DNA from: Candidatus Woesebacteria bacterium RIFCSPHIGHO2_01_FULL_39_32
GTDB taxonomy: Bacteria; Patescibacteriota; Microgenomatia; UBA8517
NCBI GenBank assembly: GCA_001792345.1
Contig: MGGJ01000013.1
Span: forward strand, 85,371 to 149,370
Length of the DNA: 64,000 bases
Direction of reading: 5' to 3'
Below, piece by piece: positions 1 through 64,000 of the stretch (positions are counted from its first letter, which is position 1; every line of letters begins with the position of its first letter). The notes under the pieces are model-generated. The model was given only the letters and a program-made list of their open reading frames with translations. It did not search any database and was not told where the DNA came from. The position numbers and the translations under genes are program-made.

Positions 1-118
1 TCACAGACCACAGAATCGGCAAAAGCTGGGGAAATCTGGAATCGATAGTTGACGGAAATTTAGATAAAGTTATTGAGGCAACCAAGAATTTATAATGGAT
101 ATCTTTCAATATCAATTC

Positions 119-1099
119 CTATTCAATAAAGATAGTATCACCGTAACTCACAGGTACTTCATCACCCAGTAAATCAAAATCGGTAAATTTTGAAGGGGGT
201 CTTTGAAATCCCCGAACTTGCCCTTCCACAGCAAAACTTCCATCGTCAGAGAATAGTTTTTTAACTCTCTCAGAAATTCGCTCAGCCGGTAAATCAGGAA
301 TTACACGCAAATTTTGTCTAACCAAATAATAATAGATTTCTTCTAAACTTACTTCAGGCATGAGTTCTTGTACCGCTTCTGTTGTGCTTAGTATATGAAA
401 GGGATGACGAATTGTTCTATCCAAATCTTGTCCTCCCCTTACCAGTTTTTGCGAAAGGTATGGGTCCTTTTCGTGTACAAAAAAATATTTAACACCTGCC
501 ATAATAAATAACTCATTGTAGTGGTCGTTATCTGGTAAACCAGAAAGATTGCTCGGTAATACGGCAAGATGAGTGACTGTCGGTTCATAAAACCACATAG
601 AAAGCCTTAATTGCAAGGGAAGAAATGGCGCTTTGCGGGCCTTCCTTTGCATATATTCATCTTGTTCAAATCCCCAAACCGTCACAGGAACCACGCTTGC
701 CATATATTTCGCAGCGTGGATATGCCCTTTATGGCCTTCTGCCCCAGCAACAAATATCATTCCTGTATTTTCATCTTTATATCTACTTTCCAGTAAACGT
801 GATAAATCCTCAAATTTAACTAACTTATCTCCAGAAAACATCAGCCCAGTGTCTGATTCGTAAGGAAACGCGATTAGTAAATCCTTCCAATAGCCAAACC
901 ATTCTGGTGCGAGAACCTTTCTCCTTTCAAGATTTGGGCCAGGATGACTAACTAATAACTGCTCGGCCTCCTTCAGGGCAGCAAGTATATTTTGAGGCGC
1001 AAATACAACCCTTTTATCAAGCATTTCTTGCCAATCAACACTTGGCAATGCATCGGAATCAAAGCTATGAAAGTATTGTTCGGTTCTCTCCGCTCCCAT
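119..1099 (-). CDS. Nucleotidyltransferase-superfamily (HxGH / cytidylyltransferase-like) protein with an N-terminal extension
   Basis: Internal motif GAEGHKGHIHAAKY (HxGH) and later ILSTTEAV (ISxT-like), which is typical of the HIGH-motif alpha/beta nucleotidyltransferase fold. Exact substrate unknown. Confidence 0.4.
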   Translation of the reverse strand: MGAERTEQYFHSFDSDALPSVDWQEMLDKRVVFAPQNILAALKEAEQLLVSHPGPNLERRKVLAPEWFGYWKDLLIAFPYESDTGLMFSGDKLVKFEDLSRLLESRYKDENTGMIFVAGAEGHKGHIHAAKYMASVVPVTVWGFEQDEYMQRKARKAPFLPLQLRLSMWFYEPTVTHLAVLPSNLSGLPDNDHYNELFIMAGVKYFFVHEKDPYLSQKLVRGGQDLDRTIRHPFHILSTTEAVQELMPEVSLEEIYYYLVRQNLRVIPDLPAERISERVKKLFSDDGSFAVEGQVRGFQRPPSKFTDFDLLGDEVPVSYGDTIFIE

Positions 1100-1126
1100 T
1101 TGCAGCGATTATATCACTTGTAATAA

Positions 1127-2005
1127 GTGTTAAAGAATGTTATTTTGGCGGAAATGTTAGAACATGGTCTTTTTTATCATGAGGAAGAAACGAAAATAGC
1201 GCTTAGAAAGTTAGAAGTATCGTCAGAAATATTACCCAGTGAGCTACCTCAGATTAATGAGATAATTTGGCCGAGAGAATCTTTAAGAATTGATGAAAAT
1301 TTATCGATAGTTGGATTAAATGGCCCTCCAAGTGCAGGAAAAACCACCGTTTTTACTCGAAGTTATAATGAAATGGCAGATAAAATACAAATACCCGTCA
1401 GTGTGACTGGCACTCCGACCCCATGGATCTACCATCTTGGAAGATATGCAAGTAAGTTTAAAAATAACCTTCAGGGTGATCCAACAATAAGATATAGTTT
1501 CTTTGAACAGCATATGTGGCAACTTTATGCCTTAAAATCTGAATATGAAACGTATGCAGAAGTATGTGCTGGTAAGGAAATGTCAACTCCGATATTAGTT
1601 GAGAGAAACGAGCTCGATATACTAGTATTTTCAAGAGCAAATTATTTACATGGAGGACGGCTACATCGATTCTCGCAGGATATAATTGAATACACTGTCG
1701 AAGAAATTATGCAACCAGACTGGCCACGTTTAAAACCTTTTTATAAAGCCTACATTTTCTGTTTAATTCCACCCAAAGAATCCCTCGATAGGGACGAGGA
1801 ACAGGAGAATCCATCGAGAACCGTACTAACTCTCCCCTTTCTTAATACACTGTACGAACAATATTTACGAATACACTTACAGGCAATCTCTGGAGATATT
1901 CCACATCCATATGCTTGTTTAGATTTTACTAAGACACCAGATGAAAATTATAGACTATTAACCGATACCCTTAATACAATGCATGATTATTTTTCAAAAG
2001 TTTAA
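1127..2005 (+). CDS. P-loop NTPase, deoxynucleoside-kinase-like
   Basis: Walker A IVGLNGPPSAGKTTV. An ER...LVFSRA segment resembles the dNK/dCK ERS motif. Divergently transcribed from gene 1. Confidence 0.4.
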   Translation: MLKNVILAEMLEHGLFYHEEETKIALRKLEVSSEILPSELPQINEIIWPRESLRIDENLSIVGLNGPPSAGKTTVFTRSYNEMADKIQIPVSVTGTPTPWIYHLGRYASKFKNNLQGDPTIRYSFFEQHMWQLYALKSEYETYAEVCAGKEMSTPILVERNELDILVFSRANYLHGGRLHRFSQDIIEYTVEEIMQPDWPRLKPFYKAYIFCLIPPKESLDRDEEQENPSRTVLTLPFLNTLYEQYLRIHLQAISGDIPHPYACLDFTKTPDENYRLLTDTLNTMHDYFSKV

Positions 2006-2147
2006 GAGTAAATTTAAAGACAAACTGAGAAGATTAACCAACACCGGGTGTTAAGTAGGTTTGAACAATGGGTATTCTGGCTTACTCGCTAAATTCACTC
2101 AAAGTGGCTGTTAATTGAAGAGTTTCTCTTTCGCGCAAAATTATTAA

Positions 2148-2423
2148 TTAACTTGCTGGGTGGTATTTGTCTACTCTACTTTTCAATTCATTAAATTCTC
2201 TTTTAGATGGAGTGTCGGATAATTCAGCAGTTAAACCTTTAATATCATCTCTAACAAATCCCAATTCCGTTTTAAATTCGCTTCTAAGTTCCGACTTTGC
2301 ATTTTTTATTTCGCCCCGAAGATTCTCCCCTGTCTGACCAATCAGTTTATCCATTCCTTTAAGAATAGCCTTGACGGCCTGGTCTAACATACTTTTTCTA
2401 ACAAGCGGGTCTTTCTTGTTCAT
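2148..2423 (-). CDS. Small hypothetical coiled-coil protein
   Basis: 91-aa charged K/E-rich ORF with no recognisable motif. Confidence 0.3.
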   Translation of the reverse strand: MNKKDPLVRKSMLDQAVKAILKGMDKLIGQTGENLRGEIKNAKSELRSEFKTELGFVRDDIKGLTAELSDTPSKREFNELKSRVDKYHPAS

Positions 2424-2465
2424 ACGAAAAGGATAGTATGTGTAAGTTAATAAAACAAGAAGAAA

Positions 2466-3656
2466 TTATTCACTGAATTCTGAAAGTGTTGCTGTGAGTT
2501 GAAGGGTTTCACCGTCGCGCCAAACCTCGAGAGAGACCGTTTGGCCCGCTTTTTTCTTCGAGATTAAATCAGCCAAACCACCATTAGTGTCTCGAACATC
2601 TTCGCTGTCAAACTTAGTAATTATATCTCCCGCTACAATTCCTGCCTTTGCCGCCGGAGAATTTCCGACTACTTCAACTACATATGCTCCTTGAACAACT
2701 TTATTTAAAATTGCGGTTTCCTCATCAACCATTTGGTATTGAATACCAAGGAAAGGTTTTGAAGCAAACTTTCCTGTTTTTTCAAACTGGTCTAGCGCAT
2801 CTTTAACAAGATTAATTGGAATTGCAAAGCCGATATTCTCTGCTCCTTGGGCGACGGCCACGTTGACTCCTATTACCTGCCCCGCAGAATTTAGAAGCGG
2901 ACCGCCTGAATTTCCCGGGTTAATTGCCGCATCGGTTTGGATAACATCATCAAGCCGTTCAACAAAGCCCTCAAAAGCCGATCCTGCGGTTATTCCCCGC
3001 CCTAAACCAGAAATCACACCTGTTGTAACAGTTGAGCGAAATTCTCCGAGAGCAGTACCAATTGCAATAGCAAACTGCCCTACTTTCAATTTCCCGGAAT
3101 CCCCCATTTCAACAGGAATTAGTCCGCTTGCATCTATCTTTAGAACAGCTAGATCGTTTGAAGGATCACGACTAATTTTTTCGACCTCGTATTCTTTATT
3201 ATCTGAAGAAACTACCTTGTAAGAAGCCTCTGTATTGGATACTACGTGTTTATTTGTGATTATCAAACCATCTTCAGAAACAATAAATCCGGTTCCGATA
3301 TCCTGAGGTTCCCCTCCTTCAATGCGAGACCTAAATCCCCCACCGAATGGATTAAATTCCAAAATTCTTTTCTGGGGTTCCACTATTGCGATCGTAACAA
3401 CAGATGGCGAAACCCTATCGGCTACTTGCGTTACAACCGACTCTTCATTTAAAACTCTTTGTTCAATAGTACCGGTACGAAAACCTAATCCATTTTGTCG
3501 TTCAAGCAGAAAGTCCAATGGTTTAATTACAAAAAGTCTATCTGCTATTGCACCGCCAATTGCCGAAGCAGATAATACTACCGTAATGGCCGTAAAAATC
3601 AAAAGTCCTCTGATGCTAAGCTTTTTCCCTGATTCCGGCTTTTGCATTGGTTCCAT
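2466..3656 (-). CDS. htrA: HtrA/DegP-family periplasmic serine protease with PDZ domain
   Basis: N-terminal TM segment, trypsin-like catalytic segment with GNSGGPLLNSAGQVIGVN, and a C-terminal PDZ-like region. Confidence 0.85.
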   Translation of the reverse strand: MEPMQKPESGKKLSIRGLLIFTAITVVLSASAIGGAIADRLFVIKPLDFLLERQNGLGFRTGTIEQRVLNEESVVTQVADRVSPSVVTIAIVEPQKRILEFNPFGGGFRSRIEGGEPQDIGTGFIVSEDGLIITNKHVVSNTEASYKVVSSDNKEYEVEKISRDPSNDLAVLKIDASGLIPVEMGDSGKLKVGQFAIAIGTALGEFRSTVTTGVISGLGRGITAGSAFEGFVERLDDVIQTDAAINPGNSGGPLLNSAGQVIGVNVAVAQGAENIGFAIPINLVKDALDQFEKTGKFASKPFLGIQYQMVDEETAILNKVVQGAYVVEVVGNSPAAKAGIVAGDIITKFDSEDVRDTNGGLADLISKKKAGQTVSLEVWRDGETLQLTATLSEFSE

Positions 3657-3696
3657 AATATTAACTTACGTTAAGTACCTAAGAAGTAACTGAGAA

Positions 3697-4935
3697 TTAG
3701 CTATTCATTTCTTCAATTGCCTTTTGTAATTGTTCGTCTTCCTCTGTATCCGAATTATCTTCAACTTCTATATCCGGTTTTAAACCACCATCGTTTACCC
3801 AAAATCCACCCGGAGTTAGCCAACGAGCAATTGTAACATGTAAACCCGCTCCTCCATCCACCGGAAGCGGTTCTTGAATCGTTCCCTTCCCAAAAGTAGT
3901 AGTCCCGATAAGTTTCGCTCTTTTATTATCTTTCAGAGCTCCTGCCAAAATCTCAGAAGCCGAGGCCGAACCCTCATTAATTAAAACAACCATCTTTTGT
4001 TTTCTGAGTCTTCCGATTTTTTCTACTCTATAAACATTTTCAAATTCATCTGCACCTTCTTCCTTAACAACAGTGTCACCATTTTCTAAAAAATCAGAGG
4101 CGATTTCGATCGCTTTATCCAAATATCCTCCTGGGTTATTTCTAACATCAAGTATAATTCCCTCTATATTTGGCTTTGTTACAAGTTCTACTAGAGCGTC
4201 CTCCCATTCAGCCGTTGTTTCTCCTGAAAACTTGATAACTTTAATATGAGCTAGTCGCCCGTTCTCGCTAATATAATCAACAACAATACTAGGAACATTT
4301 ATACTTTCTCTAACAATTTCCACTTCGTCCGCCTCTGACTGACCATCACGCAAAAGTAGTAAGCTAACCTTAGTCCCTGCTCTGCCTCGAATCGCCTCCA
4401 CTGCTTCGGGAACGGTTATACCTACCGTACCCATATCAATATTTTTGGTCTCGTCTTTAATGCCGATAATAAAATCTCCCGCTTGAACTCCAGCTTTTTC
4501 AGCAGGTGACTCAGGGAGTGGTGCGATAACAGCAAGTTGGCTTCCTTTAAACCCGATTTGTATCCCAATCCCCTCAAACGTTCCCTGCAAATCTTCCTGA
4601 ACTACTTTATTTTCCGCCGGAGGTAAGAAAACGGTGTAGGGGTCCCCGACTGCTGAAACCATACCTCTTATAGCCCCGTAAACCATCTCTGACGGAATTA
4701 TTTTATCAGGATCGTAGTACTTAGCGGAAAGCGTATCCCAAACTCTCCAAAAAAGAGCAAAGTCGATAGAATCCTTATCTTGCGGAACAACTCTATCGAT
4801 CGTAACATCGGGAAACTTTTGTACGCTCGCTCTAAATCCTTTATATCCGAAAAAATATCCTCCGGCAAAAGACACTGCAACAAGGAAACTTAGTAGTAAT
4901 ATTTTCCGAACTATAGAAAAATTAACTTTTAGCAT
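3697..4935 (-). CDS. ctpA: Carboxyl-terminal processing peptidase (S41, tail-specific protease) with PDZ
   Basis: N-terminal TM, PDZ segment (AGVQAGDFIIGI) and S41 catalytic region (GTTTFGKGTIQ). Confidence 0.8.
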   Translation of the reverse strand: MLKVNFSIVRKILLLSFLVAVSFAGGYFFGYKGFRASVQKFPDVTIDRVVPQDKDSIDFALFWRVWDTLSAKYYDPDKIIPSEMVYGAIRGMVSAVGDPYTVFLPPAENKVVQEDLQGTFEGIGIQIGFKGSQLAVIAPLPESPAEKAGVQAGDFIIGIKDETKNIDMGTVGITVPEAVEAIRGRAGTKVSLLLLRDGQSEADEVEIVRESINVPSIVVDYISENGRLAHIKVIKFSGETTAEWEDALVELVTKPNIEGIILDVRNNPGGYLDKAIEIASDFLENGDTVVKEEGADEFENVYRVEKIGRLRKQKMVVLINEGSASASEILAGALKDNKRAKLIGTTTFGKGTIQEPLPVDGGAGLHVTIARWLTPGGFWVNDGGLKPDIEVEDNSDTEEDEQLQKAIEEMNS

Positions 4936-4991
4936 AATTTAGGTAAGAACATCAACCATTGTACCACGCGGTGGTTTTCAAAAAATTGAAA

Positions 4992-5234
4992 TTACATCCC
5001 GGGGACAAATGGAAGCAAACCCAAGTAGCGAGCACGCTTAATCGCAGTTGAAAGTTTCTTTTGGTGTCGTGTACAGATACCCGTGCGGTCACGGCCAAGA
5101 ATTTTGGCCCTATCTGAGAGATATTTTTCGAGCGTTTTGTAGTCCTTGTAATCAGGATTTTTACCCATTTTACAGAAAGGGCAGTTTTCGGGGGTTTTAA
5201 ATCTTGTGACTGGCGGCGCTTTTCTTTTCGGCAT
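4992..5234 (-). CDS. rpsR: 30S ribosomal protein S18
   Basis: 80 aa with an ARYLGLLPF C-terminal signature. Sits in an rpsF-ssb-rpsR arrangement. Confidence 0.85.
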   Translation of the reverse strand: MPKRKAPPVTRFKTPENCPFCKMGKNPDYKDYKTLEKYLSDRAKILGRDRTGICTRHQKKLSTAIKRARYLGLLPFVPGM

Positions 5235-5242
5235 ACAAATTC

Positions 5243-5800
5243 CTAGAAGGGAATGTCTTCATCTGTAGCAGCTTCCTCATCAATTTTTTTCTCTTTTTCT
5301 CCATTTTCGCCAGAAGTCTTCGTACTGGCTTTTTTAGAAGTAGGTTTGGTCCCTTCTTTTGGCTTAGATTCTTTTGCTTCAACTCCGCTGGTTTCAACGG
5401 GAGGCTGCTCGGCGATCGCATCCTCGGGTACATTAAACTCGTCTGTGCTAACCACCGCTGCAGCTCCTCGAGAATCAAGAATAATCATATCGTTGATTAC
5501 GATTTCAGTTGTGGTTCTATCCTGCCCGTCTTGTCCTGTCCAGCGGCGTGTCTGAAGTCGTCCCTCTACATAAACCTTTCTTCCCTTAGTTAAAAGCTGT
5601 GCGCACAATTCAGCTAATTTATTCCAGGCAACAATTCTGTGAAATTCTGCGTCTTCCTTTTTCTCACCTGAATCGGTAGTCCATTGTCGATTAGTGGCTA
5701 AACCCAAAGTGCAGACCGCCGTCCCAGCCGGTGTATAGCGAAGCTCAGGATCCCGTGTAAGATTTCCGATTAATTCAACTTTATTTAGACTCCTTGCCAT
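5243..5800 (-). CDS. ssb: Single-stranded DNA-binding protein
   Basis: OB-fold N-terminal domain (MARSLNKVELIGNLTRDPELRYTPAG...), a Gly/Pro/acidic linker and the canonical DEDIPF acidic tail. The likely true start is MARSLNKV at 5800; the 13 upstream codons of the track ORF are leader. Confidence 0.9.
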   Translation of the reverse strand: MARSLNKVELIGNLTRDPELRYTPAGTAVCTLGLATNRQWTTDSGEKKEDAEFHRIVAWNKLAELCAQLLTKGRKVYVEGRLQTRRWTGQDGQDRTTTEIVINDMIILDSRGAAAVVSTDEFNVPEDAIAEQPPVETSGVEAKESKPKEGTKPTSKKASTKTSGENGEKEKKIDEEAATDEDIPF

Positions 5801-5861
5801 ATTCACGCTCTCGCTCAAAATCCCAAGCCCAAATTTCAAATATCAAATAATTTGGATTTTG
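5801..5861 (-). repeat. Junction hairpin built from AAAATCC heptamer repeats, between rpsF and ssb
   Basis: On the minus strand: AAAAATCCAAAATCCAAATAA CAAAATCCAAATTATTTGATATTTGAAATTTGGGCTTGGGATTTTG. The left arm encodes the rpsF C-terminus KNPKSK and stop. Confidence 0.6.
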
Positions 5862-6155
5862 TTATTTGGATTTTGGATTTTTAACAATAAGATACCTAAT
5901 TATATCACTTTCGAGATGTAATTTATCTTTAAGATTCATAGCTGCCATTCCGTTTAATTCTAGATTAAAGTGAATAAATAAACCAGAATCTTCTTTGCCA
6001 ATTTTATAAGCCAAATCTAACTTTCCCCATTCCTCAGTCTTTTTAATCTTTCCCTCAAGGCTCTTAAGAAGTTTATCTAATTTTTCATTAATCGATTTCT
6101 TCTTCGCGCTAGATGCTCCCCCCGGCAAAACCACAGTTAATTCATAATCGTTCAT
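5862..6155 (-). CDS. rpsF: 30S ribosomal protein S6
   Basis: 97 aa with S6-like composition. Conserved rpsF-ssb-rpsR synteny. Confidence 0.8.
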   Translation of the reverse strand: MNDYELTVVLPGGASSAKKKSINEKLDKLLKSLEGKIKKTEEWGKLDLAYKIGKEDSGLFIHFNLELNGMAAMNLKDKLHLESDIIRYLIVKNPKSK

Positions 6156-6189
6156 ACGAGGCTAAGTATACCTGTCCCGCTCTGCGGGA

Positions 6190-7161
6190 TCAACTCCCAA
6201 CTTTGAACTCAATAACATCTCCGTCTTGGACTATATAATCCCTTCCCTCTAATTTTACCAATCCCTTCTCCCTTGCCAGTGTCCATATATCGTGATGAGT
6301 TTCTCCTACCTGTCTACCAAGTTCCAGTAGCCGATGCACCAAAATCTCTTCTGCTTTAATAAATCCCTTTGCAAAATCTGTATGTACTTTTTCCGCCGCC
6401 TCAATTGCACTTGCTCCCCTTTTTAAACTCCATGCGTGAACTTCTTTTCCCCCCTTAATAGTATAAAAAGTAATTAAATCAAGCATCGAATATGCTGTTT
6501 TTATAAGTTTTTCCAGACCGGTTTCGGAAACCCCCGCTTGAGAGAGATACTGCCTTCTCTCATCTTCATTAAAGTCGATAAGATCTTCCTCAATTTTTGC
6601 AGAAATTGCTATTGTAGCTATTTTGAACTTTTCTGTAACCGCTATAATTTTTTCTTTTGTATCAAGCGAGTTGATGTCATCCTCTCCGACATTCAAAACA
6701 ATTACACTTGGTTTATCCTTAATTCCACCCAACTCGAGTTCAATGTTGACAATCTCGATATCATCGTAAATTTGCTCCTGTGATCCCGTTTCGTATTTTT
6801 CGTTTTGACTAACAACCGAAGGGTCATAAAAAGCTCTGACAACATGTACAATTGCATCTACTTCGCGGATTTTGGCCAAAAATTGATTTCCTAATCCTTC
6901 GCCTTTATGGGCTCCAGCAACCAACCCTGCGATATCTATAAAAGTCACAGTTGCAGGAATAGTTTTTTCAGGTTTAACCAATTCTGCTAATTTTTCTAAA
7001 TCACTATCTCGCACGGGGACCACTGCTTCGTGCGGCTCTATGGTCGTAAACGGTCTTGGTGCAGTTTCGGCTAAGCGCCTTGATGCAAGCGCATTAAAAA
7101 GTGTTGACTTCCCCACATTCGGAAGACCCACTATCCCGACTGCTAGTTTCGAACTTGACAT
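6190..7161 (-). CDS. ychF: Ribosome-binding ATPase YchF (Obg-family GTPase)
   Basis: G1 GIVGLPNVGKSTLFNALA and the rest matches YchF (TGS-like C-terminus). Start trimmed to MSSSKLAV. Confidence 0.85.
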   Translation of the reverse strand: MSSSKLAVGIVGLPNVGKSTLFNALASRRLAETAPRPFTTIEPHEAVVPVRDSDLEKLAELVKPEKTIPATVTFIDIAGLVAGAHKGEGLGNQFLAKIREVDAIVHVVRAFYDPSVVSQNEKYETGSQEQIYDDIEIVNIELELGGIKDKPSVIVLNVGEDDINSLDTKEKIIAVTEKFKIATIAISAKIEEDLIDFNEDERRQYLSQAGVSETGLEKLIKTAYSMLDLITFYTIKGGKEVHAWSLKRGASAIEAAEKVHTDFAKGFIKAEEILVHRLLELGRQVGETHHDIWTLAREKGLVKLEGRDYIVQDGDVIEFKVGS

Positions 7162-7846
7162 CTTGGATTCCTCCTTTCCATACATTTGCAATTATACTCG
7201 AATTTAAGGCTAAATGCCCATATACTTTTATGTCGTGTTGCGTTCCTACTATCGTGTCTACCACCTTTCGGACAATAGACTGTTTAGCCTCAAACCCCAT
7301 ATCACCAATAACCTTATAGGCTATTTTACAGAATTCATCAATTTCTTTGTCTTCTGGATAGTTATTAACCTCTACTATAGTTTCTCTTTGCATTGAGAAA
7401 ATTTGTTGTTCAATCAACTTTTTTTGTTTCTTTAAATCCTTTGTTGACTCCTTCAACTGATCAGAATCTATCATTTCAGCTCCATAAGCCTTGATGTATC
7501 TTTGTTCTTCCTTTTTGATTCTAGTTAGCTCACTTTTTAATTCTTCAATTGATTTATCGGTTTGTTTCACTTCCTCCTTTTGTTCACCCATCCACCGCCT
7601 TACCTGAGCTTTAAGAACTTTAGGATTAGTCATGTAGTTTGATATGCCATCCCAAACCAGTTTATCTGCAATGCGGGCATTTATCCCCCTCTCATGGCAT
7701 TTACGAGGTAACGGGTGCATATAAACTCTATCTGTACATCGATAATATAAGTGTTTACCCTTCTGTGGCCCCTCACCAGTTCTTCTTCTACCACAGGAGC
7801 AGTAAATCTTTCCTGATGTCCCGATAGAAAATGTAAATTTATTCAA
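7094..7846 (-). pseudogene. Large serine recombinase, C-terminal fragment only: zinc ribbon, coiled-coil and tail. The catalytic resolvase and recombinase domains are missing.
   Basis: Begins at the zinc-ribbon motif CSCG...YYRC...C and is followed by a long coiled coil. There is no room upstream for the ~250-300-aa N-terminal domains. The 3' end overlaps the ychF start by ~67 nt. Confidence 0.6.
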
Positions 7847-7933
7847 TAATTAACTATGCGAAACAAACAACTTTTTTACAAGAACTAACAGGTTACCTGA
7901 GACAAAGGAATAGAGTCGAAGATGACATAACTT

Positions 7934-8530
7934 TTATTTTTTTTCAAATTTATAGTTGAAGTGATCAATATCTTTTTTATAAAGTTTTTGAACTAGTAAG
8001 CGTGTTTTTCGGTCATAGTATTTTGAATAATGGTTTCTTTCAAGCATATTAATGTGTGCGAGTTCTTTATACGTTACATGCAAAATCCCACAAATTTTGT
8101 CAAAGTCATTTTGGATACTTTCAAATCGTCCAACAAAATCTAATATAACTTTTTCACCATCAGAAATCTGATCAAATTGTTGCTGGATAGCAAGATGAAA
8201 AACTGGAGTTTTTATCGGTCCGACTTTAGATTGTCTATATGTTTCTATAAACTCTAACCATTCCTTAAAAGTTTTATTTTTAGCATCCCAACCCCAATGT
8301 TTACTCTTTCTCCATAAGTAGTACGATATCATGCGATCATAAGGATTTCTCACAAATGTAAACTTAAAGTAATTTTCCCAAACACTTTCTCCGACAATTG
8401 TCCTAATGGCAACAGCAGTTTTGTGTTTTTCACCCGGAGGTACTTCGTCTTTTGAAAACACATCCTCTATACTAGTTCCTCCAGTTCTACTAATATGAAC
8501 AAATATAAATTTGTATTTGTGGGAAATCAT
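7934..8530 (-). CDS. Sulfotransferase family protein (carbohydrate-sulfotransferase-like)
   Basis: 5'-PSB-like motif FVHISRTGGTS and 3'-PB-like motif RNPYDRMISYY. Paralogous to the next gene. Confidence 0.6.
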   Translation of the reverse strand: MISHKYKFIFVHISRTGGTSIEDVFSKDEVPPGEKHKTAVAIRTIVGESVWENYFKFTFVRNPYDRMISYYLWRKSKHWGWDAKNKTFKEWLEFIETYRQSKVGPIKTPVFHLAIQQQFDQISDGEKVILDFVGRFESIQNDFDKICGILHVTYKELAHINMLERNHYSKYYDRKTRLLVQKLYKKDIDHFNYKFEKK

Positions 8531-8553
8531 AAGTAATTTTAAGGAAATATTGT

Positions 8554-9183
8554 TTATGTCTCTTGAAATTGATAATTAAAGCATTCAATCTCCTTTATAA
8601 ATAATTCCCTCACTATTTTTCTAGTTTTCTTATTGTAATATTTAGAATAATGCCTTCTATTTTTTCTATGCTTAGATTTTAGTCTAGGCAACTTTGCATT
8701 CGGTATCCCCAGATGGTCACAAACTTGCTTATAGTCTCTATATAAGTTTTCATATCTTATATAATAATCGCAAATTAGTTTTCCCTGAGCATTAAAATAA
8801 AAACGTGTATTTGTCCATTTTTGTTCAAAATTTTCAATAAAGTAGTTAAAAACCAAATCTGGTTCAGTACGATATTTCTCCCAATGATATCGAGAAACAA
8901 CCTGGTCCCAAGGATTTCGTATAACTGTAAACTTATAATAATTATTCCATGTATCGTTCCTAATTTTCTTCTTTATTTCGCTTGGAGGAAGGTGATTATA
9001 ATAACCATCAAAATTCCTCGCCAGATGTTCGTATCGATCATCATCTGAACTTTCAGAATATTCTGTAATAGGTGTAATTATGTCCTCTTTGCCACAACTC
9101 TCAGCTAGAGCGACCTCCAAACTCGTTCCCGCCACCTTTGTCGGTTTAATAAAAATATATTTATGTTTATGCGAAATAATCAT
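8554..9183 (-). CDS. Sulfotransferase family protein (paralog of the previous gene)
   Basis: KPTKVAGTS and RNPWDQVVSRY motifs, with a shared HYSKYY segment. Confidence 0.6.
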   Translation of the reverse strand: MIISHKHKYIFIKPTKVAGTSLEVALAESCGKEDIITPITEYSESSDDDRYEHLARNFDGYYNHLPPSEIKKKIRNDTWNNYYKFTVIRNPWDQVVSRYHWEKYRTEPDLVFNYFIENFEQKWTNTRFYFNAQGKLICDYYIRYENLYRDYKQVCDHLGIPNAKLPRLKSKHRKNRRHYSKYYNKKTRKIVRELFIKEIECFNYQFQET

Positions 9184-9311
9184 AGTTAATTTGATTGCTC
9201 ATCGTTTATATTCTACGTGATTTATGTTTATATACCATTCAATTACAATTTTAAAAAATTACACGATATTTTACCACTTCAGAACTCTAGTTTATAATTT
9301 CATTATTAACA

Positions 9312-9947
9312 GTGATAAAGAAGCAACAAGAAATAAAAGCAATCATCTTTGATGTGGGTGGAGTAATTCTTGATCTTAATAAAAAGAAAACACTAAGAAT
9401 CCCAGAGTCAATATCTACAATATATGGCATTTCTATCGAGGAGGCTCGCAAAATCTGGGTCACTTATGATCGGAGAAGCCTACTGACTGGTGCTGAAACA
9501 CCCAAAACCTTTCTACGAAATATCTCACGAGCCATTGATACCAGTAAAACTCCAGAGACTCTTTACGAGGAATGGACTAAACTTAGTCTAAAAGAAGAGA
9601 ATTGTATTGATTGGAAGCTATTAGATTTTATCAAAAATTTAAGAGAGAAATACAAAATCTATGTTATGAGCAACGCAGTAAATATTGCCCAAGAAGACAA
9701 GTTAACACGGACGATTAAATCGATGTTTGACAAGTATTTTGTTTCCTATGAAGAGGGATTTAGAAAACCTGAGAAAGAGGCGTTTCTTAATGTTCTTAAA
9801 AAAATCGACTGCAATCCCGAAAATTGTATTTTCGTGGATGACACTTTAATAAACATCAATACAGCGAAAGAAATGAAAATCAACTCAATAATTTACAAGA
9901 GTCTGGAACAGCTTAAAAAAGATATTAAAGAAATAGTTGATAAATAA
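9312..9947 (+). CDS. HAD-superfamily hydrolase (subfamily IA-like)
   Basis: Motif I FDVGGV (DxG), followed by SNA and a DD motif (FVDDT). Confidence 0.7.
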   Translation: MIKKQQEIKAIIFDVGGVILDLNKKKTLRIPESISTIYGISIEEARKIWVTYDRRSLLTGAETPKTFLRNISRAIDTSKTPETLYEEWTKLSLKEENCIDWKLLDFIKNLREKYKIYVMSNAVNIAQEDKLTRTIKSMFDKYFVSYEEGFRKPEKEAFLNVLKKIDCNPENCIFVDDTLININTAKEMKINSIIYKSLEQLKKDIKEIVDK

Positions 9948-10174
9948 ATTTGATAAACAATTTCTTGGATAATGATATATTTTGATCTTAGAGAAAAAGT
10001 TATGACTTGTTATTAGTGGAATTAACTTATATAAATTTCATACTAAGGAGTGTGGTCTTATTTTTAAATTTAAACCCAAGCATGGAAAGTACTAAACAAG
10101 TTACTGTCTAAGAAGATAACAAACGAACCTTTTCCTCAAATAAATGCAGGCAACCAAACAGAAAAGTAATCACA

Positions 10175-10816
10175 TTACTCATCCTTGAATGCCTTTTGTG
10201 CACCTTTATATTCTTCTGGCGTATCAACATCCATCCATTTTGAATTAGGATTAACTTCTACAGTTCTAAATCTGGTTGTATTCGGTCCGACACCCCACCA
10301 TCTTATATTATCCAAGTCATCATAAATTTTTTTCAATCTTTCTTTATCAACAACTTCACATACTTCAGATCCAACCCCCTCTTCTTTAGAAAACTTGATA
10401 ATATAACCGTCTTTGATTACCAGTTTCATTGCCTCTGGATCAGTTGTTCGTAAATCTACCAAAGAAATACTTTCGCTTTTAAACGAATTAACTAATTTAG
10501 GAATTAAATCGTTACTTAAAAGCAGATCGGCATCTAGCATCACCGTATCTTCAAAGCCTATACGATCTAAGGCAACTTTTAGTGACCGTGCATTATCTGC
10601 TGTGTGATATAACGGATCATTTATTAAAACGACATCGGGAAGTTCCAAAAACTTTTCAGCTTTAAAACCAGTAACAACATATATCGGTTTTATTCCTGCA
10701 GATTTAAGTTGCCTAATAAGACGCCCAATAATAGTTTCTTCGTTTATTTTTAAAAGAGATTTGACTTTACCTTCAAACCTTGTCCCTTTACCTGCTGCTA
10801 AAATTATCGCTCTCAT
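10175..10816 (-). CDS. Sugar-phosphate/phospho-alcohol nucleotidyltransferase (LicC/MobA-like NTP-transferase fold)
   Basis: N-terminal MRAIILAAGKGTRF signature. ~213 aa with a C-terminal extension. Confidence 0.65.
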   Translation of the reverse strand: MRAIILAAGKGTRFEGKVKSLLKINEETIIGRLIRQLKSAGIKPIYVVTGFKAEKFLELPDVVLINDPLYHTADNARSLKVALDRIGFEDTVMLDADLLLSNDLIPKLVNSFKSESISLVDLRTTDPEAMKLVIKDGYIIKFSKEEGVGSEVCEVVDKERLKKIYDDLDNIRWWGVGPNTTRFRTVEVNPNSKWMDVDTPEEYKGAQKAFKDE

Positions 10817-12528
10817 TGTATTTGTTTATCAAAATTATCCTTGCTTGTTATTAATGTATTTATAGCTTCTTCAATATGCTCTGGAGTTATTAACGGTGAA
10901 GTAGGATATAACTTGATTGCAGATATTTTAATACCACTAGGTGTACTACAGTAACCTTTACTAAAAGAGTATTCCACACCCTGATTTTTATGAATTCGAT
11001 CCTTTTTGTCAAAACTAAAGAAATCTTCGTTATATTTATTTAAGTTTTCAATGAACTTTGCCATCTTGGGTGAATTATCCTCAAGTTGTTTATTAACCAA
11101 ACTTGATCCTTGCAAAGATATTGGTATCAATTGAAGCATAGTAACAAAGCCCAAAGAATCTGTGTTTACTATATTAAAATTAGCATCACTATGAGCAAGA
11201 ACTCTAGTTAATCTGGCCATTTGAACTAAATTAGCCAAATGTGCCTGAAGGCCCTTAACTCCTAAAGTAAAAATAGTTGTCAATCCAGCCAAAGCGGCAC
11301 CCCCAGGTCTTGAGGTTTCTAGTGTATAACTAACGGGATTTATATGGCTGAATTCCTGAGCCAGTTGATGAAGATTGCTCCCATCTTCATTTTGTTGAAG
11401 TAAAGTGGCAAAACTATCACTATTATTCATAATAACCATACTACAGGGAATGGGACTAGAACCAATTCCTTTATGAAAATCTACACCCCATGAATCAGCC
11501 ATTGCTATTGCTGCAGCTTTTTTAGCCTGAATATTAAGTATCTTTAATGTATTAGACTCAATATCAAGTTCATTTCTGTCAAAATCGTAATCCCTAAATA
11601 CCAAGAATGACCAACCTATCACAGAGTCGACATGTACATGGGGAACATATCTTAATTCGTATTTCTTTACCAATTTATTCCTCATCTCTACAAACTTGTT
11701 GATGTTGTCAATAGCATTATCATATGTAGTTCCACCATTAACAATAATTGCTGGTACCAAAAAATCATTTTCTATCGCCGATTTAATTTCATTCTCTGCT
11801 CTAGATATATTTGTTGTCCTATCTCTGTTTGCTTGCATAACAATGGCATTTTCCTCGCCAATTCCCAACCAGTTGAGACTTGTCATGTGTGAGAAATGAG
11901 AATCCTCTGTAATCGCAATTTTTATTTTCCCTCTTAATCCCAGTTTTTTTGATTGTGGTACTGCCTTTGTTATTGCTACCTTAATAGCATATAAATTCGT
12001 CCCTGTCCCACCAAATGTAAATATACCCGCAGATTTATCAGGGTCGACTCCCGCCAAAAGTGATAAAATCCTACAAACAACTTTCTCAGCTGCTAGAGCA
12101 TTACCAGCAAGACCGTCATTTATGTTATATACGTTAACTTCTTGGGATATTGCATACAATACATTGGAAGCTATATTAGTAGCAGAACCAACATTATACT
12201 GAAGCAATGGACTTTTCCAAATCGGTGCGCCAGCTAAAAAATCTTTTGCTAGATTTAAAATTAACTTTTCATCTTTGACTGTTTCATTGGGGAGTTGACT
12301 ATATTTAGATAGCAAGGATGCATATACTTCCTTATTTGAATTTCCACGGACCCTAGCTCTGTTTAGACTGTTCGTTAAATCTAAATTATCAAATATCCGT
12401 CTATATAGTTCTATAAAAAGTTTAGTATCCTTAACAGGAAACCATCTGTACAGTTCATGAACATAGTTATTCTGTTTTTTTAACTTTTTTATCTCTACCT
12501 TAGTCGCTTTGGATAAAATCCTAGTCAT
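10813..12528 (-). CDS. Group II pyridoxal-phosphate-dependent decarboxylase
   Basis: HVHVDSVIGW (HVDAAxGG-like) and PLP-lysine motif SWGVDFHKGIGSSPIPCS (S-x-D-x-HK...P..C). 4-nt overlap with the upstream cytidylyltransferase gene. Confidence 0.75.
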   Translation of the reverse strand: MTRILSKATKVEIKKLKKQNNYVHELYRWFPVKDTKLFIELYRRIFDNLDLTNSLNRARVRGNSNKEVYASLLSKYSQLPNETVKDEKLILNLAKDFLAGAPIWKSPLLQYNVGSATNIASNVLYAISQEVNVYNINDGLAGNALAAEKVVCRILSLLAGVDPDKSAGIFTFGGTGTNLYAIKVAITKAVPQSKKLGLRGKIKIAITEDSHFSHMTSLNWLGIGEENAIVMQANRDRTTNISRAENEIKSAIENDFLVPAIIVNGGTTYDNAIDNINKFVEMRNKLVKKYELRYVPHVHVDSVIGWSFLVFRDYDFDRNELDIESNTLKILNIQAKKAAAIAMADSWGVDFHKGIGSSPIPCSMVIMNNSDSFATLLQQNEDGSNLHQLAQEFSHINPVSYTLETSRPGGAALAGLTTIFTLGVKGLQAHLANLVQMARLTRVLAHSDANFNIVNTDSLGFVTMLQLIPISLQGSSLVNKQLEDNSPKMAKFIENLNKYNEDFFSFDKKDRIHKNQGVEYSFSKGYCSTPSGIKISAIKLYPTSPLITPEHIEEAINTLITSKDNFDKQIQ

Positions 12529-12551
12529 GAATTGTAGTATACTATTTTAGT

Positions 12552-13796
12552 ATGAAATTGGCATTTTTAGCTTATAATAGAGATCCTTCAATACCCGAAG
12601 TTGATAATGATGGTAACCCTGTAATTGTTAGAAATTATAGTTATTGGTTAGCTAAATACGGACACACAATTGATATTTTTGTAAATAAAGTAATTCCTAA
12701 CAATCTTAGCAACGAATATACTAGAAAAAAATATAATTTACAGAAAAAATCCCGATTAGAGCTTTTTCCTGGAGTTAAGGTGGTAAGAATAAAAACATCA
12801 GATTTAACTGCTAAAGAATTATTCAAGACCGTCGAGTTGCAGGAAATTCCAGAAATAACACAATCTGTTCTTTCTGCATCCTACTTTAAAACAACACTTC
12901 TATCTGATTACGATCTGGTCTGTATTTTCCACCCATTAACTGCTTTTGGAGTTATCTTTCGGGACCTGCTTCCCTTAAACAAAACTTTATTGTTCCCAAT
13001 GTTGCTAAGCGATGAGTATTTGAAATTTGGAAGTGTATCTCCTATTTACATCGATCTAGAACAAATGGTTTTAGAAAGCGTAAATAAAATATATAGTACA
13101 TCAAATGATGAAAAGAAAGTATTAGTCTCCAGAAACATACCACAAGAAAAAATTGAAGTAATTCGTAGAGGAATTGATATAAATACATTTCCCTATAAAC
13201 AAAAGGAATCCATAAGAGTTCGCAATGAAATTAATATAGTTACTGTCGGTTCTCTTCGTCCCCAAAAACGTCAGCATATTTTAGTAGAAGTTATTGAGAA
13301 TTTATTATCGAGAGGGCTTAAGGCAAAACTGCAAATTGTTGGTGAGAACAAATTTTTTACTAAAAAAGAGTATGAAGATTATTTCAACAGTATTAAGTCA
13401 GCAATTCTAAAAAAAGATTTGGAAGACTATATTGTTTTCGTTGGTGGAGTTGAACCTGATCAAGTAGGAGAGTTGCTAAATTCTGCAGACCTTGCAATAT
13501 TTCCTTCAATTTCAGAATCATTTGGCAAAGCTGCTTTGGAATCTATTTGTTCCGGAACACCTACCATAATTGCTAGTGAGTGCTCAGCTTATAAGGAATT
13601 TGCCCTTGATCAAGAAAATGCTATTTTCTCTTCAAGTAATTCAAAGGATATTACTAAAGCTGTATTAAATTTAATAAATAACGAAGAACGGTATCTTCAC
13701 TTATCTAAAAACGGATTAAAAACAAGGAAAGAATTTTCGTGGCAAAATGTATCAAAGATCCTTGAGACCTCACTTTTGAGATCGACCACATCCTAG
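12552..13796 (+). CDS. Glycosyltransferase family 4 (GT-B, group 1)
   Basis: C-terminal GT4 signature FPSISESFGKAALESICSGTPTIAS with an EX7E-like region. Confidence 0.8.
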   Translation: MKLAFLAYNRDPSIPEVDNDGNPVIVRNYSYWLAKYGHTIDIFVNKVIPNNLSNEYTRKKYNLQKKSRLELFPGVKVVRIKTSDLTAKELFKTVELQEIPEITQSVLSASYFKTTLLSDYDLVCIFHPLTAFGVIFRDLLPLNKTLLFPMLLSDEYLKFGSVSPIYIDLEQMVLESVNKIYSTSNDEKKVLVSRNIPQEKIEVIRRGIDINTFPYKQKESIRVRNEINIVTVGSLRPQKRQHILVEVIENLLSRGLKAKLQIVGENKFFTKKEYEDYFNSIKSAILKKDLEDYIVFVGGVEPDQVGELLNSADLAIFPSISESFGKAALESICSGTPTIIASECSAYKEFALDQENAIFSSSNSKDITKAVLNLINNEERYLHLSKNGLKTRKEFSWQNVSKILETSLLRSTTS

Positions 13797-13900
13797 CAAC
13801 TTCGTAAATCGTTGCCCTCAAATCTCAATCTTATAAATTGCAATAAAACAGCTGTTAGGGAATAAATATTTTTGTTGACACTTTTTTCAAAATACTTTAT

Positions 13901-15538
13901 TTATTCATATTTTGCGTATAGGGGCTTAGGTTTTTTAAGTTTAACCTTATCTACAGTCTCAGATAATAAATTTTTAATATCTTTAGTTTTCCACAATTCG
14001 TTATTTTCAAGACCATTTACTAGTAAATATTCCGAACTAGCATTTGGAGTAATCGGTTCCATTAACATCGCAATTGCATATGTTAATACAAACAAGTCGG
14101 CTCCTACTTTTTTGAATTTTTCTTCATCGTTTTTCTTTAATATCCATGGTTTTTTGTCATTGAAATATTCATTAGCAAAATTGGATAATTCCAATATTTC
14201 ATTTACATAATCCTTAAACTTTGACCCCCTAATATCTTGCTTAGATTTTTCAACCGCTGTATTTATTCTCTCTGTAATCTCATTAGTCAAATTAGATCTT
14301 TTAAGTTTAACTCCTGCATAGATATGAAGTGTTCTGTTAATGTAATTTCCTATGTGTCCTACTAACAGATCGTTGTTTTTTCGCAAAAAATCCTCCATAG
14401 TAAAGCTAGAATCAGAGTTCTCCGGCATAATAGTTGTCAAGGCAAAACGAAGTGCATCAGAACTGTACTTTTTAATAAAGCCAGCTGTATCAATCACAAC
14501 CCCCCTACTCTTTGAAAACTTCTTACCGTCTAAGTTTAAAAACTGATTAACTGCAGGTTGATCTGGCAACTTCAGCTTTAGATCATAGGTCATTAATTGA
14601 CCTGGCCAAAATATTGTATGGAAAACCAAGTTATCTTTGCCCATGAAGTAGTAGTGTTTTAAGTTACGTCCAATCCAAAAATTCTCCCAGTTTTTGTTAT
14701 TTTTATCTGCCCATTCAACTGAAGCTGAATAGTAACCTATAACGGCATCGAACCAAACATATATTCGCTTACTTTCACTGTTGGGTAACTCTTTGGCTAT
14801 TTTTTTCGGAATCGGAACTCCCCAATCCAGATCGCGAGTCACTGCTCTTGGCTTAAGCCCTTCATCTAGCCAATTCTTTGTTTGTCCTAAAACCCAGTTT
14901 CTCCAGTTAATCGAGTTCTCATTAACATACCTCTCAATATCTTTTTGTAACTTATCCCAACAAATATACAGGTGGTCAGTACCTCTCAAAACAACCTTTT
15001 TCCCATCTAATTTGCTAGTTGGTTTTTTCAAATCTTGATTCAGTAATTTCCCGCAGTTATCGCACTGATCGCTTCTCGCACCATCAAAACCACAGTAAGG
15101 ACAAGTCCCTTCTACATATCTGTCTGGAAGAAACTTGTTTTCACTTTCTGAATAGTATTGTTCTTGCTTCTGAATATCAATTAACCCTTTTTCCCAGAAT
15201 GCTAATAAGAACTCTTGAGTAATCTTTTTATGATTTTCAGTGTTAGTCTTAGTGTATAAATCAAATGTTAATCCAAGATTTTTGAACAATTTTACGTTTT
15301 TTGGATGATATTCATTTACTATGTCATCTGGTTTAACTTTCTTCTTATCAGCCTCAACCGTGATAGGTGTGCCAAAACAATCGGATCCTGAAACCATTAA
15401 AACTTTATGTCCCATTAACCGATAGGCTCTAGCTGTAATGTCAGCTGGAAGCAGATAGCCTGCAACGTGCCCAATATGCAAATTTCCATTAACATAAGGC
15501 CAAGCAACTCCAATAAATATTTTAGTCTTAACATTCAT
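13901..15538 (-). CDS. metG: Methionyl-tRNA synthetase, short form without a C-terminal tRNA-binding domain
   Basis: HIGH (LHIGHVAGY), a zinc knuckle CPYCG...CDNCG and KMSKS (KFSKSRG). Confidence 0.9.
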   Translation of the reverse strand: MNVKTKIFIGVAWPYVNGNLHIGHVAGYLLPADITARAYRLMGHKVLMVSGSDCFGTPITVEADKKKVKPDDIVNEYHPKNVKLFKNLGLTFDLYTKTNTENHKKITQEFLLAFWEKGLIDIQKQEQYYSESENKFLPDRYVEGTCPYCGFDGARSDQCDNCGKLLNQDLKKPTSKLDGKKVVLRGTDHLYICWDKLQKDIERYVNENSINWRNWVLGQTKNWLDEGLKPRAVTRDLDWGVPIPKKIAKELPNSESKRIYVWFDAVIGYYSASVEWADKNNKNWENFWIGRNLKHYYFMGKDNLVFHTIFWPGQLMTYDLKLKLPDQPAVNQFLNLDGKKFSKSRGVVIDTAGFIKKYSSDALRFALTTIMPENSDSSFTMEDFLRKNNDLLVGHIGNYINRTLHIYAGVKLKRSNLTNEITERINTAVEKSKQDIRGSKFKDYVNEILELSNFANEYFNDKKPWILKKNDEEKFKKVGADLFVLTYAIAMLMEPITPNASSEYLLVNGLENNELWKTKDIKNLLSETVDKVKLKKPKPLYAKYE

Positions 15539-15804
15539 GAGTGCTATTTTACATTATTTACACATGTGTTGAAACTTGCGATCTCAAAATTCTCCCTTTC
15601 TCATCTCTCTCCAAAATCAATCTAGATATTTTTGGTGGTGGCATTTTAACTGTGAATTGGAATGGAATTACTTTCTCCTCTGAAGATATTGGTTCTGGCT
15701 CTAACTGATTGTTTGAGCCTGAAGTTGGAGTTCCGCCCTGTGAGTTCCGACAGAAAGTGACATATTGAAGCAATTTTACACCCCGTAATGATTAACTCAA
15801 AATA

Positions 15805-16353
15805 TTATTCCTCCACAATAAGCATTCCGACTTGGCCGTTAGCACGATGTTGTACAACCGAGCAGTAATATTCAAATTCCCCCACTTGATCGGCAACAAA
15901 ATCTATAGTTGTTGTTTCTCCTGCTTTGATTACTGGTCCGTCTACTCCAAGCTCGTCAATATTAAAGTCGTGCATCATATCATTTGCTGTTAATACAATT
16001 CTTATGGTGTCACCAATTTTTACTCTTATTTCTTCGGGATTGTAATAAAAACTACCCGCCTCAACGTCGATTACTATTGGTTCCGCAACTTCGCTCTCTG
16101 TCGTATTTTCTGCTACGGAAAAATCAGAAAGTTCGTCTACTACTTCTTGGCTCTCAGTCTGCGCAGGTAACGTTGAAGGTGTAGGTCTATTTCCAGCTCT
16201 TAATAATATACCTCCCCCTAAAACAACTAGGGCTAAAATCACTCCTCCAACTAGCAAAAAGTTTGTTGATTTTTTTGGTACGCTATGCTGTATTTCTTCA
16301 ATTGAAGTTTTTTGTTCTTCCATTTCTCTCACCACCTTCCAAACATAAAACAA
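15805..16353 (-). CDS. Membrane-anchored cupredoxin-like (type-1 copper, Cupredoxin_1-like) protein
   Basis: N-terminal TM. C-terminal beta-sandwich with candidate Cu ligands H (MMHDFN), C (YYCSV), H (QHRANG) and M (VGML). Confidence 0.55.
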   Translation of the reverse strand: MFYVWKVVREMEEQKTSIEEIQHSVPKKSTNFLLVGGVILALVVLGGGILLRAGNRPTPSTLPAQTESQEVVDELSDFSVAENTTESEVAEPIVIDVEAGSFYYNPEEIRVKIGDTIRIVLTANDMMHDFNIDELGVDGPVIKAGETTTIDFVADQVGEFEYYCSVVQHRANGQVGMLIVEE

Positions 16354-16392
16354 AAAGTATAAATTTTAATTTTAAGAAAAAGCTGAAAAAAA

Positions 16393-17556
16393 TTAAAGTT
16401 TCTCAGGGTTTACACGGATAACTTTATCGTCATCTGATTCGGGATCTCCCCTACCATCACGGTTACTCGTTGTTATATAAAGCATGTTGTCAGGTCCTGC
16501 AATAACTTCTCTTAACCTCCCAAATTCTCCTTTAAAAAAAGTTTCCAATTCGGCGGAATTTCCTGATAGCGTAACCCTATATAATGCTTGTCCCCGAAGA
16601 CCTCCGAAGTAAAACTTTCCATTTATATATGCAAGTCCCGCTGGCGCCCAAGTATCCGATCGGCCCGATTCTATAATCGGTGTCACCATACCTTCCCTCG
16701 TTTCTTTTCCACGAATTTCCGGCCAGCCGTAATTTTTACCAATCTCAATTCTATTAAACTCATCATTTCCTGTTTCCAATCCTGATGGGCCGTGCTCTGT
16801 TTCCCAGAGAGTTCCATTTGCGTCCCAACTTATTCCTTGTGGGTTCCTGTGGCCGTAGGAATAAACTCTATTTCGAAACGGATTTCCTGCTGCAGGATTA
16901 CCTTCGTAGGTTACTCTAAGAATTTTTCCCGACAAAGAATCAGTGTCCTGCGCGTTAGAAGGGTTTTGTGCATCTCCGGTTGTGATATAAAGCATTTTAT
17001 CCGGACCGAATTTAATCCTTCCACCGTCGTGGTTTGCTGCCCCGGGTATAGCATTAACAATTACTTTCTCGTCGCTTAATTTCTGGTTTCTATACGTCAT
17101 TCGCACTACCTTATTTAACGTATTACCACCTGATTCCGAATAAGTGTAATAAAGATAGACGAAGTAATTAGAGGGAAAATCTGGATGAAGCGCAATTCCC
17201 TGCAAACCGCCCTCTCCAATTTCTTTAACACATTCAATTTCTGCAATCGGATTTGGCAGTAGGTCGCCGCTTGAATTGATTAATCGAACAGTCCCTTTCC
17301 TTTCTGTTATTAGCACTCCCCCATCTGGTAAAAATGCTATTGCCCAGGGTGTATCGAGGCCTGTTGCAATGACAGTAGTCTTGGGAATGTTCTCAGTGTT
17401 CACGTTATCTGAAGAATCTTGAGAATTATTGTTCAAAAAAGGAATCGAAGTTTTATTTTCTTGATCTTGCCCCGAAGACTTATTAGAAGTCCTCGCATAA
17501 AAAACACCTACTGCAACTAATATTAAAGCTAAGATTATTAAAGTGACTTTATTCAC
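16393..17556 (-). CDS. PQQ-dependent soluble aldose/sorbosone dehydrogenase family beta-propeller (YliI/GSDH-like)
   Basis: N-terminal TM or signal. Motifs TGLDTPWAIAFLPDGGVLITERKG, HGPSG..GNDEFN and GWP. Confidence 0.75.
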   Translation of the reverse strand: MNKVTLIILALILVAVGVFYARTSNKSSGQDQENKTSIPFLNNNSQDSSDNVNTENIPKTTVIATGLDTPWAIAFLPDGGVLITERKGTVRLINSSGDLLPNPIAEIECVKEIGEGGLQGIALHPDFPSNYFVYLYYTYSESGGNTLNKVVRMTYRNQKLSDEKVIVNAIPGAANHDGGRIKFGPDKMLYITTGDAQNPSNAQDTDSLSGKILRVTYEGNPAAGNPFRNRVYSYGHRNPQGISWDANGTLWETEHGPSGLETGNDEFNRIEIGKNYGWPEIRGKETREGMVTPIIESGRSDTWAPAGLAYINGKFYFGGLRGQALYRVTLSGNSAELETFFKGEFGRLREVIAGPDNMLYITTSNRDGRGDPESDDDKVIRVNPEKL

Positions 17557-17735
17557 AGAAAATTATTTTACCACAAGATTATTTTTTTTAGCAGCTCATC
17601 TAAATAATCTTTAACTGTTTTTGCTTTACTCGGCATGTCTCTATTTTCTATTTTACCATTACAAACTCGCTGTTTAGACTTAAACACTAATAAGTTGGAA
17701 TTGCTAATGTATAATATAAAGGCCGCATAATTTTT

Positions 17736-19214
17736 ATGCAATTAACAGAAAATGGCAAGGTCTATGCATTAATCCTCCTCGCTTCTGCTATCTTTTCAAT
17801 TTTTACAATCGCTTTCGGCTTTTTCCCATACCTGGGGGCTTCAATTTCGTTTATCGCATTTACTCTGCTTGCCTACTATATCAAAAAAGACAAAACACGA
17901 CTCACAAAGATATTTTTTGCAATCACATTAATTTTATCGGTTTTCTTGTCAATTCGAAGTGAGGGATTTCTCACCCTACTAAATATAGTAGGAATTTTTT
18001 ACTTCGGTTCACTTTTTACATTGACATTGAAGGGTAACAAAACAGAAAGCACTTTTTCAATAATTTTTGCACCATTTACCCTTTTCTTAAAAAGTCTTTT
18101 TACCACAAAGGAGTATTCTCTGGAATTTAATGATTCATTAACCGAAGAAAAAAAGAAGGAAAACACCCTAAATACGATTGCTATAACCTTGGTAACTATA
18201 ATTGCCCTAGCAATCATACTTCCCCTACTGGCATCCGCAAATCCTTATTTCGAAAAACTATTATCGGATCTTGTAGATTTACTAGGAATAAGGAACTTTA
18301 AAATAACCGAGAATTTATTTGAATGGACTCTTAGACTAATCTTCTTTATTGTACTAGTACTTTTTGTTCCCAAAATGGCTACTTTGATGAATAAGAATGA
18401 GGCTTCAAAACTTCGCCCTCAAGAAGGGTTAAATATGTTAATTCCCAAAATTGCAGTTGCAGTTGTATTAATAATCTTTTTTATAACACAGTTGCAATTG
18501 TATTTTTCATCGCCAGAAACTTTAGAAAGCTTGGGGTATACTTACTCGCAATATACCAATGAGGTTTTTGCACAACTCTCTGCCGTAGCCGTAATAGTTC
18601 TAGCTCTCCTTTATTTCGAAAAGGAAAACAAAAAGGCCAACATAAATATGGCTTTAGTTCTCGCTTTCCAGGGAATCTTTCTAACGTTAATGGCCTATAA
18701 AAGCGTTTATGAATATAGTAATGCATGGGGTTTTACTTATAAAAGACTATATGGTTTTACGGTCGCAACTTGGATTTTGGGAGTATTTACTATTTATTTA
18801 TACGCGTTTCTCAAAAATCTTAAAAGGGAAGGCTTTATTTTCTCATCAGTCATTTATACAGGGATAATTCTAATCTTAGTAAATCTTTCTAATTTCGATT
18901 ACATGATTTATCACTTCCGAAAAGCCAGCACAGGACAAGGAATCGACCATGGATATCTTACAAGACTCTCAAGCGACTCGCTTTCTTATAAAAATCAGTT
19001 ATCGGAGATAGCTAAAGACTCGCCCCAAATATTAACAGATTTAGATAAAAAGGAAGCTAACACAAAGGGTTTGTGGACTTTACTCTATAAAATCGAAAGA
19101 TTGCAAGAAAAATATAAAGATGCCGATATTCGGGGTTTTAATTTGTTTGAATACCTGCAATATAAGGATATTAAAGATATAGATACCCAAATATATCGCG
19201 ATAAATACAAATAA
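17736..19214 (+). CDS. Polytopic integral membrane protein of unknown function
   Basis: About 10 hydrophobic segments and a C-terminal charged soluble tail. No catalytic motif recognised. Confidence 0.5.
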   Translation: MQLTENGKVYALILLASAIFSIFTIAFGFFPYLGASISFIAFTLLAYYIKKDKTRLTKIFFAITLILSVFLSIRSEGFLTLLNIVGIFYFGSLFTLTLKGNKTESTFSIIFAPFTLFLKSLFTTKEYSLEFNDSLTEEKKKENTLNTIAITLVTIIALAIILPLLASANPYFEKLLSDLVDLLGIRNFKITENLFEWTLRLIFFIVLVLFVPKMATLMNKNEASKLRPQEGLNMLIPKIAVAVVLIIFFITQLQLYFSSPETLESLGYTYSQYTNEVFAQLSAVAVIVLALLYFEKENKKANINMALVLAFQGIFLTLMAYKSVYEYSNAWGFTYKRLYGFTVATWILGVFTIYLYAFLKNLKREGFIFSSVIYTGIILILVNLSNFDYMIYHFRKASTGQGIDHGYLTRLSSDSLSYKNQLSEIAKDSPQILTDLDKKEANTKGLWTLLYKIERLQEKYKDADIRGFNLFEYLQYKDIKDIDTQIYRDKYK

Positions 19215-19301
19215 ACTTCCCCCAGTTATCCTTGATCATTATTTCCAATGTGGTTTAAATCGCAATTCAAGTAGAAAAGTTTTTAAAATTTGAAATAGAT
19301 C
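19215..19301. terminator. Bidirectional terminator between convergent genes
   Basis: AAAGTTTTAAAATTTGAAATAGATCTTAAAACTTT is a 10-bp inverted repeat flanked by A/T runs. Confidence 0.45.
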
Positions 19302-20105
19302 TTAAAACTTTCTCCAATTTTTATCTGCTCTGGTTCTATGGATTTTTTGAATCAACTCTTGTTGTCTGGAAATTCTTCTGGCGGTTTGAGTAACAGTTGA
19401 TATTTGCTCGGGATTTGCCTTACGAACAAAGTTATTAAACTGTTTAATCAGTTGGGTGAAAATAAGTTTTGCAACTTTCGATCGATTATAACTATATAGA
19501 ACAAAATCTTTATATAACCGTGCACGGTTCTGGTCTATTACTGGCTTCTTTACTCTGATGATTCGAATCATCGTAGTATCGACGCTTGGCAGTGGAACGA
19601 AATCATATCGGTTAAACTCCCAACAAACATTTATTTCAAACCATGGTTTTAAAAGTGTTGCCAGCATTTGGTTTTTAGAATCGTATGGCAGTCCGATAAA
19701 CTTTTTCGCTGCTTCTTTTTGAACAACTAAATACCCTTCTTGAAAATTATTATCCGAAGTAAGTTTCCTAATTACATCCGCGGTAATAACGAAAGGCATA
19801 TTTGCAAAAACTTTGTATGGATAAAGCGGCAACTTAAAGTTCGAAAACTTGTCGTGAACCAACTCTAAATTCTTGACATTTTTGAATTTTTCTTTAAGCT
19901 GAAGATAAAGCTTTGAATCAAGTTCAACCGCAATTACTTTTGCTGCTACTTTTAATAACTCTTGGGTAATAATTCCGCGGCCCGGACCGATTTCTAAAAC
20001 TGTATCTTTTTTGCCAATAGAAGATCTGCTGACAAGTTTAGTGATGAGCTTTCGGTTGAAGAGAAAGTTTTGTGAGTATAGCCTCTGCCTTTGTTTGTAC
20101 CTCAT
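19302..20105 (-). CDS. rsmA: rRNA adenine N6-dimethyltransferase (KsgA/RsmA-Erm family)
   Basis: SAM motif LEIGPGRGIITQEL, an N-terminal QNFL-like segment and NMPF (the NLPY equivalent). Confidence 0.75.
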   Translation of the reverse strand: MRYKQRQRLYSQNFLFNRKLITKLVSRSSIGKKDTVLEIGPGRGIITQELLKVAAKVIAVELDSKLYLQLKEKFKNVKNLELVHDKFSNFKLPLYPYKVFANMPFVITADVIRKLTSDNNFQEGYLVVQKEAAKKFIGLPYDSKNQMLATLLKPWFEINVCWEFNRYDFVPLPSVDTTMIRIIRVKKPVIDQNRARLYKDFVLYSYNRSKVAKLIFTQLIKQFNNFVRKANPEQISTVTQTARRISRQQELIQKIHRTRADKNWRKF

Positions 20106-20153
20106 TGTGGAACCCCCTTACAGTTACGGTTTATATTACAAATTTCCCTGGAG

Positions 20154-20744
20154 CTAATTTGAAGACAATTTTTCTTTGAATTCTTCATACGAATTATAAA
20201 CTTTTGCATTTATTCCCACTTCTTTTGCTACCTCAACATTTTTCGGATCGTCGTCCCAGTATTCTAAATCTTGAGGCTTTAAATTCAACTTATTTAAAAC
20301 CTTTTGAAAAAACTCAGGTTCTCCCTTGGTATAACCCAAATCAAAAGAAAAAAATCCTCCATCAAACTCATTTTTAAGTCCAAGTTTTTCCATTATATAC
20401 TTTCCTCTTTCTACCTCATTATCTGAAACCAGATATATTTTGTTTCCCATATTGCGTAAGTCCCTCACTACCCCTAGAACATTTTCGTCCAAAGTTCTCT
20501 CGCTATCAAACCAGTAATTTAAAAATTCTTCAACGCTTCCTTTCCATCTCCATTTTGAAAGATAGGCCGGCAAGACCTCCTTTATGGTCGTCTCTCCTCT
20601 GGCTGCCTTTTTATACTCTCCTTTGAAAAACGGAAGAATATCCTTCAAAGGAACTCCATGATCTTCTGAGTATCTTACACTGAAATATTTATGGCGCGGT
20701 CGAATTACGATTCCATCTAAATCCAATAAAATTATTTTCGACAT
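20154..20744 (-). CDS. HAD-superfamily hydrolase
   Basis: Motif I LLDLDGIV. Motif IV WDDDPKNV. Confidence 0.6.
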   Translation of the reverse strand: MSKIILLDLDGIVIRPRHKYFSVRYSEDHGVPLKDILPFFKGEYKKAARGETTIKEVLPAYLSKWRWKGSVEEFLNYWFDSERTLDENVLGVVRDLRNMGNKIYLVSDNEVERGKYIMEKLGLKNEFDGGFFSFDLGYTKGEPEFFQKVLNKLNLKPQDLEYWDDDPKNVEVAKEVGINAKVYNSYEEFKEKLSSN

Positions 20745-20787
20745 GGAGTTATTGTAACACGCTTTTCAGATGGTAAAATAACTTCTA

Positions 20788-21243
20788 GTGAAGATAATTA
20801 ACCCTTCGACTCTCAGGTCCCAAAAAAAGAGCACGCTCAGGGTTAATACTGAGCGAAGTCGAAGTATTAAAAAAGAATATCATATTTGGGTTCCACAATC
20901 CGAAGTTTGGAATGCTCTCGTTAACCCCGAAACAATCCAAAAATGGGGTGAGGGAAAAGCTAACATGAGCGAAAAAGTAGGTGTGAAATTTAGTCTTTGG
21001 GATGGCCAGATACATGGAACTAATTTGGAAGTAATACCTCAAAAAAAGTTGGTTCAGGAGTGGTATTCAAGTGACGATCCCGATCACGTAACAAAAGTTA
21101 CGTTTACCTTGACTCATAAAGACGGGTGCACTGCTTTATACCTGAAACACGAAGGTGTTCGTGAGAAAAATTACGACTCAATAGATAAAGGTTGGGATGA
21201 TTATTACTTAGGAGAAATTAAAAAATTACTGGAGAAAAAATAA
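20788..21243 (+). CDS. SRPBCC-fold protein, Activator-of-Hsp90-ATPase (AHSA1)-like
   Basis: Domain begins at EYHIWVPQSEVWNALVNPE. The first ~30 codons of the track ORF (GTG start) are encoded by a palindromic repeat element, so the true start is uncertain. Confidence 0.5.
   Translation: MKIINPSTLRSQKKSTLRVNTERSRSIKKEYHIWVPQSEVWNALVNPETIQKWGEGKANMSEKVGVKFSLWDGQIHGTNLEVIPQKKLVQEWYSSDDPDHVTKVTFTLTHKDGCTALYLKHEGVREKNYDSIDKGWDDYYLGEIKKLLEKK
20802..20864. repeat. Composite copy of a GC-rich palindromic element family (CCCTTCGACTCTCAGG ... CTGAGCGAAGTCGAAG)
   Basis: Inverted arms with a ~30-nt spacer. The 17-mer CTGAGCGAAGTCGAAG(G) recurs exactly at 24361-24377. Related copies lie at 7896-7921, 21963-21996, 22873-22900 and 42223-42243. 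Confidence 0.6.
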
Positions 21244-21245
21244 CT

Positions 21246-22331
21246 TCACAAATATTTCTGAAAAAACTCGACTGTGTTTTGCATCGCTTGGGAAAATGCT
21301 GAACCAGTTAAATTATGACCGCCCGAAGAATATTCATTCAATTCGTGCGGAATGCTAGTTTTATCTAATAAACTATCTAAATTTTTACTATATTCAATAC
21401 TCACAACGTTATCATTTACCGCATGGTTAAGTTGCACTGCTCCTTTTATATCCGAGAGATAATTTGTCGCAGGAACTTGTTTCCAAAACCAATGATCTGG
21501 ATTAAATGTGCCATAAGCATCACGAAGTTGCTGTCTTTTTTTAGCTCTTTCCGAATCAGGCGGTGGCGGCTGATAAGAAGTATCTTCTATCCGATACTCC
21601 TGTAAATCCTGGTATGTGTAGCCTGCGCCAGCCCAAATAACAACTGCAGGAATTTCTGGATTAGCTCCCAAAGCTCTAAAAACAACATTTCCTGCCATCG
21701 AATGGCCCCATAAACCAATTGCCCTTGGGTTTACAAAATCAGTATTTCTTAATGCGGCAATAGCGTTTAGTGTGTCAATAACATAATCGGACGAATAATA
21801 TCCTCCACCAGGTTCGCCTTCTGAATTCCCATGTCCGCGAAGGTCTATTTTAAAAACAACAAACCCGTTTTTTGCAAGATAGTCTACATAGGAATTGTAA
21901 TTTACAGTTGTTTGATAATTTTGGGGCGGAATGTAACCGTGTACGAAAATGATAGCTGGATACCTTCGACTATCACCCTGAGCGTTAGTCGAAGGGCTTT
22001 CCTTCGGTATAGTTAATAGCCCATAGACAGTCAGTCCATCAGAATCATAGCTAGTAACGTAAGAGGTATAAATTAGTGTTTCGTTTCCCTTTCGCATTTC
22101 TTCCAGATTACTTAGATAAGATCGTTTTCTTAAATAAGGAATAGTTAATTCTTGAAAAGCAAATGGAGTAGGTGTTGGCGAGGATAATGTTATTGCTTTA
22201 TTAACACCTTCTAAAACCGGCAGAATGACTTCTTTTTTATCACTCCGATTGAAAATGGCAAAGAAAAGAATTCCCAAACCAACTATTAGAATTAACAAAA
22301 TGGGTGTAAAACCTTGAATACTTTTTCTCAT
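21246..22331 (-). CDS. Membrane-anchored alpha/beta hydrolase (S9/dienelactone-hydrolase-like), paralog 1
   Basis: N-terminal TM. GxSxG nucleophile elbow GHSMAGNV. Acid and His likely near the C-terminus. Confidence 0.7.
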   Translation of the reverse strand: MRKSIQGFTPILLILIVGLGILFFAIFNRSDKKEVILPVLEGVNKAITLSSPTPTPFAFQELTIPYLRKRSYLSNLEEMRKGNETLIYTSYVTSYDSDGLTVYGLLTIPKESPSTNAQGDSRRYPAIIFVHGYIPPQNYQTTVNYNSYVDYLAKNGFVVFKIDLRGHGNSEGEPGGGYYSSDYVIDTLNAIAALRNTDFVNPRAIGLWGHSMAGNVVFRALGANPEIPAVVIWAGAGYTYQDLQEYRIEDTSYQPPPPDSERAKKRQQLRDAYGTFNPDHWFWKQVPATNYLSDIKGAVQLNHAVNDNVVSIEYSKNLDSLLDKTSIPHELNEYSSGGHNLTGSAFSQAMQNTVEFFQKYL

Positions 22332-22376
22332 TAATAAATACTACTAAATCCAATTTAATATTTGAAGTTTTGTAAG

Positions 22377-23468
22377 TTACTTAAGATTTTTGTTAAAAAA
22401 TTCAACAGATCGGGAAAGTGCAAGGGATAAGTTTTTACTAAGATTATGATCGTCACCCTCGTATATATAAAGTTCTACTTCTTTCCCTGCATCTTTCATT
22501 TGAGCTTCCAATGTTTTAGAGAATTCTAAGGGAACCGAAGTGTCTGCTGTTCCATGATGAAGCTGTAAAGGTCCAGAAATGTCGGCTAAATAAGAGTTGG
22601 GAGATATAGATTTCCAAAATTCTGGATTTTGATATGGATCTCCGTATTTTTCTATTAGTTCACGTCTCCATCTACCTCTCTGACTCATCGGGTTAATCGT
22701 GGGTGTTGGACCCAGTCTTTTCCTCCAGCGTTCAATCAAATCAGGGTAGCTCCCTACGACCCCTGCCCAGATGACACCGGCTTTAACATCCTTTGTAGTA
22801 ACCATTGCTTTTAGCGTAATCGAACCACCCATCGAATGTCCCCACATTCCAATCCGACTTGTGTCAACAAGTCGTCCTGAGCGACCTAAGGGAGTCGAAG
22901 GATCCTCCGAAAGGTCATTTAGCCTTTTAATAGAGGCGACGGCATTTAGTATGTCAATTGTATACGCATTTGATCCATAACCTCCTGTTGCATCTCCTTC
23001 AGAATTTCCATGCCCACGATAGTCGGATTTGAAAGTTACATAGCCTGCTCTGGCAAATGCATCCTGATACGCAACATATTTTTCGGTAGTTTTATAAATG
23101 GAAGGTGAAATGTAACCGTGATTGAAAATGATAGCTGGCCAACCTCCCACTGGCTGAGTTCCATTCGGTGCGGTTAATAAGCCATAAATTTTTAAGCCTT
23201 CGGATTTATATGAGGCAATATACCTTTTGTAGTTAGATCCTGCGCTTAGAGTTTGTTCGATAATAATATCGCTTCCTGGATATTCGCCTTCTCTGAGGGC
23301 TTGAATCGACAGTGGATGCGGCTCAACTTCTGGACCGCCTTCATTTTCTTGAACAACATTGTATATTATAGATTCCCTAACATCCTGATTTTTTGAAGAA
23401 TAAACATAAGCACTCACCCCCAATAAGATAAGAAGGAAAATTAGTACGAATTTGTTTTTTGTGACCAT
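22377..23468 (-). CDS. Membrane-anchored alpha/beta hydrolase, tandem paralog 2
   Basis: GHSMGGSIT. Colinear with paralog 1 along its length. Confidence 0.7.
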   Translation of the reverse strand: MVTKNKFVLIFLLILLGVSAYVYSSKNQDVRESIIYNVVQENEGGPEVEPHPLSIQALREGEYPGSDIIIEQTLSAGSNYKRYIASYKSEGLKIYGLLTAPNGTQPVGGWPAIIFNHGYISPSIYKTTEKYVAYQDAFARAGYVTFKSDYRGHGNSEGDATGGYGSNAYTIDILNAVASIKRLNDLSEDPSTPLGRSGRLVDTSRIGMWGHSMGGSITLKAMVTTKDVKAGVIWAGVVGSYPDLIERWRKRLGPTPTINPMSQRGRWRRELIEKYGDPYQNPEFWKSISPNSYLADISGPLQLHHGTADTSVPLEFSKTLEAQMKDAGKEVELYIYEGDDHNLSKNLSLALSRSVEFFNKNLK

Positions 23469-23487
23469 TGTTACATTTTACCCAAGG

Positions 23488-23550
23488 ATTTAAAAGTGTA
23501 AAGAAGGACGCACCAACTGGTGCGTCCCCCCTTGTGATAAGAAACAAACC
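23488..23550 (-). terminator. Hairpin terminator downstream of the CpxP-like gene
   Basis: GGACGCACC AACT GGTGCGTCC is a perfect 9-bp GC-rich stem. A T-rich tract follows on the minus strand. Confidence 0.45.
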
Positions 23551-24057
23551 TTAATTGTTTGTACCCATCATGTAACCTTTGTGGAATCCACGCATAAAGC
23601 CGCGACCGAAAGGTCCCAAAAGCGGTAGATCTATCCCCGGCCCTTCTGCCCAGGTTTTAAATTCATCATGAAGAGCATGCATCTTCTCATGTCTTTCTTC
23701 CACATTCAAATCTTTCCACTCTTCCATTTTGTTGTGCATCTCTTCGTGTTTATCTAAAATTACCTGCTTTTGTTCGGCTGTTATTTTCCCATCATTTACA
23801 AGATCGTCTAACCTTTCAGACCACCTTGCTTGCATTTCTGCATAATGTTCTTCTCTATCTTCTACAAAAACTGCCTGTACATCAGCCTCATTTAAATTAA
23901 ACTTCTCGGCAATCTTTTGAACAATCGATGGATAGTCGTCGGAATCTTGTGCCGAAGCAACCGAAACGCTTAATAATCCAACTAGAATTACTCCTAAAAC
24001 TAACATTGTGGGAAAAATTACTTTCTTTACCTTTTTACTCATATATCTCACCACCAA
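23551..24057 (-). CDS. Secreted helical protein, possibly CpxP/Spy-like periplasmic stress protein
   Basis: Signal peptide. An LTxxQ-like segment (ITAEQKQVI). Lies immediately downstream of the two-component system. Confidence 0.35.
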   Translation of the reverse strand: MVVRYMSKKVKKVIFPTMLVLGVILVGLLSVSVASAQDSDDYPSIVQKIAEKFNLNEADVQAVFVEDREEHYAEMQARWSERLDDLVNDGKITAEQKQVILDKHEEMHNKMEEWKDLNVEERHEKMHALHDEFKTWAEGPGIDLPLLGPFGRGFMRGFHKGYMMGTNN

Positions 24058-24106
24058 TCTAATTCTCTAATACCTTAACTAATAAACCTGAAAAAACGCT
24101 GAAGAA

Positions 24107-25177
24107 TCAGGCGGGAAGAATAACTTTAAATGTGGAACCTTTACCTACTTCGCTTTTAACTTTAATTTCTCCTTTGTGTACATCAACAATTGACTTAGCA
24201 ATTGAAAGGCCGAGGCCGTAGCCATCTATTTTGGCTTTACTTCTTGAAGAATCGGCTCTGTAAAAGCGATCGAAAATGTGAAGAATATCTTTTTCTGCAA
24301 TTCCAACTCCTTCATCTTTAACCTCGATCACAGCATTTTTTCTCAAACCCCTTAGTTGTCCTGAGCGAAGTCGAAGGACTCTTACTCTTACTTCTGATTT
24401 CTCTGGAGAATATTTAACTGCATTATTAATCAGAATTGAGATAAGTTCTACCAAACTTTGCGGGTTACCATTTACAACAACTTCTGACAAATCATCTTTA
24501 ATCGTAATCTTTTTCTCTACAGCCACCGGCATATTTCTTTCAATCGCTTGCCGAGAAGCTTCTACAAGATCAACCTCTTCCGTTAGTAAATTATTTCCGT
24601 TTGTTTCATAACGAGACAAAGATAAAAGGTTGTCTGTAAAATATTTCATTTTATCTACTTCGGCTAAATTACTTTTTAATAAGTCTTTTGCGTCTTTTAA
24701 AATTAATTTTTTGTCACGAAGAGCTACTTCTACCTCGGTTTTCATCGATGCTAAAGGTGTGCGAAGTTCGTGAGAAGCATCTGCAACAAATCTCTTTTGT
24801 TCTTCAACCATTACTTCAATAGGGGCAAGTGTCTTTCCAGCCAAAAAATATCCTGAAGTTCCAGCTAGAATTAAAATTCCTCCGTTTATTATTAATAGCT
24901 GTAAAGCAAACCTACGTTTGGCGAGATTTATAATTTCAATAAATTCCTCGGGAGGAAGTTCGTCCGGGTAAATTAAAAAGGGTAAAATTCGAAAAAATCC
25001 GTTTCGCTCTTGAACAACTATTCTTTGCTGTGCGGCGCCTCGAAGCGCCTGCATATGAAATCCACGCCCAAGTTCTTTCGTAAAACCTCGGTAAACAATC
25101 AGACTAAAAAACCCGCTTACTATCATAATAATAAGCAGGTACCAGAGAGTTAATTTAATTCGAGCGTTTTCAAACAT
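24107..25177 (-). CDS. Sensor histidine kinase (HisKA + HATPase_c)
   Basis: Two TM segments, H-box ASHELRTPLASM, and N, G1 (VKDEGVGI) and G2 boxes. Confidence 0.85.
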   Translation of the reverse strand: MFENARIKLTLWYLLIIMIVSGFFSLIVYRGFTKELGRGFHMQALRGAAQQRIVVQERNGFFRILPFLIYPDELPPEEFIEIINLAKRRFALQLLIINGGILILAGTSGYFLAGKTLAPIEVMVEEQKRFVADASHELRTPLASMKTEVEVALRDKKLILKDAKDLLKSNLAEVDKMKYFTDNLLSLSRYETNGNNLLTEEVDLVEASRQAIERNMPVAVEKKITIKDDLSEVVVNGNPQSLVELISILINNAVKYSPEKSEVRVRVLRLRSGQLRGLRKNAVIEVKDEGVGIAEKDILHIFDRFYRADSSRSKAKIDGYGLGLSIAKSIVDVHKGEIKVKSEVGKGSTFKVILPA

Positions 25178-25232
25178 GATTATTTATCTCAAAACGCAAA
25201 ACTCAAAGCTCAAACCCATATCTAAAAACTTA

Positions 25233-25925
25233 TTAACTTTTAACATTTGAGTTTTGACCTAATTTATATCCAAATCCCCTTACAGTATGAATTATTGGTT
25301 TTTCTTTTGGAAATACGTTGTCGATCTTTCTCCGTAAATAACCAACGTAAACTTCAACCGTATTCGGAAGCACGTCGGCATCATAATCCCAAACATGAGC
25401 AATGATTTGATCTTTAGTCATAATCTTTCCAGGGTTACGCATTAAGTATTCCAAAAGCGCAAACTCGCGCCGTGTAAGATTTACCGATTTTCCCACACGT
25501 TTTACTTCATACGCGGTAGTGTCTAATTCCAAATCACCTACCTTAAGTATAGTTTGCCCACCATTTACTGGCCTGCGCGTCAGCGCTCTAATTCTTGCCA
25601 AAAGTTCTTCGAATGCGAATGGTTTTACAAGATAATCGTCTGCCCCCGCATTTAGTCCATCAACCTTGTCAGATGTTTGTCCTTTTGCTGTAAGCATTAA
25701 AATCGGAGTATGATTTCTATCTTCGCGAAGTTTTTTACATAGCGTAACTCCATCCAGTCCGGGAAGCATTAGATCCAATATTATTACGTCGTACTCCTCG
25801 GCAGAAGCCATATCATATCCCTCGTTTCCATCATAGACCACGTCAACTGCGTACCCCTCTTGCTCCAATCCTTTTTTAACCGAGTTTGCAATCTTGTATT
25901 CATCTTCAACCACTAAAATCCTCAT
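25233..25925 (-). CDS. OmpR/PhoB-family response regulator
   Basis: Receiver domain (DVIILDLMLPGLDG) plus a winged-helix C-terminus (RGFGYKL). Confidence 0.9.
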   Translation of the reverse strand: MRILVVEDEYKIANSVKKGLEQEGYAVDVVYDGNEGYDMASAEEYDVIILDLMLPGLDGVTLCKKLREDRNHTPILMLTAKGQTSDKVDGLNAGADDYLVKPFAFEELLARIRALTRRPVNGGQTILKVGDLELDTTAYEVKRVGKSVNLTRREFALLEYLMRNPGKIMTKDQIIAHVWDYDADVLPNTVEVYVGYLRRKIDNVFPKEKPIIHTVRGFGYKLGQNSNVKS

Positions 25926-26010
25926 TATTCCAAATTATACTCCGGAAGCTGAGAATTAACTGAATATTTTTCTCAGCTAACTTTAAGAAAGAATATGATA
26001 TATTTATCTT

Positions 26011-26784
26011 TTGTGCATGAAAAATAAATTAGTAATTATCGTTTTGTTCTTGCTTCTTATTCCACCTTTTATAGTTTCCTACAAATTTATAGCATCCAAA
26101 AATACTGCCGGAGCGCCGCCTTATGCAATTGAAGATTTGGAACCACCCGAAACCGATCCTTATGCATGGCTTCGCGATTGGAAAAGACCAGATGGACCAC
26201 CCAAAGTGGGGTTACAAGTTGGACACTGGAAAAATAGTGAGCTTCCGGAGGAACTCGAACGATTAAGGGGTAACTCCGGATCCTCCGGCGGCGGGAAAGC
26301 AGAGTGGGAAGTAAATCTAGCTATTGCCAAAAGTACTGCTGAAATTTTAAAGGGGAAGAGAATTATAGTAGAAGTTCTTCCTGCAACCATACCTCCTCAA
26401 TTTTGGGCAGATGTTTTTGTTGCAATTCATGCGGATGGTTCAACTGATTCAACCAAATCGGGTTTCAAGGCTGCAAATCCTAGACGGGATTATACAGGAC
26501 GTGCTCCAAAGTTATTGGAATTAATTGAGGGAGAGTATGAATTATCAACTGGCTTTCAAAAAGATCCCAACGTTACTCGAAATATGCGAGGCTACTATGC
26601 TTTTGCCTGGTGGAGATACCAACATGCAGTTCACCCAATGACGGCTTCCGTAATTTTAGAAACGGGTTTTCTTACGAGTTCCTTAGACCGCAGAATTATT
26701 GTTAATAGACCGGAAATCTCGGCAGAGGGAATAGCAAATGGCATAGTTAGGTACCTTGAGTCGGAAAACCTACTAATGAATTAG
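26011..26784 (+). CDS. Putative N-acetylmuramoyl-L-alanine amidase (Amidase_3-like), membrane anchored
   Basis: N-terminal TM. VAIHADGS resembles the Amidase_3 Zn-binding region. Confidence 0.5.
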   Translation: MCMKNKLVIIVLFLLLIPPFIVSYKFIASKNTAGAPPYAIEDLEPPETDPYAWLRDWKRPDGPPKVGLQVGHWKNSELPEELERLRGNSGSSGGGKAEWEVNLAIAKSTAEILKGKRIIVEVLPATIPPQFWADVFVAIHADGSTDSTKSGFKAANPRRDYTGRAPKLLELIEGEYELSTGFQKDPNVTRNMRGYYAFAWWRYQHAVHPMTASVILETGFLTSSLDRRIIVNRPEISAEGIANGIVRYLESENLLMN

Positions 26785-26790
26785 AGTAGA

Positions 26791-27036
26791 TTATTCTTCT
26801 TTGGGGATTATTATCCAGCAGAGAACATATGGAATAATTCCTGGAAGCCCGCCGGGAATGAGAAGAAAAATCCAAATAACTCTAATTACAACTGGATCAA
26901 CGTTAAAATAATTCCCAATCCCCACACAAACTCCCGCTAAGACTTTTCCCTTTTTCGATCTAACCAACCTTTTGATTTCTTTCTTCACCGCAATTTGATC
27001 TATTTTACCACAAATTATAATCTGAGAGGTACCCAT
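26791..27036 (-). CDS. PspC-domain membrane protein
   Basis: KGKVLAGVCVGIGNYFNVDPVVIRVIWIFL matches the PspC domain consensus. A TM segment follows. Confidence 0.6.
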   Translation of the reverse strand: MGTSQIIICGKIDQIAVKKEIKRLVRSKKGKVLAGVCVGIGNYFNVDPVVIRVIWIFLLIPGGLPGIIPYVLCWIIIPKEE

Positions 27037-29342
27037 TCAGGATCAAATGGCAGTTCATTTGGAGTTACAAGTTCATTACCTACTTCATCACGAGGCGAAA
27101 CCTCTCTTACAAAAGTCATTACTTGACCCTCTGCAAGTGTACCAACCTTACGACGCCTTCTTATTTCTTCCCAAATATCAATTCCATAGTCTTCCTTAAT
27201 TTCTTTTGCATGAACCTTTGCTCCTTCTGAACCAAGTGTGTAGATACTCCCTATAGGATATTCACGATAGTGAGCTCTTTTCCATTCGAATATTCGACCA
27301 AGCATGGATTCTTCACCAAATTCTAGCTCTTCGTATTTTGATAGGTCACCAGAGGTAATCAAATACAAACGTCTTAAAACTACATTAGTTAGAAGTTGTT
27401 TTTGGGTAGCGTCAAGTGTTAAGGTGCCCCTGTCTTCATTGAGTAATTTGCCTTCTTTGTCCACCCAAAATACAAACGGTTTAGAACTAACATCGAGAGT
27501 AACAAAAACCTTGTGCTCTCTTGGGTACTTTTTGTCGATTCTGAAAACTATTGAGGAAATTCCTTTTGAACCAATTTCGATGTCCCTTTCTTGTGAGAAC
27601 CTATCGCCCCTTGGAGACACGAACCATTTTGAATTGTCCAAGATTACTTTGGTTAAACCAACGTTCTGCCTTTCGATATTATCAACTCTACCATCATCTG
27701 GGTCTAAACATTCCTTGCAAAATTGATAAAGCAAGCTTAACCTTAACTCAGAATTCTGCCCCAATTCAGCACTTTCCGCGAGTTCCTGAAGAGTCAACGT
27801 AGTAGGTTTTCTAAAATGGCCCTGTTGAAAAAAATTTTTCATTTGAGGAGTAACCTTATCCTTGGGTATAGTAAGATAGATCATTAAATCCTCATTTATT
27901 CCAGACTGTAGATAAATGTCTCGAAGGGGTAAGTAAAATGGAATTAGAAAGGTCGGAATCTGGCTTGGAACATATGAAGTGAACTTTTCCCGAAATTCAC
28001 TATCCATTCTAGTAAATAACATGTCATCAATATTTTTCATTACACCTGGTTTACCCCTCTTTCTCATGTGCTCGAAGTCTGCTGTTGTCCCAATTGTAAA
28101 GGTAAAACCCGCAAAGATGCGGAATTCATCTTCTTGCACTAATTTTTTCACCGAAGGTTGAACGTTATCTGAACCAATGTAAACTAAACCCTCGATTTTA
28201 CTCGCCTCAACATATTCAGGTTGTCCAGGAAGAACTTCAAAAGACCGATAAATTTCATGAAGACGACTTATAAAAAAATCTAGTTCTTTTTTGATACCAC
28301 CACCGCTACTAAAGTCAGAAAAGATTGTATCGACAATTTCCTTGTGTACATTTTTAACTACCATTGTATATCCTGAAGATAAACCAGAAGTAAGAGTGTC
28401 GTAGATTAAAGACATTCTTGGGTATTTTTCATCGACGCCAGGTTCCAGCATGGTTGCACGGTTCCTTAAAAAGATTAAATAAGATTTTCCCAGCTCCTGA
28501 AATCTGTCCTGTTCTTCAGATTCTACAACTAAAAGTTGAGGATCTAAGGCCAACTCTAATGCGGGTGCTAGTACGCTCGTATCTTCTCCTGTCGACACTA
28601 TTGTCGGGCTTTTTCTATATTTGTGTTTTGTGAACAGGCTGGTATCTTTTGTTCTCCTTAGGTATTTAGAGAGTGACTCAATAAAGTAATCTAACGATCC
28701 TTGGACATCGGCCCTCTTTTCCTCCGGTAAAGCTTGCGTGTTATTTTTAAATTGGTTGATTATACTTGGCAGTAATCTTAGGGGAACTTGAGCCTCGTCT
28801 CCTGGGGAGAAAACATCCATAACTGCCTTCCTTAGGATTAAACCACTAACCTCTTTTTCGATCTCGATAGCTCTTGAATTTTCATCAATATCATCTTTGT
28901 ATTTTTCTCTATAAAGTTTGTTTTTTTCAACGCCAGGTTTATGTTTACCTTTAAACCTTCTATCTAATTCCTTTTTGTCTTTTTCAAACTGATCATTCAA
29001 AGTAGATATTCTTTGTACATAGATTTGCTCTCTAAATTTGTGTTCCTTTAACAATTCAACAAATGCTAAAACCCTAGCTTGAGGATTTCCCAGATCTCCT
29101 TCCACACAATAATCCCTTTTTATAGGATTTTCTCCTTCGGTAAGTAAATTCAGTTCTACTCCAACAAGTTGGCCTTCTATAACCTTATTTACTTCATCCA
29201 TTGTCCTCTCTGGAGCAACTAGCCAGGCATTATCTCGCGGAGTAACTTCTATTACCTCGCTTTGCTTTCCCGGGTACCAAGGATATGATTCTCTTGCAGG
29301 AATGATGATTTTACTTAAATCTTGTTCCCTTTCATTTGTCAT
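27015..29342 (-). CDS. Large (775-aa) cytoplasmic protein of unknown function (orphan)
   Basis: Long uninterrupted ORF with good coding texture. No TM and no recognisable catalytic motif. Confidence 0.5.
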   Translation of the reverse strand: MTNEREQDLSKIIIPARESYPWYPGKQSEVIEVTPRDNAWLVAPERTMDEVNKVIEGQLVGVELNLLTEGENPIKRDYCVEGDLGNPQARVLAFVELLKEHKFREQIYVQRISTLNDQFEKDKKELDRRFKGKHKPGVEKNKLYREKYKDDIDENSRAIEIEKEVSGLILRKAVMDVFSPGDEAQVPLRLLPSIINQFKNNTQALPEEKRADVQGSLDYFIESLSKYLRRTKDTSLFTKHKYRKSPTIVSTGEDTSVLAPALELALDPQLLVVESEEQDRFQELGKSYLIFLRNRATMLEPGVDEKYPRMSLIYDTLTSGLSSGYTMVVKNVHKEIVDTIFSDFSSGGGIKKELDFFISRLHEIYRSFEVLPGQPEYVEASKIEGLVYIGSDNVQPSVKKLVQEDEFRIFAGFTFTIGTTADFEHMRKRGKPGVMKNIDDMLFTRMDSEFREKFTSYVPSQIPTFLIPFYLPLRDIYLQSGINEDLMIYLTIPKDKVTPQMKNFFQQGHFRKPTTLTLQELAESAELGQNSELRLSLLYQFCKECLDPDDGRVDNIERQNVGLTKVILDNSKWFVSPRGDRFSQERDIEIGSKGISSIVFRIDKKYPREHKVFVTLDVSSKPFVFWVDKEGKLLNEDRGTLTLDATQKQLLTNVVLRRLYLITSGDLSKYEELEFGEESMLGRIFEWKRAHYREYPIGSIYTLGSEGAKVHAKEIKEDYGIDIWEEIRRRRKVGTLAEGQVMTFVREVSPRDEVGNELVTPNELPFDPEWVPLRL

Positions 29343-29400
29343 ACCGAATATTATACAAACTTTGTAAACAACGTGCTCTTTCGATTCTATTGAGGAGGAA

Positions 29401-30507
29401 CTACAAAGCTTTCAGAGACTCTTGAGCGGGGGTGAAGTTTTTGTTGTATTGGACAGCCAATTCAAACTCACGTTTTGCTGGATCTTTATTTCCTTGTGCC
29501 AAATAAATTTCCCCTCTAATTTGGTAAAGTTCGGAATAGGCACGATTACCGTTATTTAAGATTTTGTCTGTAATTTGAAAAACACGGTCATAATTTCCCA
29601 ACTCTTTATAAGCCTGAATCGGTTCGATTTGATACCAAAGCATTCGTTTGGGTAGTCGACTTTCAACATTCTCAAACGCAGTTACGGAATTTTGATAGTC
29701 TCCTAAGTGATAATAGCTTGTTGCCATATTAAACCAAGCGTAGACATTTTCATCGGCCAGTTCAGATTCTTTTTTTGCTCGCTCAAGCGCGTTCTCCCAC
29801 GCAATTTTTTCATCCAAATCCTTTCCAATTATCGCCTCGACTAATTCTTTTTTGGTGTCATCATAAACGATAATAAAGGCGTAATTAAAAGGTTGCCATA
29901 TACTTAAAAAATCATAATAAGAAAACTTACGATTCGGTCCTTCGTAAGAATCATCCTGAATAATCACTCCTTTGCTTTCGTCGAATCCCCGCACAATTCT
30001 AAAGTGTCCGATATCATCACCTACATGAAGCCAAGTTTTTACAACAACAGGGATTCCATTGGCAGTAAAATTTTTAAGGAGATCAATATCTCCATTTACT
30101 CTACTTATCGCCTCAACGCCATACTTTTCAGCCCAATTAACGAATTCATATGTAAATATTGTTTTGTCGTCATTGTCACCACTAGGGATTTGAAAGGGGC
30201 GCATCTGGTCTCCCAATTCTTTTTGAGAAACATCCTTCCCATACCACGAAAGTATCATAGATAAAGTCGCCGGGCCACAATTATTGAAAGTTTGGTACGT
30301 ATGTTTTGGGTTATCAACTAAAGCATAGTCTCCAGGAGTTTTTATTTGAATATTCTTCGTGGTATTTTCTTGTTTGATACTTTGTTCTATATCAACATTC
30401 TGTACAAATTTAGTTTCAAGTGGTGGCTTCAGCTTATATTTAAAATAAGCTGCTATCCCACCAACCCCAAGGAAAATCAACAGTGCAGCAATTACTATTC
30501 TTCTCAC
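29401..30507 (-). CDS. Membrane-anchored C39-like cysteine peptidase domain fused to TPR repeats
   Basis: N-terminal TM. Papain-like C39_2 Cys motif NNCGPATLSMIL with a later GHF. C-terminal TPR-like repeats (YAWFNMATSYYHLGDYQNSV...). Confidence 0.55.
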   Translation of the reverse strand: MRRIVIAALLIFLGVGGIAAYFKYKLKPPLETKFVQNVDIEQSIKQENTTKNIQIKTPGDYALVDNPKHTYQTFNNCGPATLSMILSWYGKDVSQKELGDQMRPFQIPSGDNDDKTIFTYEFVNWAEKYGVEAISRVNGDIDLLKNFTANGIPVVVKTWLHVGDDIGHFRIVRGFDESKGVIIQDDSYEGPNRKFSYYDFLSIWQPFNYAFIIVYDDTKKELVEAIIGKDLDEKIAWENALERAKKESELADENVYAWFNMATSYYHLGDYQNSVTAFENVESRLPKRMLWYQIEPIQAYKELGNYDRVFQITDKILNNGNRAYSELYQIRGEIYLAQGNKDPAKREFELAVQYNKNFTPAQESLKAL

Positions 30508-30541
30508 AACGTATATTATATCTGAAGACTGTCACTTTAAA

Positions 30542-30916
30542 CTAATTTATCTGAAGGCGTTTTTTTACCGTTGCGACAACCTCGGTTAATGAAGTATTGG
30601 TTTTTACCAAATAATCTACTGCTCCTAATTGTTTTGCAATTTTTTCCTCGGTGTGTAGGTTTGTTATAACAACAACCGGAATTTTGGAAAGTCCTTTCTC
30701 ATTTTTAATTTCTTTTAAAGCCTCTAACCCAGAAGTCGAGCCTGGCAATAAAAGATCCAGTAATATCAAGTCGGGCTTTCCCGCCTTTGCAGCAAAGAGT
30801 GCTTCCTCCCCAAAGGTTACTGAAATAGTTCTGAGCCCCTCTCTTTCAAGAGTTTTTTTATAGATATCAAGAGTTGTAAAATTGTCCTCTATTAGTAATA
30901 TTTTTCTCCTATTCAT
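30542..30916 (-). CDS. Stand-alone response-regulator receiver (CheY-like)
   Basis: LLIEDN, the phospho-acceptor context LILLDLLLPG, and a conserved K (VVVITN...). Confidence 0.8.
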   Translation of the reverse strand: MNRRKILLIEDNFTTLDIYKKTLEREGLRTISVTFGEEALFAAKAGKPDLILLDLLLPGSTSGLEALKEIKNEKGLSKIPVVVITNLHTEEKIAKQLGAVDYLVKTNTSLTEVVATVKKRLQIN

Positions 30917-31015
30917 TTTGTGTTCCTAATCACATTGTAGCATTACCCGATATAATTGTATACTAGATTCATGACTAAATACAAAGAATATTAAAATAAC
31001 AAATATGCTATTTAT

Positions 31016-31363
31016 ATGACAAAATACAAAGAATATTTTGAGAAAATGCTTGCAGAGAACAAGGAACTTTTTGATGAATTCAAAAAGATTCACGCGCAAT
31101 ACACTCTGGATCCTGATAGACTGCAAGATCAATTCAATTTGCAAGGAGAAAAAATTTTGGAAGTAATACGGGAATACGAAAACCGCCTCTGCGCGGATAC
31201 CGAGCGTGGAATGTATAACAAATTCTCGGTAGCCTTAGCCGAAAAATTTCAAAATGAAGTTCAATACCACTTCCCTATGATTGATCATATCGGTTTAATT
31301 GTCGAAAAAGACCAACCTGCCTACGAAGAAAGCTTTAGTATTAAGAAAATTGACCTTTCGTAA
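31016..31363 (+). CDS. Hypothetical 115-aa protein
   Basis: Isolated plus-strand ORF among minus-strand genes. No motif recognised. Confidence 0.35.
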   Translation: MTKYKEYFEKMLAENKELFDEFKKIHAQYTLDPDRLQDQFNLQGEKILEVIREYENRLCADTERGMYNKFSVALAEKFQNEVQYHFPMIDHIGLIVEKDQPAYEESFSIKKIDLS

Positions 31364-31364
31364 A

Positions 31365-32024
31365 TTAGAATTTTACGTTGAAATCAAGACTCGGAGGGAA
31401 AAGCTGCTCTTCACGAATATTTGTATTGGTCAGTTCAGCCTCTAATATGTTTATGTCCTCCTCTAACTGGAGTACTTCAGGATCTCCGGCATAGATTGAA
31501 GGCTTGTACGGTTGATACGGAATAGGTGAAGGAGATATTCCTGGAGGCCTAACGACCACCCCGTCGTCCTCTTGCAAGGTTCTAAAAAGTCTAAAAGCGA
31601 TGAAGGTAAGAATAATAAGAAAAACCAATATAAGAAAAGCTCGTACAAGTTTTTTAAGGAATGATTTATCAACAAGTTGTTTTGCACCCGAGACAGCATG
31701 GGACCCTAATTCGACGCCCTGCACCGCTGCCGGTGTTGCTTTAGTGGTAACCTTTTTAAGTGTTTTATTTACAAAAGTTTTAAAACCCTGAATATCGGAA
31801 ACTATGCTATCTTCCTCAGATGAAGCTGGCATTGTCGAGGCAGTTGCCTCTTGCTTTGTAGTTTTCTCTGAAGGTTTTGGTTCAGGCTCTTGTTGACCGG
31901 TCGAAGGTGGAATGTAAGGTCGCGGTTTGCCCAATAAAGACGAAAGCCACCCGGCTACTCCACCCATACCTTTAAACGTCCCTTTCAAACCACCCGGTTT
32001 TTGTTTTTTATCTTTCTCTTCCAT
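31365..32024 (-). CDS. Hypothetical single-pass membrane protein with a P/K/E-rich N-terminus
   Basis: Low-complexity N-terminal half and one TM (LVRAFLILVFLIILTFIAF). Confidence 0.4.
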   Translation of the reverse strand: MEEKDKKQKPGGLKGTFKGMGGVAGWLSSLLGKPRPYIPPSTGQQEPEPKPSEKTTKQEATASTMPASSEEDSIVSDIQGFKTFVNKTLKKVTTKATPAAVQGVELGSHAVSGAKQLVDKSFLKKLVRAFLILVFLIILTFIAFRLFRTLQEDDGVVVRPPGISPSPIPYQPYKPSIYAGDPEVLQLEEDINILEAELTNTNIREEQLFPPSLDFNVKF

Positions 32025-32025
32025 G

Positions 32026-32934
32026 TTATTCTTCGGCTGTTTTTATCTCCCTAATAATCTCTCCCATAAAAGTATTAGCTTCTTTGAGATAAAGCTGTGT
32101 TTCACCTAAAATTGTAATGACTTCGTTATATTGCGATAAAGCGTTTGATCTTCGTTTTGCCAAAAGGGTTATCGCACTTTCTGCGTCGCTTTTCCGTTCC
32201 TTACTCCTCGCTATCCTATTTTCGGTTTCGAATACCCATCTATTTAAAATATCAAACTTTTGATTACTAAACGTGTATTCATCCCGCTCTTCGGTTCTTA
32301 TATCCTCCGACTTATTTTTTACTCTACCGAAAATCTCATCCGTCCGATCAGTAAACTCCAATACCCTTCCATGAGCGATCACTGCAAGCACTTCATAAAT
32401 AAGTGGGTCAACAGATTTCCATCGTGATTGGGCTTCAATAGAATCTTTCTCCAGATCTTCCAAAGTTCCAGCACTAGGAATCGTGTTTCTATGGTCAGTA
32501 AACCACCCAATCTCCTCATCTATCCTTACTTTCAAGCCCTCTTCGGTAGAATCCTGAACTCCTATAGCCTCGGAAACACGTGTCTTCAGAGCTAATAAAT
32601 ATGAAATTACAACATTATCTCGTGTTTCAAGCATCAGAACCGTTGCGGATTGTGCCTCTTGTCGTGAAGTAAGGGTACCAAACCTCTGGTATTGTGCTTT
32701 TTTAAATAAATACTCATCATGAGCACTGCGATAAATTTCCATTTCATCCTGATACTTCCCGTAAGCTGCATCAAAAGATTCTGTCGTCACAGCTTCCGAT
32801 TCCTCTATTGTTTCTGAAGGACCAGTCTCGGTTACTGTTTCAGGTTCTTGTGATGATACAACCGTTTGTCCAAAAATTAATAAGAAAACTAAAATCGCAC
32901 AAAAAGTAAGGAGTGATTTTTTCATAACTGCCAT
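32026..32934 (-). CDS. Hypothetical secreted protein
   Basis: Signal peptide and an acidic helical body. Start adjacent to the upstream gene's stop. Confidence 0.45.
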   Translation of the reverse strand: MAVMKKSLLTFCAILVFLLIFGQTVVSSQEPETVTETGPSETIEESEAVTTESFDAAYGKYQDEMEIYRSAHDEYLFKKAQYQRFGTLTSRQEAQSATVLMLETRDNVVISYLLALKTRVSEAIGVQDSTEEGLKVRIDEEIGWFTDHRNTIPSAGTLEDLEKDSIEAQSRWKSVDPLIYEVLAVIAHGRVLEFTDRTDEIFGRVKNKSEDIRTEERDEYTFSNQKFDILNRWVFETENRIARSKERKSDAESAITLLAKRRSNALSQYNEVITILGETQLYLKEANTFMGEIIREIKTAEE

Positions 32935-33056
32935 TTAACTTTACTATAGCTTCGGGAAAGCCGTCAACTATGTTGACGGATGAATTGAAGCTAGAGCCAA
33001 CATTTTCCCTTCGGGGCTTTGGAAAAAGCCGTCACCTCTGGTGGCGGGAAATGTTA

Positions 33057-33707
33057 CTATAGATTTGATATTTCTTCCAATGAAATCTTGTCAAAGCTAT
33101 CTTTCAGTAAATCCGCATTATTGAGGGTCTTTAGGTGTTTATTATCTCTATAAATACCTATTACCTTCATTCCTGCACCCTTAGCAGCTTCTATCCCCGA
33201 TTCAGAATCTTCGAAGACCAAACATCTTTCAGGTTCTATGCCCATCTTATCTAATGCTACCAGGAAAATGTCGGGCTCAGGTTTTTTGAATGAAACCTCC
33301 TCGCCCGTTGTTACGCTATCAAAATACTTTTCTATATGAAGGTAATCAAATATATTTTCAACTATATCCCATGTGTTCGAAGTTGCCAATGCAACTAAAA
33401 TTTCTGACTCACGGAGAGCAGTTACAAATTCAATAAACCCATCTTTAAGCGTAACCTTCGGGATAAGTTTTTTGTATTCCTGCTGAGTAAGTAAAGTCAA
33501 TTCCTCAATAGTTTTGTCTGTCTTTATATTGTATTTTTTTATAAAAATCGGCCAATTCTCTCTTACTCCAATTCCGCCTACATGAGGATACTCTGAGTCT
33601 ACAATAACCCCAAGTTTTTTAAGCACCCGAGCGAATGCCTCTCCATATTCATCCTCGTCTGCTACAACGGTCCCATCTAAGTCAAAAATAACTGCAGAGA
33701 GTTTCAT
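33057..33707 (-). CDS. HAD hydrolase, beta-phosphoglucomutase/phosphatase-like (IA)
   Basis: Motif I FDLDGTV. Motif IV FEDSESGIEAAKGAGM. Confidence 0.7.
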   Translation of the reverse strand: MKLSAVIFDLDGTVVADEDEYGEAFARVLKKLGVIVDSEYPHVGGIGVRENWPIFIKKYNIKTDKTIEELTLLTQQEYKKLIPKVTLKDGFIEFVTALRESEILVALATSNTWDIVENIFDYLHIEKYFDSVTTGEEVSFKKPEPDIFLVALDKMGIEPERCLVFEDSESGIEAAKGAGMKVIGIYRDNKHLKTLNNADLLKDSFDKISLEEISNL

Positions 33708-35137
33708 TTAAAAGTTTTTACTCGGAGTCCTTCTGGAGTATCTTCAAGCAAAAATCCTTTTTCTTCGATATTCTTCCGTACATTATCGGCCTCATCAAAT
33801 TTTCCTTCCTTTCTCAGTTTCTCACGTTTGCTAATCAGCTTCCCAACTTCTTCTGGTATTTCAAATTTTATCTCTTGAACCTCTGAAAGTTTCAGCCCGA
33901 GTACTTCATCAAAGGATAGCGCTAAGTCATATTTATCCTCCGATGGAATGTTGCTTTTCATTGCATCCCAAAGGACAGCCAACGCCCTTGGAGTATTCAA
34001 GTCATCATTAACAGCCTCAAGAAATCGGGAGCTGAAGCCGTCAACTTTCTTTCTTTTTTCTTCCGAAAGAGAAGTTCTTGTATTTTGGGTCTTTGCGGCC
34101 AGAACTTGTTCATTAAGTTTATCGAGTGCTTGCTGAGAACTCTTTAAAGAATCCCAGGTAAAGTTTAATGGTTCATTATACTTGCCAGTCAGATAAAAAT
34201 ACCGAAGTGCCAGTGCTCCATAACCTTTCTTTTCGATATCGGTTATTGTGTAAAAATTACCAAGACTTTTTCCCATCCTTTTCCCGTCAACCTTCAAAAA
34301 AGCACCGTGGATCCAATACTTTACAAACTTTTTCCCTGTTGCCCCTTCGGATTGCGCAATCTCATTGGGATGATGAGTTGAACGAAGGTCTTCTCCCCCT
34401 GCATGTATATCAAAAGTCTCTCCTAAATATTTCATGCTCATAGCCGAACACTCGATATGCCAACCCGGAAAACCAACTCCCCAAGGAGAGTCCCATTCCA
34501 TATCCCGTTTTTCACTTGGATCGCTAAATTTCCATAAAGCAAAATCTCTGGGATTTTTTTTAGCTTTATTAACCTTGACTCTTGCTCCTTCTTTTATTTG
34601 ATCGAGTGTTGAAAGTTCGCCATATTTCTTCCCCGTACTTTTTTCGAACTCAATTGTGTCGAAATAAATTCCATCCGGAATTTTATAAGTTATGCCATTT
34701 TCTTCAAGCTTTTTAATTAAATCCATTTGATCTTTTATGTGATCAGTTGCCTTGGCGAAAGTATCAGCTTTGGTTAGGTTCAATTTTTCAAAGTCTTTAA
34801 GAAATGCTTCCGTATAAAATTTGGCGATATCCCAAGCTGTTTTTCTTTCTCTTTTAGCTGCTTTTACCAACCTATCCACACCTGTATCTGCATCTCCCAA
34901 GTTATCTCCAGTCAAATGCCCAACGTCAGTAAAATTCATTACATACCTAACTTGGTAACCGTTATATTTCAGTGTTCTTACAAGAATATCCCCAGTTACG
35001 TATGTCCGAAAGTTTCCAATCGATGCATAGTCATAGACCGTAGGGCCACATGTATACATTCCGACATTAGGAGGATTTATCGGTTCAAACTTTTCTTTTT
35101 TGCGGGTTAAAGAATTGGTTAAATAAAGTTCTGTCAT
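33704..35137 (-). CDS. cysS: Cysteinyl-tRNA synthetase with a non-canonical HIGH motif
   Basis: CGPTVYDY...RTYV, and the zinc and active-site block WHIECSAM...[20 protein letters not shown]. The KMSKS equivalent is RMGKSLGN, and the HIGH position reads SIGN. Confidence 0.85.
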
Positions 35138-35143
35138 GTTAAT

Positions 35144-35602
35144 TTATCCTGACACCATTTTCCCCATCTCCTTGGTTCCTTGTTTCTTTTGTGCAGGACC
35201 CATCATTCCTCTTTTTCGTCTGGTTACCGGTTCAACCAGAGGTGTTTCCGCTTGCGGCTCCTGTTGTCCTTGTTTCATCTCCCCCATAACTTTTTGCTCG
35301 TAACTTTGTTGTTTTTCTTCTCTTTCTCCTCTAAGTTTCTTGAGTTCTTGTTCCAATTCTTCTATTCTACGTTTGGTTTGGGCTTCTTCTTGGGCTTTCT
35401 CTATTGCAGATATCTCCTGCACTTTTCCATTTCCCGTCATTACCTGTTGCATGACAGACATCTCGCCAGGCTTTTCCCTACCCGTAACTTGCGATCCGGC
35501 TGATTTTAAAATCTCGATAGGCTCTAAGGCCACCTGCTTTGCTATCTGCTTAGCAATATCGGCAGTTGTTTTTCCTGCTTTTTTAATTATTCCGTTTGTC
35601 AT
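35144..35602 (-). CDS. Hypothetical K/E/Q-rich coiled-coil protein
   Basis: 152 aa, low complexity. Confidence 0.4.
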   Translation of the reverse strand: MTNGIIKKAGKTTADIAKQIAKQVALEPIEILKSAGSQVTGREKPGEMSVMQQVMTGNGKVQEISAIEKAQEEAQTKRRIEELEQELKKLRGEREEKQQSYEQKVMGEMKQGQQEPQAETPLVEPVTRRKRGMMGPAQKKQGTKEMGKMVSG

Positions 35603-36261
35603 ATGATCCTTCTTCCCTCCAATGCTTCTCTTAACGTTGTTTCATCTGCATATTCTAAATCGGCGCCTGTCGGAATACCCATTCCCAATCTGGTAAGTTT
35701 TACGGTTTCGCCATTTGAGGAGAGCTCTTTTACTTTTTTTGAAATATACATCGCCGTTGCGTCACCCTCCATTGTTGGATTTGTTGCTATAATGATTTCG
35801 CTAATTTTAGCGTCGTTTTCAGAAATCCTTCTTAATAGCTCCGTTATAAAAATTTCATCCGGTCCAATATTATCCAATGGATTTAAACTTCCGTGTAAAA
35901 CGTGATAAATACCTTTATATCTTCCCGTTTTCTCAAAAGCAAGTATGTCCAAAGGTTGTTCGACTACCAAAAGTTGTGTGTGATCTCGGTTTGCATCAGA
36001 ACAAATTGGGCATGGGTCACTCTCGCTTACATTCTTACAGACAGAGCATAGAATTGTTTCTTTCTTTAAATTAGCAAGTGATGTGGCAAATTCTTCAAGT
36101 TCGGTTTGCGGTACATGAAGTAGATAGTAGGTTAAGCGTTGGGCAGTTTTGGGACCAATTCCCGGTAGTTTCTGGAACGCTTCAATTAATCTTGATAATG
36201 GTTTGGGTATTCTCATCACGCTATATATTAAAGTTTCCAGTGTCCAATTTCCAGTCTCCAA
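35599..36261 (-). CDS. recR: Recombination protein RecR
   Basis: HhH (LPGIGPKTAQRL), a C4 zinc finger (CSVC...CPIC) and a Toprim C-terminus. Confidence 0.9.
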   Translation of the reverse strand: METGNWTLETLIYSVMRIPKPLSRLIEAFQKLPGIGPKTAQRLTYYLLHVPQTELEEFATSLANLKKETILCSVCKNVSESDPCPICSDANRDHTQLLVVEQPLDILAFEKTGRYKGIYHVLHGSLNPLDNIGPDEIFITELLRRISENDAKISEIIIATNPTMEGDATAMYISKKVKELSSNGETVKLTRLGMGIPTGADLEYADETTLREALEGRRII

Positions 36262-36303
36262 TCAGTTTTTAAGAAGTCAAACAAGTACAAAAGACTGCCG
36301 AAG

Positions 36304-36588
36304 TTATGACATCCCGCCCAATAAACCACTCAATCCTCCACCCATTTCCATCATTTTTTTAGCTGATTTTTTCTGAATTTCCTTCATGGCTCTATTTATT
36401 AACTCAACCAATTCTCTTTTATCTTCCCCATTAACTTCCAAAGAGACTATATTTTGAGTACCATTAACCGTAACTTTCATTCCACTTCCTTCTTCTGTAT
36501 GGCGGATTTGCTCCAATTCAGCCTGAAGTTGTTTAGCCTGCTGACGAAGTTTTAGTAGTTCTTTTCCTTGACGAATTTTGTCAAACAT
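36304..36588 (-). CDS. ybaB: Nucleoid-associated protein YbaB/EbfC
   Basis: 94 aa with a typical YbaB sequence. Sits in dnaX-ybaB-recR synteny. Confidence 0.85.
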   Translation of the reverse strand: MFDKIRQGKELLKLRQQAKQLQAELEQIRHTEEGSGMKVTVNGTQNIVSLEVNGEDKRELVELINRAMKEIQKKSAKKMMEMGGGLSGLLGGMS

Positions 36589-36690
36589 ATAGTAATTTTA
36601 CTACATAAATTTAAAATCCAAAATCCCAATTTCAAAATCTAAATTAATTTGATATTTGTCATTTGGATTTGGGATTTGCTAAACTTTAGT
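36589..36690 (-). repeat. Homologous heptamer-repeat hairpin element in the ybaB leader (about 80% identical to the ssb copy over ~65 nt)
   Basis: On the minus strand: AAATCCCAAATCCAAATGACAAATATCAAATTAATTTAGATTTTGAAATTGGGATTTTGGATTTT. Confidence 0.6.
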
Positions 36691-38265
36691 TTAGCTTCCA
36701 AATATCTCTTTGGCGACTTTAATTATATCCTCATCCTTGCTGTCAGTCAAAATTACATCGGATGCATCAGAACTTTCTGTTTTCAACTCTACCTTCTCTT
36801 CCATCTTTTTAACTGGGGGTTCAGTTAATGTACAAACTACTCTTATCCTACCTCCCAAAATAGTTTCTAAACCATCCTCAAGAATATCTCTGTGGGGGTT
36901 TGCTTCTAAGCGTTCCTTATGAAAACGGTAATATACTCCCAAAGTTAAAACCTTTCCATCAAAGTCGATTGGTTTCGAAGCACGCAGTAGTGCCTCAGTC
37001 GAAGCGTTTCGAGGCCTTATCTCTGTCAAGACTCTTCCCCAAACTTTTTCAATTACATCGCTATCGTAGTCCCCATTAGATGCTTTTTTTACCTCAGGAG
37101 GCACTTGATTTTCTGATATATCACTCTCTTTTACCTCCGTACTTTTCTGGGCCGCCTGAGATTTCCCTCCTACCTCCGACTTTTTTTCGGTATCTGCATT
37201 TTTAATTTTTTTATCGTCGTCCAAAGGACGATCAGCCTCTGACTGACACCACTCGACAATCACTATCTCAAGGGGAACTTGCTCCAGGGTAGCCGTGTGT
37301 ATATGGGATAAGCTAGCCGACATCAGTTTGATTAACGTTATTAATTCCTCCTTAGAAAAGTATCTAAGTTCGTTTCCGTTTAAACCTATTTCGCTCATCA
37401 ACGCTTCTCTTAGTCTTTGTATTATCAAATTTGTCATGCTCTTAACTGAGAATCCAAGAGCAACAGATTTTTCAATTTCTGAGAGAGCTGATTTATCATC
37501 TTTTCTACCTAAGATTTCTAAAAATTCATCAACTTTAAATGATTTTATATTGTATAAAAACTCTTCAACTTCGGGAGCAGCAATTGACTTTCCCTCCATA
37601 AGAAGTTGCTCGGTTAATTTAATCGCATCTCTGAAGGAACCATCTGACTCCCTTGCTATAAGCTCGAGAGCCTCTTTTTCGGCTTTTATTTTCTCTCCCT
37701 TAACTACTCTCTCCAAAGATCTAACAATCTCAACAATGCTTCCCTTCTTAAAAATAACATTAGTTGCACGAGAACGAATTGTTTCAATCAATTTTTCGGG
37801 ATTTGTAGTTGCCAAAATAAACATAACGTGCTCGGGTGGTTCCTCTAAAGTTTTCAAGAGGGCATTTGAAGCTTCGGTTGTTAGCATATGTGCTTCGTCA
37901 ATAATGTAAACTTTCTTTTTTGCCTTAGCGGGAGAGAGTTTTACCGCATCGCGAAGAGCTCGTATGTCATCGATTCCCCGATGACTTGCGGCGTCGAGTT
38001 CAATAACATCAAGATTTTCTCCTTTTGCAATAGATATGCATTGATCACATATATTACAAGGTTCTCCACCAGCCGGCGGATTTTCGCAGTTAACAATTTT
38101 CGCTAATATCCTTGCAGCAGAAGTCTTTCCCGTTCCCTTTGGGCCGGAAAAAAGAAAGGCATGTGGAATATCGCCTTTGACAACAATTTTCTTTAATGAC
38201 TCACGAACGTTTTCCAGATCAAGTTCGTCAAGAGTTTGAGATCGGTATTTAAGATAAAGTGTCAT
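36691..38265 (-). CDS. dnaX: DNA polymerase III subunit gamma/tau
   Basis: AAA+ Walker A GPKGTGKTSAARILA, Zn module CENPPAGGEPCNICDQC, and sensor motifs. Confidence 0.9.
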   Translation of the reverse strand: MTLYLKYRSQTLDELDLENVRESLKKIVVKGDIPHAFLFSGPKGTGKTSAARILAKIVNCENPPAGGEPCNICDQCISIAKGENLDVIELDAASHRGIDDIRALRDAVKLSPAKAKKKVYIIDEAHMLTTEASNALLKTLEEPPEHVMFILATTNPEKLIETIRSRATNVIFKKGSIVEIVRSLERVVKGEKIKAEKEALELIARESDGSFRDAIKLTEQLLMEGKSIAAPEVEEFLYNIKSFKVDEFLEILGRKDDKSALSEIEKSVALGFSVKSMTNLIIQRLREALMSEIGLNGNELRYFSKEELITLIKLMSASLSHIHTATLEQVPLEIVIVEWCQSEADRPLDDDKKIKNADTEKKSEVGGKSQAAQKSTEVKESDISENQVPPEVKKASNGDYDSDVIEKVWGRVLTEIRPRNASTEALLRASKPIDFDGKVLTLGVYYRFHKERLEANPHRDILEDGLETILGGRIRVVCTLTEPPVKKMEEKVELKTESSDASDVILTDSKDEDIIKVAKEIFGS

Positions 38266-38693
38266 TCGTGGTGTTCTCCCAATAAGTGTGCCGCTCCATG
38301 CTCGGCTAATTCAATAACCTTATCGTCAATTAGTCTTCCTTGGCTTTTCGCTTCATCTACTACTTTAGGATAACAAATGATAATATCCCCAAGGTGAATT
38401 ACGTTATCGGGGGGTTCAACGAATGTATCGGTCTCCATAAATGGAAAAGACAAGACATTATGAACAATATTATTTTCTTTTAAATACGTATGGGCTAGAC
38501 TAATCATTTTCTTTTCTCCAACTATCGAAAGCGAAACGTCGGCATTAGAAACTATTCCAGCTTTAATAAAATACTCCTGAAGTTTTTTTTTAACTTTTGG
38601 AGTATTAACTGCAAAATTTCCTTGCTTTTTTACGTAAACCCTTATCATAAACATAGTTTGTGACAAGCTTTGCTTATCATAGGCATTAGGCAA
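38262..38693 (-). CDS. ybeY: rRNA maturation endoribonuclease YbeY
   Basis: VLSFP and the H-x-x-x-H-x-x-x-x-x-H motif (EHGAAHLLGEHH). The track start is a TTG. The real start is probably an internal ATG near 38650 (MFMIRV). Confidence 0.7.
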   Translation of the reverse strand: MPNAYDKQSLSQTMFMIRVYVKKQGNFAVNTPKVKKKLQEYFIKAGIVSNADVSLSIVGEKKMISLAHTYLKENNIVHNVLSFPFMETDTFVEPPDNVIHLGDIIICYPKVVDEAKSQGRLIDDKVIELAEHGAAHLLGEHHE

Positions 38694-38750
38694 TAGTAAT
38701 TAGGCAATAGATAAATATGGAACTAGTGCCTAGTGCCTAGTGCCTCTTTT
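38650..38750 (-). repeat. Heptamer-repeat hairpin at the yqeY/ybeY junction
   Basis: GGCATTAGGCAATAGTAATTAGGCAATAG ...loop... CTAGTGCCTAGTGCCTAGTGCC. The arm encodes the YqeY C-terminus EALGTRH. Confidence 0.55.
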
Positions 38751-39202
38751 ACTTTCTCCGCTACCCTTTTTCCATCTGCCCTTCCTTTTGATTTTTGCAT
38801 AACAGTACCTATCACTTTTCCCATATCTTTCATTTCGTTAGCACCCGTTTCCTTTATCGCTTCGTCAACAAAATTTTGAAGTTCCTCGTCTGATAATTCC
38901 TCTGGTAAATACTTTTTTAAAATCTCGAGTTCTTTCTCTTCTTGCTCCAGTCTATCTTCCATGCGTGTTTCATTAGAACTAGTAAGTCTGCCTCGAGCCT
39001 GTAGAAGTGACTCAATTGCGTCAGTCCTTTTTTTTGCTTCGCGTTTTACTACAACCAATTCTTCTTCTTTCGATAAATCGTGTTGCTTAGCAATTTTTTC
39101 GTAATTTAGAGCCGAAGAAAGCATACGTAGCGTTGATAATCTTATTTCGTCACGACTTTTAAGTGCCTCAGTAATTTTTTGATTGATATTATCAGCAATC
39201 AT
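38723..39202 (-). CDS. GatB/YqeY-domain protein
   Basis: N-terminal YqeY-like helical domain. Confidence 0.7.
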   Translation of the reverse strand: MIADNINQKITEALKSRDEIRLSTLRMLSSALNYEKIAKQHDLSKEEELVVVKREAKKRTDAIESLLQARGRLTSSNETRMEDRLEQEEKELEILKKYLPEELSDEELQNFVDEAIKETGANEMKDMGKVIGTVMQKSKGRADGKRVAEKVKEALGTRH

Positions 39203-39519
39203 ACTGCCCTATCCGATGTAACATCACCCAAGAAATGAACGTGCATATGAGAGATAACAGAAGCATCTCCAACATTATGAACTATCCGAAAACCACTTAG
39301 AGCCTTCGCCCTGGCTATGCTTACAGCAACATCCTTAATTTCATTCCACAATATATTTTCGGCTTCACTCATGTCTTTAATATGTTTTTTGGGGACAACG
39401 AGAAGATGGATTGCTGCTTGGGGATTGATATCTTTGAAGACTACGAGGTTTTCGGTTTCTTTTTCAAACTTAGTCCCCATTTGACCTTTTACAATTTTAC
39501 AGAAGATACAATCATCCAT
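39199..39519 (-). CDS. HIT-family nucleotide hydrolase
   Basis: CIFCKI and a histidine triad (HMHVHFLG). Confidence 0.8.
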   Translation of the reverse strand: MDDCIFCKIVKGQMGTKFEKETENLVVFKDINPQAAIHLLVVPKKHIKDMSEAENILWNEIKDVAVSIARAKALSGFRIVHNVGDASVISHMHVHFLGDVTSDRAV

Positions 39520-39560
39520 TGCCTTATCAATATACCAACTTGTGAAAACTTCGACAAGAC

Positions 39561-40550
39561 CTAAAGAAGCGAAATTATTGCTTTTGCGAGTTTATTGGAA
39601 TCATGGCGTACAAGACTTCGGGCTAGTCTGTCCGAAGAAGGTTTTTCATAAAACTCATTAGATACAAAATTCGTTCTTATTATTTTGGCGTTCGTAACTT
39701 CACTTAAATTATCTTTCACCGGCTTTGCTTTTACCCTTTTATACCACTGCCTTGCTTTTTGGGGAATTTTCCCATTATTAATTAAAACAAAGTCAATATT
39801 CCCCTTTCCCAAATAATTTTCCATTTCTTCCAAATAATCTTTTGCAGTGTAATCGTTTGTCTGTCCGTAGCGTGTCATGAGATTCATTACAAAAACCACT
39901 TTACCTTTAGCTGCTTTGATTGCCTTGACAATTCCGTCAATGACTAAGTTAGGTAATACACTCGTATAGAGATCCCCCGGTCCCAAAACGATTAAATCAG
40001 CTTCTTTAATTTCTTTTATTGCTTTCGGATTAGCCTTTGCTTTCGGAAAGACATCAATGTGTACTATTTTTAACTTAGCCAGCTCCTCGGGAGGTTCATC
40101 AATAGCATGTTCCCCTAATACCTGCTTCTCATTTTCGTAAAGTGCAACAAGATTAGTGTTATCATATGTAACAGGGATAATTTTCCCTTGTACATCCAAA
40201 AACTCGCAGGTTTTTTCAATGGCCTTCTCCTGGGAACCGTAAATATCAGTGAGTGCTGCCATAAAAAGATTTCCGAAAGTCATACCGGTAATTCCGGTTC
40301 CTGCATTGTAACGATAAGTAAAAAGCTCTCTTACAATCTCGCTTGGTTTTTCGGAGGAAAGTGCAACCATGCACTGACGCAAATCTGAAGTCGGAAGAAG
40401 TCCAAATTCATCTCGAATCACGCGATTACTCCCTCCCGAATCCATCATGGAAACAATTACAGAAAGATCGACTTCATACTTTTTAAGCCCTAATAGAACG
40501 GTGTAAGTTCCCGTACCTCCACCAATTACTACTATTGTTTTCTTTTTCAC
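39561..40550 (-). CDS. YvcK/CofD-like gluconeogenesis-factor family protein (UPF0052)
   Basis: N-terminal IVVIGGGTG and overall length fit. Confidence 0.75.
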   Translation of the reverse strand: MKKKTIVVIGGGTGTYTVLLGLKKYEVDLSVIVSMMDSGGSNRVIRDEFGLLPTSDLRQCMVALSSEKPSEIVRELFTYRYNAGTGITGMTFGNLFMAALTDIYGSQEKAIEKTCEFLDVQGKIIPVTYDNTNLVALYENEKQVLGEHAIDEPPEELAKLKIVHIDVFPKAKANPKAIKEIKEADLIVLGPGDLYTSVLPNLVIDGIVKAIKAAKGKVVFVMNLMTRYGQTNDYTAKDYLEEMENYLGKGNIDFVLINNGKIPQKARQWYKRVKAKPVKDNLSEVTNAKIIRTNFVSNEFYEKPSSDRLARSLVRHDSNKLAKAIISLL

Positions 40551-41812
40551 TAAGAAAGTTTATTAACAATCTGACCTAATGACAAAAGCTCAGTATTATC
40601 TTTAATTCTCTCTTTCCACTCAATTTTAGCACCTGTATTTTCAGAAATGACTAATCTAACCGGAATTCCGATGAGATCTGCGTCTGCAAATTTTTCCCCA
40701 GCAGACACTTCCCTATCATCCCAAAGAACTTCTATCCCCGCGTTTCCTAATTTCTCATAAACTTCCCGAGCAAGATTTTGGATTTTGGATTTTGGATTTT
40801 GGATTTGAAGAAGGTGTGCCTCAAAAGGTGCTATCGTTTTATTCCAAATAATTCCCTTTTCATCATGACTCACCTCAACCCAAGCCCCCATTACACGAGT
40901 CGAACCTATTCCATAACTTCCAAACCAAATCGGCTTTTTCTTACCTTCTTTATCAGTGTAATAGACTCTCATTCTCTCTGCATACCAAGTACCCAGTGGA
41001 AAAATGTTCCCAACCTCAATTGACTTGGATTCGACAATTTTCCCCTTCTTGCACTTCTGGCATTTATCTCCCTTTTTACCTTTAAATATTTCTTTATTTT
41101 GCCCCCAACCACACGAATCACAATAATAGATAGTATCCTCTCCCCCTTCAGAAATAACCTGGAATTCGTGTGTATACTTATCAGTAAAAACTCCACCCGA
41201 AGCCTCAATCACCCTAAAATCAAATCCAAGCCTTTGGAAAATTTTGGAATATGCTTCTTTGGCCCTCTCATAGTAATCCATTAAATCTTTTTCTGTTGAA
41301 TGTGCAGAATAAAGATCTTTCATCATAAATTCCCTACCCCGAAGTATTCCACTTTTAGTTCTCAATTCATTCCTAAACTTAGTAGAAAAGTGATACAGAT
41401 AGACTGGTAAATCCGCATGGCTTACAACATTTTTTCGGAGTAAATCCATTACAATCTCTTCATGCGTGAATGAAAGGGCATACTCTCTACCAGCCTGATC
41501 TTTAAATTGATACATCACATCCTTGGCCTTATCCCAACGACCCGTTTCACTCCATATACTTTTAGGATGCCGCAGAGGCATAAGAAGTTCCTGCCCTCCA
41601 ATAGCATTCATTTCTTCACGGATAATGTTATTTATCTTTTGTATAACACGCCAACCAAGAGGAAGTAGGGTCCAACCACCTGCCATCAGCTGATCTATAA
41701 ATCCACCTCGGACTAGGTATTTATGATTAACGCTCTCCGCTTCCCTTGGTGCCTCTTTTTTTGTTTTAGGAAAGAGTTTAGATTGCAACATATTAATATA
41801 ATTTACCACCAA
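40550..41812 (-). CDS. proS: Prolyl-tRNA synthetase, minimal bacterial-type with no INS editing domain
   Basis: Colinear with bacterial ProRS (WTLLPLGWRV..., motif 2 FRNELRTKSGILRGREFMMKD, motif 3). A CxxC-x17-CxxC mini-insert sits at the usual INS position. Anticodon-binding C-terminus. Confidence 0.85.
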   Translation of the reverse strand: MVVNYINMLQSKLFPKTKKEAPREAESVNHKYLVRGGFIDQLMAGGWTLLPLGWRVIQKINNIIREEMNAIGGQELLMPLRHPKSIWSETGRWDKAKDVMYQFKDQAGREYALSFTHEEIVMDLLRKNVVSHADLPVYLYHFSTKFRNELRTKSGILRGREFMMKDLYSAHSTEKDLMDYYERAKEAYSKIFQRLGFDFRVIEASGGVFTDKYTHEFQVISEGGEDTIYYCDSCGWGQNKEIFKGKKGDKCQKCKKGKIVESKSIEVGNIFPLGTWYAERMRVYYTDKEGKKKPIWFGSYGIGSTRVMGAWVEVSHDEKGIIWNKTIAPFEAHLLQIQNPKSKIQNLAREVYEKLGNAGIEVLWDDREVSAGEKFADADLIGIPVRLVISENTGAKIEWKERIKDNTELLSLGQIVNKLS

Positions 41813-42128
41813 TTACCGCTTCGTGCTTATCCGGAACCACAAGCACGCATTCGTGCTCATCGTCAGGCACACCCAATGTTAAAACTTCTGACTTAAAAGG
41901 TCCAATTTGTTTTTCAGGAAAGTTAACCACTCCCAGAATCTTTTTGCCCTCTAAATCTTCTTTTTTATAATATTTAACAAGTTGGGCGCTAGATTTTTTG
42001 ATACCAATTTCAGAGCCAAAATCAATTGTCAGTATATATGAAGGCTTCCTTGCTTCAGGGAAATCTTCAACCCCAACAATCTTTCCGACTCTTATATCTA
42101 GCTTTAAAAAATCGTCATAAGTTACCAT
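41793..42128 (-). CDS. Stand-alone tRNA-binding domain protein (CsaA/Trbp111-like)
   Basis: FLKLDIRVGKIV and an OB-fold tRNA-binding (Myf) domain signature. Confidence 0.7.
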   Translation of the reverse strand: MVTYDDFLKLDIRVGKIVGVEDFPEARKPSYILTIDFGSEIGIKKSSAQLVKYYKKEDLEGKKILGVVNFPEKQIGPFKSEVLTLGVPDDEHECVLVVPDKHEAVIGGKLY

Positions 42129-42174
42129 TAATTATTCACCTTCCTTCATTATTACATTTATTGTTGACCAATAA

Positions 42175-42430
42175 AAAAAGCCCTTGCAAACCAATAAACT
42201 CCCAATTATTAGTTCACAAGGGCCCTTCGACTTTGCTCAGGACTGTACCACCTTGTTCTTGTTACTCCATCGCTAAAGTAACCTTACTAGCTGGCTCCAA
42301 TAGTTATCGACACCAGCGTCTCTATTTTACGGTAGGGCTTCCGTACTGCTCGTCGCAGTCTGCTCATTTGGCGGGAAACCAAATTCTAACGCTTTATTTA
42401 ATTGTTAATAGAAAAAGTATAACAGAAATA
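42175..42430 (-). ncRNA. Candidate structured small RNA or leader (unassigned class) in an unusually long GC-richer gap
   Basis: A 300-bp non-coding gap in a tightly packed region. It appears GC-richer than its surroundings. At its minus-strand 3' end is a hairpin GCCCTTG..CAAGGGC followed by TTTTTTT. It contains one copy of the CCTTCGACT..GCTCAGGAC palindromic element. Confidence 0.25.
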
Positions 42431-42434
42431 TCGT

Positions 42435-43535
42435 TTATTTCAACACTGTCTCAATATATCCAGCAATTCCACCACCTGTAACAAGTTTTTGAATGTCATG
42501 CGCAGTTACCGCCAAGATAAGTAGTATCAAAATAATCATACCCACAGTGTGAACTAAGTGTTCAACCCTCGGAACAACTTTCCTGCCAAATAGGGATTCG
42601 ATTGCTATAAAAAGAAGTCTTCCACCATCAAGGGCCGGGAATGGCATGGCGTTAAGTATCGCAAGATTAACCGAAAGAACGCCTAAGAAATTAATTAACG
42701 ATAAGGCTCCGAACTTTGCAGCTTGAGAGGTTAGTGCAAAAATACCTACAGGACCCGCCACGTCTTTAGGTACAACCCCGATAAATAAATCTTTAAATAT
42801 TTGGAAAAATCCCGTTAAGACAATCTGGCCCCAAAAGATTGCTTCCTTGAAACCATAATAGACTCCGATAAAAGGCCGCTGCCAAATTGGGGGGTAATAA
42901 AGTTCGATGTTGCTAATTAAAACTCCCAATGCCCCTTCCCCCTCTGGAGGATCGGAACGTGGAATTGCTTTAAAGCTCCTAGTTTCCCCGTCTCTTAAAA
43001 TAGTAATTGAAATTTCTTCTCCCTGTTTCTCGTCCACCAAGCTAATAAGATCACTGTTGGATTTGATAGTCTTCCCATTGATATCCTTGACTATATCGGC
43101 CACTTTAAGACCTGATATATCTGCGGGTGAACCTTCTCTTATCTCTATAACATGAACGTTTTCAGATTCCCGAGGAATTCCTGAAAACGAATATACAATC
43201 GAAAAGGCAAAAATTGCTAGAGCAAAATTCATAAAAACACCCGCCAAGATAATAACTAGTCTTTGAAATTTTCCTTTATGAAGAAATGCTCTATCTGAGT
43301 TGGTAATTTCTTCTTCGGTATTTTCTCCGTGAAGTCTAACAAATCCTCCGAAAGGCAAAAGATTAATGGAATATATAGTTTCACCAATCTTTTTTCCCAA
43401 TACTCTCGGAGGTAGCCCAAAGCCAAATTCCTCAACCCAAACCCCAGCTCTACGGGAAGCTATGAAATGCCCAAACTCGTGAACAAGAACAAGAATCGAT
43501 AATACTATTAAAAAAGTAAGTACCGAAATAAGCAT
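42435..43535 (-). CDS. rseP: Site-2 protease RseP (M50) with PDZ
   Basis: HEFGH zinc motif in TM1, an internal PDZ, and the LDGG motif. Confidence 0.8.
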   Translation of the reverse strand: MLISVLTFLIVLSILVLVHEFGHFIASRRAGVWVEEFGFGLPPRVLGKKIGETIYSINLLPFGGFVRLHGENTEEEITNSDRAFLHKGKFQRLVIILAGVFMNFALAIFAFSIVYSFSGIPRESENVHVIEIREGSPADISGLKVADIVKDINGKTIKSNSDLISLVDEKQGEEISITILRDGETRSFKAIPRSDPPEGEGALGVLISNIELYYPPIWQRPFIGVYYGFKEAIFWGQIVLTGFFQIFKDLFIGVVPKDVAGPVGIFALTSQAAKFGALSLINFLGVLSVNLAILNAMPFPALDGGRLLFIAIESLFGRKVVPRVEHLVHTVGMIILILLILAVTAHDIQKLVTGGGIAGYIETVLK

Positions 43536-43662
43536 AGTAGAAGGATAGCATTTTTAACTCAAATGTTAAAACTCAAATCGCAAATCCATGCTGAAAACTT
43601 AATAACTCTAAAGATAAAAAGGTTTGAGATATGGTTTTGAACTTTAAGATATGAGTTTTGAG
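43536..43662 (-). repeat. Heptamer-repeat (CTCAAAA) hairpin at the frr/rseP junction
   Basis: TTTAACTCAAATGTTAAAACTCAAAT ... ATGAGTTTTGAGTTAAA inverted arms, starting at the frr stop codon. Confidence 0.5.
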
Positions 43663-44217
43663 TTAAATCTGAAGTAGTTCCTGTTCTTTCTTCTTGCCGA
43701 TCTCTTCGATATTTGTTATAAACTCGTCGGTAATTTCCTGCAAAAGTTTCTCTTGGTTAAATTTATCGTCCTCACTAAGCTCTTTTTTTTCGAAGCTTTG
43801 CTTTATGTCCCGCATTCCATCTCCCCTAATTTGCCGAATCATAATCCGTCCGTTTTCCAGCTTTGTGTGAAGAAGCTTTACATACCTTTCTCTATCCTCA
43901 GATGTTAGTGGAGGCAAGCTTATTCTAATCAATTCACCGTCGATTGATGGGTTCAAACCGATATTTGCGGCCAAAATACCCTGACGAATCTCTCCAATAA
44001 TAGACTTATCCCAAGGTTCAATATTTAAAGTTTGTGGATCGGGGGCCGTAATTGTAGCAAGCTCCTGAATTTTTAACTTTTGTGTTCCTCCATACACTCC
44101 CACACCTAATCCTTCTACAAGTGAGGGGGTTGCTCGACCGGTTCTTATTGAAGAAACATCAGAAGTAATCATCTCCAAAACCTGCTGCATCCGAGATCGT
44201 ATTGAATCCTCGTCCAT
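43663..44217 (-). CDS. frr: Ribosome recycling factor
   Basis: Colinear with RRF along its whole length. Confidence 0.9.
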   Translation of the reverse strand: MDEDSIRSRMQQVLEMITSDVSSIRTGRATPSLVEGLGVGVYGGTQKLKIQELATITAPDPQTLNIEPWDKSIIGEIRQGILAANIGLNPSIDGELIRISLPPLTSEDRERYVKLLHTKLENGRIMIRQIRGDGMRDIKQSFEKKELSEDDKFNQEKLLQEITDEFITNIEEIGKKKEQELLQI

Positions 44218-44218
44218 T

Positions 44219-44674
44219 TTACTTCTGCCCTAATTCTACACGAAAGATTCTACCAATGCGAGCGTTTTCTCCAGTTTTTGCGATAACCTCTTTTACTAAA
44301 TCTTCCACTATTTTCGACGGATCTTTGATGAATTCTTGTTTCTCGAAATCCTTTTCTCCCATTGACGCAACCTGCATTGCTAAATCGTGTGCCAGGTTTT
44401 GGAAAAGTTCGTTTCTTGCTACAAAATCGGTTTCACAAAAAAGCTCGATTACCCCAACAACCTTTTGGTTATGATGTGCGTATGTGGCAACTATTCCTTC
44501 CGAAGTTTCACGCCTAACCCTTTTTGCAACTTTTTCAAATCCTTCTTTTCTCAAAATCTCTTCGGCTTTTTTCATATCACCTTTAAGCTCCTCAAGAACC
44601 TTTTTTGTTCTCATAACTGGAGCACCTGTGTCCTCTTTTAATTCTCGGATTTGATCGACTGTAATTTTTGTCAT
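44219..44674 (-). CDS. tsf: Elongation factor Ts (short form)
   Basis: N-terminal UBA-like TKITVDQIRELKEDTGAPVMRTKKVL. 151 aa. Confidence 0.8.
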   Translation of the reverse strand: MTKITVDQIRELKEDTGAPVMRTKKVLEELKGDMKKAEEILRKEGFEKVAKRVRRETSEGIVATYAHHNQKVVGVIELFCETDFVARNELFQNLAHDLAMQVASMGEKDFEKQEFIKDPSKIVEDLVKEVIAKTGENARIGRIFRVELGQK

Positions 44675-44687
44675 ATTTATATGTTTT

Positions 44688-45398
44688 TTAGCTTTTCTGT
44701 TTCTCAGTTTTTTTCTTACTTCCTTTTCCTTCGATAATCGTTTCTCCCATCAATTCCAATACGTATTCAACTGCTCGAGTTGCGTCATCGTTCATTGGAA
44801 TAGGATAGTCCAAGTCCGTTGGATCACTATTGGAATCAACTATTCCTACAGTTGTAACTCCACTTGCGATGGCTTCTTTGACTGCAGTTATTTCGCGTCT
44901 AACATCAACTATAACTAAAAGATCGGGTAGTTTTTGCATTCCAACGAGTCCTCCAAAAAATCGTATCAATCTTTGAACTTCACGATCGATAAGGAGTCTT
45001 TCTTTTTTTGTGTAACCCTTATACTCTCCTGACTCAAGTCCCTTTTTCATCTCTTCCAATTTCTGGAGGGACCTTTTTACCTGCTCAAAGTTGGTTAAAA
45101 TTCCACCTAGCCAGCGCTCGTTTATAAAAAAACTACCGGAATCCTCCGCAACTTTTTTAATTTGCTCTTTTGCTTGTTTTTTGGTTCCGACGAAAAGAAT
45201 TGTTTTACCTTCCTTTGAAGCTGTTTTAAGAACATTCAACGCCTCATCTAGTGCTTCTTTAGTTTTCGTTAAATCAAAAATGTGGATACCGTCTTTTTCT
45301 CCGTAAATAAACTCCTTCATTTTCGGATTCCAACGACGGGTCTGATGCCCGAAATGAGCACCCGACGCAATAAGTTCTTTAAGCGATACCTCTGGCAT
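44688..45398 (-). CDS. rpsB: 30S ribosomal protein S2
   Basis: LIASGAHFGHQTRRWNP, colinear with S2. Confidence 0.9.
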   Translation of the reverse strand: MPEVSLKELIASGAHFGHQTRRWNPKMKEFIYGEKDGIHIFDLTKTKEALDEALNVLKTASKEGKTILFVGTKKQAKEQIKKVAEDSGSFFINERWLGGILTNFEQVKRSLQKLEEMKKGLESGEYKGYTKKERLLIDREVQRLIRFFGGLVGMQKLPDLLVIVDVRREITAVKEAIASGVTTVGIVDSNSDPTDLDYPIPMNDDATRAVEYVLELMGETIIEGKGSKKKTEKQKS

Positions 45399-45549
45399 AA
45401 TATGGATTGGTTCCTTGTACCTCTACCCGAAGCTAAGAAGCCCCATAGGAGTCCTTCAGGAACCTGCTTCAGATATGCGTATTCTCCTAAATAATTAGGA
45501 GTGAGAGTATTGTAACAATATCAAAGCCGTTTTACAATATTAAAAAGAT

Positions 45550-47481
45550 ATGTCCGACAACGATTTAGATGCTCAGGAGCTATTGCCGACCGAGGGGAAG
45601 AATTTACAAATCGAGAATAAGTATCCTGCAACTCTTTACTTGGCAATTATTAAACAGATGGGAAGTAAAGATATGATGACACGTCTTGCGGGAGAAAAAA
45701 TCGGGTTTGTTGAATCACAAGATCCCGAGCATCCCTTGGTTAATATTGAATCCAGGATACGTGGGAATTTAATTCATACCCAATGGGAAGATATTCCTGA
45801 CCACCCTGGATCAAGACGGGGAGTTGGTAAACAGATACAAGAATTCAATTGGGAGACCAGATTTAAACTTCATAATCATACATATATAGATGAGGAAGTG
45901 GCATCCTCAATAGGTAGTCAATTAACAGAAAAAGGTTATGAAACTCGGACTGAATCTACCCGAACTGGATCTAAAAAGATGTTTATCGAGTCCCCTGCGG
46001 GGAAATTTGAATTGTCGTTAGGCTTTCCAAATCCACAAGCACTGATCAAGTTTTACCAAGACCAATTGGTTGAATATAGAGCAAAGTATTCAAGTCTTGT
46101 CCAGTTTCAACTTTCGCAAATTGAAACAGTTCGGAAAGGAGAAGAAGAAAGTTCTTTACACCTTGAAATAGCCAATTCGCATCCCAATTTAGGCCCTTCG
46201 GGAACTCCTTTAGAATCGAAAGAACAAGCTCTGGCTTATATAGAGCAAGGTAAAAAGCTAGCTGAATTTGTTGCAACCTTATTGACCAAAGAGCTTGGTG
46301 GTGGTAGGAGTTTTCCAGTCATAAATATGGAATGGAAGACTAGTTCTGTCCAACCTGCCCTATGGCATGAAGCAGGAAAAGTTAACCTCCTTGAAGACTT
46401 AAAAAACATACCGATAAGCGAATTAAATTCCTCCCTTGTCAGAGTAATACAGACTCTTAAGGAGGAAAAGAACGCCCCTGATCTTTTTACCAAAAGTGGA
46501 ATGGACTCGGAAGCCAAAAAAATGCTCGGCTTAATCGAAGATTATTTCCAAAATCGTTTTACAGTAATTAAACCTGAAGATTTTGCTACCTTAGATGGAC
46601 AGGACAAGGCTTTATTAGCACTTGGGCTTACCTTGAAGTCGATAGAAGGAGCAATAGTTAGGGACAACGATCGTTTTATTCCCCCTAATCAATCCAGTAT
46701 ATGTGGGGTAAAATTTCAAAGATATGGCGAGAGTATGCGCGACCGTTTCGAATTTTATATGCAACAAGATCGGAAGTTCAAATATGACAAAGAAACCTCA
46801 GAACCAGCAGATTTCCTTTTACTACACACTACTTTTGAAGGGCAAGCCGATAATTTAACAAGATATGAAAGAATACAATCAGAGAATTTGGGGAAGACAA
46901 GGCAATGGATTATTACACAATTAGAACCCGAAAAAGCAGGAAGGTATACTGCTGATGACGTGGAAAAGATAAACAGCTTGCTGCTCCTTGACTTAGTCCC
47001 CGATCGTGTCCTCGGCATGTTCAGGAAAACACAGAACGCGATGATTGAAGGGCGGATAGGCATGACCCAGCCAGAAGACATCGAGAGAAATCTTAATTCT
47101 TTACTAGAAAATACAGGTAAATATATTTCAGATACACAAAGATCTGGACAGATCGACGAGGATGCCGTTTTACGTACCCTCGTGCAAAATTGGTCATATT
47201 TTGATGCCATTCACCCAATGGAAGAAGGAAATGGAAGAACAGGAACATTGCTCTTCGAATCCTGGTATAGGCTCTTATATGGTTCGCAAAAACGTTTTGT
47301 ATCTGAAAGAAAAGAGTCTTATTTACTATCGCAAGCTATATCAGAGGCACTGAAAGGTAACTCGAACTATGAGTTTTGGTATTCTCCAAACTCCAAACCA
47401 TCAGGCCTAGAAGGAGATATTGAACCTCTTTTTGAATATGTCAAATCTCACTTGGTAGAAACCGCCGAACCAACAAGTTAA
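45550..47481 (+). CDS. Large Fic/Doc-family (AMPylation-type) domain protein with a long N-terminal region of unknown function
   Basis: C-terminal Fic core motif HPMEEGNGRTGT, matching HPFx(D/E)GNGR with the last Arg replaced by Thr. Confidence 0.6.
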   Translation: MSDNDLDAQELLPTEGKNLQIENKYPATLYLAIIKQMGSKDMMTRLAGEKIGFVESQDPEHPLVNIESRIRGNLIHTQWEDIPDHPGSRRGVGKQIQEFNWETRFKLHNHTYIDEEVASSIGSQLTEKGYETRTESTRTGSKKMFIESPAGKFELSLGFPNPQALIKFYQDQLVEYRAKYSSLVQFQLSQIETVRKGEEESSLHLEIANSHPNLGPSGTPLESKEQALAYIEQGKKLAEFVATLLTKELGGGRSFPVINMEWKTSSVQPALWHEAGKVNLLEDLKNIPISELNSSLVRVIQTLKEEKNAPDLFTKSGMDSEAKKMLGLIEDYFQNRFTVIKPEDFATLDGQDKALLALGLTLKSIEGAIVRDNDRFIPPNQSSICGVKFQRYGESMRDRFEFYMQQDRKFKYDKETSEPADFLLLHTTFEGQADNLTRYERIQSENLGKTRQWIITQLEPEKAGRYTADDVEKINSLLLLDLVPDRVLGMFRKTQNAMIEGRIGMTQPEDIERNLNSLLENTGKYISDTQRSGQIDEDAVLRTLVQNWSYFDAIHPMEEGNGRTGTLLFESWYRLLYGSQKRFVSERKESYLLSQAISEALKGNSNYEFWYSPNSKPSGLEGDIEPLFEYVKSHLVETAEPTS

Positions 47482-47520
47482 TTTCAAACAGCTGTTTTGA
47501 AAGTAACACTTAATCATTTA

Positions 47521-47585
47521 TAACTCCAAGCTGCCTCGACTAAATTTTCCAAAAGAGCTAAATTTGTAACAGTGCGATTCCGATT
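47521..47585. repeat. Direct repeat of the folD 3' end (partner at 48415-48470) flanking the VanY gene
   Basis: GCTGCCTCGAC(T/C)AAATTTTCCAAAAGAGCT has 30 of 31 positions identical, with decaying similarity for ~20 more nt. The partner copy encodes the FolD C-terminus LLENLVEAAI. Confidence 0.6.
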
Positions 47586-48399
47586 ATTCTAATTTATACT
47601 TTCCTCCACCCCCAACGGGTCTCTCAGGTCTTATCGGATGAGAGGTTCTTTTTTCTAAATACGCTTTTTGGAGATCAAAAACGTCACTTTCCCAACCATT
47701 TTTTCTCAAAGCTTGGAAATATTCTGCAACGTTTTTTCCGACATATATCCAATGCCATGATTCGTTTGTTATACCGTCGTGGCCTCGATCGTAAGAAATG
47801 ACAAAACCGTATTCCCAAGCGTTTTTTACTAACCATTCATATTCCCTTGTTTTTTCAAATCCCGCTCCTTCTTTAGCTACATTCCCAATGCTGAGAGTAG
47901 TAAAGTCAAGCGCAAGACCTGTATGGTGTTGTGAAGTTCCTGGCAGCATTGATGTTTTATTATCCTCGCCTTCGCGCTTATGTATTAATTCCTGTTCTTC
48001 CCAAGAACGGTATCCGCTTCTTACTTTAATATCAACCCCAGCAATTGAAGATGCAATTAATAAATCTTCCAATGGTTGAACTACCAACGAATGGATTCTA
48101 ACTTTACCAGTAACATCTGCTCGTCTTAGGAACCCTTCGGGAGAAAACTGACTTAGAGGTTTTAGTTCAGGTTCTATTTCTTCCTTAATAAAAGATTGCT
48201 CTAAAGGATGCTCTCTATCGACCAACTTAACGCATAATAGATCTTCGGGTTCGGGAAGATTTGTTGGCTCTTTGTCGGAAGTTGTGTTAGAAAATTCATT
48301 GGGTTTTAACGCAAGAGTCCCGAGACCCAGTGCACTAAGTTTTAAGAAATCTCTTCTTGTAACTTGTTTTTGATTTGCTTCTGGATTATCTTCGCTCAT
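47584..48399 (-). CDS. Tat-secreted VanY-type D,D-carboxypeptidase (peptidase M15B)
   Basis: Twin-arginine signal RRDFLKLSALGLGTLAL. M15 motifs SGYRSWEEQ and H-x-x-G-x-A-x-D (QHHTGLALD). Confidence 0.7.
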   Translation of the reverse strand: MSEDNPEANQKQVTRRDFLKLSALGLGTLALKPNEFSNTTSDKEPTNLPEPEDLLCVKLVDREHPLEQSFIKEEIEPELKPLSQFSPEGFLRRADVTGKVRIHSLVVQPLEDLLIASSIAGVDIKVRSGYRSWEEQELIHKREGEDNKTSMLPGTSQHHTGLALDFTTLSIGNVAKEGAGFEKTREYEWLVKNAWEYGFVISYDRGHDGITNESWHWIYVGKNVAEYFQALRKNGWESDVFDLQKAYLEKRTSHPIRPERPVGGGGKYKLE

Positions 48400-48412
48400 G
48401 ATTCAAGTTAAT

Positions 48413-49222
48413 TTAAATCGCTGCCTCGACCAAATTTTCCAAAAGAGCTGATATTGTGATGGGACCGATGCCACCTGGGACTGGAGAAATAAAAGCGGCT
48501 TTATCGATAATTTCATCGGCTTTTACATCGCCTTTCGGTGAGCCCACGTCTATAATCACAGCCCCATCCTTTATTTCCTCTTTTCCAATAATTCCAGGAG
48601 AACCTGTCACGCTTATCAAAATATCTGCTTGTCTTGTCTTAGTATTTAGATTTTCAATCTCTCTGTCGAGTCCTTCGACAACGTAGACCATTTCTTTCAT
48701 AACTTTAAAAATCTTTTTCCCTTCAAATCCCTTAGCTCCAACTACTGCCACCTTTAAAGGTGGCACCTTTAAAGTAATATAAGGAGTTGCTTCACGAACT
48801 ACTTCCAAAACTGCTTTTACAGTTGGGGTTAGATATAGACCATCTTCGCGTAAACCGTCAACATCTTTTTCTTTTGCAATTGTCTTAATTATTTCGTCTC
48901 TGTCTTTTTCAGAAAAATTCGCAGGAAGTGGCAACTGCACCATTATTCCGTGGGTACTTTCATCCTTATTTAAAGTCTGAATCAATCCAATAATCTTTTC
49001 TTTTCTTACATCTGACATCATACTTCTTACTTCTACTTCAGCTCCTACTCTTTCCGCTGCTTTTTTCTTTAATTTGACATACATAACGCTTGCCGGATTA
49101 TCTCCAACAAGAATTGAAACTAGTTTTGGTTTGATACTTCTTTCACTTAGTCTCTTAATCTCTTCTTTTAACTTAATTTCTTTCTCTCTCGCAAATGTTT
49201 TTCCATCAAAAATAATTGCCAT
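48413..49222 (-). CDS. folD: Bifunctional 5,10-methylene-THF dehydrogenase/cyclohydrolase
   Basis: N-terminal block AIIFDGKTFA...KLVSILVGDNPASVMYVKLKKKAAE and a C-terminal NAD(P)-binding domain. Confidence 0.85.
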   Translation of the reverse strand: MAIIFDGKTFAREKEIKLKEEIKRLSERSIKPKLVSILVGDNPASVMYVKLKKKAAERVGAEVEVRSMMSDVRKEKIIGLIQTLNKDESTHGIMVQLPLPANFSEKDRDEIIKTIAKEKDVDGLREDGLYLTPTVKAVLEVVREATPYITLKVPPLKVAVVGAKGFEGKKIFKVMKEMVYVVEGLDREIENLNTKTRQADILISVTGSPGIIGKEEIKDGAVIIDVGSPKGDVKADEIIDKAAFISPVPGGIGPITISALLENLVEAAI

Positions 49223-49332
49223 ATCTGGTAATTCTAGTTCATTTACCTACCAGATCACAAGAATTTCACGAAAATTTATGTATATGCTAAGCTTAGGTAA
49301 GTTAATAAAAAGGCCACCGGCCTTGAGAGGAG

Positions 49333-49602
49333 GTGAAAATAATGTATAAAGTTCAGAAAAAAGATGGTACACAAGAGGATTTTGACCCAAACAAGATATT
49401 AAGCGGGGTGAAGAAAGCGGGTGGATCCGAAGAGGATGCTCAGAAGGTTCTTTCTGAAATCCAGGCTTGGTTACCTACTGCAGCACAAAATAACGTAGTT
49501 AAAGCACTAGATATAAGAACAAAAGGACTCGAAGTGCTTGAACAAGTTAGTCCCGAAGTCTTTACAAAATTCAAATCCTACGAAAAACCGCCCACAAGCT
49601 AG
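49333..49602 (+). CDS. Stand-alone ATP-cone domain protein
   Basis: MYKVQKKDGTQEDFDPNKI matches the ATP-cone consensus (V.KRDG..E.F...KI). A GGAGG RBS lies 8 nt upstream. Confidence 0.55.
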   Translation: MKIMYKVQKKDGTQEDFDPNKILSGVKKAGGSEEDAQKVLSEIQAWLPTAAQNNVVKALDIRTKGLEVLEQVSPEVFTKFKSYEKPPTS

Positions 49603-49915
49603 CTAAATACGGAAGTGTGTACATAGTTCCTGTTGACAAAAATGAATTTTTTGGAGCTATAATTATTTACTATTGCTGCTAATAAAAATATGTCCGTCGA
49701 GTTAGATTCTACTGTTCCGGGAGTTTTATTAAACCTGATGAAGATTTAATTTCAGGAGATGGAACAAGTAGCACCGCAGCGGTTGGTACTTCGGTATATG
49801 ATGGTGATACTGGATATCAAACTTCACGAGAAGAAGATTTTGCAGAAGAGGATCCTTATAGCCCAAGTTATAAACCCGATGAATAATCTTTTTTTAACTC
49901 CATTTATTTAATAAA

Positions 49916-51217
49916 TCAAGGAACTGGGAATTTTTGGCAGAGGGTTTTGACTTCAGAAGCAATACCCAACAAAAATTTATCTTTCTCAATTTTTGATCTG
50001 AATGCCTTCAAAAATGTTGATCTGGCTTCTGGTTTTTCAGGAAGTTTATAGGGCTTCACATAATCAATTACTTTTAAAATCCAAGTTGCAATTTGTTTCA
50101 TTTCCTTTTCCTTCATTCCCCTGGTTGTCAATGCGGGAGTACCAAGCCGCAATCCGGAAGGATAAAAGGGGGGCATTGTGTCATTTGGAACTGAATTCCT
50201 GTTTGCCACAATTCCCGCAACTTCCAAGCTTTGGGCAACAACATTTCCTGATAGTTCTAAAGGTCTTAAATCGACAACTAATAAATGGCATTCTGTTCCA
50301 TTTGCAACTAAGGTTAACCCTCCGTCCAACAGGGCGCTGGCTAGTGCCCTGGCATTTTTGACTACTTGTTTTCCGTAAGTCTTGAAAACAGGAGTATTTG
50401 CCTCCTCTAAAGAAATCGCGATTCCGGCAGTGGTATTGTTGTGCGGTCCTCCTTGCATACCGGGAATTATCGCCTTATCAATTTTTGCAGGAAGTTCAGG
50501 ATCTTTTTTAACTCCCTTAGCTGTCGCCAGAATCATGGCACCCCGCGGTCCACGTAAGGTCTTATGTGTTGTACTTGTAACAAGATGTGCGTGAGTAAAT
50601 GGCGAGGGATAAACCCCAGCAATAATTAAGCCAATAACATGAGAAGCATCTGCAACTAACCATGCCCCGATTGAGTCGGCTATTTCTGCGAGCTTTTTCC
50701 AATCAAAGGCTAGAGGATATGCGGTTGTTCCAATCAGCATGAGTTTTGGTTTTTCCTTTTGAGTTTGTGCACTGATCTTTTTGTAGTCTAATAACCCCTT
50801 ATCATCCAAGCCGAATTGTACAGAGTTAAAATATTTACCGGAAAAAGTAACTTTCGGATGACCGTGTGTTAAATGCCCGCCGGAAGCCAGTTCAAGACCC
50901 ATAATCGTGTCCCCGGGTTCAACTAAAGCAAACAAAACTTCTGAGTTGGCAGGAGAGCCGGAATACGGTTGGACATTTGCATAAGGAACTTTGAAGAGAT
51001 TTTTAGCGCGCTCAATTGCAAGGGTTTCAATTTCATCAATGATTTTATTTCCCTGATAATATCTGCGACCGGCATACCCTTCTGAATATTTATTTATTAA
51101 AACGGATCCGACGGCTTCCCGAACGGATTTTGAAGCATAATTCTCCGACGGAATCATCATAAGTGTTTCGCCCTGCCTTTTTTCTTCCTTTTTAATTAAT
51201 TCAAATATTTTATCCAT
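49916..51217 (-). CDS. glyA: Serine hydroxymethyltransferase
   Basis: NKYSEGYAGRRYY and PLP-lysine block VTSTTHKTLRGPRG. Confidence 0.9.
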   Translation of the reverse strand: MDKIFELIKKEEKRQGETLMMIPSENYASKSVREAVGSVLINKYSEGYAGRRYYQGNKIIDEIETLAIERAKNLFKVPYANVQPYSGSPANSEVLFALVEPGDTIMGLELASGGHLTHGHPKVTFSGKYFNSVQFGLDDKGLLDYKKISAQTQKEKPKLMLIGTTAYPLAFDWKKLAEIADSIGAWLVADASHVIGLIIAGVYPSPFTHAHLVTSTTHKTLRGPRGAMILATAKGVKKDPELPAKIDKAIIPGMQGGPHNNTTAGIAISLEEANTPVFKTYGKQVVKNARALASALLDGGLTLVANGTECHLLVVDLRPLELSGNVVAQSLEVAGIVANRNSVPNDTMPPFYPSGLRLGTPALTTRGMKEKEMKQIATWILKVIDYVKPYKLPEKPEARSTFLKAFRSKIEKDKFLLGIASEVKTLCQKFPVP

Positions 51218-51257
51218 CGGATTATACTAATGTAATAAGACCCTACAATCCACTGTA

Positions 51258-52133
51258 TCATATTCTCTCTCCTCTACCACCTTGCAGCTCCGTAAAACCC
51301 CAGTCATTCCAATCTTTGTACATACTTTCTCTCAGTAGTTCCTTAGAAGGAAATCCTAAAGATCTTCTTACCTCTTCGACCAGTTGCTGATTCTCATTGA
51401 AGCTGTACAACCCTTTCTCGTTCAAAAGTCTTGCAAAGTCCGTGATGCTATCCAAAGAAAACTCCTTCAAACGATCAATTCCAGCTTCTCTACAACCCTT
51501 ATCCTCCGTCATTATATTCAAGATTTGGCCAGAAACTTCGTAAAGAATATCCCACGGATTTTTAAAAGCATCAATTACACAAACCCTATTCTTCTGGCTC
51601 TCAGCTAAAGATAAATAGTTAGTTCTGATAGCACAGTATATTTCTATCCCAACATCATCTCTCCAGTTTCTCTTGCCACCCAATCTCTTCGCTGTTTCAA
51701 CCCTAATCATAGATTCCTCAGCCGGCAAATCTAAATAAAAAGTTAGAGTTGGGTACCACTTGAAGGGGTTTTGCATGTTGTGAATATAGGAAATATCAGC
51801 TCCGTCAACCTGTTGCAAAGCAATCGAAGACCACCAACTTCTATCGGCTACTGAAATACCGTTAGGATTCTCCGATCGCCAAGGTCTGACTTTTTTTGTG
51901 ATTAATTCGTTTCTTGCCGCAGTAAACAGCAGTAAGTGGGTATTGGGGCTCATATCACTGAATTCTTCGGTAAATAGCAAGTTTCTTATGGCCTCTCCAA
52001 TTGGAGTACCACCCGGCTCCCGAATTCTTAAAACTGGACTCTTGACAAATTGTTCTAAAAAACTCGCAAGCAATGTGGATTGCGTAGTTTTTCCAACTCC
52101 TTCAGGTCCTTCTAATACAATACTTACTGACAT
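51258..52133 (-). CDS. tmk: Thymidylate kinase with a ~80-aa C-terminal extension
   Basis: P-loop LEGPEGVGKTTQ. A lid-like DRxxx region. Confidence 0.75.
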   Translation of the reverse strand: MSVSIVLEGPEGVGKTTQSTLLASFLEQFVKSPVLRIREPGGTPIGEAIRNLLFTEEFSDMSPNTHLLLFTAARNELITKKVRPWRSENPNGISVADRSWWSSIALQQVDGADISYIHNMQNPFKWYPTLTFYLDLPAEESMIRVETAKRLGGKRNWRDDVGIEIYCAIRTNYLSLAESQKNRVCVIDAFKNPWDILYEVSGQILNIMTEDKGCREAGIDRLKEFSLDSITDFARLLNEKGLYSFNENQQLVEEVRRSLGFPSKELLRESMYKDWNDWGFTELQGGRGERI

Positions 52134-52178
52134 CGCTCGACATTATAACCCAGATAACAATAAATTTCCCTTTTTTCG

Positions 52179-54032
52179 TTAACTTCTCCCATCAGTAATA
52201 TTAGAAAGCTTTTCCTGGGTTCTGACTTCTGCTTTTAATCTACCTAAACCATAATCTTCTACCCAGTTAACGTGGGCAAAATGTGGTTCTAAAAACGGAT
52301 ATACTCCGAGAATTTGGCGAGCAGCTTCCTGTAAAGCTCTTCTATATGAAGGGTGACCCCCTTCAATAGTTCGAAGCTCCGCAAAAAATGCCCACTGACG
52401 TATGTTTGCCCGTACATTAAACCTCAATTTATTTCCAAACATTGTTACGTACTCAGAAGCGTCAAACAATTTCGGATTACCGCTTGTCGTCAATTTCCTG
52501 TTTAAATCCTTAGTTGATTGAGCTAATCGCTCGTAATCAGTTCGCACCTCCTCCATTCCTTCCTCATAAAATTCCTCTGGTATAAACAATTCATCTGCTG
52601 TAAGCATTTGGCGCTCAGTTGAGCTTATTCTATTCCTTTGTAAATCTCTATAAATACCAAAATCTACATCGAATTCGACCTCTGCTGTGGTGTGCTCGAA
52701 AGCACGAGGGAGTTTATGGCGTCTACTTAAGCCCTTTGCACTTCTTTCCGGAACTGCAGATGCGATTAACTCTGCAAGTCTCGGGCTATATGTTAACTCG
52801 GGATTTCTCTGCAAATCTTCTTCTTTGATTACCCTTAACCGTTCTCTGATAGCTGCTTTTGATAGTCCTTTATTTTTTTGTCCAGTATATACCAGTTGAG
52901 TTGCTATCCTTAAATCAGCATCCTCGTCCCAATCAACTAACCTAACTGCTTCAGTATCTCCGGGAGTAATTCCCTCAACCCAGCTTTCAACCGCGGTTCT
53001 CTGGGTATTCCTAACATCTCTCAGATATTCTCTAGTTCTTGATCCATGGGCGTGATCCACATTCTGCAAAAAACTCGGTGCAACTTTTTCCAACTCGTGA
53101 TAAGCCATAACTCCGAGAAGCCTTACTTCCGGATGTTGGGAGGAAATCATCTTATTTATTGTATGCTCTGCAGCTTGTCCAGAATAGTGAGCACCTAAAT
53201 TTGTAACGGTAGTAGTAGGAAGAAAAACTCGAATAGTATCAAAGGTTTTTGCCTTTAATGCGCGTTCATACGCTTTTTGCACCCTTACTTTATCATCCTC
53301 GTTTCCTATTTCATCATATTTAACTTCCTGACCTGTGCTAGGAACTAAGACAACCTGTTCCTCTAAAGGATATTTCCTTCTTAACATCAGTTGTGTTGCT
53401 GGGATGTGCCTTTTATATGCTTCGAATGATGCAATACTCCAATCCAGATATTCCTGCGCAAATTCAGAATTCATTACTGTTGGCTCCTCCATAAAAAGAA
53501 AATGCCCATCAACGTTGCTTCCGAAATCTACATATCTAGTTGACTTTTCAATGTAGGCAGAGGCAACTCTCTGGTCTTCAATTGCCTTGGCTGCTATTTG
53601 AGAAACAAATTCGAAAGAAATGTGAACACTTCCCATTTGAATTACCGAGTCATCGCCATATTCGGCAAATACTCTCCTATAAAATTTCTCCGCGTGTTCC
53701 TTAGCGCTTTCAATTCCTTCTCCTTTTGTTTCTATAATATTTTCCGTTATATTCTGTATGCCTAGTTCCTCACTTGCCCAAAATTCATCTAAAAATACTC
53801 GACGCACACTTTTACTAGTCCGACTGTATCTTGAAAACATCGCCCCAACAACTTCTTGAGGAAGACCATATATAGCAAAAACAGGGCTATCTGTATTTGT
53901 AAAGAACTTGGATAAAACTGCCTCTTCTTCTGGAGTAAATTCTTCTTGTGTGTAAGGAAAAGGGAATCTGTCAGGAAGAGAAAGAGTTTCTGTTTTTAAA
54001 ACGTGCGTTTTTTCAAGAAACTCTCTAGTCAT
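52179..54032 (-). CDS. thyX: Fused tandem ThyX-like protein (two flavin-dependent thymidylate-synthase-like domains) with non-canonical RHR motifs
   Basis: The C-terminal domain aligns to the ThyX core (HTTAEVEFDVDFGIYRDLQRNRISSTERQ versus H.T.FE..VFTF.V.API.VARQ..RHR.AS..E.S.RY, and FNVRANIRQWAFFAELR versus [20 protein letters not shown]). The N-terminal half has a weaker ThyX-like block (FAIYGLPQEVVGAMFSRYSRTS). Flanked by tmk and dcd. Confidence 0.5.
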   Translation of the reverse strand: MTREFLEKTHVLKTETLSLPDRFPFPYTQEEFTPEEEAVLSKFFTNTDSPVFAIYGLPQEVVGAMFSRYSRTSKSVRRVFLDEFWASEELGIQNITENIIETKGEGIESAKEHAEKFYRRVFAEYGDDSVIQMGSVHISFEFVSQIAAKAIEDQRVASAYIEKSTRYVDFGSNVDGHFLFMEEPTVMNSEFAQEYLDWSIASFEAYKRHIPATQLMLRRKYPLEEQVVLVPSTGQEVKYDEIGNEDDKVRVQKAYERALKAKTFDTIRVFLPTTTVTNLGAHYSGQAAEHTINKMISSQHPEVRLLGVMAYHELEKVAPSFLQNVDHAHGSRTREYLRDVRNTQRTAVESWVEGITPGDTEAVRLVDWDEDADLRIATQLVYTGQKNKGLSKAAIRERLRVIKEEDLQRNPELTYSPRLAELIASAVPERSAKGLSRRHKLPRAFEHTTAEVEFDVDFGIYRDLQRNRISSTERQMLTADELFIPEEFYEEGMEEVRTDYERLAQSTKDLNRKLTTSGNPKLFDASEYVTMFGNKLRFNVRANIRQWAFFAELRTIEGGHPSYRRALQEAARQILGVYPFLEPHFAHVNWVEDYGLGRLKAEVRTQEKLSNITDGRS

Positions 54033-54099
54033 TTTATGAAGATCTTAGGACAACTGTAAAGTTTTAACAACTATGAGTTGCCTTGTCAACTAGGAGAAA

Positions 54100-54639
54100 T
54101 TACACCTGTTTTTCTTTTTTCTTCATCAATACCCGTCCACCGCGCCATTGTCCTCTGTATGAAGTTCCTCCGCCATCTACGTATTCAAACTGAACGTGCA
54201 TGAATCTTGCTCCTAATTCTATCTCGATTTCGCTAGGTCCCACATTTGCGATTGAAGTAACTAGTGGGCCAGAATAACCTGGAGCAATTTGGCTTAATCC
54301 CTGAAGTAAACCGCTACGAAATATCGTCGATCGAGGGAATAAATATCCTCCAATATTTTCAGGTAAATTAACGCTTTCTAAAGTTTTTACTAAGTAATAG
54401 CTTCCTGCTTTAAAAGTAAAAGTTTTTTTCTTTCCTTCAATGTAAGAAGCCAAAACTTTTGTGTCCGGCGTTTTTCTCTCTTCAATCCCTAAAAACCCTT
54501 TTCCTTTTAACTCGTGCACCTCGCCCAGCCGTAAATCAAATCCAGCGCCCTCGGGATTTTTCAATTCACGCTCAGTTAGATTTTCAACAAGTTTCTTTTC
54601 CTTAACCAGTTTTAAAAGTATTTTCGGTCCAATCGGCAT
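54100..54639 (-). CDS. dcd: dCTP deaminase / dUTPase-superfamily protein
   Basis: GAGFDLRLG and PGYSGPL resemble Dcd motifs. Confidence 0.7.
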   Translation of the reverse strand: MPIGPKILLKLVKEKKLVENLTERELKNPEGAGFDLRLGEVHELKGKGFLGIEERKTPDTKVLASYIEGKKKTFTFKAGSYYLVKTLESVNLPENIGGYLFPRSTIFRSGLLQGLSQIAPGYSGPLVTSIANVGPSEIEIELGARFMHVQFEYVDGGGTSYRGQWRGGRVLMKKKEKQV

Positions 54640-54688
54640 AGTAAAAAGACTACCTTTAAGGGGTTGTCCCTACAAGGTGTATATAGTT

Positions 54689-56737
54689 TTAATTAACTTC
54701 TTTTTCTGTTTCCTTATCTTTGATTGCACCCGGTTTACGCCAGCTTGCCCATTTGCATTTCGGATAACGGGAACAGCCGTAAAACTTCTTCCCTCTTCTT
54801 GTAGTTTTTACAATTATGTCACCCTTTTTACACTCTGGGCATTTCATTCCAAGCTTTTCAATATATTTCTCGGTATGTTTACACTCCGGAAAAAGAGAGC
54901 ATGAAATAAATTTTCCAAATCTTCCAACCCTAATAACCAAATCTCCTTGTTTATCTCCCACTCTTCCTTCTAATTCACATGTTGGGCATTTTTTCCCAAG
55001 TTTCTCCGCTTCAATTTTTACACGTTTGGCTTTTTCTTCAACTTCTTCCAATTTTTTATCAAAGGGTGTGTAAAATTCGCTCATCATTTTTTGCCACTCC
55101 CGTTCTCCTTTTGCAATATTATCTAACTCATTTTCCATCTGGGCTGTAAACGAATAGTCAACAATGTTTTTAAAGTTCAATACCAAAAAATCATTTACCG
55201 CTATTCCAATAGGAGTCGGCTGGAATTTTCCTTCCAACTTTTCAACATAATTACGAACTTGAATTGTTGTGATAATCGGGGCGTAGGTTGACGGCCTTCC
55301 AATTCCTAGTTTTTCTAGAGTTTTAATTAAAGATGCTTCATTATAACGGGGGGGTGGTTGAGTAAACTTTTGTTCAGATGTAACTTTTATTAAATCGAGT
55401 GCTTCATCTATCCCAACAACAGGTAATTCTGGAGCCTCTTCTTTTGAAAGCGGGATAACTTTTCTCCAACCATCAAACTTCATGACTTGTCCGCTCGCGC
55501 GAAGAAGATAATTGTTAGTATTTAATGATTGATGGCTAATTAGGGGGGTTGCGAGAACATCAATTGCAGTTTCGTCAAAAACACTCTCTGTCATTTGACA
55601 TGCTACAAACCGGCGCCAAATAAGATCGTATAATCTCTCTGCATCTTTCTCGAATTTGTAATTTGTAATTTGAAATTTGGTATTTATATCTGTAGGACGT
55701 ATTGCCTCATGTGCCTCTTGAGCAAGCTTGGAAGTTTTTCTGAAAAATCTAGGTTTTTCCGGTATATATTTAACTCCAAAATTCTTTGAAATATATTCTC
55801 TTGCTTTTGATACAGCAGCTGCTGCCAAATTTACGGAATCTGTTCTGTGATAAGTAATGAGACCTTCCTCATAAAGTCTTTGAGCTACAGACATTGTTCT
55901 TTTTGCCGACCAACCGAAAAGTCTTGCGCCTGCTTGAGTCATTGTCGAAGTCGTAAAAGGTGGGTATGGATTTTTTCTTACTTGCCTTTTTCTGACATCA
56001 AAGACTTTGTATCCAGCCTTTTCAAGATCCGTTACTACTGCTTTTGCTTCTTGCTCGTTTTTAACTTCCGCTTTCTTCTCACCAACCTTAACCAACTGAA
56101 CAGTAAGGTCTTCGGTTTTGAGTTCTGGGTTTTGAGTTCTGAGTTGACAAAATATCTCCCAATACTCCTCGGATTTGAACGCTTCAATTTCTCTTTCGCG
56201 CTCTACAATTAAACGAACTGCAACTGATTGCACCCTGCCTGCCGATAAACCACGACGTATTTTTTTCCACAATAAGGGAGATAGTTTGTATCCAACAAGC
56301 CTGTCAAGAACGCGTCGCGCAATTTGTGCATCAACCAAATGAACATCGATGCCTCGAGGATTTACAATTGCTTCTTCTACCGCTTCTTTTGTAATTTCGT
56401 GGAAAACAATCCGCTTTAATTGGTCTGTGGTCAGTGGTCCGTGGTCAGTTAAAATCTCTTTTACATGTTGGGCGATTGCCTCTCCCTCACGGTCAGGATC
56501 CGTTGCAATAAATATCTTGTCGGATCTAACGGCCGCATCCTTTATCTTTTTAATACTATCTGCCTTTTTCTCAACAGCTAAATACTTTGGTTCAAAATTT
56601 TTCTCGAGGTCAACGGCTAATTCACTTTTAGGTAAATCTTTAATATGCCCCATTGTGGCTTCCACCGAATACTCTTTCCCGAGGAAGCGGGATAACGTAC
56701 GAGCTTTAGTTGGCGACTCGACAATTATTAAATTCAT
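54689..56737 (-). CDS. topA: DNA topoisomerase I
   Basis: Toprim N-terminus MNLIIVESPTKARTL, a catalytic Tyr region, and three C-terminal C4 zinc ribbons. Confidence 0.9.
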   Translation of the reverse strand: MNLIIVESPTKARTLSRFLGKEYSVEATMGHIKDLPKSELAVDLEKNFEPKYLAVEKKADSIKKIKDAAVRSDKIFIATDPDREGEAIAQHVKEILTDHGPLTTDQLKRIVFHEITKEAVEEAIVNPRGIDVHLVDAQIARRVLDRLVGYKLSPLLWKKIRRGLSAGRVQSVAVRLIVEREREIEAFKSEEYWEIFCQLRTQNPELKTEDLTVQLVKVGEKKAEVKNEQEAKAVVTDLEKAGYKVFDVRKRQVRKNPYPPFTTSTMTQAGARLFGWSAKRTMSVAQRLYEEGLITYHRTDSVNLAAAAVSKAREYISKNFGVKYIPEKPRFFRKTSKLAQEAHEAIRPTDINTKFQITNYKFEKDAERLYDLIWRRFVACQMTESVFDETAIDVLATPLISHQSLNTNNYLLRASGQVMKFDGWRKVIPLSKEEAPELPVVGIDEALDLIKVTSEQKFTQPPPRYNEASLIKTLEKLGIGRPSTYAPIITTIQVRNYVEKLEGKFQPTPIGIAVNDFLVLNFKNIVDYSFTAQMENELDNIAKGEREWQKMMSEFYTPFDKKLEEVEEKAKRVKIEAEKLGKKCPTCELEGRVGDKQGDLVIRVGRFGKFISCSLFPECKHTEKYIEKLGMKCPECKKGDIIVKTTRRGKKFYGCSRYPKCKWASWRKPGAIKDKETEKEVN

Positions 56738-57831
56738 ATTTTTTTGTAAACTCCATTCCCAATGTTTTTAATCATCCCTTTTAATTCCATAACAGTCAGT
56801 TTCCCAGAAACTTCCGAAACTTTCAACCCCGATATTCTACCAATTTCGTCAAGATGTAAGGGCTCTCTTTCTAATATTTCGATCAATTTCTCTTCTAAAC
56901 CATCATTCGGTAAAATTTTTTCTACAGCTTCCTTATCAACTCTCAGCTGTAAATCTAATTCTTCTAATATATCTTGGGAAGATGTGATCATCTTAGCTCC
57001 GTTTTTAATTAAATAATTGGGAGCGGCCGACATGGGGGAGAAAATTTGTCCCGGCACTGCAAATACAGTTCTTCCTTGATTCGCCGCATGTTTTGCCGTA
57101 TGAATAGTTCCACTTTTAATCATACCTTCGACCACAATAACTGCCTTTGACAAACCTGAAATTATCCTATTTCTAAAGGGGAAAAAATGCCGCTGGGCTT
57201 CGACTCCCGGAGGAAACTCTGAGACAATTGCACCACCCGTTTTTATGATTTTTAGGCCCAACCACTCATTTGATCTTGGAGTAATTACATCCACCCCTGA
57301 AGCCAATACTGCAATGCAGCGCCCGTTAACTTCAAGCACACTTTTATGAGCAGCTAAATCAACTCCGAAAGCAAGTCCTGAAACTATAGTTATACCGACG
57401 CTGGCAAGCTCCATTGCCAGTTTTTCTGTCACCTCGCGTCCATAAGAAGTCATTTTCCTGCTACCCACAATCGCGACTGCATTACAATCATTTTTGCTTA
57501 AGGCTCCTCTTACATATAAAACTTGTGGTGCATCCTCCAATCCTTTTAGGTTTTCCGGATAATCCTCGTCATTAATTGTAACAAAATCAATTCCGTAATC
57601 ATTCAATCTATTAAAGTATCTTTCGAAATCAAACCCATCCCTATACTCTAAAAAACTTTTAATTGTTTTTTCCCTTAAACCGACCTCTGCTAATTTTTGA
57701 AATGTAGCATTCCATGCATTTTTTGCACCACCAAAGTATTGCGTCAGAAGTTTTGTCCTGACAGGACCAAATTGGGTATATGAGGTTAATGCAACTAAAT
57801 ATTTTTTACTGATGTCTTCTTTCTGGCCCAT
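56734..57831 (-). CDS. dprA: DNA-processing protein DprA (Smf)
   Basis: Rossmann-like core VAIVGSRKMTSYGREV...IVSGLAFGVDLAAHK and a C-terminal winged helix. Confidence 0.85.
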   Translation of the reverse strand: MGQKEDISKKYLVALTSYTQFGPVRTKLLTQYFGGAKNAWNATFQKLAEVGLREKTIKSFLEYRDGFDFERYFNRLNDYGIDFVTINDEDYPENLKGLEDAPQVLYVRGALSKNDCNAVAIVGSRKMTSYGREVTEKLAMELASVGITIVSGLAFGVDLAAHKSVLEVNGRCIAVLASGVDVITPRSNEWLGLKIIKTGGAIVSEFPPGVEAQRHFFPFRNRIISGLSKAVIVVEGMIKSGTIHTAKHAANQGRTVFAVPGQIFSPMSAAPNYLIKNGAKMITSSQDILEELDLQLRVDKEAVEKILPNDGLEEKLIEILEREPLHLDEIGRISGLKVSEVSGKLTVMELKGMIKNIGNGVYKKI

Positions 57832-57877
57832 TATTTAAATAATATGACATCAGCGACAGAAATCATACTTGATTTCT

Positions 57878-59542
57878 TTATCTGTCATTGGCGGGAGGAA
57901 CTTTAAAATAGTAGTTAAATATCTCGCGTGCTATTGGTCCCGCAACCCGAGAGCCCTCTCCTCCTCTCTCAACCAAAATTGTGGCAATAATTTCAGGGTC
58001 ATCTTTTGGTGCAAAAGCTGTAAACCAAGCGTGAGTATCGTCAGTTCCATCACCGACTTCTGCGGTTCCCGTTTTACAACCAACCTCATACCCACTTTTT
58101 TCTTTAAAATCAAAAAAAGTATAACCCGTACCCCCCAGGCTACAAGCACCCACCATACCTTTTTTGACTAGGTCTATATTTTCTTTTTTGATCCCTAAAT
58201 CGCGGCAAAGAAAATTCCCCGCAAAAGCTTCTTCATTTAAAATATGCGGTGAACAATATTCCCCACCATTAGAAATCGCTGCAATTGCTTGGTTTACTGC
58301 AATTGGTGTCAGGGCGATATCTCCCTGCCCTATCGATAAATGGTAAGTATTTCCTAAAAACCAACGTTCTGCCTTTACCCTAACCTTCCAAACAGGATTC
58401 GGCACCAAACCAGCAATTTCTCCCGGAATGTCAATTCCCGTAACCTCATCTAGTCCAAAGGTATGCGACCAATCGGCAATTTTTTCAACACCAGTAAGTT
58501 CTCCGATCTGGTAAAAAAAGGTATCGGTTGAACGAGTAATAGCTCGTTCCAGATCTATAGTTCCTTCACGACCACCATACTGGGTAAAGTACCAGTTGTT
58601 GAAAGTAAAATCACCATAAACACTTTTTATTGCAATGTAACCATTATCTTCATAAGTGAAACTGCCATCTATTTTTTCTTCTTCCAATGCGGCTACAGCC
58701 ACTACTGGTTTAAAAACTGATCCTGGGTGATACTTCCCACCTATAACTCGGTTGAAAAGCGGCTTTTTTTCGTCTGTAAGAATTTCTTCTGCTTCTTTTT
58801 GTTTTGCCTCATTATTAAATACATTTGGGTCATATGAAGGTGAAGAATAAAACGCAAGAATTTCGCCTTTGGGATCGGTAATAACAGCCGCTCCTACATC
58901 ACTTTTTAACATTTCGGCCAATTTTTTTTGAAGACCAAAATCAATCGTTGTATGAATATCCCTTCCAGGAGTTGGATTCTTTCTACCCAAAGTACGTACT
59001 CTTTCTCCAAAAGCGTCAACTTCAATCAGCTCCTCTCCATCAATTCCCCGTAGGGTGCAGTCATATTTCTCTTCCAATCCACCTCGTCCAATTAGTGCAC
59101 CCAGCTTCCTCGGTCCTTTCTCTAGACACTGCGCTTCCACCTTACCAAGCTCTTCTTGCGATACTTCACCAAGATAACCTGTTAAATGCGCAAAGACATC
59201 TGCCTGAGGATATGTCCTAACCCACTCAGTAATTAGACTTTTCGTTGACTCAGAGGTTTCTGCGTCATGCTTTTCAATACCAGACTTTTCGAAGACAACT
59301 TCTTTTTGAACTTGCCCATTGTCTGTAATAACCTCTCCGCCTCTTGCGAAAATTCTTCCTCTTGGAGCTACAATTACGACACGCCGAATTCTATTTTCTT
59401 CAGCTAAAACCCTGAAATATTTCCCTCGTATGATCTGTAAATCTACTAACCTTCCGGCTAATACCAAAAAACCTAAGGTTACAACTCCTCTTAAAAACCA
59501 TATAAGCCAACTTTGGGTTTTTATAGCAAGTAAAGTCTGCAT
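57878..59542 (-). CDS. mrdA: Penicillin-binding protein 2 (elongasome transpeptidase)
   Basis: N-terminal TM. SxxK (GSVFKP), SxN and KTG (CKTGTAEV). Adjacent to mreB. Confidence 0.8.
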   Translation of the reverse strand: MQTLLAIKTQSWLIWFLRGVVTLGFLVLAGRLVDLQIIRGKYFRVLAEENRIRRVVIVAPRGRIFARGGEVITDNGQVQKEVVFEKSGIEKHDAETSESTKSLITEWVRTYPQADVFAHLTGYLGEVSQEELGKVEAQCLEKGPRKLGALIGRGGLEEKYDCTLRGIDGEELIEVDAFGERVRTLGRKNPTPGRDIHTTIDFGLQKKLAEMLKSDVGAAVITDPKGEILAFYSSPSYDPNVFNNEAKQKEAEEILTDEKKPLFNRVIGGKYHPGSVFKPVVAVAALEEEKIDGSFTYEDNGYIAIKSVYGDFTFNNWYFTQYGGREGTIDLERAITRSTDTFFYQIGELTGVEKIADWSHTFGLDEVTGIDIPGEIAGLVPNPVWKVRVKAERWFLGNTYHLSIGQGDIALTPIAVNQAIAAISNGGEYCSPHILNEEAFAGNFLCRDLGIKKENIDLVKKGMVGACSLGGTGYTFFDFKEKSGYEVGCKTGTAEVGDGTDDTHAWFTAFAPKDDPEIIATILVERGGEGSRVAGPIAREIFNYYFKVPPANDR

Positions 59543-60637
59543 TTACATTCCTTTAGAGATTCTAATCTTATCAAGTAAACTCATATCGGAGAGGACTATT
59601 CCACATCCTCTAACCACACATGTTAGTGGATCTTCGGCAATATAGGTAGGCATTTTAGTTGCTTCGGCTATAACCTCATCGATGCCGGGTAGCAGTGATC
59701 CCCCACCTGCTAAAAAAATTCCCTTTTCCATAATATCTGCAACCAACTCAGGTGGAGTTTCTTCAAGGGTATCTACTATGTTTCCAATAATTTCCTGAAT
59801 GGTAGGAGCGAGTGCTTCGCGAATTTCAGCACTCGTAAGTTTTATTGATTTCGGAAGTCCTGTCTCCAAATCGCGACCTCGCACGACAAAAAACTTTTCT
59901 TCTTTCAATTGCGCAACACTTCCAATTGTGACTTTCACTTCTTCGGCTGTGGCTTCACCCAAAAGAAGGGAATATTTAAGTCGTACATAGGAGGCAATTG
60001 CCTCATCCATCTCGTCGCCCGCAATTCGAATTGATCGGCCAACCACAGTACCACCCAATGATATAACAGCCATCTCGGACGTACCGCCTCCTATGTCTAC
60101 AATAAAGATTCCTTCGGGTCCCTCTACAGGCAAACCCGCCCCAATTGCAGCAGCCATGGGTTCTTCAATTAGATGAGCCTCGCGGGCTCCAGACGTGACT
60201 GCTGCATCAGCAACAGCTCTTCTTTCAACCTCGGTAACCCCTGACGGAATTCCAATGACTACTCTAGGTCTTGGTACTTTGGGAAATACTCCGCCGGATT
60301 CATGAACACGTCTTATGTAGTGCGAAAGCATCGCGGCAGTAGCATCAAAATCGGCTATAACTCCATCTCGAAGAGGCCGAATAGTTTCAATCGTTGCCGG
60401 TGCACGCCCTATCATTCTCTTGGCTGAAGATCCTATTGCAAGTATTTCCTTTGTTTTTTTATGACGAGCGATCGCAGAAGGTTCACGAATGACAATACCT
60501 TTTCCTTTCACCCACACAAGTGTATTTGCTGTACCCAGATCAATCCCTACATCGTGAGAAAAAAGACCAAATATCCTATTTATATGAAACCTGGGTAAAA
60601 TACTACCTAATCGTTTGATGTTCGATCTTAACTTCAT
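59543..60637 (-). CDS. mreB: Rod-shape-determining actin homolog MreB
   Basis: GIDLGTANTLVWVKGKG and the rest colinear with MreB. The true start may lie downstream of the track start. Confidence 0.9.
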   Translation of the reverse strand: MKLRSNIKRLGSILPRFHINRIFGLFSHDVGIDLGTANTLVWVKGKGIVIREPSAIARHKKTKEILAIGSSAKRMIGRAPATIETIRPLRDGVIADFDATAAMLSHYIRRVHESGGVFPKVPRPRVVIGIPSGVTEVERRAVADAAVTSGAREAHLIEEPMAAAIGAGLPVEGPEGIFIVDIGGGTSEMAVISLGGTVVGRSIRIAGDEMDEAIASYVRLKYSLLLGEATAEEVKVTIGSVAQLKEEKFFVVRGRDLETGLPKSIKLTSAEIREALAPTIQEIIGNIVDTLEETPPELVADIMEKGIFLAGGGSLLPGIDEVIAEATKMPTYIAEDPLTCVVRGCGIVLSDMSLLDKIRISKGM

Positions 60638-60737
60638 CCACTGCAGTATAGCTTTTTGCTAATTAGTTGCAAACTATAAAATTGTGAAGCTTAAATTATA
60701 TTCTCACTTCACATTTAAAGCGTCGGATTGTAAAGTT

Positions 60738-60840
60738 ATTTTATGACATTCTCAGCGGGCTGAGAGCCCGCTGTTTCACACATGAGCGAGAATGACATAT
60801 CAAGTTCAATTCCTCCGTGGGCTAAGAGCCCACGGTTTCC
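60738..60840 (+). promoter_or_regulatory. Pair of near-identical GC-rich hairpins in the leader of the O-antigen-ligase-like gene
   Basis: CAGCGGGCT GAGA GCCCGCTG and CCGTGGGCT AAGA GCCCACGG are each perfect 9-bp stems with 4-nt loops, ~60 nt apart. Both are preceded by (A)TGACAT. Confidence 0.4.
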
Positions 60841-60851
60841 TTGAAATTGCT

Positions 60852-62990
60852 ATGAGCAAAACTATAACAAAACTAATCGAATATCTATTTTTTCTTCTCC
60901 TACTATTAACCCCTTTGGTTGTTTTCCCGAAAACTTCCGAACTCTTTGAGTTTAACAAAATGATCCTGACCTACATTTTTACGGTTTTAATTATCTCACT
61001 CTGGATCATTCGAATAATAATTGAGGGAAAAGTTATTTTTCGTCGAAGCTTACTTGATATTCCTTTAATAGTTTTTTTAATTTCTCAGTTTCTTAGCACT
61101 ATAGTCTCCGTTGATTACAGAACATCACTTCTTGGGTATTATTCACGCTTTCATGGAGGTTTTATGTCGAGCGTCAGCTACTCTTTTGTCTATTGGGCAT
61201 ATGTTTCAAATATGAACCGAGAATCCACACATAAGGCTTTGAAATTTTTATTTTCTTCGGCACTGATCGTTAGCATGTGGGGGATTTTGGAGCAGACAGG
61301 TCACTCATTAAGTTGTCTGCTATTTCCCGAGTTCAAAAGTTTCGACGTATCCTGTTGGGTACAAGACGTTAAAAACAGAGTCTTTGCGACAATCGGCCAA
61401 CCCAATTGGTTAGCAGCGTGGATTGTAGTCATAATCCCACTAGCGTGGGCTTACGGAATTTCCAATAAATTAAAAAAATCAAATTACAAAGTATTAAATA
61501 AATTATTTTGGATAATGCTTTCTACTCTATTCCTTCTTACTCTTCTATACACTAAATCACGTTCCGGTCTTGGAGCTTTCGTTCTGGCTTTTTTCCTTTT
61601 CTGGATATCCACTTTCTTGCTATTTAGCTTCAACAAAATTCACACGACCGTTTTAAAAAAGTTGATCGTATTTTCTTTTCTTATTACCCTTTTAATGACG
61701 GGGTTTATAATATTTGCAGTAGGCACTCCGTGGACTCCAAGGTTAAGAGATTTAATTTCAAACCAACAATCAACTACTGACTCCCAACAACCTGCAGCTC
61801 CCGTCGGACCTGCACTTGAGGTTGGTGGAACCGAATCCGGAAAGATTAGAGGAATTGTTTGGAAAGGGGCGATTGATATCTGGAAACATTACCCAATACT
61901 AGGAACTGGTGTGGAAACTTTTGCTTTTTCCTATTACAATTTTCGCCCCGTCGAGCATAATCTAGTCTCAGAATGGGACTACCTCTACAATAAAGCGCAC
62001 AACGAATATTTGAATTTTGCTGCTACAACAGGAACGCTCGGCTTACTTTCATATTTGTTTCTAATAGGAGCAGTCCTCTACCAAATCACTAAAATATCAA
62101 TAACCAGTAGCCAAAAGGATCCTAATTCCTATATCCTACTTCCCATATCCCTCTTAGCAGGTTTTTCCAGTATCCTTGTAACCAACTTCTTCGGCTTCTC
62201 TGTCGTCATCGTGGCGCTCTTATTTCTCCTGTACCCCGCAATGGCAGTAACTTTAGGGCATGAGAGTAAAAGTGTTGAAGAGTATAAGTTTAAAACCTTA
62301 TCTAATGGCCAAATACTAGGTATTCTTATCTCATGCACTCTAGCTCTTATACTCTTATACTCTATTTCTAAGTACTGGTACGCAGATTACCTCTACGCAC
62401 AAGGAAAACTCAATAATGATGCAGGAAACTTCGTAAAAGGTCGTGAACTTATAAACCGCGCGGTTTCCTTATCTCCGAAAGAAAGCATATTTTGGAGCGA
62501 ATTATCCAGTTCAACCGCAACACTTGCTCTTTTTGCAGCGAAACAAAACGACTCTGAACTTGCAAAACAATTAGCCAATTCCGCCGTTATTGAATCCGGG
62601 AACGCAGTTGCACTCTCTCCTGCAAACGTTAATCTTAAAAGAGATATGGCGGCGAGATTAGTAGACCTGGCTCCTTTAAATCCAAACTATATAATTTCAG
62701 CCAGGGATACTTTGATTGAGGCTTCGCGCCTTGCTCCGACTGAAGCAAAACTCCAATACAACCTTTCGATTGCACATCTACGGGTAGGTGACTACGCAAA
62801 AGCAATTGAAGTTATGGAAAAAGTAATTGATATGAAACCAGATTATCGACAAGCCCGCTATGCACTGGCACTCATGTACATTGACGCCGACGAAAAGCAA
62901 AAAGCGAAAGACCAGCTAGAATATATTCTTAATAATCTCAATAGAGATGATGTTGAGGCCCGACGTGAACTTACTGAATTGGGTCTGTAA
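60852..62990 (+). CDS. O-antigen-ligase/polymerase-family polytopic membrane protein (Wzy_C) with a C-terminal TPR domain
   Basis: About 12 TM segments. Wzy_C signature NKAHNEYLNFAATTGTLGLLSYL. C-terminal TPR repeats. The start is moved to MSKTIT because the 20 upstream codons are a GC-rich hairpin. Confidence 0.6.
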   Translation: MSKTITKLIEYLFFLLLLLTPLVVFPKTSELFEFNKMILTYIFTVLIISLWIIRIIIEGKVIFRRSLLDIPLIVFLISQFLSTIVSVDYRTSLLGYYSRFHGGFMSSVSYSFVYWAYVSNMNRESTHKALKFLFSSALIVSMWGILEQTGHSLSCLLFPEFKSFDVSCWVQDVKNRVFATIGQPNWLAAWIVVIIPLAWAYGISNKLKKSNYKVLNKLFWIMLSTLFLLTLLYTKSRSGLGAFVLAFFLFWISTFLLFSFNKIHTTVLKKLIVFSFLITLLMTGFIIFAVGTPWTPRLRDLISNQQSTTDSQQPAAPVGPALEVGGTESGKIRGIVWKGAIDIWKHYPILGTGVETFAFSYYNFRPVEHNLVSEWDYLYNKAHNEYLNFAATTGTLGLLSYLFLIGAVLYQITKISITSSQKDPNSYILLPISLLAGFSSILVTNFFGFSVVIVALLFLLYPAMAVTLGHESKSVEEYKFKTLSNGQILGILISCTLALILLYSISKYWYADYLYAQGKLNNDAGNFVKGRELINRAVSLSPKESIFWSELSSSTATLALFAAKQNDSELAKQLANSAVIESGNAVALSPANVNLKRDMAARLVDLAPLNPNYIISARDTLIEASRLAPTEAKLQYNLSIAHLRVGDYAKAIEVMEKVIDMKPDYRQARYALALMYIDADEKQKAKDQLEYILNNLNRDDVEARRELTELGL

Positions 62991-63567
62991 TGATATAATC
63001 GCCGTTATGATCAGAGATATAGTAAATGCAAAAGACCCAAGGCTACGTGTTACTTCAAAACCGGTTAACAAAATTGATAAAAAGATACGCGAAATAATAA
63101 ATGATCTTAAAGAGACGCTTGTCGTTCAAAACGATCCGGAAGGAATTGGATTGGCGGCACCGCAAATAGGGAAAAATGTTCGCGTGTTTGTAATGAAACC
63201 AGATGAGGAAATAACAACCGTAATCAATCCCAAGATTCTAAAAATCTATGATTCATCTCCTCATGGATCATTTAAGAAAAAATCTAATAAAGGAAAGCCT
63301 GCAAAGAAAGATAAAAAAATAATGGAGGGTTGCCTATCTCTTCCCCATTTCTACGGACCTATCAGACGCGCCAAGAAAGTCACAATTGAGTATCTCGAAG
63401 AAAATGGCGTTAAGAAAAATAAAACATTTGAAGGACTGGAAGCTCAAATTGTTCTGCATGAAATTGATCATCTGGACGGGAAGCTTTTTATAGATCGGCT
63501 TATTGAACAGAAAAAGCCGTTATTCGAATATAAAGATGGAGAATGGGAAGAGGTGGATCTTATATGA
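62947..63567 (+). CDS. def: Peptide deformylase with a lysine-rich insertion
   Basis: GIGLAAPQIG, EGCLS and HEIDHLDG motifs. Confidence 0.85.
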   Translation: MMLRPDVNLLNWVCNDIIAVMIRDIVNAKDPRLRVTSKPVNKIDKKIREIINDLKETLVVQNDPEGIGLAAPQIGKNVRVFVMKPDEEITTVINPKILKIYDSSPHGSFKKKSNKGKPAKKDKKIMEGCLSLPHFYGPIRRAKKVTIEYLEENGVKKNKTFEGLEAQIVLHEIDHLDGKLFIDRLIEQKKPLFEYKDGEWEEVDLI

Positions 63568-64000
63568 AGATCGTTTTTTTTGGTACCCCCGATTACGTCT
63601 TACCAGTTTTAGATGCTCTGCATAAAGCATTCAAGCCTCGATCTCTCGAATCTCCGATTGCTGCAGTAGTTACTCAACCACCTAAACCCATCGGAAGAAA
63701 ACAGCAATTAGAATATTCGCCTGCTGATAATTGGGCGCACAAGAAAAAAATTCCGATATTTTTTGATCCCAACGACATTATAAAAAACAAAATTCAGGCT
63801 GATATCGGAATTCTGGCATCTTACGGACGAATTATCACAAAGGATGTAATTGATTATTTCCCTCATGGAATACTTAACATTCACTTTTCCTTATTGCCCG
63901 AATTAAGAGGAGCCGCACCCATCCCTGCAACTCTTGTTATGGGGAAAAAAGACGCTGGAGTAACAATCTTCAGGTTAGATGAGCTTCTTGATCACGGGCA
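63564..64000 (+). CDS. fmt: Methionyl-tRNA formyltransferase (5' part, runs off the window)
   Basis: MKIVFFGTPDYVLPVLDAL...VVTQPPKPIGRKQQL. ATGA start/stop overlap with def. Confidence 0.8.
   Translation, partial: MKIVFFGTPDYVLPVLDALHKAFKPRSLESPIAAVVTQPPKPIGRKQQLEYSPADNWAHKKKIPIFFDPNDIIKNKIQADIGILASYGRIITKDVIDYFPHGILNIHFSLLPELRGAAPIPATLVMGKKDAGVTIFRLDELLDHG

What the first reader, a model, noticed from the sequence alone, without database searches (positions are those of the whole stretch)
7094..9183. Decayed integrative element: truncated large serine recombinase beside two tandem sulfotransferases
ORF 7094-7846 contains only the zinc-ribbon (CSCG...YYRC...C), coiled-coil and tail of a large serine recombinase. 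The catalytic domains are absent and it overlaps the ychF start. Directly upstream are two paralogous family-2 sulfotransferases with 5'-PSB and 3'-PB-like motifs. Carbohydrate sulfotransferases would be unusual in a minimal episymbiont-type genome, as far as I know. Together with the glycan genes at 9.3-13.8 kb this suggests a horizontally acquired surface-sulfation module. One weaker copy of the palindromic element lies at 7896-7921.
Basis: partly seen in the sequence, partly recalled or inferred. Interest (0 to 1): 0.6.

Follow-up and report, generated by a model that had tools for sequence, protein, structure and literature searches.

The report
Locked-in serine-recombinase island at ychF
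The truncated recombinase marks one end of an 8.6-kb mobile island inserted into the start of the ychF gene of a Woesebacteria (CPR) genome; the island carries two sulfotransferases, glycan genes and a methionyl-tRNA synthetase, and its attachment site lies inside the recombinase gene itself, which is unusual.

Summary
The core observation holds. ORF 7094-7846(-) is the C-terminal about 42% of a large serine recombinase (LSR): zinc ribbon, coiled coil and tail, with no catalytic domains. It overlaps ychF by 68 nt. The two ORFs upstream are real Sulfotransfer_2 proteins (Pfam; the AlphaFold model of one matches solved PAPS sulfotransferases).

Both ends of the element can be placed. attR is at 7136|7135, inside ychF codon 9. 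attL is at 15747|15746, where the displaced native ychF start (ATGTCACTTTCTGTCGG) sits. The shared core is GTCGG. Joining the outer flanks restores the N-terminus MSLSVGIVGLPNVGKST, as in element-free relatives.

The island is 8,611 bp (7136-15746). It holds the LSR relic, both sulfotransferases, a HAD hydrolase, a nucleotidyltransferase, a PLP decarboxylase, a GT4 glycosyltransferase and MetRS. Related islands with the same ends and other cargo sit at ychF in at least two other genomes.

attP lies inside the LSR gene, so integration replaces a conserved 62-residue C-terminus with 13 host-encoded residues. The relic supplies ychF's promoter-like site, Shine-Dalgarno sequence and first codons. 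A deletion of the catalytic half has left the island unable to move itself.

A sulfation function and a PAPS source are untested. The palindrome claimed at 7896-7921 was not confirmed.

The parts
7136..15746 (-). Integrated island between the two att junctions (8,611 bp). Gene order on the - strand: attL, LSR tail ORF, MetRS, GT4, PLP decarboxylase, nucleotidyltransferase, HAD, sulfotransferase B, sulfotransferase A, LSR relic, attR.
   Evidence: The ends are defined. Element-type sequence is conserved in L102 and L008 on the inner sides, and host-specific sequence lies on the outer sides.
15747..15763 (-). Displaced native 5' end of ychF (ATGTCACTTTCTGTCGG = MSLSVG), ending in the attL copy of the core GTCGG (15751-15747). 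It lies 42 nt after the stop of the cupredoxin gene.
   Evidence: Joined to 7135 and downward, it gives MSLSVGIVGLPNVGKSTLFN, the N-terminus seen in element-free relatives.
15773..15800 (-). Promoter-like site (TTGAGT-16-TAAAAT). It is probably the native ychF promoter and now points into the island (tail ORF and MetRS).
   Evidence: This is a consensus match only; function is inferred.
15558..15746 (-). Detached 3' end of the LSR gene: 62 codons plus TAA (NSQGGTPTSGSNNQLEPEPISSEEKVIPFQFTVKMPPPKISRLILERDEKGRILRSQVSTHV). It is in frame with the relic across a reconstructed attP.
   Evidence: It is the only open frame here in the window, L102 and L008, with dN/dS 0.13-0.30. The tail is contiguous with the LSR body in P0039 and P0335.
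13901..15538 (-). Methionyl-tRNA synthetase (545 aa) inside the island. Its ATG lies 20 nt after the stop of the LSR tail.
   Evidence: Pfam tRNA-synt_1g and related families. Position relative to attL.
12552..13796 (+). GT4 glycosyltransferase (island cargo).
   Evidence: Pfam Glycos_transf_1, E 1.3e-27.
10813..12528 (-). Long PLP-dependent (group II) decarboxylase (island cargo).
   Evidence: Pfam Pyridoxal_deC. The family occurs among Patescibacteria and Nanoarchaeia records.
10175..10816 (-). MobA-like nucleotidyltransferase (NTP_transf_3), overlapping the decarboxylase stop.
   Evidence: Its best full-length NCBIfam match is to a phospho-alcohol cytidylyltransferase, far below the curated cut-off.
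9312..9947 (+). HAD-family phosphatase (island cargo).
8554..9183 (-). Sulfotransferase B (209 aa, Sulfotransfer_2). Motifs TKVAGTS and RNPWDQVVS.
7934..8530 (-). Sulfotransferase A (198 aa, Sulfotransfer_2). Motifs SRTGGTS (Lys replaced by Arg) and RNPYDRMIS.
7813..7817 (-). Deletion junction. Homology to LSR genes begins here; about 320 codons (resolvase and recombinase domains) are missing upstream.
7094..7846 (-). LSR relic ORF. Codons 11-237 are element-encoded (zinc ribbon 7643-7816, coiled coil and C-terminal part); codons 238-250 (7097-7135) are host ychF DNA read in another frame; the stop codon is 7094-7096.
7136..7140 (-). attR copy of the core GTCGG. The junction lies between 7136 and 7135.
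   Evidence: Against five other genomes, identity to the window is 86-100% from -200 to +26 of ychF and falls to about 47% (75% for L101) at +60 to +100.
7136..7220 (-). Element-supplied expression signals and start of ychF: -35-like TGGGCA 7220-7215, TATAAT 7196-7191, GGAGG 7174-7170, ATG 7161, and codons 1-9 (MSSSKLAVG).
   Evidence: Promoter function is inferred.
6190..7161 (-). ychF (323 aa), the target gene. It is intact and chimeric: the first 26 nt come from the element and the rest from the host.

Best explanation
Window 7136-15746 is an integrated genomic island of a family that uses a large serine recombinase to insert into the first codons of ychF. The steps below are marked as shown or inferred.

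Shown by sequence:
- Recombination took place at a 5-bp core, GTCGG.
- The right junction (attR, 7136|7135) joins the element's own ychF-like start (SD, ATG and 9 codons) to the host gene, so YchF stays intact with a new N-terminus, MSSSKLAVG.
- The left junction (attL, 15747|15746) keeps the displaced native start, MSLSVG.
- The attachment site lies inside the recombinase gene. In the free form the LSR ends in a conserved 62-residue tail that is encoded on the far side of the core. After integration that tail is stranded at attL, and the LSR instead ends in 13 residues read from ychF in another frame.
- A deletion removed the first roughly 320 codons of the LSR, which encode the catalytic and recombinase domains.

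Inferred:
- The island can no longer move by itself.
- The remaining 3' part of the LSR gene survives because it carries the promoter, ribosome-binding site and start of ychF.
- The cargo was brought in with the element and probably decorates a cell-surface glycan, including with sulfate. The cargo is MetRS, a GT4 glycosyltransferase, a PLP decarboxylase with a nucleotidyltransferase, a HAD phosphatase and two PAPS-type sulfotransferases.
For: LSR identity and truncation.

Same position in independent genomes. An LSR or a remnant lies directly upstream of ychF and stops at the same TAA inside the LFN codons in L007, L008/9, L010-12, L013-15, L055 (intact, 552 aa, Resolvase plus Zn ribbon), L100, L101 and L102/3.

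attR. DNA identity to the window is 86-100% up to ychF +26 and then collapses. The YchF proteins are only 42-49% identical, whereas the relics are 81-90% identical.

attL. The native ychF start is followed by sequence 79-85% identical to L102 and L008. Their own attL/attR pairs bound islands of 5.8 and 5.1 kb.

Reconstructed attB. It encodes the N-terminus of element-free relatives.

Tail.
- It is open only in the LSR frame, with dN/dS 0.13-0.30.
- It is contiguous with the LSR body in P0039 and P0335.
- Most other library hits are 42-99 aa orphan ORFs, as expected for stranded tails.

Foreign character of the cargo.
- It has the lowest GC/GC3 in the window.
- It is absent upstream of ychF in about 45 relatives, where DnaX-RecR-CysRS-HAD usually precedes ychF.

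Sulfotransferase fold and motifs.

Promoter-like site and SD inside the relic, conserved in six genomes.

Not an assembly artefact.
Against: - No excised (attP) or empty (attB) form of this particular island was observed. The attP form is inferred from two homologous proteins and from reconstruction.
- The island contains MetRS, normally a single-copy essential gene, which is odd cargo.
- The block MetRS-GT4-decarboxylase-nucleotidyltransferase is colinear at 63-80% protein identity in L106 and L108, next to a different LSR family. It may therefore have been chromosomal and captured, or inserted into the island after integration.
- Other islands of this family carry no sulfotransferases.
- No PAPS-synthesis gene is in the 64 kb, so sulfotransferase activity has no demonstrated donor.
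- Sulfotransferase A has Arg in place of the family's nearly invariant 5'-PSB Lys.
- The promoter assignment rests on a consensus scan only.
Confidence: 0.78

Rival explanations
1. The att sites are real, but the interior was remodelled after integration. On this view MetRS and the glycan or sulfotransferase genes were not brought by the ychF-targeting element. They were captured from, or inserted out of, chromosomal DNA, or swapped in from another island.
For: - The block MetRS-GT4-decarboxylase-nucleotidyltransferase is colinear in L106 and L108, where a different 446-aa LSR and a non-homologous Sulfotransfer_4 follow it.
- The three islands with the same ends have entirely different cargo.
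- MetRS has ordinary GC3 for this genome.
Against: - The LSR tail stop lies only 20 nt from the MetRS start, which suggests an established arrangement.
- The L106/L108 block is itself bounded by unrelated flanks and ends about 200 bp after an LSR, so it looks like another island and not core chromosome.
- Nothing in the interior resembles a second junction.
Confidence: 0.15
2. The sulfotransferases and glycan genes are ordinary host genes. On this view the LSR relic was simply brought next to them by a deletion that removed the rest of the element, including its far end.
For: Before attL was found, this fitted two facts: the relic has a different GC from the genes beside it, and this LSR family is not linked to sulfotransferases elsewhere.
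Against: attL lies beyond these genes at 15747|15746, with element-type sequence on its inner side and the native ychF start on its outer side. The genes are therefore inside the junctions.
Confidence: 0.05
3. The truncated LSR is not a dead relic. It would be kept as a protein (zinc ribbon plus coiled coil), for example to bind att sites and block or modulate incoming related elements.
For: - The 250-codon frame has no stop or frameshift.
- dN/dS against L007, L100 and L101 is 0.04-0.07 with dS about 1.
- Remnants are far more conserved than the host genes beside them.
Against: - There is no Shine-Dalgarno sequence or good start codon at 7846 or at the internal ATG.
- Truncation points differ in every genome, and remnants are fused to unrelated genes: NUDIX, His_Phos_1 and glutaredoxin.
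- The low dN/dS can be inherited from the time when the genes were intact and mobile.
- Retention is explained more simply by the ychF promoter, SD and start codons that the fragment carries.
Confidence: 0.1
4. The junction at about 7816 is an assembly chimera.
For: Two related contigs (L100, L101) break inside the relic, which shows that assemblers have trouble at this spot.
Against: The identical gene order occurs in JGI, ENA and NCBI assemblies from several samples, on contigs up to 168 kb.
Confidence: 0.01

Closest known systems
Large serine recombinase (serine integrase) elements: phiC31, Bxb1, A118, TP901-1, SPbeta SprA, SCCmec Ccr (from my own knowledge of the family)
   Same: Intact relatives have the full domain order: resolvase catalytic domain, recombinase domain, zinc ribbon and coiled coil. 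The recombinase gene sits at one end of the element next to the att site. The common core is very short (5 bp here), so there are no long flanking repeats. The target lies inside a protein-coding gene.
   Different: Here the core lies inside the recombinase's own reading frame, so integration changes the enzyme's C-terminus. The target gene is repaired by an element-borne 5' end and is not split. The copy in the window lacks the catalytic half.
Pipolins with LSRs that use ychF as integration site in Actinomycetota (PMC11551731)
   Same: The same class of recombinase and the same target gene were inferred there from genetic context.
   Different: The window has no piPolB, the hallmark of pipolins. 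The other loci were not specifically searched for it; L013 has only a Pol-beta-like fragment. The phylum and cargo differ. The paper text I read gives no exact position in ychF to compare.
Defective Streptococcus pneumoniae prophage whose int gene lies immediately upstream of ychF and switches ychF expression (PMC8637289, citing Chen et al. 2019)
   Same: A degraded integrated element sits directly upstream of ychF and influences its expression.
   Different: In that case attB is listed between a DUF951 gene and ychF, not inside the coding start. I did not check the type of integrase.
Archaeal 'suicidal' SSV-type tyrosine integrases (PMC8371274)
   Same: The recombination site lies inside the recombinase gene, so integration parts the gene into two pieces at opposite ends of the element.
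   Different: Those are tyrosine recombinases. They lose an N-terminal piece and become inactive, and the review states they are known only in Archaea. Here a bacterial serine recombinase loses only its last 62 residues and gains 13 host-encoded ones. Its activity after the swap is unknown.
Integration-dependent immunity of mycobacteriophages (PMC9262239; Broussard et al. 2013)
   Same: attP lies within the 3' end of a gene, so integration replaces the C-terminus of its product.
   Different: There the affected gene is the repressor, which loses a degradation tag. The integrase is of the tyrosine type and the target is a tRNA gene.
Sulfotransfer_2 (PF03567) PAPS-dependent sulfotransferases; short forms of about 200 aa
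   Same: Both proteins score above the Pfam threshold. They carry the 5'-PSB-like and 3'-PB-like motifs, and the model of one has the sulfotransferase fold.
   Different: They are compact (198-209 aa, against 250-300 for the solved enzymes). There is no close relative: the best is 42% identical. The two top hits whose surroundings I inspected lie in contigs that look like giant-virus genomes, with arrays of sulfotransferases and eukaryote-type glycosyltransferases. Substrate and donor supply are unknown.

Membership tests
Large serine recombinase | N-terminal resolvase catalytic domain with the serine nucleophile (PF00239) | tested here: not met
   It is absent from the window ORF and from the whole 64 kb. 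It is present in relatives at the same locus: L055 (intact), L010, and P0062/P0059. The window copy is a gene fragment, not an enzyme.
Large serine recombinase | Recombinase domain (PF07508) | tested here: not met
   It is absent from the window ORF. It is present in P0001, which is 91% identical over the shared part.
Large serine recombinase | Zinc ribbon domain with four Cys (PF13408) | tested here: met
   E 8.4e-7, above the cut-off. All four invariant Cys of the family alignment are present.
Large serine recombinase | Coiled-coil insertion and C-terminal part of the zinc ribbon domain | tested here: inconclusive
   The region aligns along its whole length with family members. No coiled-coil predictor or structure model was run.
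Site-specific integrative element | Two hybrid junctions that recombine back to an intact target and a closed element | tested here: met
   attL is at 15747|15746 and attR at 7136|7135, with core GTCGG. The reconstructed attB encodes the native YchF N-terminus. The reconstructed attP closes the LSR reading frame. The same holds in L102 and L008.
Site-specific integrative element | Observed excision or an empty site in the same species | not testable with these tools
   All contigs found for this species carry the island. Raw reads could not be searched.
Recombinase whose att site lies in its own gene ('suicidal'-type) | The core lies inside the recombinase ORF, and the gene is parted by integration | tested here: met
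   The frame continues across the reconstructed attP for 58-63 codons in three islands, under purifying selection. Unsplit homologues are P0039 and P0335.
Recombinase whose att site lies in its own gene ('suicidal'-type) | Loss of activity after integration | not testable with these tools
   Only the last 62 residues are exchanged.
Pipolin | Primer-independent PolB (piPolB) gene | tested here: not met
   No ORF I scanned in the window has a DNA-polymerase family match; three ORFs of 120 aa or more outside the island were not scanned. L013 has only a Pol-beta-like fragment.
PAPS-dependent sulfotransferase (Sulfotransfer_2) | Profile match above the curated threshold | tested here: met
   64 and 33.7 bits against a cut-off of 22.
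PAPS-dependent sulfotransferase (Sulfotransfer_2) | 5'-PSB (K-x-x-G-T-S/T) and 3'-PB (R-x-P-x-x-R-x-x-S) motifs | tested here: met
   B has TKVAGTS and RNPWDQVVS (Arg replaced by Gln in the second motif). A has SRTGGTS (Lys replaced by Arg) and RNPYDRMIS. The invariant His36, Arg61, Asn62 and Glu137 of the family alignment are present in both.
PAPS-dependent sulfotransferase (Sulfotransfer_2) | Sulfotransferase fold | tested here: met
   The model of A has pLDDT 88.7. Its top Foldseek PDB hits are almost all PAPS sulfotransferases, with TM about 0.5 and E down to 1e-3. B was not modelled.
PAPS-dependent sulfotransferase (Sulfotransfer_2) | Availability of PAPS (sat/cysC or uptake) and measured activity | not testable with these tools
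   No such gene is in the 64 kb.

The most novel reading that the evidence does not exclude
The placement of attP inside the LSR gene may be a working switch. The free element would make an LSR with a conserved C-terminal motif (IPFxFxIKxPPP...RDxxGRI), and integration would swap that motif for host-encoded residues. The swap would change the enzyme's activity or direction. This would be a bacterial, serine-recombinase counterpart of the archaeal 'suicidal' integrases and of integration-dependent immunity. The same family of islands would carry an aminoacyl-tRNA synthetase and sulfated-glycan genes between distantly related CPR bacteria.
Probability: 0.3. Interest if true: 0.8.

Novelty: new variant of a known kind. 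Interest (0 to 1): 0.6.

Why it matters
Mobile elements of CPR/Patescibacteria are poorly described. My literature searches found nothing on large serine recombinases or on sulfotransferases in these bacteria.

This locus gives a fully delimited island with reconstructable attB and attP. That makes a new LSR/att pair directly testable, and such pairs are sought as genome-engineering tools.

The locus also shows a recombinase whose attachment site lies in its own gene. A 2021 review describes that arrangement as exclusive to archaeal tyrosine integrases (PMC8371274).

The target repair shows how an island can take over the expression of a conserved GTPase gene, and why a recombinase stump is then retained.

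The cargo raises two concrete questions about episymbiont biology. Do these cells display sulfated glycans, and where would they get PAPS? And can an essential-type gene, MetRS, travel on, or be held hostage by, a mobile island?

Tried and rejected
- Long direct or inverted repeats as att sites: none found.
- A second copy of the ychF 5' end, sought by tblastn and blastn-short with the element-type start: nothing. The duplicated part is only 17 nt and uses different codons. It was found only by searching for the native N-terminal peptide.
- tRNA target: there is no tRNA gene in the window.
- The 26 kb between ychF and the CysRS-HAD block as the island: rejected. That stretch holds KsgA and other ordinary genes, and attL lies at 15.7 kb.
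- My intermediate view that the glycan genes are vertically inherited host genes (after): overturned by attL.
- Phage origin: no close relative of the LSR or of the junction sequence in IMG/VR. Only LSRs at 22-28% identity over most of their length turned up, plus a few 40% matches limited to the zinc ribbon.
- Sequence search of PDB with sulfotransferase A alone: no hit. A profile gave only weak sulfotransferase hits.
- MetRS scan of metagenome contigs: only two distant loci, uninformative.
- Organism names for the sulfotransferase homologues: almost none available.
- The palindromic element at 7896-7921: not reproducible.


Full report
**Source and observation**

The window is part of a 168.5-kb contig of Candidatus Woesebacteria bacterium RIFCSPHIGHO2_01_FULL_39_32 (GCA_001793105.1). 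The same gene order is present in independent JGI, ENA and NCBI assemblies.

ORF 7094-7846(-) matches only the zinc ribbon of large serine recombinases (LSRs): Pfam PF13408, aa 11-68, E 8.4e-7. It has weak NCBIfam matches to the C-terminal parts of CcrC and CcrB.

Compared with longer relatives, homology begins at nt 7816. The first 10 codons are unrelated, and about 320 N-terminal codons are missing; these encode the resolvase and recombinase domains. No other LSR piece with a catalytic domain is in the window.

ychF starts at ATG 7161 behind GGAGG (7174-7170), so the overlap is 68 nt.

The two upstream ORFs match Sulfotransfer_2 above threshold. They are 28% identical to each other. Both carry the family's 5'-PSB and 3'-PB motifs and the other invariant residues; A has Arg in place of the motif Lys. 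An AlphaFold model of A (pLDDT 88.7) finds almost only PAPS-dependent sulfotransferases among solved structures.

The small palindrome claimed at 7896-7921 could not be reproduced.

**The recombinase belongs to a family that sits at ychF**

A protein search found 64 relatives. Every locus I could inspect has the LSR, or a stump of it, directly upstream of ychF:
- L007: 91% identical; catalytic end frameshifted.
- L008/L009: stump fused to a NUDIX gene.
- L010-12: 540 codons with one in-frame stop, inside an element with primase, an HTH_17 protein and a reverse transcriptase.
- L013-15: frameshifted.
- L055: an intact 552-aa LSR.
- L100 and L101.
- L102/L103: stump fused to a His_Phos_1 gene.

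In all of them the LSR frame stops at the same TAA inside the LFN codons of ychF.

Among about 45 related ychF loci from species-representative genomes, only L055 has the recombinase. None has sulfotransferases, GT4, the decarboxylase or MetRS upstream of ychF. The usual neighbours are DnaX-RecR-CysRS-HAD, which in the window lie at 33-38 kb.

**The right junction (attR)**

The window was compared with L007, L008, L100, L101 and L102.
- DNA identity is 86-100% from -200 to +26 of ychF and is perfect or nearly so over ATGTCAAGTTCGAAACTAGCAGTCGG.
- It then falls to about 47% (75% for L101) by +60 to +100.
- The YchF proteins are only 42-49% identical and the neighbouring core proteins 54-73%, whereas the recombinase stumps are 81-90% identical.

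So everything up to ychF nt 26 is element DNA and the rest is host DNA.

Element-bearing genes begin MSSxxLxVG. Element-free relatives begin M(S)LSVG.

The stump also holds a promoter-like TGGGCA-18-TATAAT (7220-7191) and the Shine-Dalgarno sequence, both conserved in the six genomes. I infer that this is why a stump is always kept. The shortest stump seen elsewhere still has about 60 codons (P0064).

**The left junction (attL)**

Searching all frames for the native N-terminal peptide found MSLSVG at 15763(-), 42 nt after the cupredoxin gene.

The DNA reads ATGTCACTTTCTGTCGG. From 15746 downward it is followed by sequence 85% identical to L102 and 79% identical to L008, over 135 and 183 nt respectively. 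The DNA before the core is unrelated in the three genomes.

Joining the outer flanks gives MSLSVGIVGLPNVGKSTLFN in the window, MSSLSVGIVG... in L102 and MSGSNLAVGIVG... in L008. All three are intact native YchF starts.

The common core is GTCGG: 15751-15747 and 7140-7136. The island is 8,611 bp in the window, 5,803 bp in L102 and 5,107 bp in L008.

The three islands share only their ends. L008 carries ThyX, a thymidylate-kinase-like gene, UDG-like and NUDIX genes. L102 carries PIG-L, GT4, a reverse transcriptase, a 5'-3' exonuclease and an acetyltransferase.

**The attachment site lies inside the recombinase gene**

The junction falls on a codon boundary of the LSR frame (...AGT CGG|).

To the right of the attL core, that frame stays open for 62 codons in the window (15746-15561, stop 15560-15558), 58 in L102 and 63 in L008. 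The other two frames are closed. The peptide is conserved with many synonymous changes, and dN/dS is 0.13-0.30.

Two relatives carry this tail joined to the body of the protein. In P0039, BLASTP against the reconstructed window sequence runs straight through the junction (E 3e-65). In P0335, zinc ribbon and coiled coil are followed by LIPFSFKIKLPPPRYERIIMSRDESGRILESV.

Most other library hits to the tail are orphan ORFs of 42-99 aa, as expected for stranded tails.

So the free element encodes an LSR with a conserved C-terminal motif. Integration replaces those 62 residues by 13 residues read from ychF in another frame. Whether this changes activity is not known.

[quoted passage not shown] Integration-dependent immunity in mycobacteriophages is the nearest bacterial parallel, but there the affected gene is the repressor (PMC9262239).

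ychF as an LSR target has been inferred for pipolins of Actinomycetota (PMC11551731). A defective pneumococcal prophage next to ychF affects its expression (PMC8637289).

**State of the relic**

The frame is intact, and dN/dS against L007, L100 and L101 is 0.04-0.07 with dS near 1. The cut is therefore recent relative to the divergence of the copies, or the fragment is under selection.

There is no ribosome-binding site for the stump, and truncation points differ between genomes.

**Cargo**

Inside the junctions, reading from attL, lie:
- MetRS, whose ATG is 20 nt after the LSR tail stop.
- GT4 glycosyltransferase.
- A 571-aa PLP decarboxylase, overlapping a MobA-like nucleotidyltransferase.
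- A HAD phosphatase.
- The two sulfotransferases.

The six genes from GT4 to sulfotransferase A have the lowest GC in the window, and all but the HAD gene the lowest GC3 (z -1.2 to -2.4). MetRS has ordinary GC3.

Sulfotransferase A has no relative above 42% identity. The two top hits I examined lie in contigs that look like giant-virus genomes. These contigs hold arrays of sulfotransferases, glycosyltransferases of families GT25, GT61, GT90 and GT92, and ribonucleotide reductase.

The decarboxylase family occurs among Patescibacteria and Nanoarchaeia records.

In L106 and L108 the order MetRS-(GT2)-GT4-decarboxylase-nucleotidyltransferase is kept at 63-80% identity. It is followed by a non-homologous Sulfotransfer_4, a DSE/heparinase-II/III-like protein and an intact 446-aa LSR of another family. 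The 11.5-kb colinear block has unrelated flanks in the two genomes and ends about 200 bp after that LSR.

This arrangement is the circular permutation of the window island. It suggests a set of MetRS-plus-glycan-sulfation islands that exchange recombinases. It equally allows the block to have been captured from a chromosome, which is the main rival reading.

No PAPS-synthesis gene is in the 64 kb.

**Verdict**

The core observation is confirmed; the side claim of a palindrome at 7896-7921 is not.

What is new beyond an ordinary decayed island:
- exact junctions in a CPR genome;
- repair and promoter capture of ychF;
- the att site inside the serine recombinase gene;
- MetRS among the cargo.

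Function of the sulfotransferases, the PAPS source, the number of metG copies and any regulatory role of the C-terminal swap remain open.

Noticed in passing
L106:5341-16874 and L108:259-11762: An 11.5-kb block is colinear between the two genomes: methyltransferase, MetRS, GT2, GT4, PLP decarboxylase, nucleotidyltransferase, Sulfotransfer_4, a DSE/heparinase-II/III-like protein of 774 aa, and an intact 446-aa LSR of a different family. DNA identity is 70% and the flanks are unrelated. It looks like a second kind of MetRS-plus-sulfation island.
   Followed up: partly
L096:4945-12165; L098:7381-8603: The top sulfotransferase A relatives I inspected (about 40% identical) sit in contigs of 69-218 kb. 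These hold arrays of up to seven Sulfotransfer_2/4 genes, eukaryote-type glycosyltransferases (GT25, GT61, GT90, GT92) and ribonucleotide reductase, so they look like giant-virus genomes.
   Followed up: partly
window 15773-15800 and 15761-15763: The presumed native ychF promoter (TTGAGT-16-TAAAAT) ends only 9 nt before the native ATG, and there is no Shine-Dalgarno sequence. The native ychF may have been nearly leaderless, whereas the element supplies a strong GGAGG. After integration this promoter points at the LSR tail ORF and MetRS.
   Followed up: partly
L010:9488-11110: This otherwise complete 540-codon LSR at ychF has a single in-frame stop after the resolvase domain. The same sequence is seen on nine contigs. 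It could be a pseudogene, or the stop could be read through.
   Followed up: no
L013:1369-3841: This LSR at ychF is frameshifted in the coiled coil. The small gene beside it matches DNA polymerase beta palm and thumb domains.
   Followed up: no
window 5846-5880, 36643-36677, 40772-40806, 55650-55684: A family of TTTGGATTTTGGATTT-type repeats, partly palindromic with AAATCCAAAATCC at 36607-36649, recurs in intergenic spots of the window.
   Followed up: no
window 60753-60773 and 60815-60835: Two similar G+C-rich hairpins lie 60 nt apart before the gene at 60792: CAGCGGGCTGAGAGCCCGCTG and CCGTGGGCTAAGAGCCCACGG.
   Followed up: no
window 7192-33056 compared with L016, L017, L027, L029, L034, L037, L064: In many related genomes DnaX-RecR-CysRS-HAD lies directly upstream of ychF. 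In this genome about 17 kb of other genes (cupredoxin, GSDH, KsgA, a two-component system, an amidase, a C39 peptidase) lies between that block and the island. The region upstream of ychF is therefore a rearrangement hot spot apart from the island itself.
   Followed up: partly
window 52179-54032: The ThyX-like ORF has 617 aa with two Thy1 matches, about twice the usual length.
   Followed up: no
L100:1-704 and L101:1-659: Two metagenome contigs end inside the LSR stump just upstream of ychF. Assemblies tend to break at this element.
   Followed up: no
window 6190-7161 compared with L007, L008, L100-L102: YchF is less conserved between these genomes (42-49% identity) than the neighbouring SSB, S41 peptidase and trypsin-like protease (54-73%).
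   Followed up: no

Follow-up and report, generated by a model that had tools for sequence, protein, structure and literature searches.

The short repeats that interrupt protein-coding genes in the window (the whole 64,000-nt stretch of the Candidatus Woesebacteria contig analysed here) are probably solo units of a pan-bacterial repeat family of the REP/NTS type, resembling the Ssn system, which appear to be kept where protein loops tolerate them. The repeat itself is no speciality of the CPR.

The core motif in the window is CCTTCGAC-N(3-11)-GCTCAGG(A/G)C. In total, nine occurrences of CCTTCGAC were detected versus 1.2 expected, and the looser patterns CTTCGAC-N(0-14)-CTCAGG and TTCGAC-N(0-14)-CTCAG matched six and seven times, respectively, against an expectation of ∼0.3 and a maximum of 3 in Markov simulations. 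Across the family, the GC-rich unit measures ∼24 nt and consists of the core CCTTCGAC-N(2-4)-GCTCAGG(A/G)C with either AGGC or GAACGG after it, and with Y-CCTTCGAC-NNN-GCTCAGGAC-AGGC as the consensus across copies. Inverted doublets and tandem arrays are also present, including an array with a 24-nt period at one locus (L107). A profile derived solely from 218 copies in unrelated genomes re-found the window copies at 24356-24380 (E 4e-8) and 42221-42244 (E 4e-7) and, more weakly, those at 20849-20864 (E 3e-3), 22873-22904 (E 6e-3) and 21977-21998 (E 0.08). Of the six or more loci listed in the initial annotation, five are solid copies, while the sixth, at 7896-7921, is doubtful and was rejected as a reliable copy (profile E 28, half a motif, a 14-nt spacer and no fold). 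The word said to be an identical 17-mer at 20849 and 24361 is in fact a shared 16-mer (20849-20864 = 24361-24376), the seventeenth base being different.

Table 1. Repeat copies in the window and the genes that host them.
Feature	Position	Strand	Basis
24-nt unit CCTTCGACTTCGCTCAGGACAACT, in frame in the histidine kinase, encoding LRLRSGQL	24354..24377	-	Codon alignment, profile
HisKA/HATPase_c sensor histidine kinase (host gene)	24107..25177	-	
In-frame insertion of ∼45 nt within alpha/beta hydrolase 2 (peptide LSEDPSTPLGRSGRL)	22869..22913	-	Ortholog comparison, profile
Alpha/beta hydrolase 2, Peptidase_S9/S15 type (host gene)	22377..23468	-	
Hairpin-type copy in alpha/beta hydrolase 1, encoding PSTNAQGDSRR	21963..21995	-	Fold, orthologs, model
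Alpha/beta hydrolase 1 (host gene)	21246..22331	-	
REPIN-like composite of inverted units	20803..20864	.	DNA fold
Intergenic solo unit CCCTTCGACTTTGCTCAGGACTGT	42221..42244	+	Profile, E 4e-7
Doubtful degenerate intergenic match (CTTCGAC, 14 nt, CTCAGG)	7896..7921	-	Loose pattern only

The three intragenic copies keep the frame and encode the peptides first quoted for them. The insertion in hydrolase 2 contains CCTTCGAC-TCCCTTAGGTC-GCTCAGGAC, and the copy in hydrolase 1 reads CCTTCGAC-TAAC-GCTCAGG-GTGATA-GTCGAAGG. The composite (CCTTCGACTCTCAGG ... CGCTCAGG-gttaata-CTGAGCGAAGTCGAAG) is located at the 5' end of an AHSA1-family gene or upstream of it, the start of this gene varying among gene callers (151, 125 or 92 aa). 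On the minus strand, the intergenic solo unit adjoins a terminator-like hairpin downstream of an M50 protease gene. No match to Rfam at the gathering threshold was found in the window, a permissive Rfam scan of 42050-42500 gave chance miRNA-like matches only, and ARAGORN detected zero tRNAs in the window. In other genomes, motif copies were seen at hairpin tips or adjoining terminators or known RNAs (L155, and L125 beside Flavo-1); among the 41 copies at low-GC loci, 25 fall between genes.

Comparison with orthologs shows that the intragenic copies are insertions. In the histidine kinase, codon alignment with the orthologs L299 and L301 reveals an exact 24-nt insertion opposite a clean gap, with no target duplication, and close orthologs lacking the 24 nt are ∼79% identical. 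Its position between the N and G1 boxes is as initially described, and a sister genome (L300) carries a 27-nt copy in reverse orientation eight codons away from this site. The 45-nt insertion of hydrolase 2 occurs in diverged form in the syntenic Woesebacteria L300 and is absent from the syntenic L301. The two hydrolase paralogs do carry their insertions at different positions, and the indels are clean when the host proteins are aligned with element-free orthologs from syntenic Woesebacteria. The ortholog gaps in the kinase and the hydrolases thus uphold the original proposal of a DNA-level element inserted in frame into coding sequence, in the manner of the Rickettsia palindromic elements (RPEs).

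The site in hydrolase 1 has a history of its own. About 60 of 80 orthologs have a short basal loop there, nine residues long in most orthologs, and others show the nucleotide motif at the loop, in varying frame and orientation. At least five insert types, in both orientations, are scattered across a tree built by neighbour joining alone from proteins 57-72% identical to the query. This loop has been a recurrent target of insertion, in both orientations and in separate lineages. In AlphaFold models, the hydrolase 1 insertion corresponds to loop 110-123 between two strands (residues 116-120 with pLDDT <50), and the kinase insertion forms a turn between strands 262-270 and 281-287 (residues 274-277 with pLDDT <50). 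Structure mapping, suggested at the outset as a check for surface loops, places both in low-confidence turns between beta-strands.

The hairpin expected of a palindromic element was recovered for the two composite copies and not for the basic unit. The DNA of the composite (20798-20868; -13.8 kcal/mol, z -4.8) and of the hydrolase 1 copy (21958-22000; -10.5 kcal/mol, z -4.7) folds significantly because each has an additional inverted arm. No significant hairpin was obtained for the single unit of the kinase, that of hydrolase 2 or that at 42217-42250 (z -0.7, 0.05 and +1.8, respectively); at best, these units close a 12-nt loop with a 5-bp stem, GTCCT/AGGAC. Some foreign copies, e.g., that of L035, occupy the loop of GTAG-type hairpins.

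The exact pattern CCTTCGACNNNGCTCAGGAC occurs on 92 stretches of viral contigs, and species-representative genomes belonging to more than ten phyla contribute at least 120 stretches with it, so that the CPR-type novelty once suggested does not hold. The taxa include Proteobacteria, Bacteroidota, Chloroflexota, Acidobacteriota and Cyanobacteria, as well as Nitrospirota, Verrucomicrobiota, Planctomycetota and Patescibacteria. Cultured isolates and closed chromosomes also carry the motif, and its sequence is near-identical across phyla of 34-74% GC. None of 5,426 complete E. coli genomes contains a copy. All-against-all clustering of the ORFs within 2 kb of ∼210 copies produced no family at more than seven loci, and the largest family, at 7 loci, was confined to related phage-like contigs. 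Direct and inverted flanking repeats are enriched overall, yet absent from at least 80% of the copies, and tandem arrays partly explain the enrichment; inverted repeats of at least 8 nt flank 7.0% of the copies versus 1.5%. A full-text search of the literature with nucleotide words and encoded peptides returned unrelated primer matches only. The variant GCTCAGGACGAACG resembles the 5' end of 16S rRNA; this resemblance was judged a probable coincidence, since in many copies GAACGG has an upstream CCGTTC as its pairing partner.

In other genomes, the motif family is physically linked to genes of Ssn-like GIY-YIG nucleases, inverted copies bracketing single-domain GIY-YIG genes of ∼95 aa (L305, L160, L311 and L313). 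In Sphingomonas (L305), which also contains the 16-mer of the window, an inverted doublet is located upstream of a 106-aa GIY-YIG gene, the 3' end of which is a forward copy. In L160, L311 (Gottesmanbacteria) and L313 (Microgenomates), the gene is framed by inverted copies, 24-31 nt ahead of the ATG on one side and at its 3' end on the other. The peptide of the reverse copy constitutes the C-terminal end in 98 of 120 GIY-YIG homologs; in a further 20, the reading frame runs across the upstream copy, three different frames being represented. The cassette of L313 is situated at the 3' end of a tRNA-Tyr, with a 17-nt direct repeat on both sides. The nucleases share 40% identity (E 2e-14) with one flanked by canonical SRM repeats. 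A GIY-YIG gene is adjacent at one of ∼210 motif-bearing loci, and none occurs in the window or in the ∼100 kb of the Woesebacteria genome examined. The copies flanking the CPR nucleases (CTTCGGCAAGCTCARTGC) have diverged from the window unit and are unscored by the strict profile. In plasmids, a tblastn search with the CPR-type nuclease domain gave no match at E 1e-6; of three further loci inspected with the Sphingomonas protein as query, one lacks the motif (L315), one has a long-spacer variant (L316) and one has a related but different repeat (L317).

A repeat-nuclease-repeat layout, analogous to that of REP/RAYT, is already published for the Ssn GIY-YIG nucleases and their NTS/SRM repeats (Chenal 2025, Nat Commun, PMC11893778), and the idea of a wholly new kind of element is accordingly not supported. 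Most likely, the repeat represents a new sequence class of the Ssn/NTS repeat-plus-nuclease system. As in that system, short dispersed repeats flank both sides of a ∼95-aa single-domain GIY-YIG gene in inverted arrangement, and both are widely distributed over phyla. Read as its reverse complement, the unit is TGTC-CTGAGCGAAGTCGAAGG-(G/A)C, which resembles the Ssn layout of tag, hairpin and C, and the unit also resembles TGTCATTCTGAGTGAAACGAAGAATC, a GIY-YIG-flanking repeat of Planktothrix. The SRM search consensus, HGTCWYN(0-2)YYVSBRHN(0-5)WNVSBRGN(0-2)RNCYNB (PMC11893778), had zero matches in the window, the motif consensus or the L305 flanks; both flanks of the GIY-YIG gene in L016, the positive control, matched. 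Recognition by SsnA depends on a hairpin, whereas the present unit, with its stem of at most 5 bp and 12-nt loop, forms no significant one; with respect to the SRM hairpin criterion (an inverted repeat of 20-50 nt), the composites score z -4.7/-4.8 and the solo units z -0.7 to +1.8. The proportion of intragenic copies, three of the five solid ones in the window, is likewise unlike that of the NTS in N. meningitidis, where 2% are intragenic (PMC11893778).

On the Ssn-like reading, the window copies would be non-autonomous solo units, three of which landed in coding sequence. A cognate GIY-YIG nuclease may recognise the unit in single-stranded DNA and, together with host replication or repair, may drive its copying in trans. 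Genic copies would persist because their lengths are multiples of three and because they fall in permissive surface turns. Counted against this reading is the fact that GIY-YIG nucleases cut DNA and do not join it. A more far-reaching version, which we consider possible but rather doubtful, holds that the 24-nt unit and the repeat/GIY-YIG/repeat cassettes of ∼370-400 bp form an unrecognised pan-bacterial class of mobile elements, in which the autonomous form integrates at the 3' ends of tRNAs, duplicating 17 nt, solo units are copied in trans and the same surface loops are remodelled in both orientations. If such repeated remodelling is real, the variation of loop length in CPR proteins would be partly element-driven.

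The motif could instead be the preferred target of the GIY-YIG cassettes and not their cargo, an unlikely alternative in which the repeat would spread without the nuclease, by template switching or gene conversion between copies during replication and by horizontal transfer; small nuclease genes would home into pre-existing copies or doublets and so come to be flanked by the motif. The intact doublet upstream of the L305 gene is consistent with this, as is the opposite orientation of the copies around the gene, reverse ... forward in Sphingomonas and forward ... reverse in the CPR loci. The kinase insertion without target duplication also suits this alternative, as do the distance of GIY-YIG genes from most solo copies and the basal hydrolase loops, which often read CCTTCAGG or CCTTCCGG, a microhomology with the ends of the unit. 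Nuclease-free spread, however, would leave the near-identity across phyla of 34-74% GC without a reason. Moreover, the right-hand copy lies inside the nuclease reading frame throughout those 98 homologs of the CPR clade, which points to long co-evolution and not to chance landing, and SsnA proteins cut adjacent to their own flanking repeats (PMC11893778).

An ordinary REP/REPIN mobilised by a RAYT, i.e., an IS200/IS605-type HUH tyrosine transposase, is improbable. REP/REPIN sequences are 20-40 nt repeats that occur as singletons, inverted dimers and clusters, which the present family matches in size and in its inverted doublets (20803-20864; L305), and a dedicated small nuclease gene with repeats on its flanks recalls REP/RAYT; the GTAG-type hairpins around some copies (L035) and documented intragenic REPs (Di Nocera 2013, PMC3733652) also fit. 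In contrast, the consensus lacks the GTAG tag, REP families are lineage-specific while the motif spans phyla, and neither the window nor any recurrent ORF around the ∼210 loci provides a transposase, HUH or other. The CGTC REPs bear a CGTC, TGTC or CCTC tag and a stem of 8-9 bp that begins with AT and closes a loop of 4-5 nt (PMC3733652); the kinase copy and the reverse-complement consensus do show TGTC, but not a stem and loop of this geometry.

Also improbable is an immobile functional cis-element under selection, such as an RNA or DNA binding site, a terminator or a processing signal. The copies at hairpin tips and near terminators or known RNAs (42221-42244, L155 and L125) and the excess of flanking inverted repeats would suit it, but coding copies occur in three frames and both orientations in unrelated proteins, as lineage-specific indels, the gene context is inconsistent and no Rfam family matches. 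An assembly or sequencing artefact, for which the break of the L005 contig at a copy might speak, can be dismissed almost entirely: five other independent assemblies (NCBI, JGI and Logan) match the region at 100% identity and a sixth at 99.8%, cultured isolates and closed chromosomes also contain the motif, and reading frames are kept. The L005 assembly departs at 20864/20865, the exact outer edge of the 20849-20864 copy, which provides a hint, and only that, of the recombination hotspot proposed earlier, since it could equally be a contig-end artefact.

Several known elements are comparable in part. RPEs are clear palindromes of 100-150 bp that occur only in Rickettsia and related bacteria. 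The present copies resemble them as DNA-level, in-frame insertions in unrelated genes, at tolerated positions and in several reading frames; identity with RPEs was rejected on account of the unit length (24-62 nt), the lack of a stable palindrome in the basic unit and the occurrence in more than ten phyla. The mobile GC clusters of yeast mitochondria, short GC-rich modules of an AT-rich genome that also insert in coding sequence, differ in being organellar, unrelated in sequence and without a nuclease partner. A MITE (70-300 bp, with terminal inverted repeats and target-site duplication) was rejected in view of the 24-nt kinase insertion, which lacks a duplication.

The peptides LRLRSGQ, FDFAQD, PSTSLR, VLSEVEG and FDKLRANG, which recur in predicted metagenome proteins, are translations of a single DNA repeat, and this repeat is an active source of loop insertions in the enzymes and sensors of small CPR genomes. 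The Ssn/NTS system, described in 2025, would gain a second, non-canonical sequence class, whose basic unit is barely a hairpin and for which coding contexts are tolerated. Since Ssn enzymes are in development as site-specific cutters of ssDNA, a class with a new specificity could be of use. False N-terminal extensions and spurious hypothetical proteins arise because gene callers run on through the repeat and adjacent tRNAs.

The sequence CCTTCGAC occurs nine times in the window versus 1.2 expected, and the loose pattern CTTCGAC-N(0-14)-CTCAGG is matched six times (seven in a looser form) versus ∼0.3 in simulations. Five copies were also scored by an independent profile, built from 218 copies that all derive from unrelated genomes (see table), and the recurrent family of short GC-rich elements described in the initial annotation is thus real. 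The locus at 7896-7921, which had been counted among its members, was rejected by the same profile (E 28), and the identical word common to positions 20849 and 24361 proved to be a 16-mer, rather than the 17-mer reported. The family had also been termed palindromic. This holds for the composite copy at 20798-20868 (z -4.8) and the copy in hydrolase 1 (z -4.7), each of which carries an extra inverted arm and forms a significant hairpin when folded as single-stranded DNA, but not for the solo units (z -0.7, 0.05 and +1.8), which form at most a 5-bp stem (GTCCT/AGGAC) with a 12-nt loop.

Copies of the motif and their host genes in the window
Feature	Position	Strand	Profile E	Remarks
Motif copy	20849-20864		3e-3	
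Motif copy	21977-21998		0.08	
Motif copy	22873-22904		6e-3	
Motif copy	24356-24380		4e-8	
Motif copy	42221-42244		4e-7	
Histidine kinase insertion	24354-24377	-		Exactly 24 nt, CCTTCGACTTCGCTCAGGACAACT, encoding LRLRSGQL; codon alignment with orthologs L299 and L301
Hydrolase 1 gene	21246-22331	-		
Hydrolase 2 gene	22377-23468	-		
Histidine kinase gene	24107-25177	-		

Comparison with orthologs indicates that the intragenic copies in the three genes are insertions. The kinase, aligned by codons with orthologs that are ∼79% identical, provided the one clean junction, and no target duplication was seen there. The sister genome (L300) has, in place of the window's copy, a 27-nt copy, GCCCTGAGCTTGTCGAAGGG, in the opposite orientation and eight codons upstream, and other kinase homologs carry further inserts within the same 20-residue stretch. 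The insertion in hydrolase 2 measures ∼45 nt; it is shared in diverged form by L300 and is absent in L301. At the hydrolase 1 site, the basal loop is nine residues long in most orthologs (KGEKPxxGW), and about a quarter carry inserts, in which the motif is read forward (CCTTCGACTAATGCTCAGG in L227), in reverse (CCTGAGCCTGTCGAAGG in L245), doubled (L222) or in a decayed state. The inserts are scattered among insert-free sequences in a neighbour-joining tree. Although this tree is weak, several independent events are needed to account for two orientations and differing junctions. Moreover, the window, L300 and L301, which are syntenic, each have their own set of occupied sites. These comparisons show that, in the course of evolution, units have been acquired at new sites and in either orientation.

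The length of the unit is divisible by three. In AlphaFold models, the hydrolase 1 insert forms a loop between two strands (residues 110-123, pLDDT below 50 at 116-120) and the kinase insert a turn between strands 262-270 and 281-287 (pLDDT below 50 at 274-277), in keeping with the surface-loop location that had been proposed for examination. On the hydrolase 1 model, the site of the hydrolase 2 insertion maps to a short loop preceding the nucleophile strand. In its behavior the element resembles the Rickettsia palindromic elements (RPEs), being in-frame in protein-coding genes, and such protein-loop insertions are unusually frequent and recurrent. This part of the initial RPE-like reading stands; the suggestion of a new selfish element specific to CPR-type genomes does not, as described below.

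A pattern with 17 fixed bases, CCTTCGACNNNGCTCAGGAC, matched 92 stretches of IMG/VR contigs; among species-representative genomes, the number of matching stretches was at least 120. As these collection scans used an exact pattern, they under-sample the variation within the unit. Among the hosts are Alpha-, Beta-, Gamma- and Deltaproteobacteria, Methylobacter, Nitrospirota, Verrucomicrobiota, Chloroflexota, Acidobacteriota, Armatimonadota, Planctomycetota, Cyanobacteria, Patescibacteria and Bacteroidota, the latter with cultured Leeuwenhoekiella, Flavobacterium and Pedobacter, and the GC content of the motif-bearing loci ranges from 34 to 74%. Given this host range and these counts, the element is not CPR-specific. 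There are 13-27 copies per replicon in Sphingomonas parapaucimobilis and five in ∼267 kb of related Microgenomates DNA; none were found in E. coli.

The extended consensus reads Y-CCTTCGAC-(most commonly TTC)-GCTCAGGAC-AGGC, where GAACGG can take the place of the final AGGC. Of 41 copies in low-GC loci, 25 lie between genes. The units are arranged as a tandem array, as inverted doublets, in a longer hairpin form (CCTTCGAC ... GTCGAAGG) or at the tips of locus-specific hairpins. Head-to-tail arrays were observed in an alphaproteobacterial MAG (L107, 358-425; 24-nt period) and a Dehalococcoidia MAG (L117, 1118-1457; ∼27-nt period), and their translations consist of PFDFAQD(R/M) or PFDKLRVSG repeats. 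In Leeuwenhoekiella aestuarii (L110, 6146-6449), one copy lies inside a match to the group II intron family RF02001 and a second 35 nt past its end, and in Flavobacterium sp. 270 (L125, 1965-2072) a copy directly follows a Flavo-1 RNA. A variant, GCTCAGGACGAACGG, present in six loci (L128, L132, L136, L163, L197 and L211), has 14 bases in common with the 5' end of 16S rRNA (GGCTCAGGACGAACGCTGG). This resemblance is probably a coincidence, since GAACGG often pairs with an upstream CCGTTC.

One Sphingomonas match to the motif underlies an annotation as "GIY-YIG nuclease family protein" (L305). At this locus, an inverted doublet of the unit, which contains the window's 16-mer, lies upstream of a 106-aa GIY-YIG gene, and a forward copy forms the last codons of the gene (...RALRLRSGRTRE). 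Similarly, a 99-aa GIY-YIG gene at a second locus (L160) has a degenerate forward copy 31 nt before its ATG and a perfect reverse copy at its 3' end. Many of the best 120 homologs of the L160 protein derive from Levy-, Gottesman- and Curtissbacteria and other Microgenomates. In 98 of these 120, the C-terminus is G(I/Y)NxCTE(F/L)(A/V)E, the translated reverse copy, and in 20 the annotated N-terminal extension is translated across the upstream copy, with three frames represented (HFGKLSAS, ALRQAQCK and TSASSVQA). Conservation therefore lies in the DNA rather than in a peptide. Among the ∼5 nuclease loci checked at the DNA level, L311 and L313 likewise have inverted copies, one situated 24-29 nt ahead of the ATG and the other at the 3' end of the gene.

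In L313 (9869-10343), the complete cassette (repeat, GIY-YIG gene, repeat; 9953-10326) sits at the tRNA-Tyr 3' end, between two direct copies of the 17-nt tRNA terminus, AATCCTTCCCTCTGGAC. GIY-YIG genes also directly follow tRNA-Gln (L306) and tRNA-Met (L108). In a Gottesmanbacteria genome, L311 (8370-10288) encodes two different small GIY-YIG nucleases and an HNH nuclease within 2 kb, and a solo repeat copy (12860-12881) lies 2.5 kb away. In Planktothrix, the sequence flanking a GIY-YIG gene, TGTCATTCTGAGTGAAACGAAGAATC, resembles the reverse complement of the unit, GTCCTGAGCGAAGTCGAAGGAC, and a GIY-YIG gene from Methylobacterium has ∼50-nt inverted repeats on its flanks with the skeleton CCTTCGA ... 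CCTCAGGA. The nearest solved structures to the small nuclease are UPF0213 proteins.

Ssn nucleases consist of a single GIY-YIG domain (∼94 aa) and cleave single-stranded DNA beside hairpin repeats (NTS/SRM), which flank the nuclease gene and are also dispersed in the genome, an architecture likened by the authors to an insertion sequence (Chenal et al. 2025, PMC11893778). The present motif behaves as an Ssn-related repeat, in that it brackets small GIY-YIG genes, so the element is not of a wholly new kind, as had been considered. In contrast to this shared architecture, its sequence falls outside the published SRM consensus, which matches neither the motif nor any position in the window. The same consensus matches both flanks of the L016 GIY-YIG gene (13400-13960), where the flanking sequence, CGTCATTCCCGCGAAAGCGGGAACCCAG, is a CGTC-type REP; the L016 and L160 nucleases share 40% identity (E 2e-14). 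REPs with GTAG and CGTC tags have been described, including intragenic ones (Di Nocera et al. 2013, PMC3733652); L016 agrees with Chenal et al. and provides the "missing" dedicated nuclease for the CGTC type. From the flank and consensus tests, the motif is Ssn-like in behavior and distinct in sequence class, and it is most appropriately placed, as a new sequence variant, among those REP/NTS-type repeats that are associated with small GIY-YIG nucleases.

The main rival explanation is that the motif represents a landing site of nuclease cassettes and spreads by another route. As a nuclease-linked repeat, the unit would be recognized by a cognate Ssn-like nuclease when single-stranded, either at replication forks or in DNA entering the cell. 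GIY-YIG enzymes are not known to ligate DNA; the unit would be copied from another site by host repair or replication. Selection would then purge coding insertions, save in-frame ones in tolerant loops.

The window originates from a Woesebacteria (CPR, Microgenomates) genome from Rifle groundwater and has a GC content of 32-41%. Its gene content is of the ordinary housekeeping type, with no gene for a transposase, reverse transcriptase or nuclease. A 7-kb stretch recurs at 99.8-100% identity in two NCBI MAGs (GCA_000995445.1 and GCA_001791885.1), JGI metagenome contigs and one Logan contig. A contig from an independent assembly (L005; ENA ERZ27254846, k141_1024596) is 100% identical to the window until the outer edge of the 20849-20864 copy (junction at window 20864/20865, L005 4467/4468), beyond which 192 nt of unrelated sequence extend to the contig end; the break is due either to a rearrangement, at the element, in that strain or to a chimeric contig end. 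The 306-nt gene-free spacer at 42129-42434, between an M50 protease gene and a tRNA-binding-domain gene, contains a terminator-like hairpin (∼42175-42228, minus strand) that immediately follows the repeat unit. This spacer has no Rfam match and could encode an unrecognized small RNA. Gene callers run ORFs through the repeat and through tRNAs (window 20788-20880; proteins P0258-P0356), and the AHSA1-family gene is 151, 125 or 92 aa long, depending on the assembly annotation. GIY-YIG homologs are annotated with spurious N-terminal extensions of 20-45 aa, and in several homologs an N-terminal "GSNP" is read-through of a tRNA T-arm.

What the first reader, a model, noticed from the sequence alone, without database searches (positions are those of the whole stretch)
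21246..23468. Tandem alpha/beta-hydrolase paralogs differ by element-borne in-frame insertions
Hydrolase 1 reads ...IPKESPSTNAQGDSRRYPAIIFVHG where hydrolase 2 reads ...NGTQPVGGWPAIIFNHG. Hydrolase 2 reads ...KRLNDLSEDPSTPLGRSGRLVDTSRIGMWGHS where hydrolase 1 reads ...LRNTDFVNPRAIGLWGHS. Both extra segments are encoded by the CCTTCGACT...GCTCAGG palindrome. This is direct within-window evidence that the element inserted after the gene duplication.
Basis: seen in the sequence. Interest (0 to 1): 0.55.

Follow-up and report, generated by a model that had tools for sequence, protein, structure and literature searches.

The report
Hairpin repeat inserted inside hydrolase genes
Two neighbouring hydrolase genes of a Microgenomates (candidate phyla radiation) bacterium each carry, in a floppy surface loop, an in-frame copy of a 20-30-base hairpin repeat found from these tiny bacteria to Proteobacteria. 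The same loops have been hit again and again in related genomes, so this is a clear, well-documented case of a kind of "repeat living inside a protein" already known from Rickettsia and a few other bacteria.

Summary
The two tandem alpha/beta-hydrolase genes (39% identical) differ by two indels, and each coincides with a copy of the motif CCTTCGACT...GCTCAGG on the coding strand. The motif occurs as six units at five places in the window, against 0.36 expected for its 9-mer. Orthologues polarise both indels as insertions much younger than the paralogue split. Both inserts lie in low-confidence coil loops of the predicted folds.

The element is a short REP-like hairpin with a bipartite core, CCTTCGAC-N2-4-GCTCAGG. 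The same core is present in Microgenomates, Chloroflexi, an Acidobacteria-like contig and Alpha/Beta/Gammaproteobacteria. No Rfam family matches it, and no searchable paper prints it.

Three features go beyond the finding:
- The same loops, and a histidine-kinase turn 1 kb away, hold copies in different frames and in opposite orientations in different lineages.
- An old orthologous insert keeps the two half-sites at synonymous positions.
- Nearly identical alleles differ only at the insert.

The mobilising mechanism is not established; a link to a REP-associated transposase was tested and not supported. Intragenic REPs and Rickettsia palindromic elements are the known precedent, so this is a new variant of a known kind.

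The parts
21246..22331 (-). hyd1: alpha/beta hydrolase (S9/DLH type), 361 aa, with an N-terminal membrane anchor. The catalytic residues are S211, D307 and H339.
   Evidence: ORF; Pfam Hydrolase_4, Abhydrolase_1 and Peptidase_S9; S211, D307 and H339 are invariant in 37 sequences; AlphaFold model with mean pLDDT 85.
21963..21995 (-). Copy B, the in-frame element in hyd1. The core CCTTCGACTaacGCTCAGG occupies 21995 down to 21977, and a lineage-specific right arm AGTCGAAGG occupies 21971 down to 21963. It encodes P113-R123 (PSTNAQGDSRR).
   Evidence: The DNA fold has a 9-bp stem, z = -3.0. The profile hit has E = 1.8e-5. It lies in coil between strands E100-109 and E124-130, where the 10-residue block 111-120 has mean pLDDT 60 against 97 on either side. 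The orthologous inserts in P0041, P0027, P0006, P0114, P0010 and P0015 have the same frame and length.
22377..23468 (-). hyd2: alpha/beta hydrolase (S9/DLH type), 363 aa. The catalytic residues are S212, D309 and H341.
   Evidence: ORF; Pfam; invariant residues; AlphaFold model with mean pLDDT 81.
22869..22913 (-). The 15-aa insertion in hyd2 (residues 186-200, LSEDPSTPLGRSGRL) relative to the empty allele P0123. It contains copy C: the core CCTTCGACT (22901-22893), a 10-nt interruption, then GCTCAGG (22882-22876).
   Evidence: BLASTP against P0123 places the gap. DNA. It lies in coil between H168-181 and E201-212, with pLDDT below 50 at residues 189-196. The same interrupted core is present in the 78%-identical orthologue L001, and a decayed version in L002/L004.
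22855..22874 (-). An 8-bp hairpin, CGACTTGT-tgac-ACAAGTCG. It joins the 3' end of the insert to the native codons for D-T-S-R.
   Evidence: Fold. L024 has CGATTTGT/ACAAATCG, a C-G to T-A double change. L009 and L001 keep 7 of 8 pairs.
24360..24377 (-). Copy D: an in-frame core CCTTCGACTTCGCTCAGG in the HATPase_c domain of the histidine kinase 24107-25177(-). It encodes LRLRSGQ and adds 8 aa at a beta-hairpin turn.
   Evidence: Profile E = 5e-7. The orthologues in L007 and L009 are empty. L002/L004 hold a reverse-orientation copy of another subfamily (PELVEG) at the same turn.
20803..20865 (+). Copy A: two core units in inverted orientation (a REPIN-like doublet). It lies between divergent genes, at or upstream of the 5' end of the AHSA1-family ORF 20788-21243.
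   Evidence: It folds into a long hairpin, z = -5.2. The Pfam AHSA1 match starts only at residue 35 of the ORF.
42224..42241 (+). Copy E: an intergenic core CCTTCGACTTTGCTCAGG between the M50 peptidase gene and the tRNA-binding-domain gene. It sits next to a terminator-like hairpin with a T-run on the minus strand.
   Evidence: the hairpin has z = -3.6. Profile E = 8.6e-6.

Best explanation
The two extra peptide segments are in-frame copies of one short, dispersed, hairpin-forming DNA repeat. Its core on the coding strand is CCTTCGAC, a short variable spacer, then GCTCAGG. It behaves like a REP/RPE-type element.

Shown:
- The repeat is present as six units at five places in this 64-kb Microgenomates window. 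Three of the five places are inside genes, and four of the five fall within 3.6 kb.
- The same core occurs in many phyla, mostly between genes, where it forms the centre of lineage-specific hairpins and inverted doublets.
- In each hydrolase the copy sits in frame in a disordered loop between secondary-structure elements.
- The Ser-Asp-His triad and the reading frame are intact.
- Orthologues without the insert exist.

The enzymes therefore most likely tolerate the extra 6-15 residues as surface decoration; this step is inferred.

Timing: the hyd1 insert is an old event inherited by several Levybacteria/Woesebacteria-type orthologues. The hyd2 insert is shared with its nearest relatives and is polymorphic among them. 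Both are far younger than the paralogue split.

The sites are dynamic. The same loops carry copies in other frames and in the opposite orientation in other lineages, and nearly identical alleles differ only at the insert.

Inferred, not shown: copies spread or are renewed through single-stranded hairpin intermediates. This could happen by transposition with a Y1/HUH (RAYT-like) enzyme acting in trans, or by template switching or gene conversion at hairpins. Existing copies attract new ones. Fold-back copying would have created the perfect right arm of the hyd1 copy.
For: Repeat identity and excess over chance:
-.

In-frame coincidence with the indels:
-.

Polarity from orthologues:
-.

Conserved synteny, hence an old paralogue pair:
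-.

Loop location:
-.

Recurrent occupation of hyd2 site 2 in at least three configurations:
- Forward, PST.SG frame: window, L001, L002, L008, L024.
- Forward, LRQAQG frame: L033.
- Reverse: L012.
- A mixed reverse-plus-forward arrangement: L009.

Histidine kinase turn:
- Forward copy in the window, reverse copy in L002/L004, empty in L007 and L009.

Enrichment and clustering:
- 6 of 13 non-redundant strict-core hits in about 1.3 Mb of hydrolase-centred loci (Microgenomates and Chloroflexi) lie inside hyd2, which makes up about 6% of that sequence (binomial p = 5.5e-5).
- 4 of 5 window loci lie within 3.6 kb (p = 0.003).

Turnover:
- P0124 is about 97-100% identical to hyd2 over residues 115-363 except in the insert.
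- P0123 is 100% identical over residues 1-120, then divergent and empty.

Family breadth:
- At least 120 viral contigs with 31-71% GC. The spacer is AA or AG in 78 of 135 copies, and the flanks form a stem. The typical canonical form read from these copies is ccgttcgCCCT-TCGACAAGCTC-AGGGcgaacgg.
- At least 120 metagenome contigs for the CCTTCGACTNNGCTCAGG subfamily.
- Exact 27-28-mers in Sphingobium (up to 22 per replicon), Comamonas and Polaromonas, and close matches in Moraxella, almost always in unannotated sequence.
- Chloroflexi loci L063, L066 and L068.

REP-like features:
- An inverted doublet in L166 and window copy A.
- Of 27 copies in contigs with GC of 45% or less, 7 lie inside open frames longer than 280 aa.

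Precedent:
- Intragenic REPs and RPEs are described in PMC3733652.
Against: - No target-site duplication or defined ends could be seen, so the unit of insertion is not delimited.
- No mobilising enzyme is linked to the motif. One RAYT gene (L287) has copies 11 and 197 nt away, but four other loci of the same RAYT clade are flanked by a different hairpin. The RAYT-like genes found in two Microgenomates loci are also flanked by other palindromes.
- The element does not behave as decaying junk. In seven hyd1 orthologues (56-75% aa identity) the codons TCG, ACT and CAG of the motif are invariant, and CCT is invariant in six. Only 3 of 65 other conserved 4-6-fold codons are invariant.
- In L033 the core at site 1 replaces native sequence with a net gain of only 1 aa. 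That looks more like conversion than simple insertion.
- The neighbour-joining trees used to count gains and losses (30 changes for 63 of 122 filled) are poorly resolved, and the gene is a recombination mosaic. The number of independent events is therefore uncertain.
Confidence: 0.78

Rival explanations
1. The motif is a functional nucleic-acid signal, either a binding site for a conserved protein or an RNA/DNA hairpin signal. On this view it is kept by purifying selection wherever it lies, including inside genes. The coding copies are then maintained signals, not passengers. This is compatible with an origin by insertion.
For: - The bipartite core is identical in contigs from 31 to 71% GC and across phyla, while the spacer and flanking stems vary.
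- An orthologous hyd1 insert shows the same pattern. The half-sites are invariant at synonymous positions in 6-7 lineages, while the 4 nt between them and the 3' tail vary freely. Background invariance is 3 of 65 codons, giving p of about 1e-4 to 1e-5.
- CCT TCG AC is invariant in five hyd2 lineages, whereas 0 of 88 conserved 4-6-fold codons are invariant in a six-sequence set consisting of those five plus L009.
- Intergenic copies sit at or inside terminator-like hairpins (L032, window copy E).
Against: - Many orthologous inserts have decayed, for example KLKDPSDSKALIAD, PSVSPQDD and DSSSSTQND.
- Density in the hydrolase-centred loci, which are mostly Microgenomates, is low, about 1 strict core per 100 kb.
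- Copies occur in both orientations and several frames at one site, which a positional signal would not need.
- No factor is known, and Rfam has nothing.
- Repeated conversion or re-insertion would give the same synonymous-site pattern.
Confidence: 0.25
2. There is no mobile element. The palindromic segments arose in place by template switching (quasipalindrome or fold-back copying) during replication, and look alike by chance or because of the local sequence.
For: - The right arm AGTCGAAGG of copy B is absent from all six orthologous inserts, which read GGC AAA AAA and similar. It would need about six substitutions, all towards complementarity.
- The hairpin after copy C pairs insert sequence with native codons, and it co-varies in L024.
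Against: - The same 15-16-nt core is found at unrelated loci in the window (histidine kinase and two intergenic sites) and in hundreds of unrelated contigs. Local copying cannot produce that.
- It can explain the arms, but not the core.
Confidence: 0.05
3. The inserts are adaptive peptide loops, for example substrate-access or interaction loops, selected at the protein level.
For: The inserts are retained in intact genes over long times. They lie on either side of the core beta-sheet strands near the nucleophile elbow.
Against: - The same DNA core is read in different frames (PSTSSG, LRQAQG, LRLRSGQ) and in reverse (PELVEG, ALSGVEG) at the same site in orthologues.
- It also occurs between genes.
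- The conservation is at synonymous positions, and the peptides vary.
- Predicted confidence in the inserts is low.
Confidence: 0.04
4. The motif is a DNA-uptake signal sequence (like DUS/USS) of competent candidate-phyla-radiation bacteria, accumulated in tolerant parts of genes.
For: - It is a short motif in both orientations.
- It forms inverted pairs that make terminator-like hairpins.
- It is present in permissive parts of proteins.
Against: - It is not taxon-specific. The same core is in Proteobacteria, Chloroflexi and an Acidobacteria-like contig.
- Density is roughly 10 to 100 times lower than the roughly one per kb I remember for DUS/USS.
- It adds residues rather than recoding existing ones.
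Confidence: 0.03
5. The motif is due to chance or to an assembly or adapter artefact.
For: An identical short sequence in very different assemblies could suggest a technical contaminant.
Against: - Shuffles never reach the observed count.
- Copies are in frame, diverged and decayed in orthologues from independent projects.
- Copies are present in finished plasmids of cultured bacteria.
- The protein clusters hold several member sequences.
Confidence: 0.01

Closest known systems
Rickettsia palindromic elements (RPE; Ogata et al. 2000, cited from my own knowledge; the short RPE-4 and RPE-6 are treated as CGTC-type REPs in PMC3733652)
   Same: - Dispersed palindromic repeats inserted in frame in many unrelated protein-coding genes.
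- The ORFs stay intact.
- The inserts are absent from orthologues.
- The encoded peptides are thought to sit on protein surfaces.
- No dedicated transposase is known.
   Different: - RPE-1 is 100-150 bp and confined to Rickettsia. This core is 17-33 nt and is found across phyla.
- There is no sequence resemblance.
- Here the same loop is occupied repeatedly, in both orientations and in several frames.
- Here the half-sites are conserved at synonymous positions.
Intragenic REPs of the GTAG and CGTC superfamilies (Di Nocera, De Gregorio and Rocco 2013, PMC3733652)
   Same: - 20-40-nt palindromic repeats, mostly extragenic, often arranged as inverted dimers.
- Some lie entirely within ORFs and encode extra residues, possibly in linkers or loops.
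- Found in Opitutus terrae, R. conorii, Thauera and others.
   Different: - Those REPs have an unpaired GTAG or CGTC tag, stems of 8-9 bp or longer, and (CGTC families) loops of 4-5 nt.
- This element has no such tag.
- Here the conserved part is an 11-12-nt loop closed by CCCT/AGGG.
- Candidate phyla radiation bacteria are not among the species named in the parts of that paper I read.
- That paper reports an enrichment in DNA repair genes, which is not seen here.
REPIN-RAYT systems (Bertels and Rainey 2011, PMC3116915)
   Same: - Short hairpins.
- Inverted doublets (window copy A; L166).
- Long persistence at orthologous positions.
- Y1/HUH transposase genes exist in Microgenomates loci.
   Different: - No RAYT is consistently flanked by this motif; the count is 1 of 5 loci in one clade.
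- REPINs are family- or genus-specific and extragenic, whereas this core crosses phyla and enters genes.
HIP1 and other highly iterated palindromes of cyanobacteria (cited from my own knowledge)
   Same: A short palindromic motif that occurs inside coding regions and is kept at orthologous positions beyond what codon usage explains.
   Different: - HIP1 is an 8-mer at very high density that arises by substitution and does not add residues.
- This motif is rarer, longer and bipartite, and it adds 6-15 residues.
DNA uptake sequences (DUS/USS) of Neisseriaceae and Pasteurellaceae (cited from my own knowledge)
   Same: - Short motifs found in genes in tolerant frames and positions.
- They also occur as inverted pairs in terminators.
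   Different: - Uptake sequences are taxon-specific and occur about once per kb without adding residues.
- This motif is cross-phylum, sparse and insertional.

Membership tests
In-frame palindromic repeat insertions (RPE-type phenomenon) | The element is a dispersed repeat of the genome | tested here: met
   There are six core units at five loci in 64 kb. The 9-mer occurs 6 times against 0.36 expected.
In-frame palindromic repeat insertions (RPE-type phenomenon) | Copies lie inside ORFs, in frame, with the ORF and catalytic residues intact | tested here: met
   This holds for hyd1, hyd2 and the histidine kinase.
In-frame palindromic repeat insertions (RPE-type phenomenon) | Orthologues lacking the insert exist | tested here: met
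In-frame palindromic repeat insertions (RPE-type phenomenon) | The encoded segment lies on the protein surface or in a loop | tested here: met
   The AlphaFold models show coil with low pLDDT at both inserts. This is a prediction only; no solved structure exists.
Rickettsia RPE families proper | Sequence similarity to RPE-1 to RPE-8, a length of about 100-150 bp (RPE-1), and a Rickettsia host | tested here: not met
   The element is 17-33 nt in a Microgenomates host. It lacks the CGTC tag and the 4-5-nt loop of RPE-4 and RPE-6 as described in PMC3733652. No direct sequence comparison was run.
REP (GTAG/CGTC superfamilies) | An unpaired GTAG or CGTC tag at one end of the stem | tested here: not met
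   None of the window copies or the typical flanks (c-CCTTCGAC...CTCAGG-(a/g)c) show such a tag.
REP (general) | A 20-40-nt imperfect palindrome, high in copy number and mainly extragenic | tested here: inconclusive
   Size and hairpin are met. In Proteobacterial replicons it is extragenic, with up to 22 copies. The copy number in a complete Microgenomates genome is unknown. Three of five window loci are intragenic.
REPIN-RAYT | Inverted doublets (REPINs) | tested here: met
   Window copy A and L166.
REPIN-RAYT | A cognate single-copy RAYT gene flanked by the repeat | tested here: inconclusive
   The L287 RAYT (NF047646, 125 bits) has copies 11 and 197 nt away. Loci L359, L361, L363 and L364 of the same clade are flanked by another hairpin. 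The RAYT-like genes of L050 and L019 are flanked by other palindromes. None was found in the window.
MITE | Terminal inverted repeats matching an IS, a target-site duplication, and a length of 50-500 bp | tested here: not met
   No duplication is seen at filled versus empty sites, and the element is too short.
DNA uptake sequence | A taxon-specific motif at about one per kb | tested here: not met
   The motif is cross-phylum. Its density is about 1 per 13 kb in the window and about 1 per 100 kb in related loci.
Alpha/beta hydrolase, S9/DLH-like (the host proteins) | Family profile match, a GxSxG nucleophile elbow and a Ser-Asp-His triad | tested here: met
   Pfam hits are above the cut-offs. 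GHSMAG and GHSMGG are present, and S, D and H are invariant.

The most novel reading that the evidence does not exclude
The bipartite core CCTTCGAC-N2-4-GCTCAGG may be more than a selfish repeat. It could be a cross-phylum nucleic-acid signal read by a conserved, still unidentified factor. On this reading it is kept by purifying selection at the nucleotide level even inside protein-coding genes of candidate phyla radiation bacteria. It would also be re-created or re-targeted at the same protein loops in either orientation.
Probability: 0.22. Interest if true: 0.8.

Novelty: new variant of a known kind. Interest (0 to 1): 0.5.

Why it matters
For annotation:
- Many odd 6-15-residue loops in proteins of candidate phyla radiation bacteria (PSTSSG, LRLRSGQ, LRQAQG, PELVEG and the like) are translated repeat DNA, not protein features.
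- Spurious ORFs and N-terminal extensions can have the same origin.

For evolution:
- Genomes of about 1 Mb with very little intergenic space still host a dispersed hairpin repeat by parking it in protein loops.
- The hydrolase and kinase loci give a natural series of empty, filled, inverted and decayed alleles. These can be used to measure how such elements arrive, turn over and promote recombination.

For mechanism:
- An identical core occurs from 31% to 71% GC and across phyla.
- The core is conserved at synonymous positions in an inherited insert.
- Together these are unexplained and point to a recognisable partner (a transposase or host factor) that can be looked for.

Tried and rejected
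- **Rfam.** There were no matches at gathering score in the window. A permissive scan of 20500-24700 found nothing relevant. Canonical copies elsewhere gave only sub-threshold generic hairpin hits, such as miRNA models and potC at 29 bits against a cut-off of 44. The window has no tRNA genes.
- **Literature.** Searches for the motif and its six translations found no paper on it. Two keyword searches on candidate phyla radiation bacteria and palindromic insertions found nothing specific.
- **RAYT association.** I scanned 148 ORFs next to copies and found one bona fide RAYT, in L287. Four further loci of its clade carry a different flanking hairpin, so the link is not supported. tblastn of that RAYT against plasmids found only Chromobacterium IS200-like genes. 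Viral contigs gave only distant relatives.
- **DNA of the closest empty allele.** P0123 is not on record, so exact insertion boundaries and a possible target duplication could not be read. More distant empty alleles show no duplication.
- **Counting independent gains on a tree.** Neighbour-joining trees gave 30 changes. The gene is a recombination mosaic and the trees are weak, so I rely instead on orientation and frame differences.
- **GTAG/CGTC REP membership.** Rejected on anatomy.
- **Resemblance to the 5' end of 16S rRNA.** A 15-nt match was noted only against a sequence recalled from memory. It is not used as evidence.
Full report
**1. The observation**

The window carries two adjacent minus-strand genes, 21246-22331 (hyd1, 361 aa) and 22377-23468 (hyd2, 363 aa). 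Both match alpha/beta-hydrolase families: Hydrolase_4, Abhydrolase_1, Peptidase_S9 and DLH. Both keep the GxSxG elbow and the Ser-Asp-His residues that are invariant in their families. They are 39% identical.

- a 6-aa gap at hyd1 ...PKESPSTNAQGDSRRYPAII;
- a 15-aa gap at hyd2 ...RLNDLSEDPSTPLGRSGRLVDTSRIG.

On the coding strand, hyd1 P113-R123 is CCTTCGACT aacGCTCAGGgtgat AGTCGAAGG (window 21995 down to 21963), a perfect 9-bp-stem palindrome. Hyd2 P190-R199 is CCTTCGACT cccttaggtc GCTCAGGacga (22901 down to 22872).

The motif is not a chance pattern:
- CCTTCGACT occurs 6 times against 0.36 expected, and no shuffle reached 6.
- GCTCAGG occurs 11 times against 3.6 expected.
- A profile built from 255 copies from other contigs finds copies in the histidine kinase (24357-24379, E = 5e-7), an intergenic site (42221-42243), hyd1 (21974-21997) and the right unit of an inverted doublet (20849-20864). 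It also finds the split halves of the hyd2 copy, and no other full copy.
- Four of the five loci lie within 3.6 kb, where random placement gives p = 0.003.

**2. The organism and the age of the gene pair**

The closest homologues of both proteins come from Woesebacteria, Levybacteria and other Microgenomates. The window has 38% GC. In a Woesebacteria genome the order response regulator, histidine kinase..., hyd2, hyd1 is conserved.

Hyd2 has 60-66% identical homologues in Chloroflexi. That is far closer than its neighbour hyd1. The paralogue split is therefore ancient and may not be a local duplication.

**3. Polarity of the indels**

*Hyd1 site 1* is the loop before the strand PAIIFVHGY.
- Most of 120 orthologues read PKGExPxxGW.
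- About 25 have a longer loop.
- Seven of these, for which I obtained DNA, share the same frame, position and length: CCT TCG ACT NNN NCT CAG G.. ... (K/R)(K/R) TAT.
- This points to one old insertion that was inherited.

*Hyd2 site 2* is the loop before the strand leading to the nucleophile.
- The Chloroflexi loci recovered and about half of the Microgenomates orthologues have the short form LNAVASIKKYPDADPNRIGMWGHS.
- The window's interrupted core is present almost base for base in a 78%-identical orthologue (L001), and in decayed form in L002/L004.
- No hyd1 orthologue has anything at site 2 (0 of 121).

Both segments are thus insertions younger than the paralogue split.

**4. Position in the proteins**

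AlphaFold models built with the family alignments have mean pLDDT 81 for hyd2 and 85 for hyd1.
- The hyd2 insert (residues 186-200) lies in coil between helix 168-181 and strand 201-212, with pLDDT below 50 at 189-196.
- The hyd1 insert (113-123) lies in coil between strands 100-109 and 124-130, where the block mean drops to 60 from 97.

These are predictions, but they fit tolerated surface loops.

**5. The sites are recurrent and dynamic**

At hyd2 site 2 the core appears in several configurations:
- Forward, in the PST.SG frame, in the window, L001, L002, L008 and L024. In L008 and L024 it is an uninterrupted canonical core (ccTTCGACAGGCTCAGGacaa and ccTTCGACAAGCTCAGGacga).
- Forward, in another frame (MALRQAQGL), in L033.
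- Reverse (ALSGVEG) in L012, downstream of what looks like the remains of an older forward copy.
- As a reverse-plus-forward composite in L009.

The histidine kinase 1 kb away gives an independent case. The window has a forward copy (LRLRSGQ, +8 aa). L002/L004 have a reverse copy of the AAG-spacer subfamily (PELVEG, +9 aa) at the same beta-hairpin turn between the N and G1 boxes. L007 and L009 are empty.

In about 1.3 Mb of hydrolase-centred loci (Microgenomates and Chloroflexi), 6 of 13 non-redundant strict cores fall inside hyd2, which is about 6% of the sequence (p = 5.5e-5).

The gene is also a recombination mosaic:
- P0123 is 100% identical to hyd2 over residues 1-120, then 62-87% identical, and it is empty at site 2.
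- P0124 is 97-100% identical over residues 115-363, except that its insert reads KDPESSSASSGSI instead of NDLSEDPSTPLGRSGRL.

Turnover at the insert is thus much faster than in the rest of the gene.

**6. What the element is**

Scans of public collections show that the core is not peculiar to this lineage.

For the pattern CCTTCGAC-N2-4-GCTCAGG:
- The spacer is AA or AG in 78 of 135 copies.
- Flanks such as ccgttc(g/a)(c/t)...(a/g)cgaacgg extend the CCCT/AGGG pairing. The typical canonical form read from these copies is an 11-bp stem with the loop TCGACAAGCTC.

For the subfamily CCTTCGACTNNGCTCAGG, to which the window copies are closest:
- The spacer is TC in 61 of 136 copies.

In cultured bacteria:
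- Exact 27-28-mers of the canonical hairpin occur in replicons of Sphingobium (up to 22 places), Comamonas and Polaromonas.
- Close matches occur in Moraxella, Sinorhizobium and methanotrophs.
- Nearly all lie in unannotated sequence.

Three Chloroflexi loci also carry it.

Between genes the core sits at the centre of larger, lineage-specific hairpins. Some are followed by T-runs (L032, and next to window copy E), and some are inverted doublets (window copy A, z = -5.2; L166).

Among copies in contigs with GC of 45% or less, 7 of 27 lie inside open frames longer than 280 aa. Residence inside genes is therefore not special to the hydrolases.

Five of the six reading frames of the core are open. 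This explains the recurrent peptides PFDKLR, LRQAQG, PSTSSG, ALSLSK and PELVEG.

**7. Comparison with what is known**

In-frame palindromic repeats are known from Rickettsia (RPE; from my own knowledge). More generally, some REPs of the GTAG and CGTC superfamilies lie entirely within ORFs in Opitutus terrae, R. conorii, Thauera and others (PMC3733652). The phenomenon is therefore a known kind.

This element does not fit those superfamilies. It has no unpaired GTAG or CGTC tag. Its conserved part is an 11-12-nt loop with a short closing stem, not a stem of 8-9 bp or more with a 4-5-nt loop.

Rfam has no family for it. No paper in the searchable library prints the core or its translations.

**8. 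Mechanism: what was tested**

I asked whether a REP-associated tyrosine transposase goes with the motif.
- Of 148 ORFs adjacent to copies, one (L287) is a bona fide RAYT (NCBIfam NF047646, 125 bits). It has motif copies 11 and 197 nt from its ends.
- Its relatives are Solibacter-type Acidobacteria.
- In four further loci of that clade the gene is flanked by a different conserved hairpin, GGGTGCGACTTCAAGTCGCACC / GCGGCTTCAGCCGC, not by the motif.
- The link is therefore not supported.

Two Microgenomates loci encode intact Y1/HUH transposases whose best match is the RAYT model, at 63 and 48 bits, below the cut-off. They are also flanked by other palindromes. Such enzymes exist in these bacteria, but none is tied to this motif.

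Filled and empty sites show no target duplication.

**9. Signs that the copies are not simply decaying**

In the seven hyd1 orthologues (56-75% aa identity):
- The motif codons TCG, ACT and CAG are invariant. CCT is invariant in six and reads CTT in the seventh.
- Only 3 of 65 other conserved 4-6-fold degenerate codons are invariant.
- The four bases between the half-sites and the 3' tail vary freely.

At hyd2 site 2, CCT TCG AC is invariant in five lineages. In a six-sequence set consisting of those five plus L009, 0 of 88 conserved 4-6-fold codons are invariant.

Two explanations remain open. One is nucleotide-level selection on the bipartite core. The other is repeated conversion or re-insertion from other copies. 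Many other orthologous inserts have clearly decayed.

**10. Local hairpin effects**

The perfect right arm of window copy B (AGT CGA AGG) is absent from the six orthologous inserts, which read GGC AAA AAA, GAA CGG AAG and similar. It looks like templated fold-back completion of a quasipalindrome.

Downstream of copy C, the last bases of the insert pair with the native codons for D-T-S-R as an 8-bp hairpin. L024 keeps this hairpin through a C-G to T-A double change.

These observations explain why the hyd1 copy is a palindrome and the hyd2 copy is not. They are inferences.

**11. Verdict**

The finding is real and correctly interpreted in outline. The best-supported account is that a short REP/RPE-like hairpin repeat has entered permissive loops of two old paralogues, and of a nearby kinase, and turns over there.

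The means of spread is unknown. Function beyond tolerance is not shown.

It is a new variant of a known kind, of moderate interest. The interest would rise sharply if the cross-phylum core proved to be a selected signal with a dedicated partner.

Noticed in passing
window 24360-24377 (histidine kinase 24107-25177, minus strand); L002 2205-2219: The kinase carries an in-frame forward copy (LRLRSGQ, +8 aa) at the turn between the N and G1 boxes of HATPase_c. The Woesebacteria orthologue carries a reverse copy of another subfamily (PELVEG, +9 aa) at the same turn. Two other orthologues are empty.
   Followed up: yes
window 20803-20865: An inverted doublet of the core forms a long hairpin (z = -5.2). 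It sits at the start of the AHSA1-family ORF 20788-21243. The Pfam match begins only at residue 35, so the listed GTG start would give an N-terminal extension of about 26 residues encoded by the element, or the doublet is really upstream of the gene.
   Followed up: partly
window 42150-42260: The intergenic copy E lies directly beside a strong terminator-like hairpin with a T-run on the minus strand, downstream of the M50 peptidase gene.
   Followed up: partly
L001 385-407; L007 10306-10328: A second, different in-frame insert occupies hydrolase site 1. It reads GTCCCTCGAAGCCCGGAGGGCGAAGTGGGA (GPVPRSPEGEVG). The 23-nt core I searched for is identical in the two hyd2 orthologues, and the flanking bases shown agree as well. 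The same peptide type appears in hyd1 orthologues P0020, P0034, P0067 and P0077.
   Followed up: no
window 22377-23468 versus P0123 and P0124: Hyd2 is a recombination mosaic. P0123 is 100% identical over residues 1-120 and then 62-87% identical. P0124 is poorly related at the N-terminus but 97-100% identical from residue 115 onwards, except in the insert.
   Followed up: partly
L020, L042, L043, L062, L068 and other Chloroflexi loci: Hyd2 has 60-66% identical homologues in Anaerolineae and Caldilineaceae, much closer than its tandem neighbour hyd1 (39%). This suggests inter-phylum transfer of this hydrolase.
   Followed up: no
L050 1574-2275 (minus strand); L019 105-782 (minus strand): Two Microgenomates loci encode intact HUH/Y1 transposases. 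Pfam Y1_Tnp scores are above the cut-off, and the best NCBIfam match is the REP-associated tyrosine transposase model, below its cut-off. Both are flanked by palindromes unrelated to the motif; the flank in L019 is a perfect palindrome, GACGTGTCCTAG/CTAGGACACGTC.
   Followed up: partly
L220 4269-4367: Four tandem copies of the motif occur with a 27-nt period inside a 175-aa open frame (repeats of MILSEVEGS) in a 48% GC metagenome contig.
   Followed up: no
P0147, P0163 (hyd2 orthologues), site 1: These hyd2 proteins carry the hyd1-type insert PST(N/D)AQ...(G)YPAII at site 1. This suggests gene conversion between the tandem paralogues, or a parallel insertion of the same subfamily.
   Followed up: no
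canonical element variant CCGTTCGTCCTTCGACAGGCTCAGGACGAACGG: One common variant shares the 15-mer GGCTCAGGACGAACG with the 5' end of bacterial 16S rRNA as I remember it (B. subtilis). This is unverified against real rRNA data and may be chance.
   Followed up: no
L005, L006, L011, L017 and many other loci: Contigs of 35-45% GC titled 'uncultured Gammaproteobacteria' or 'Pseudomonadales' encode close relatives of the Microgenomates hyd2. The record titles look taxonomically wrong.
   Followed up: no
window 23494-23547: A perfect GC-rich hairpin, GGACGCACCAACTGGTGCGTCC, lies between hyd2 and the gene upstream of it on the minus strand. It is terminator-like and gave only a weak sub-threshold Rfam hit (STnc320).
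   Followed up: no
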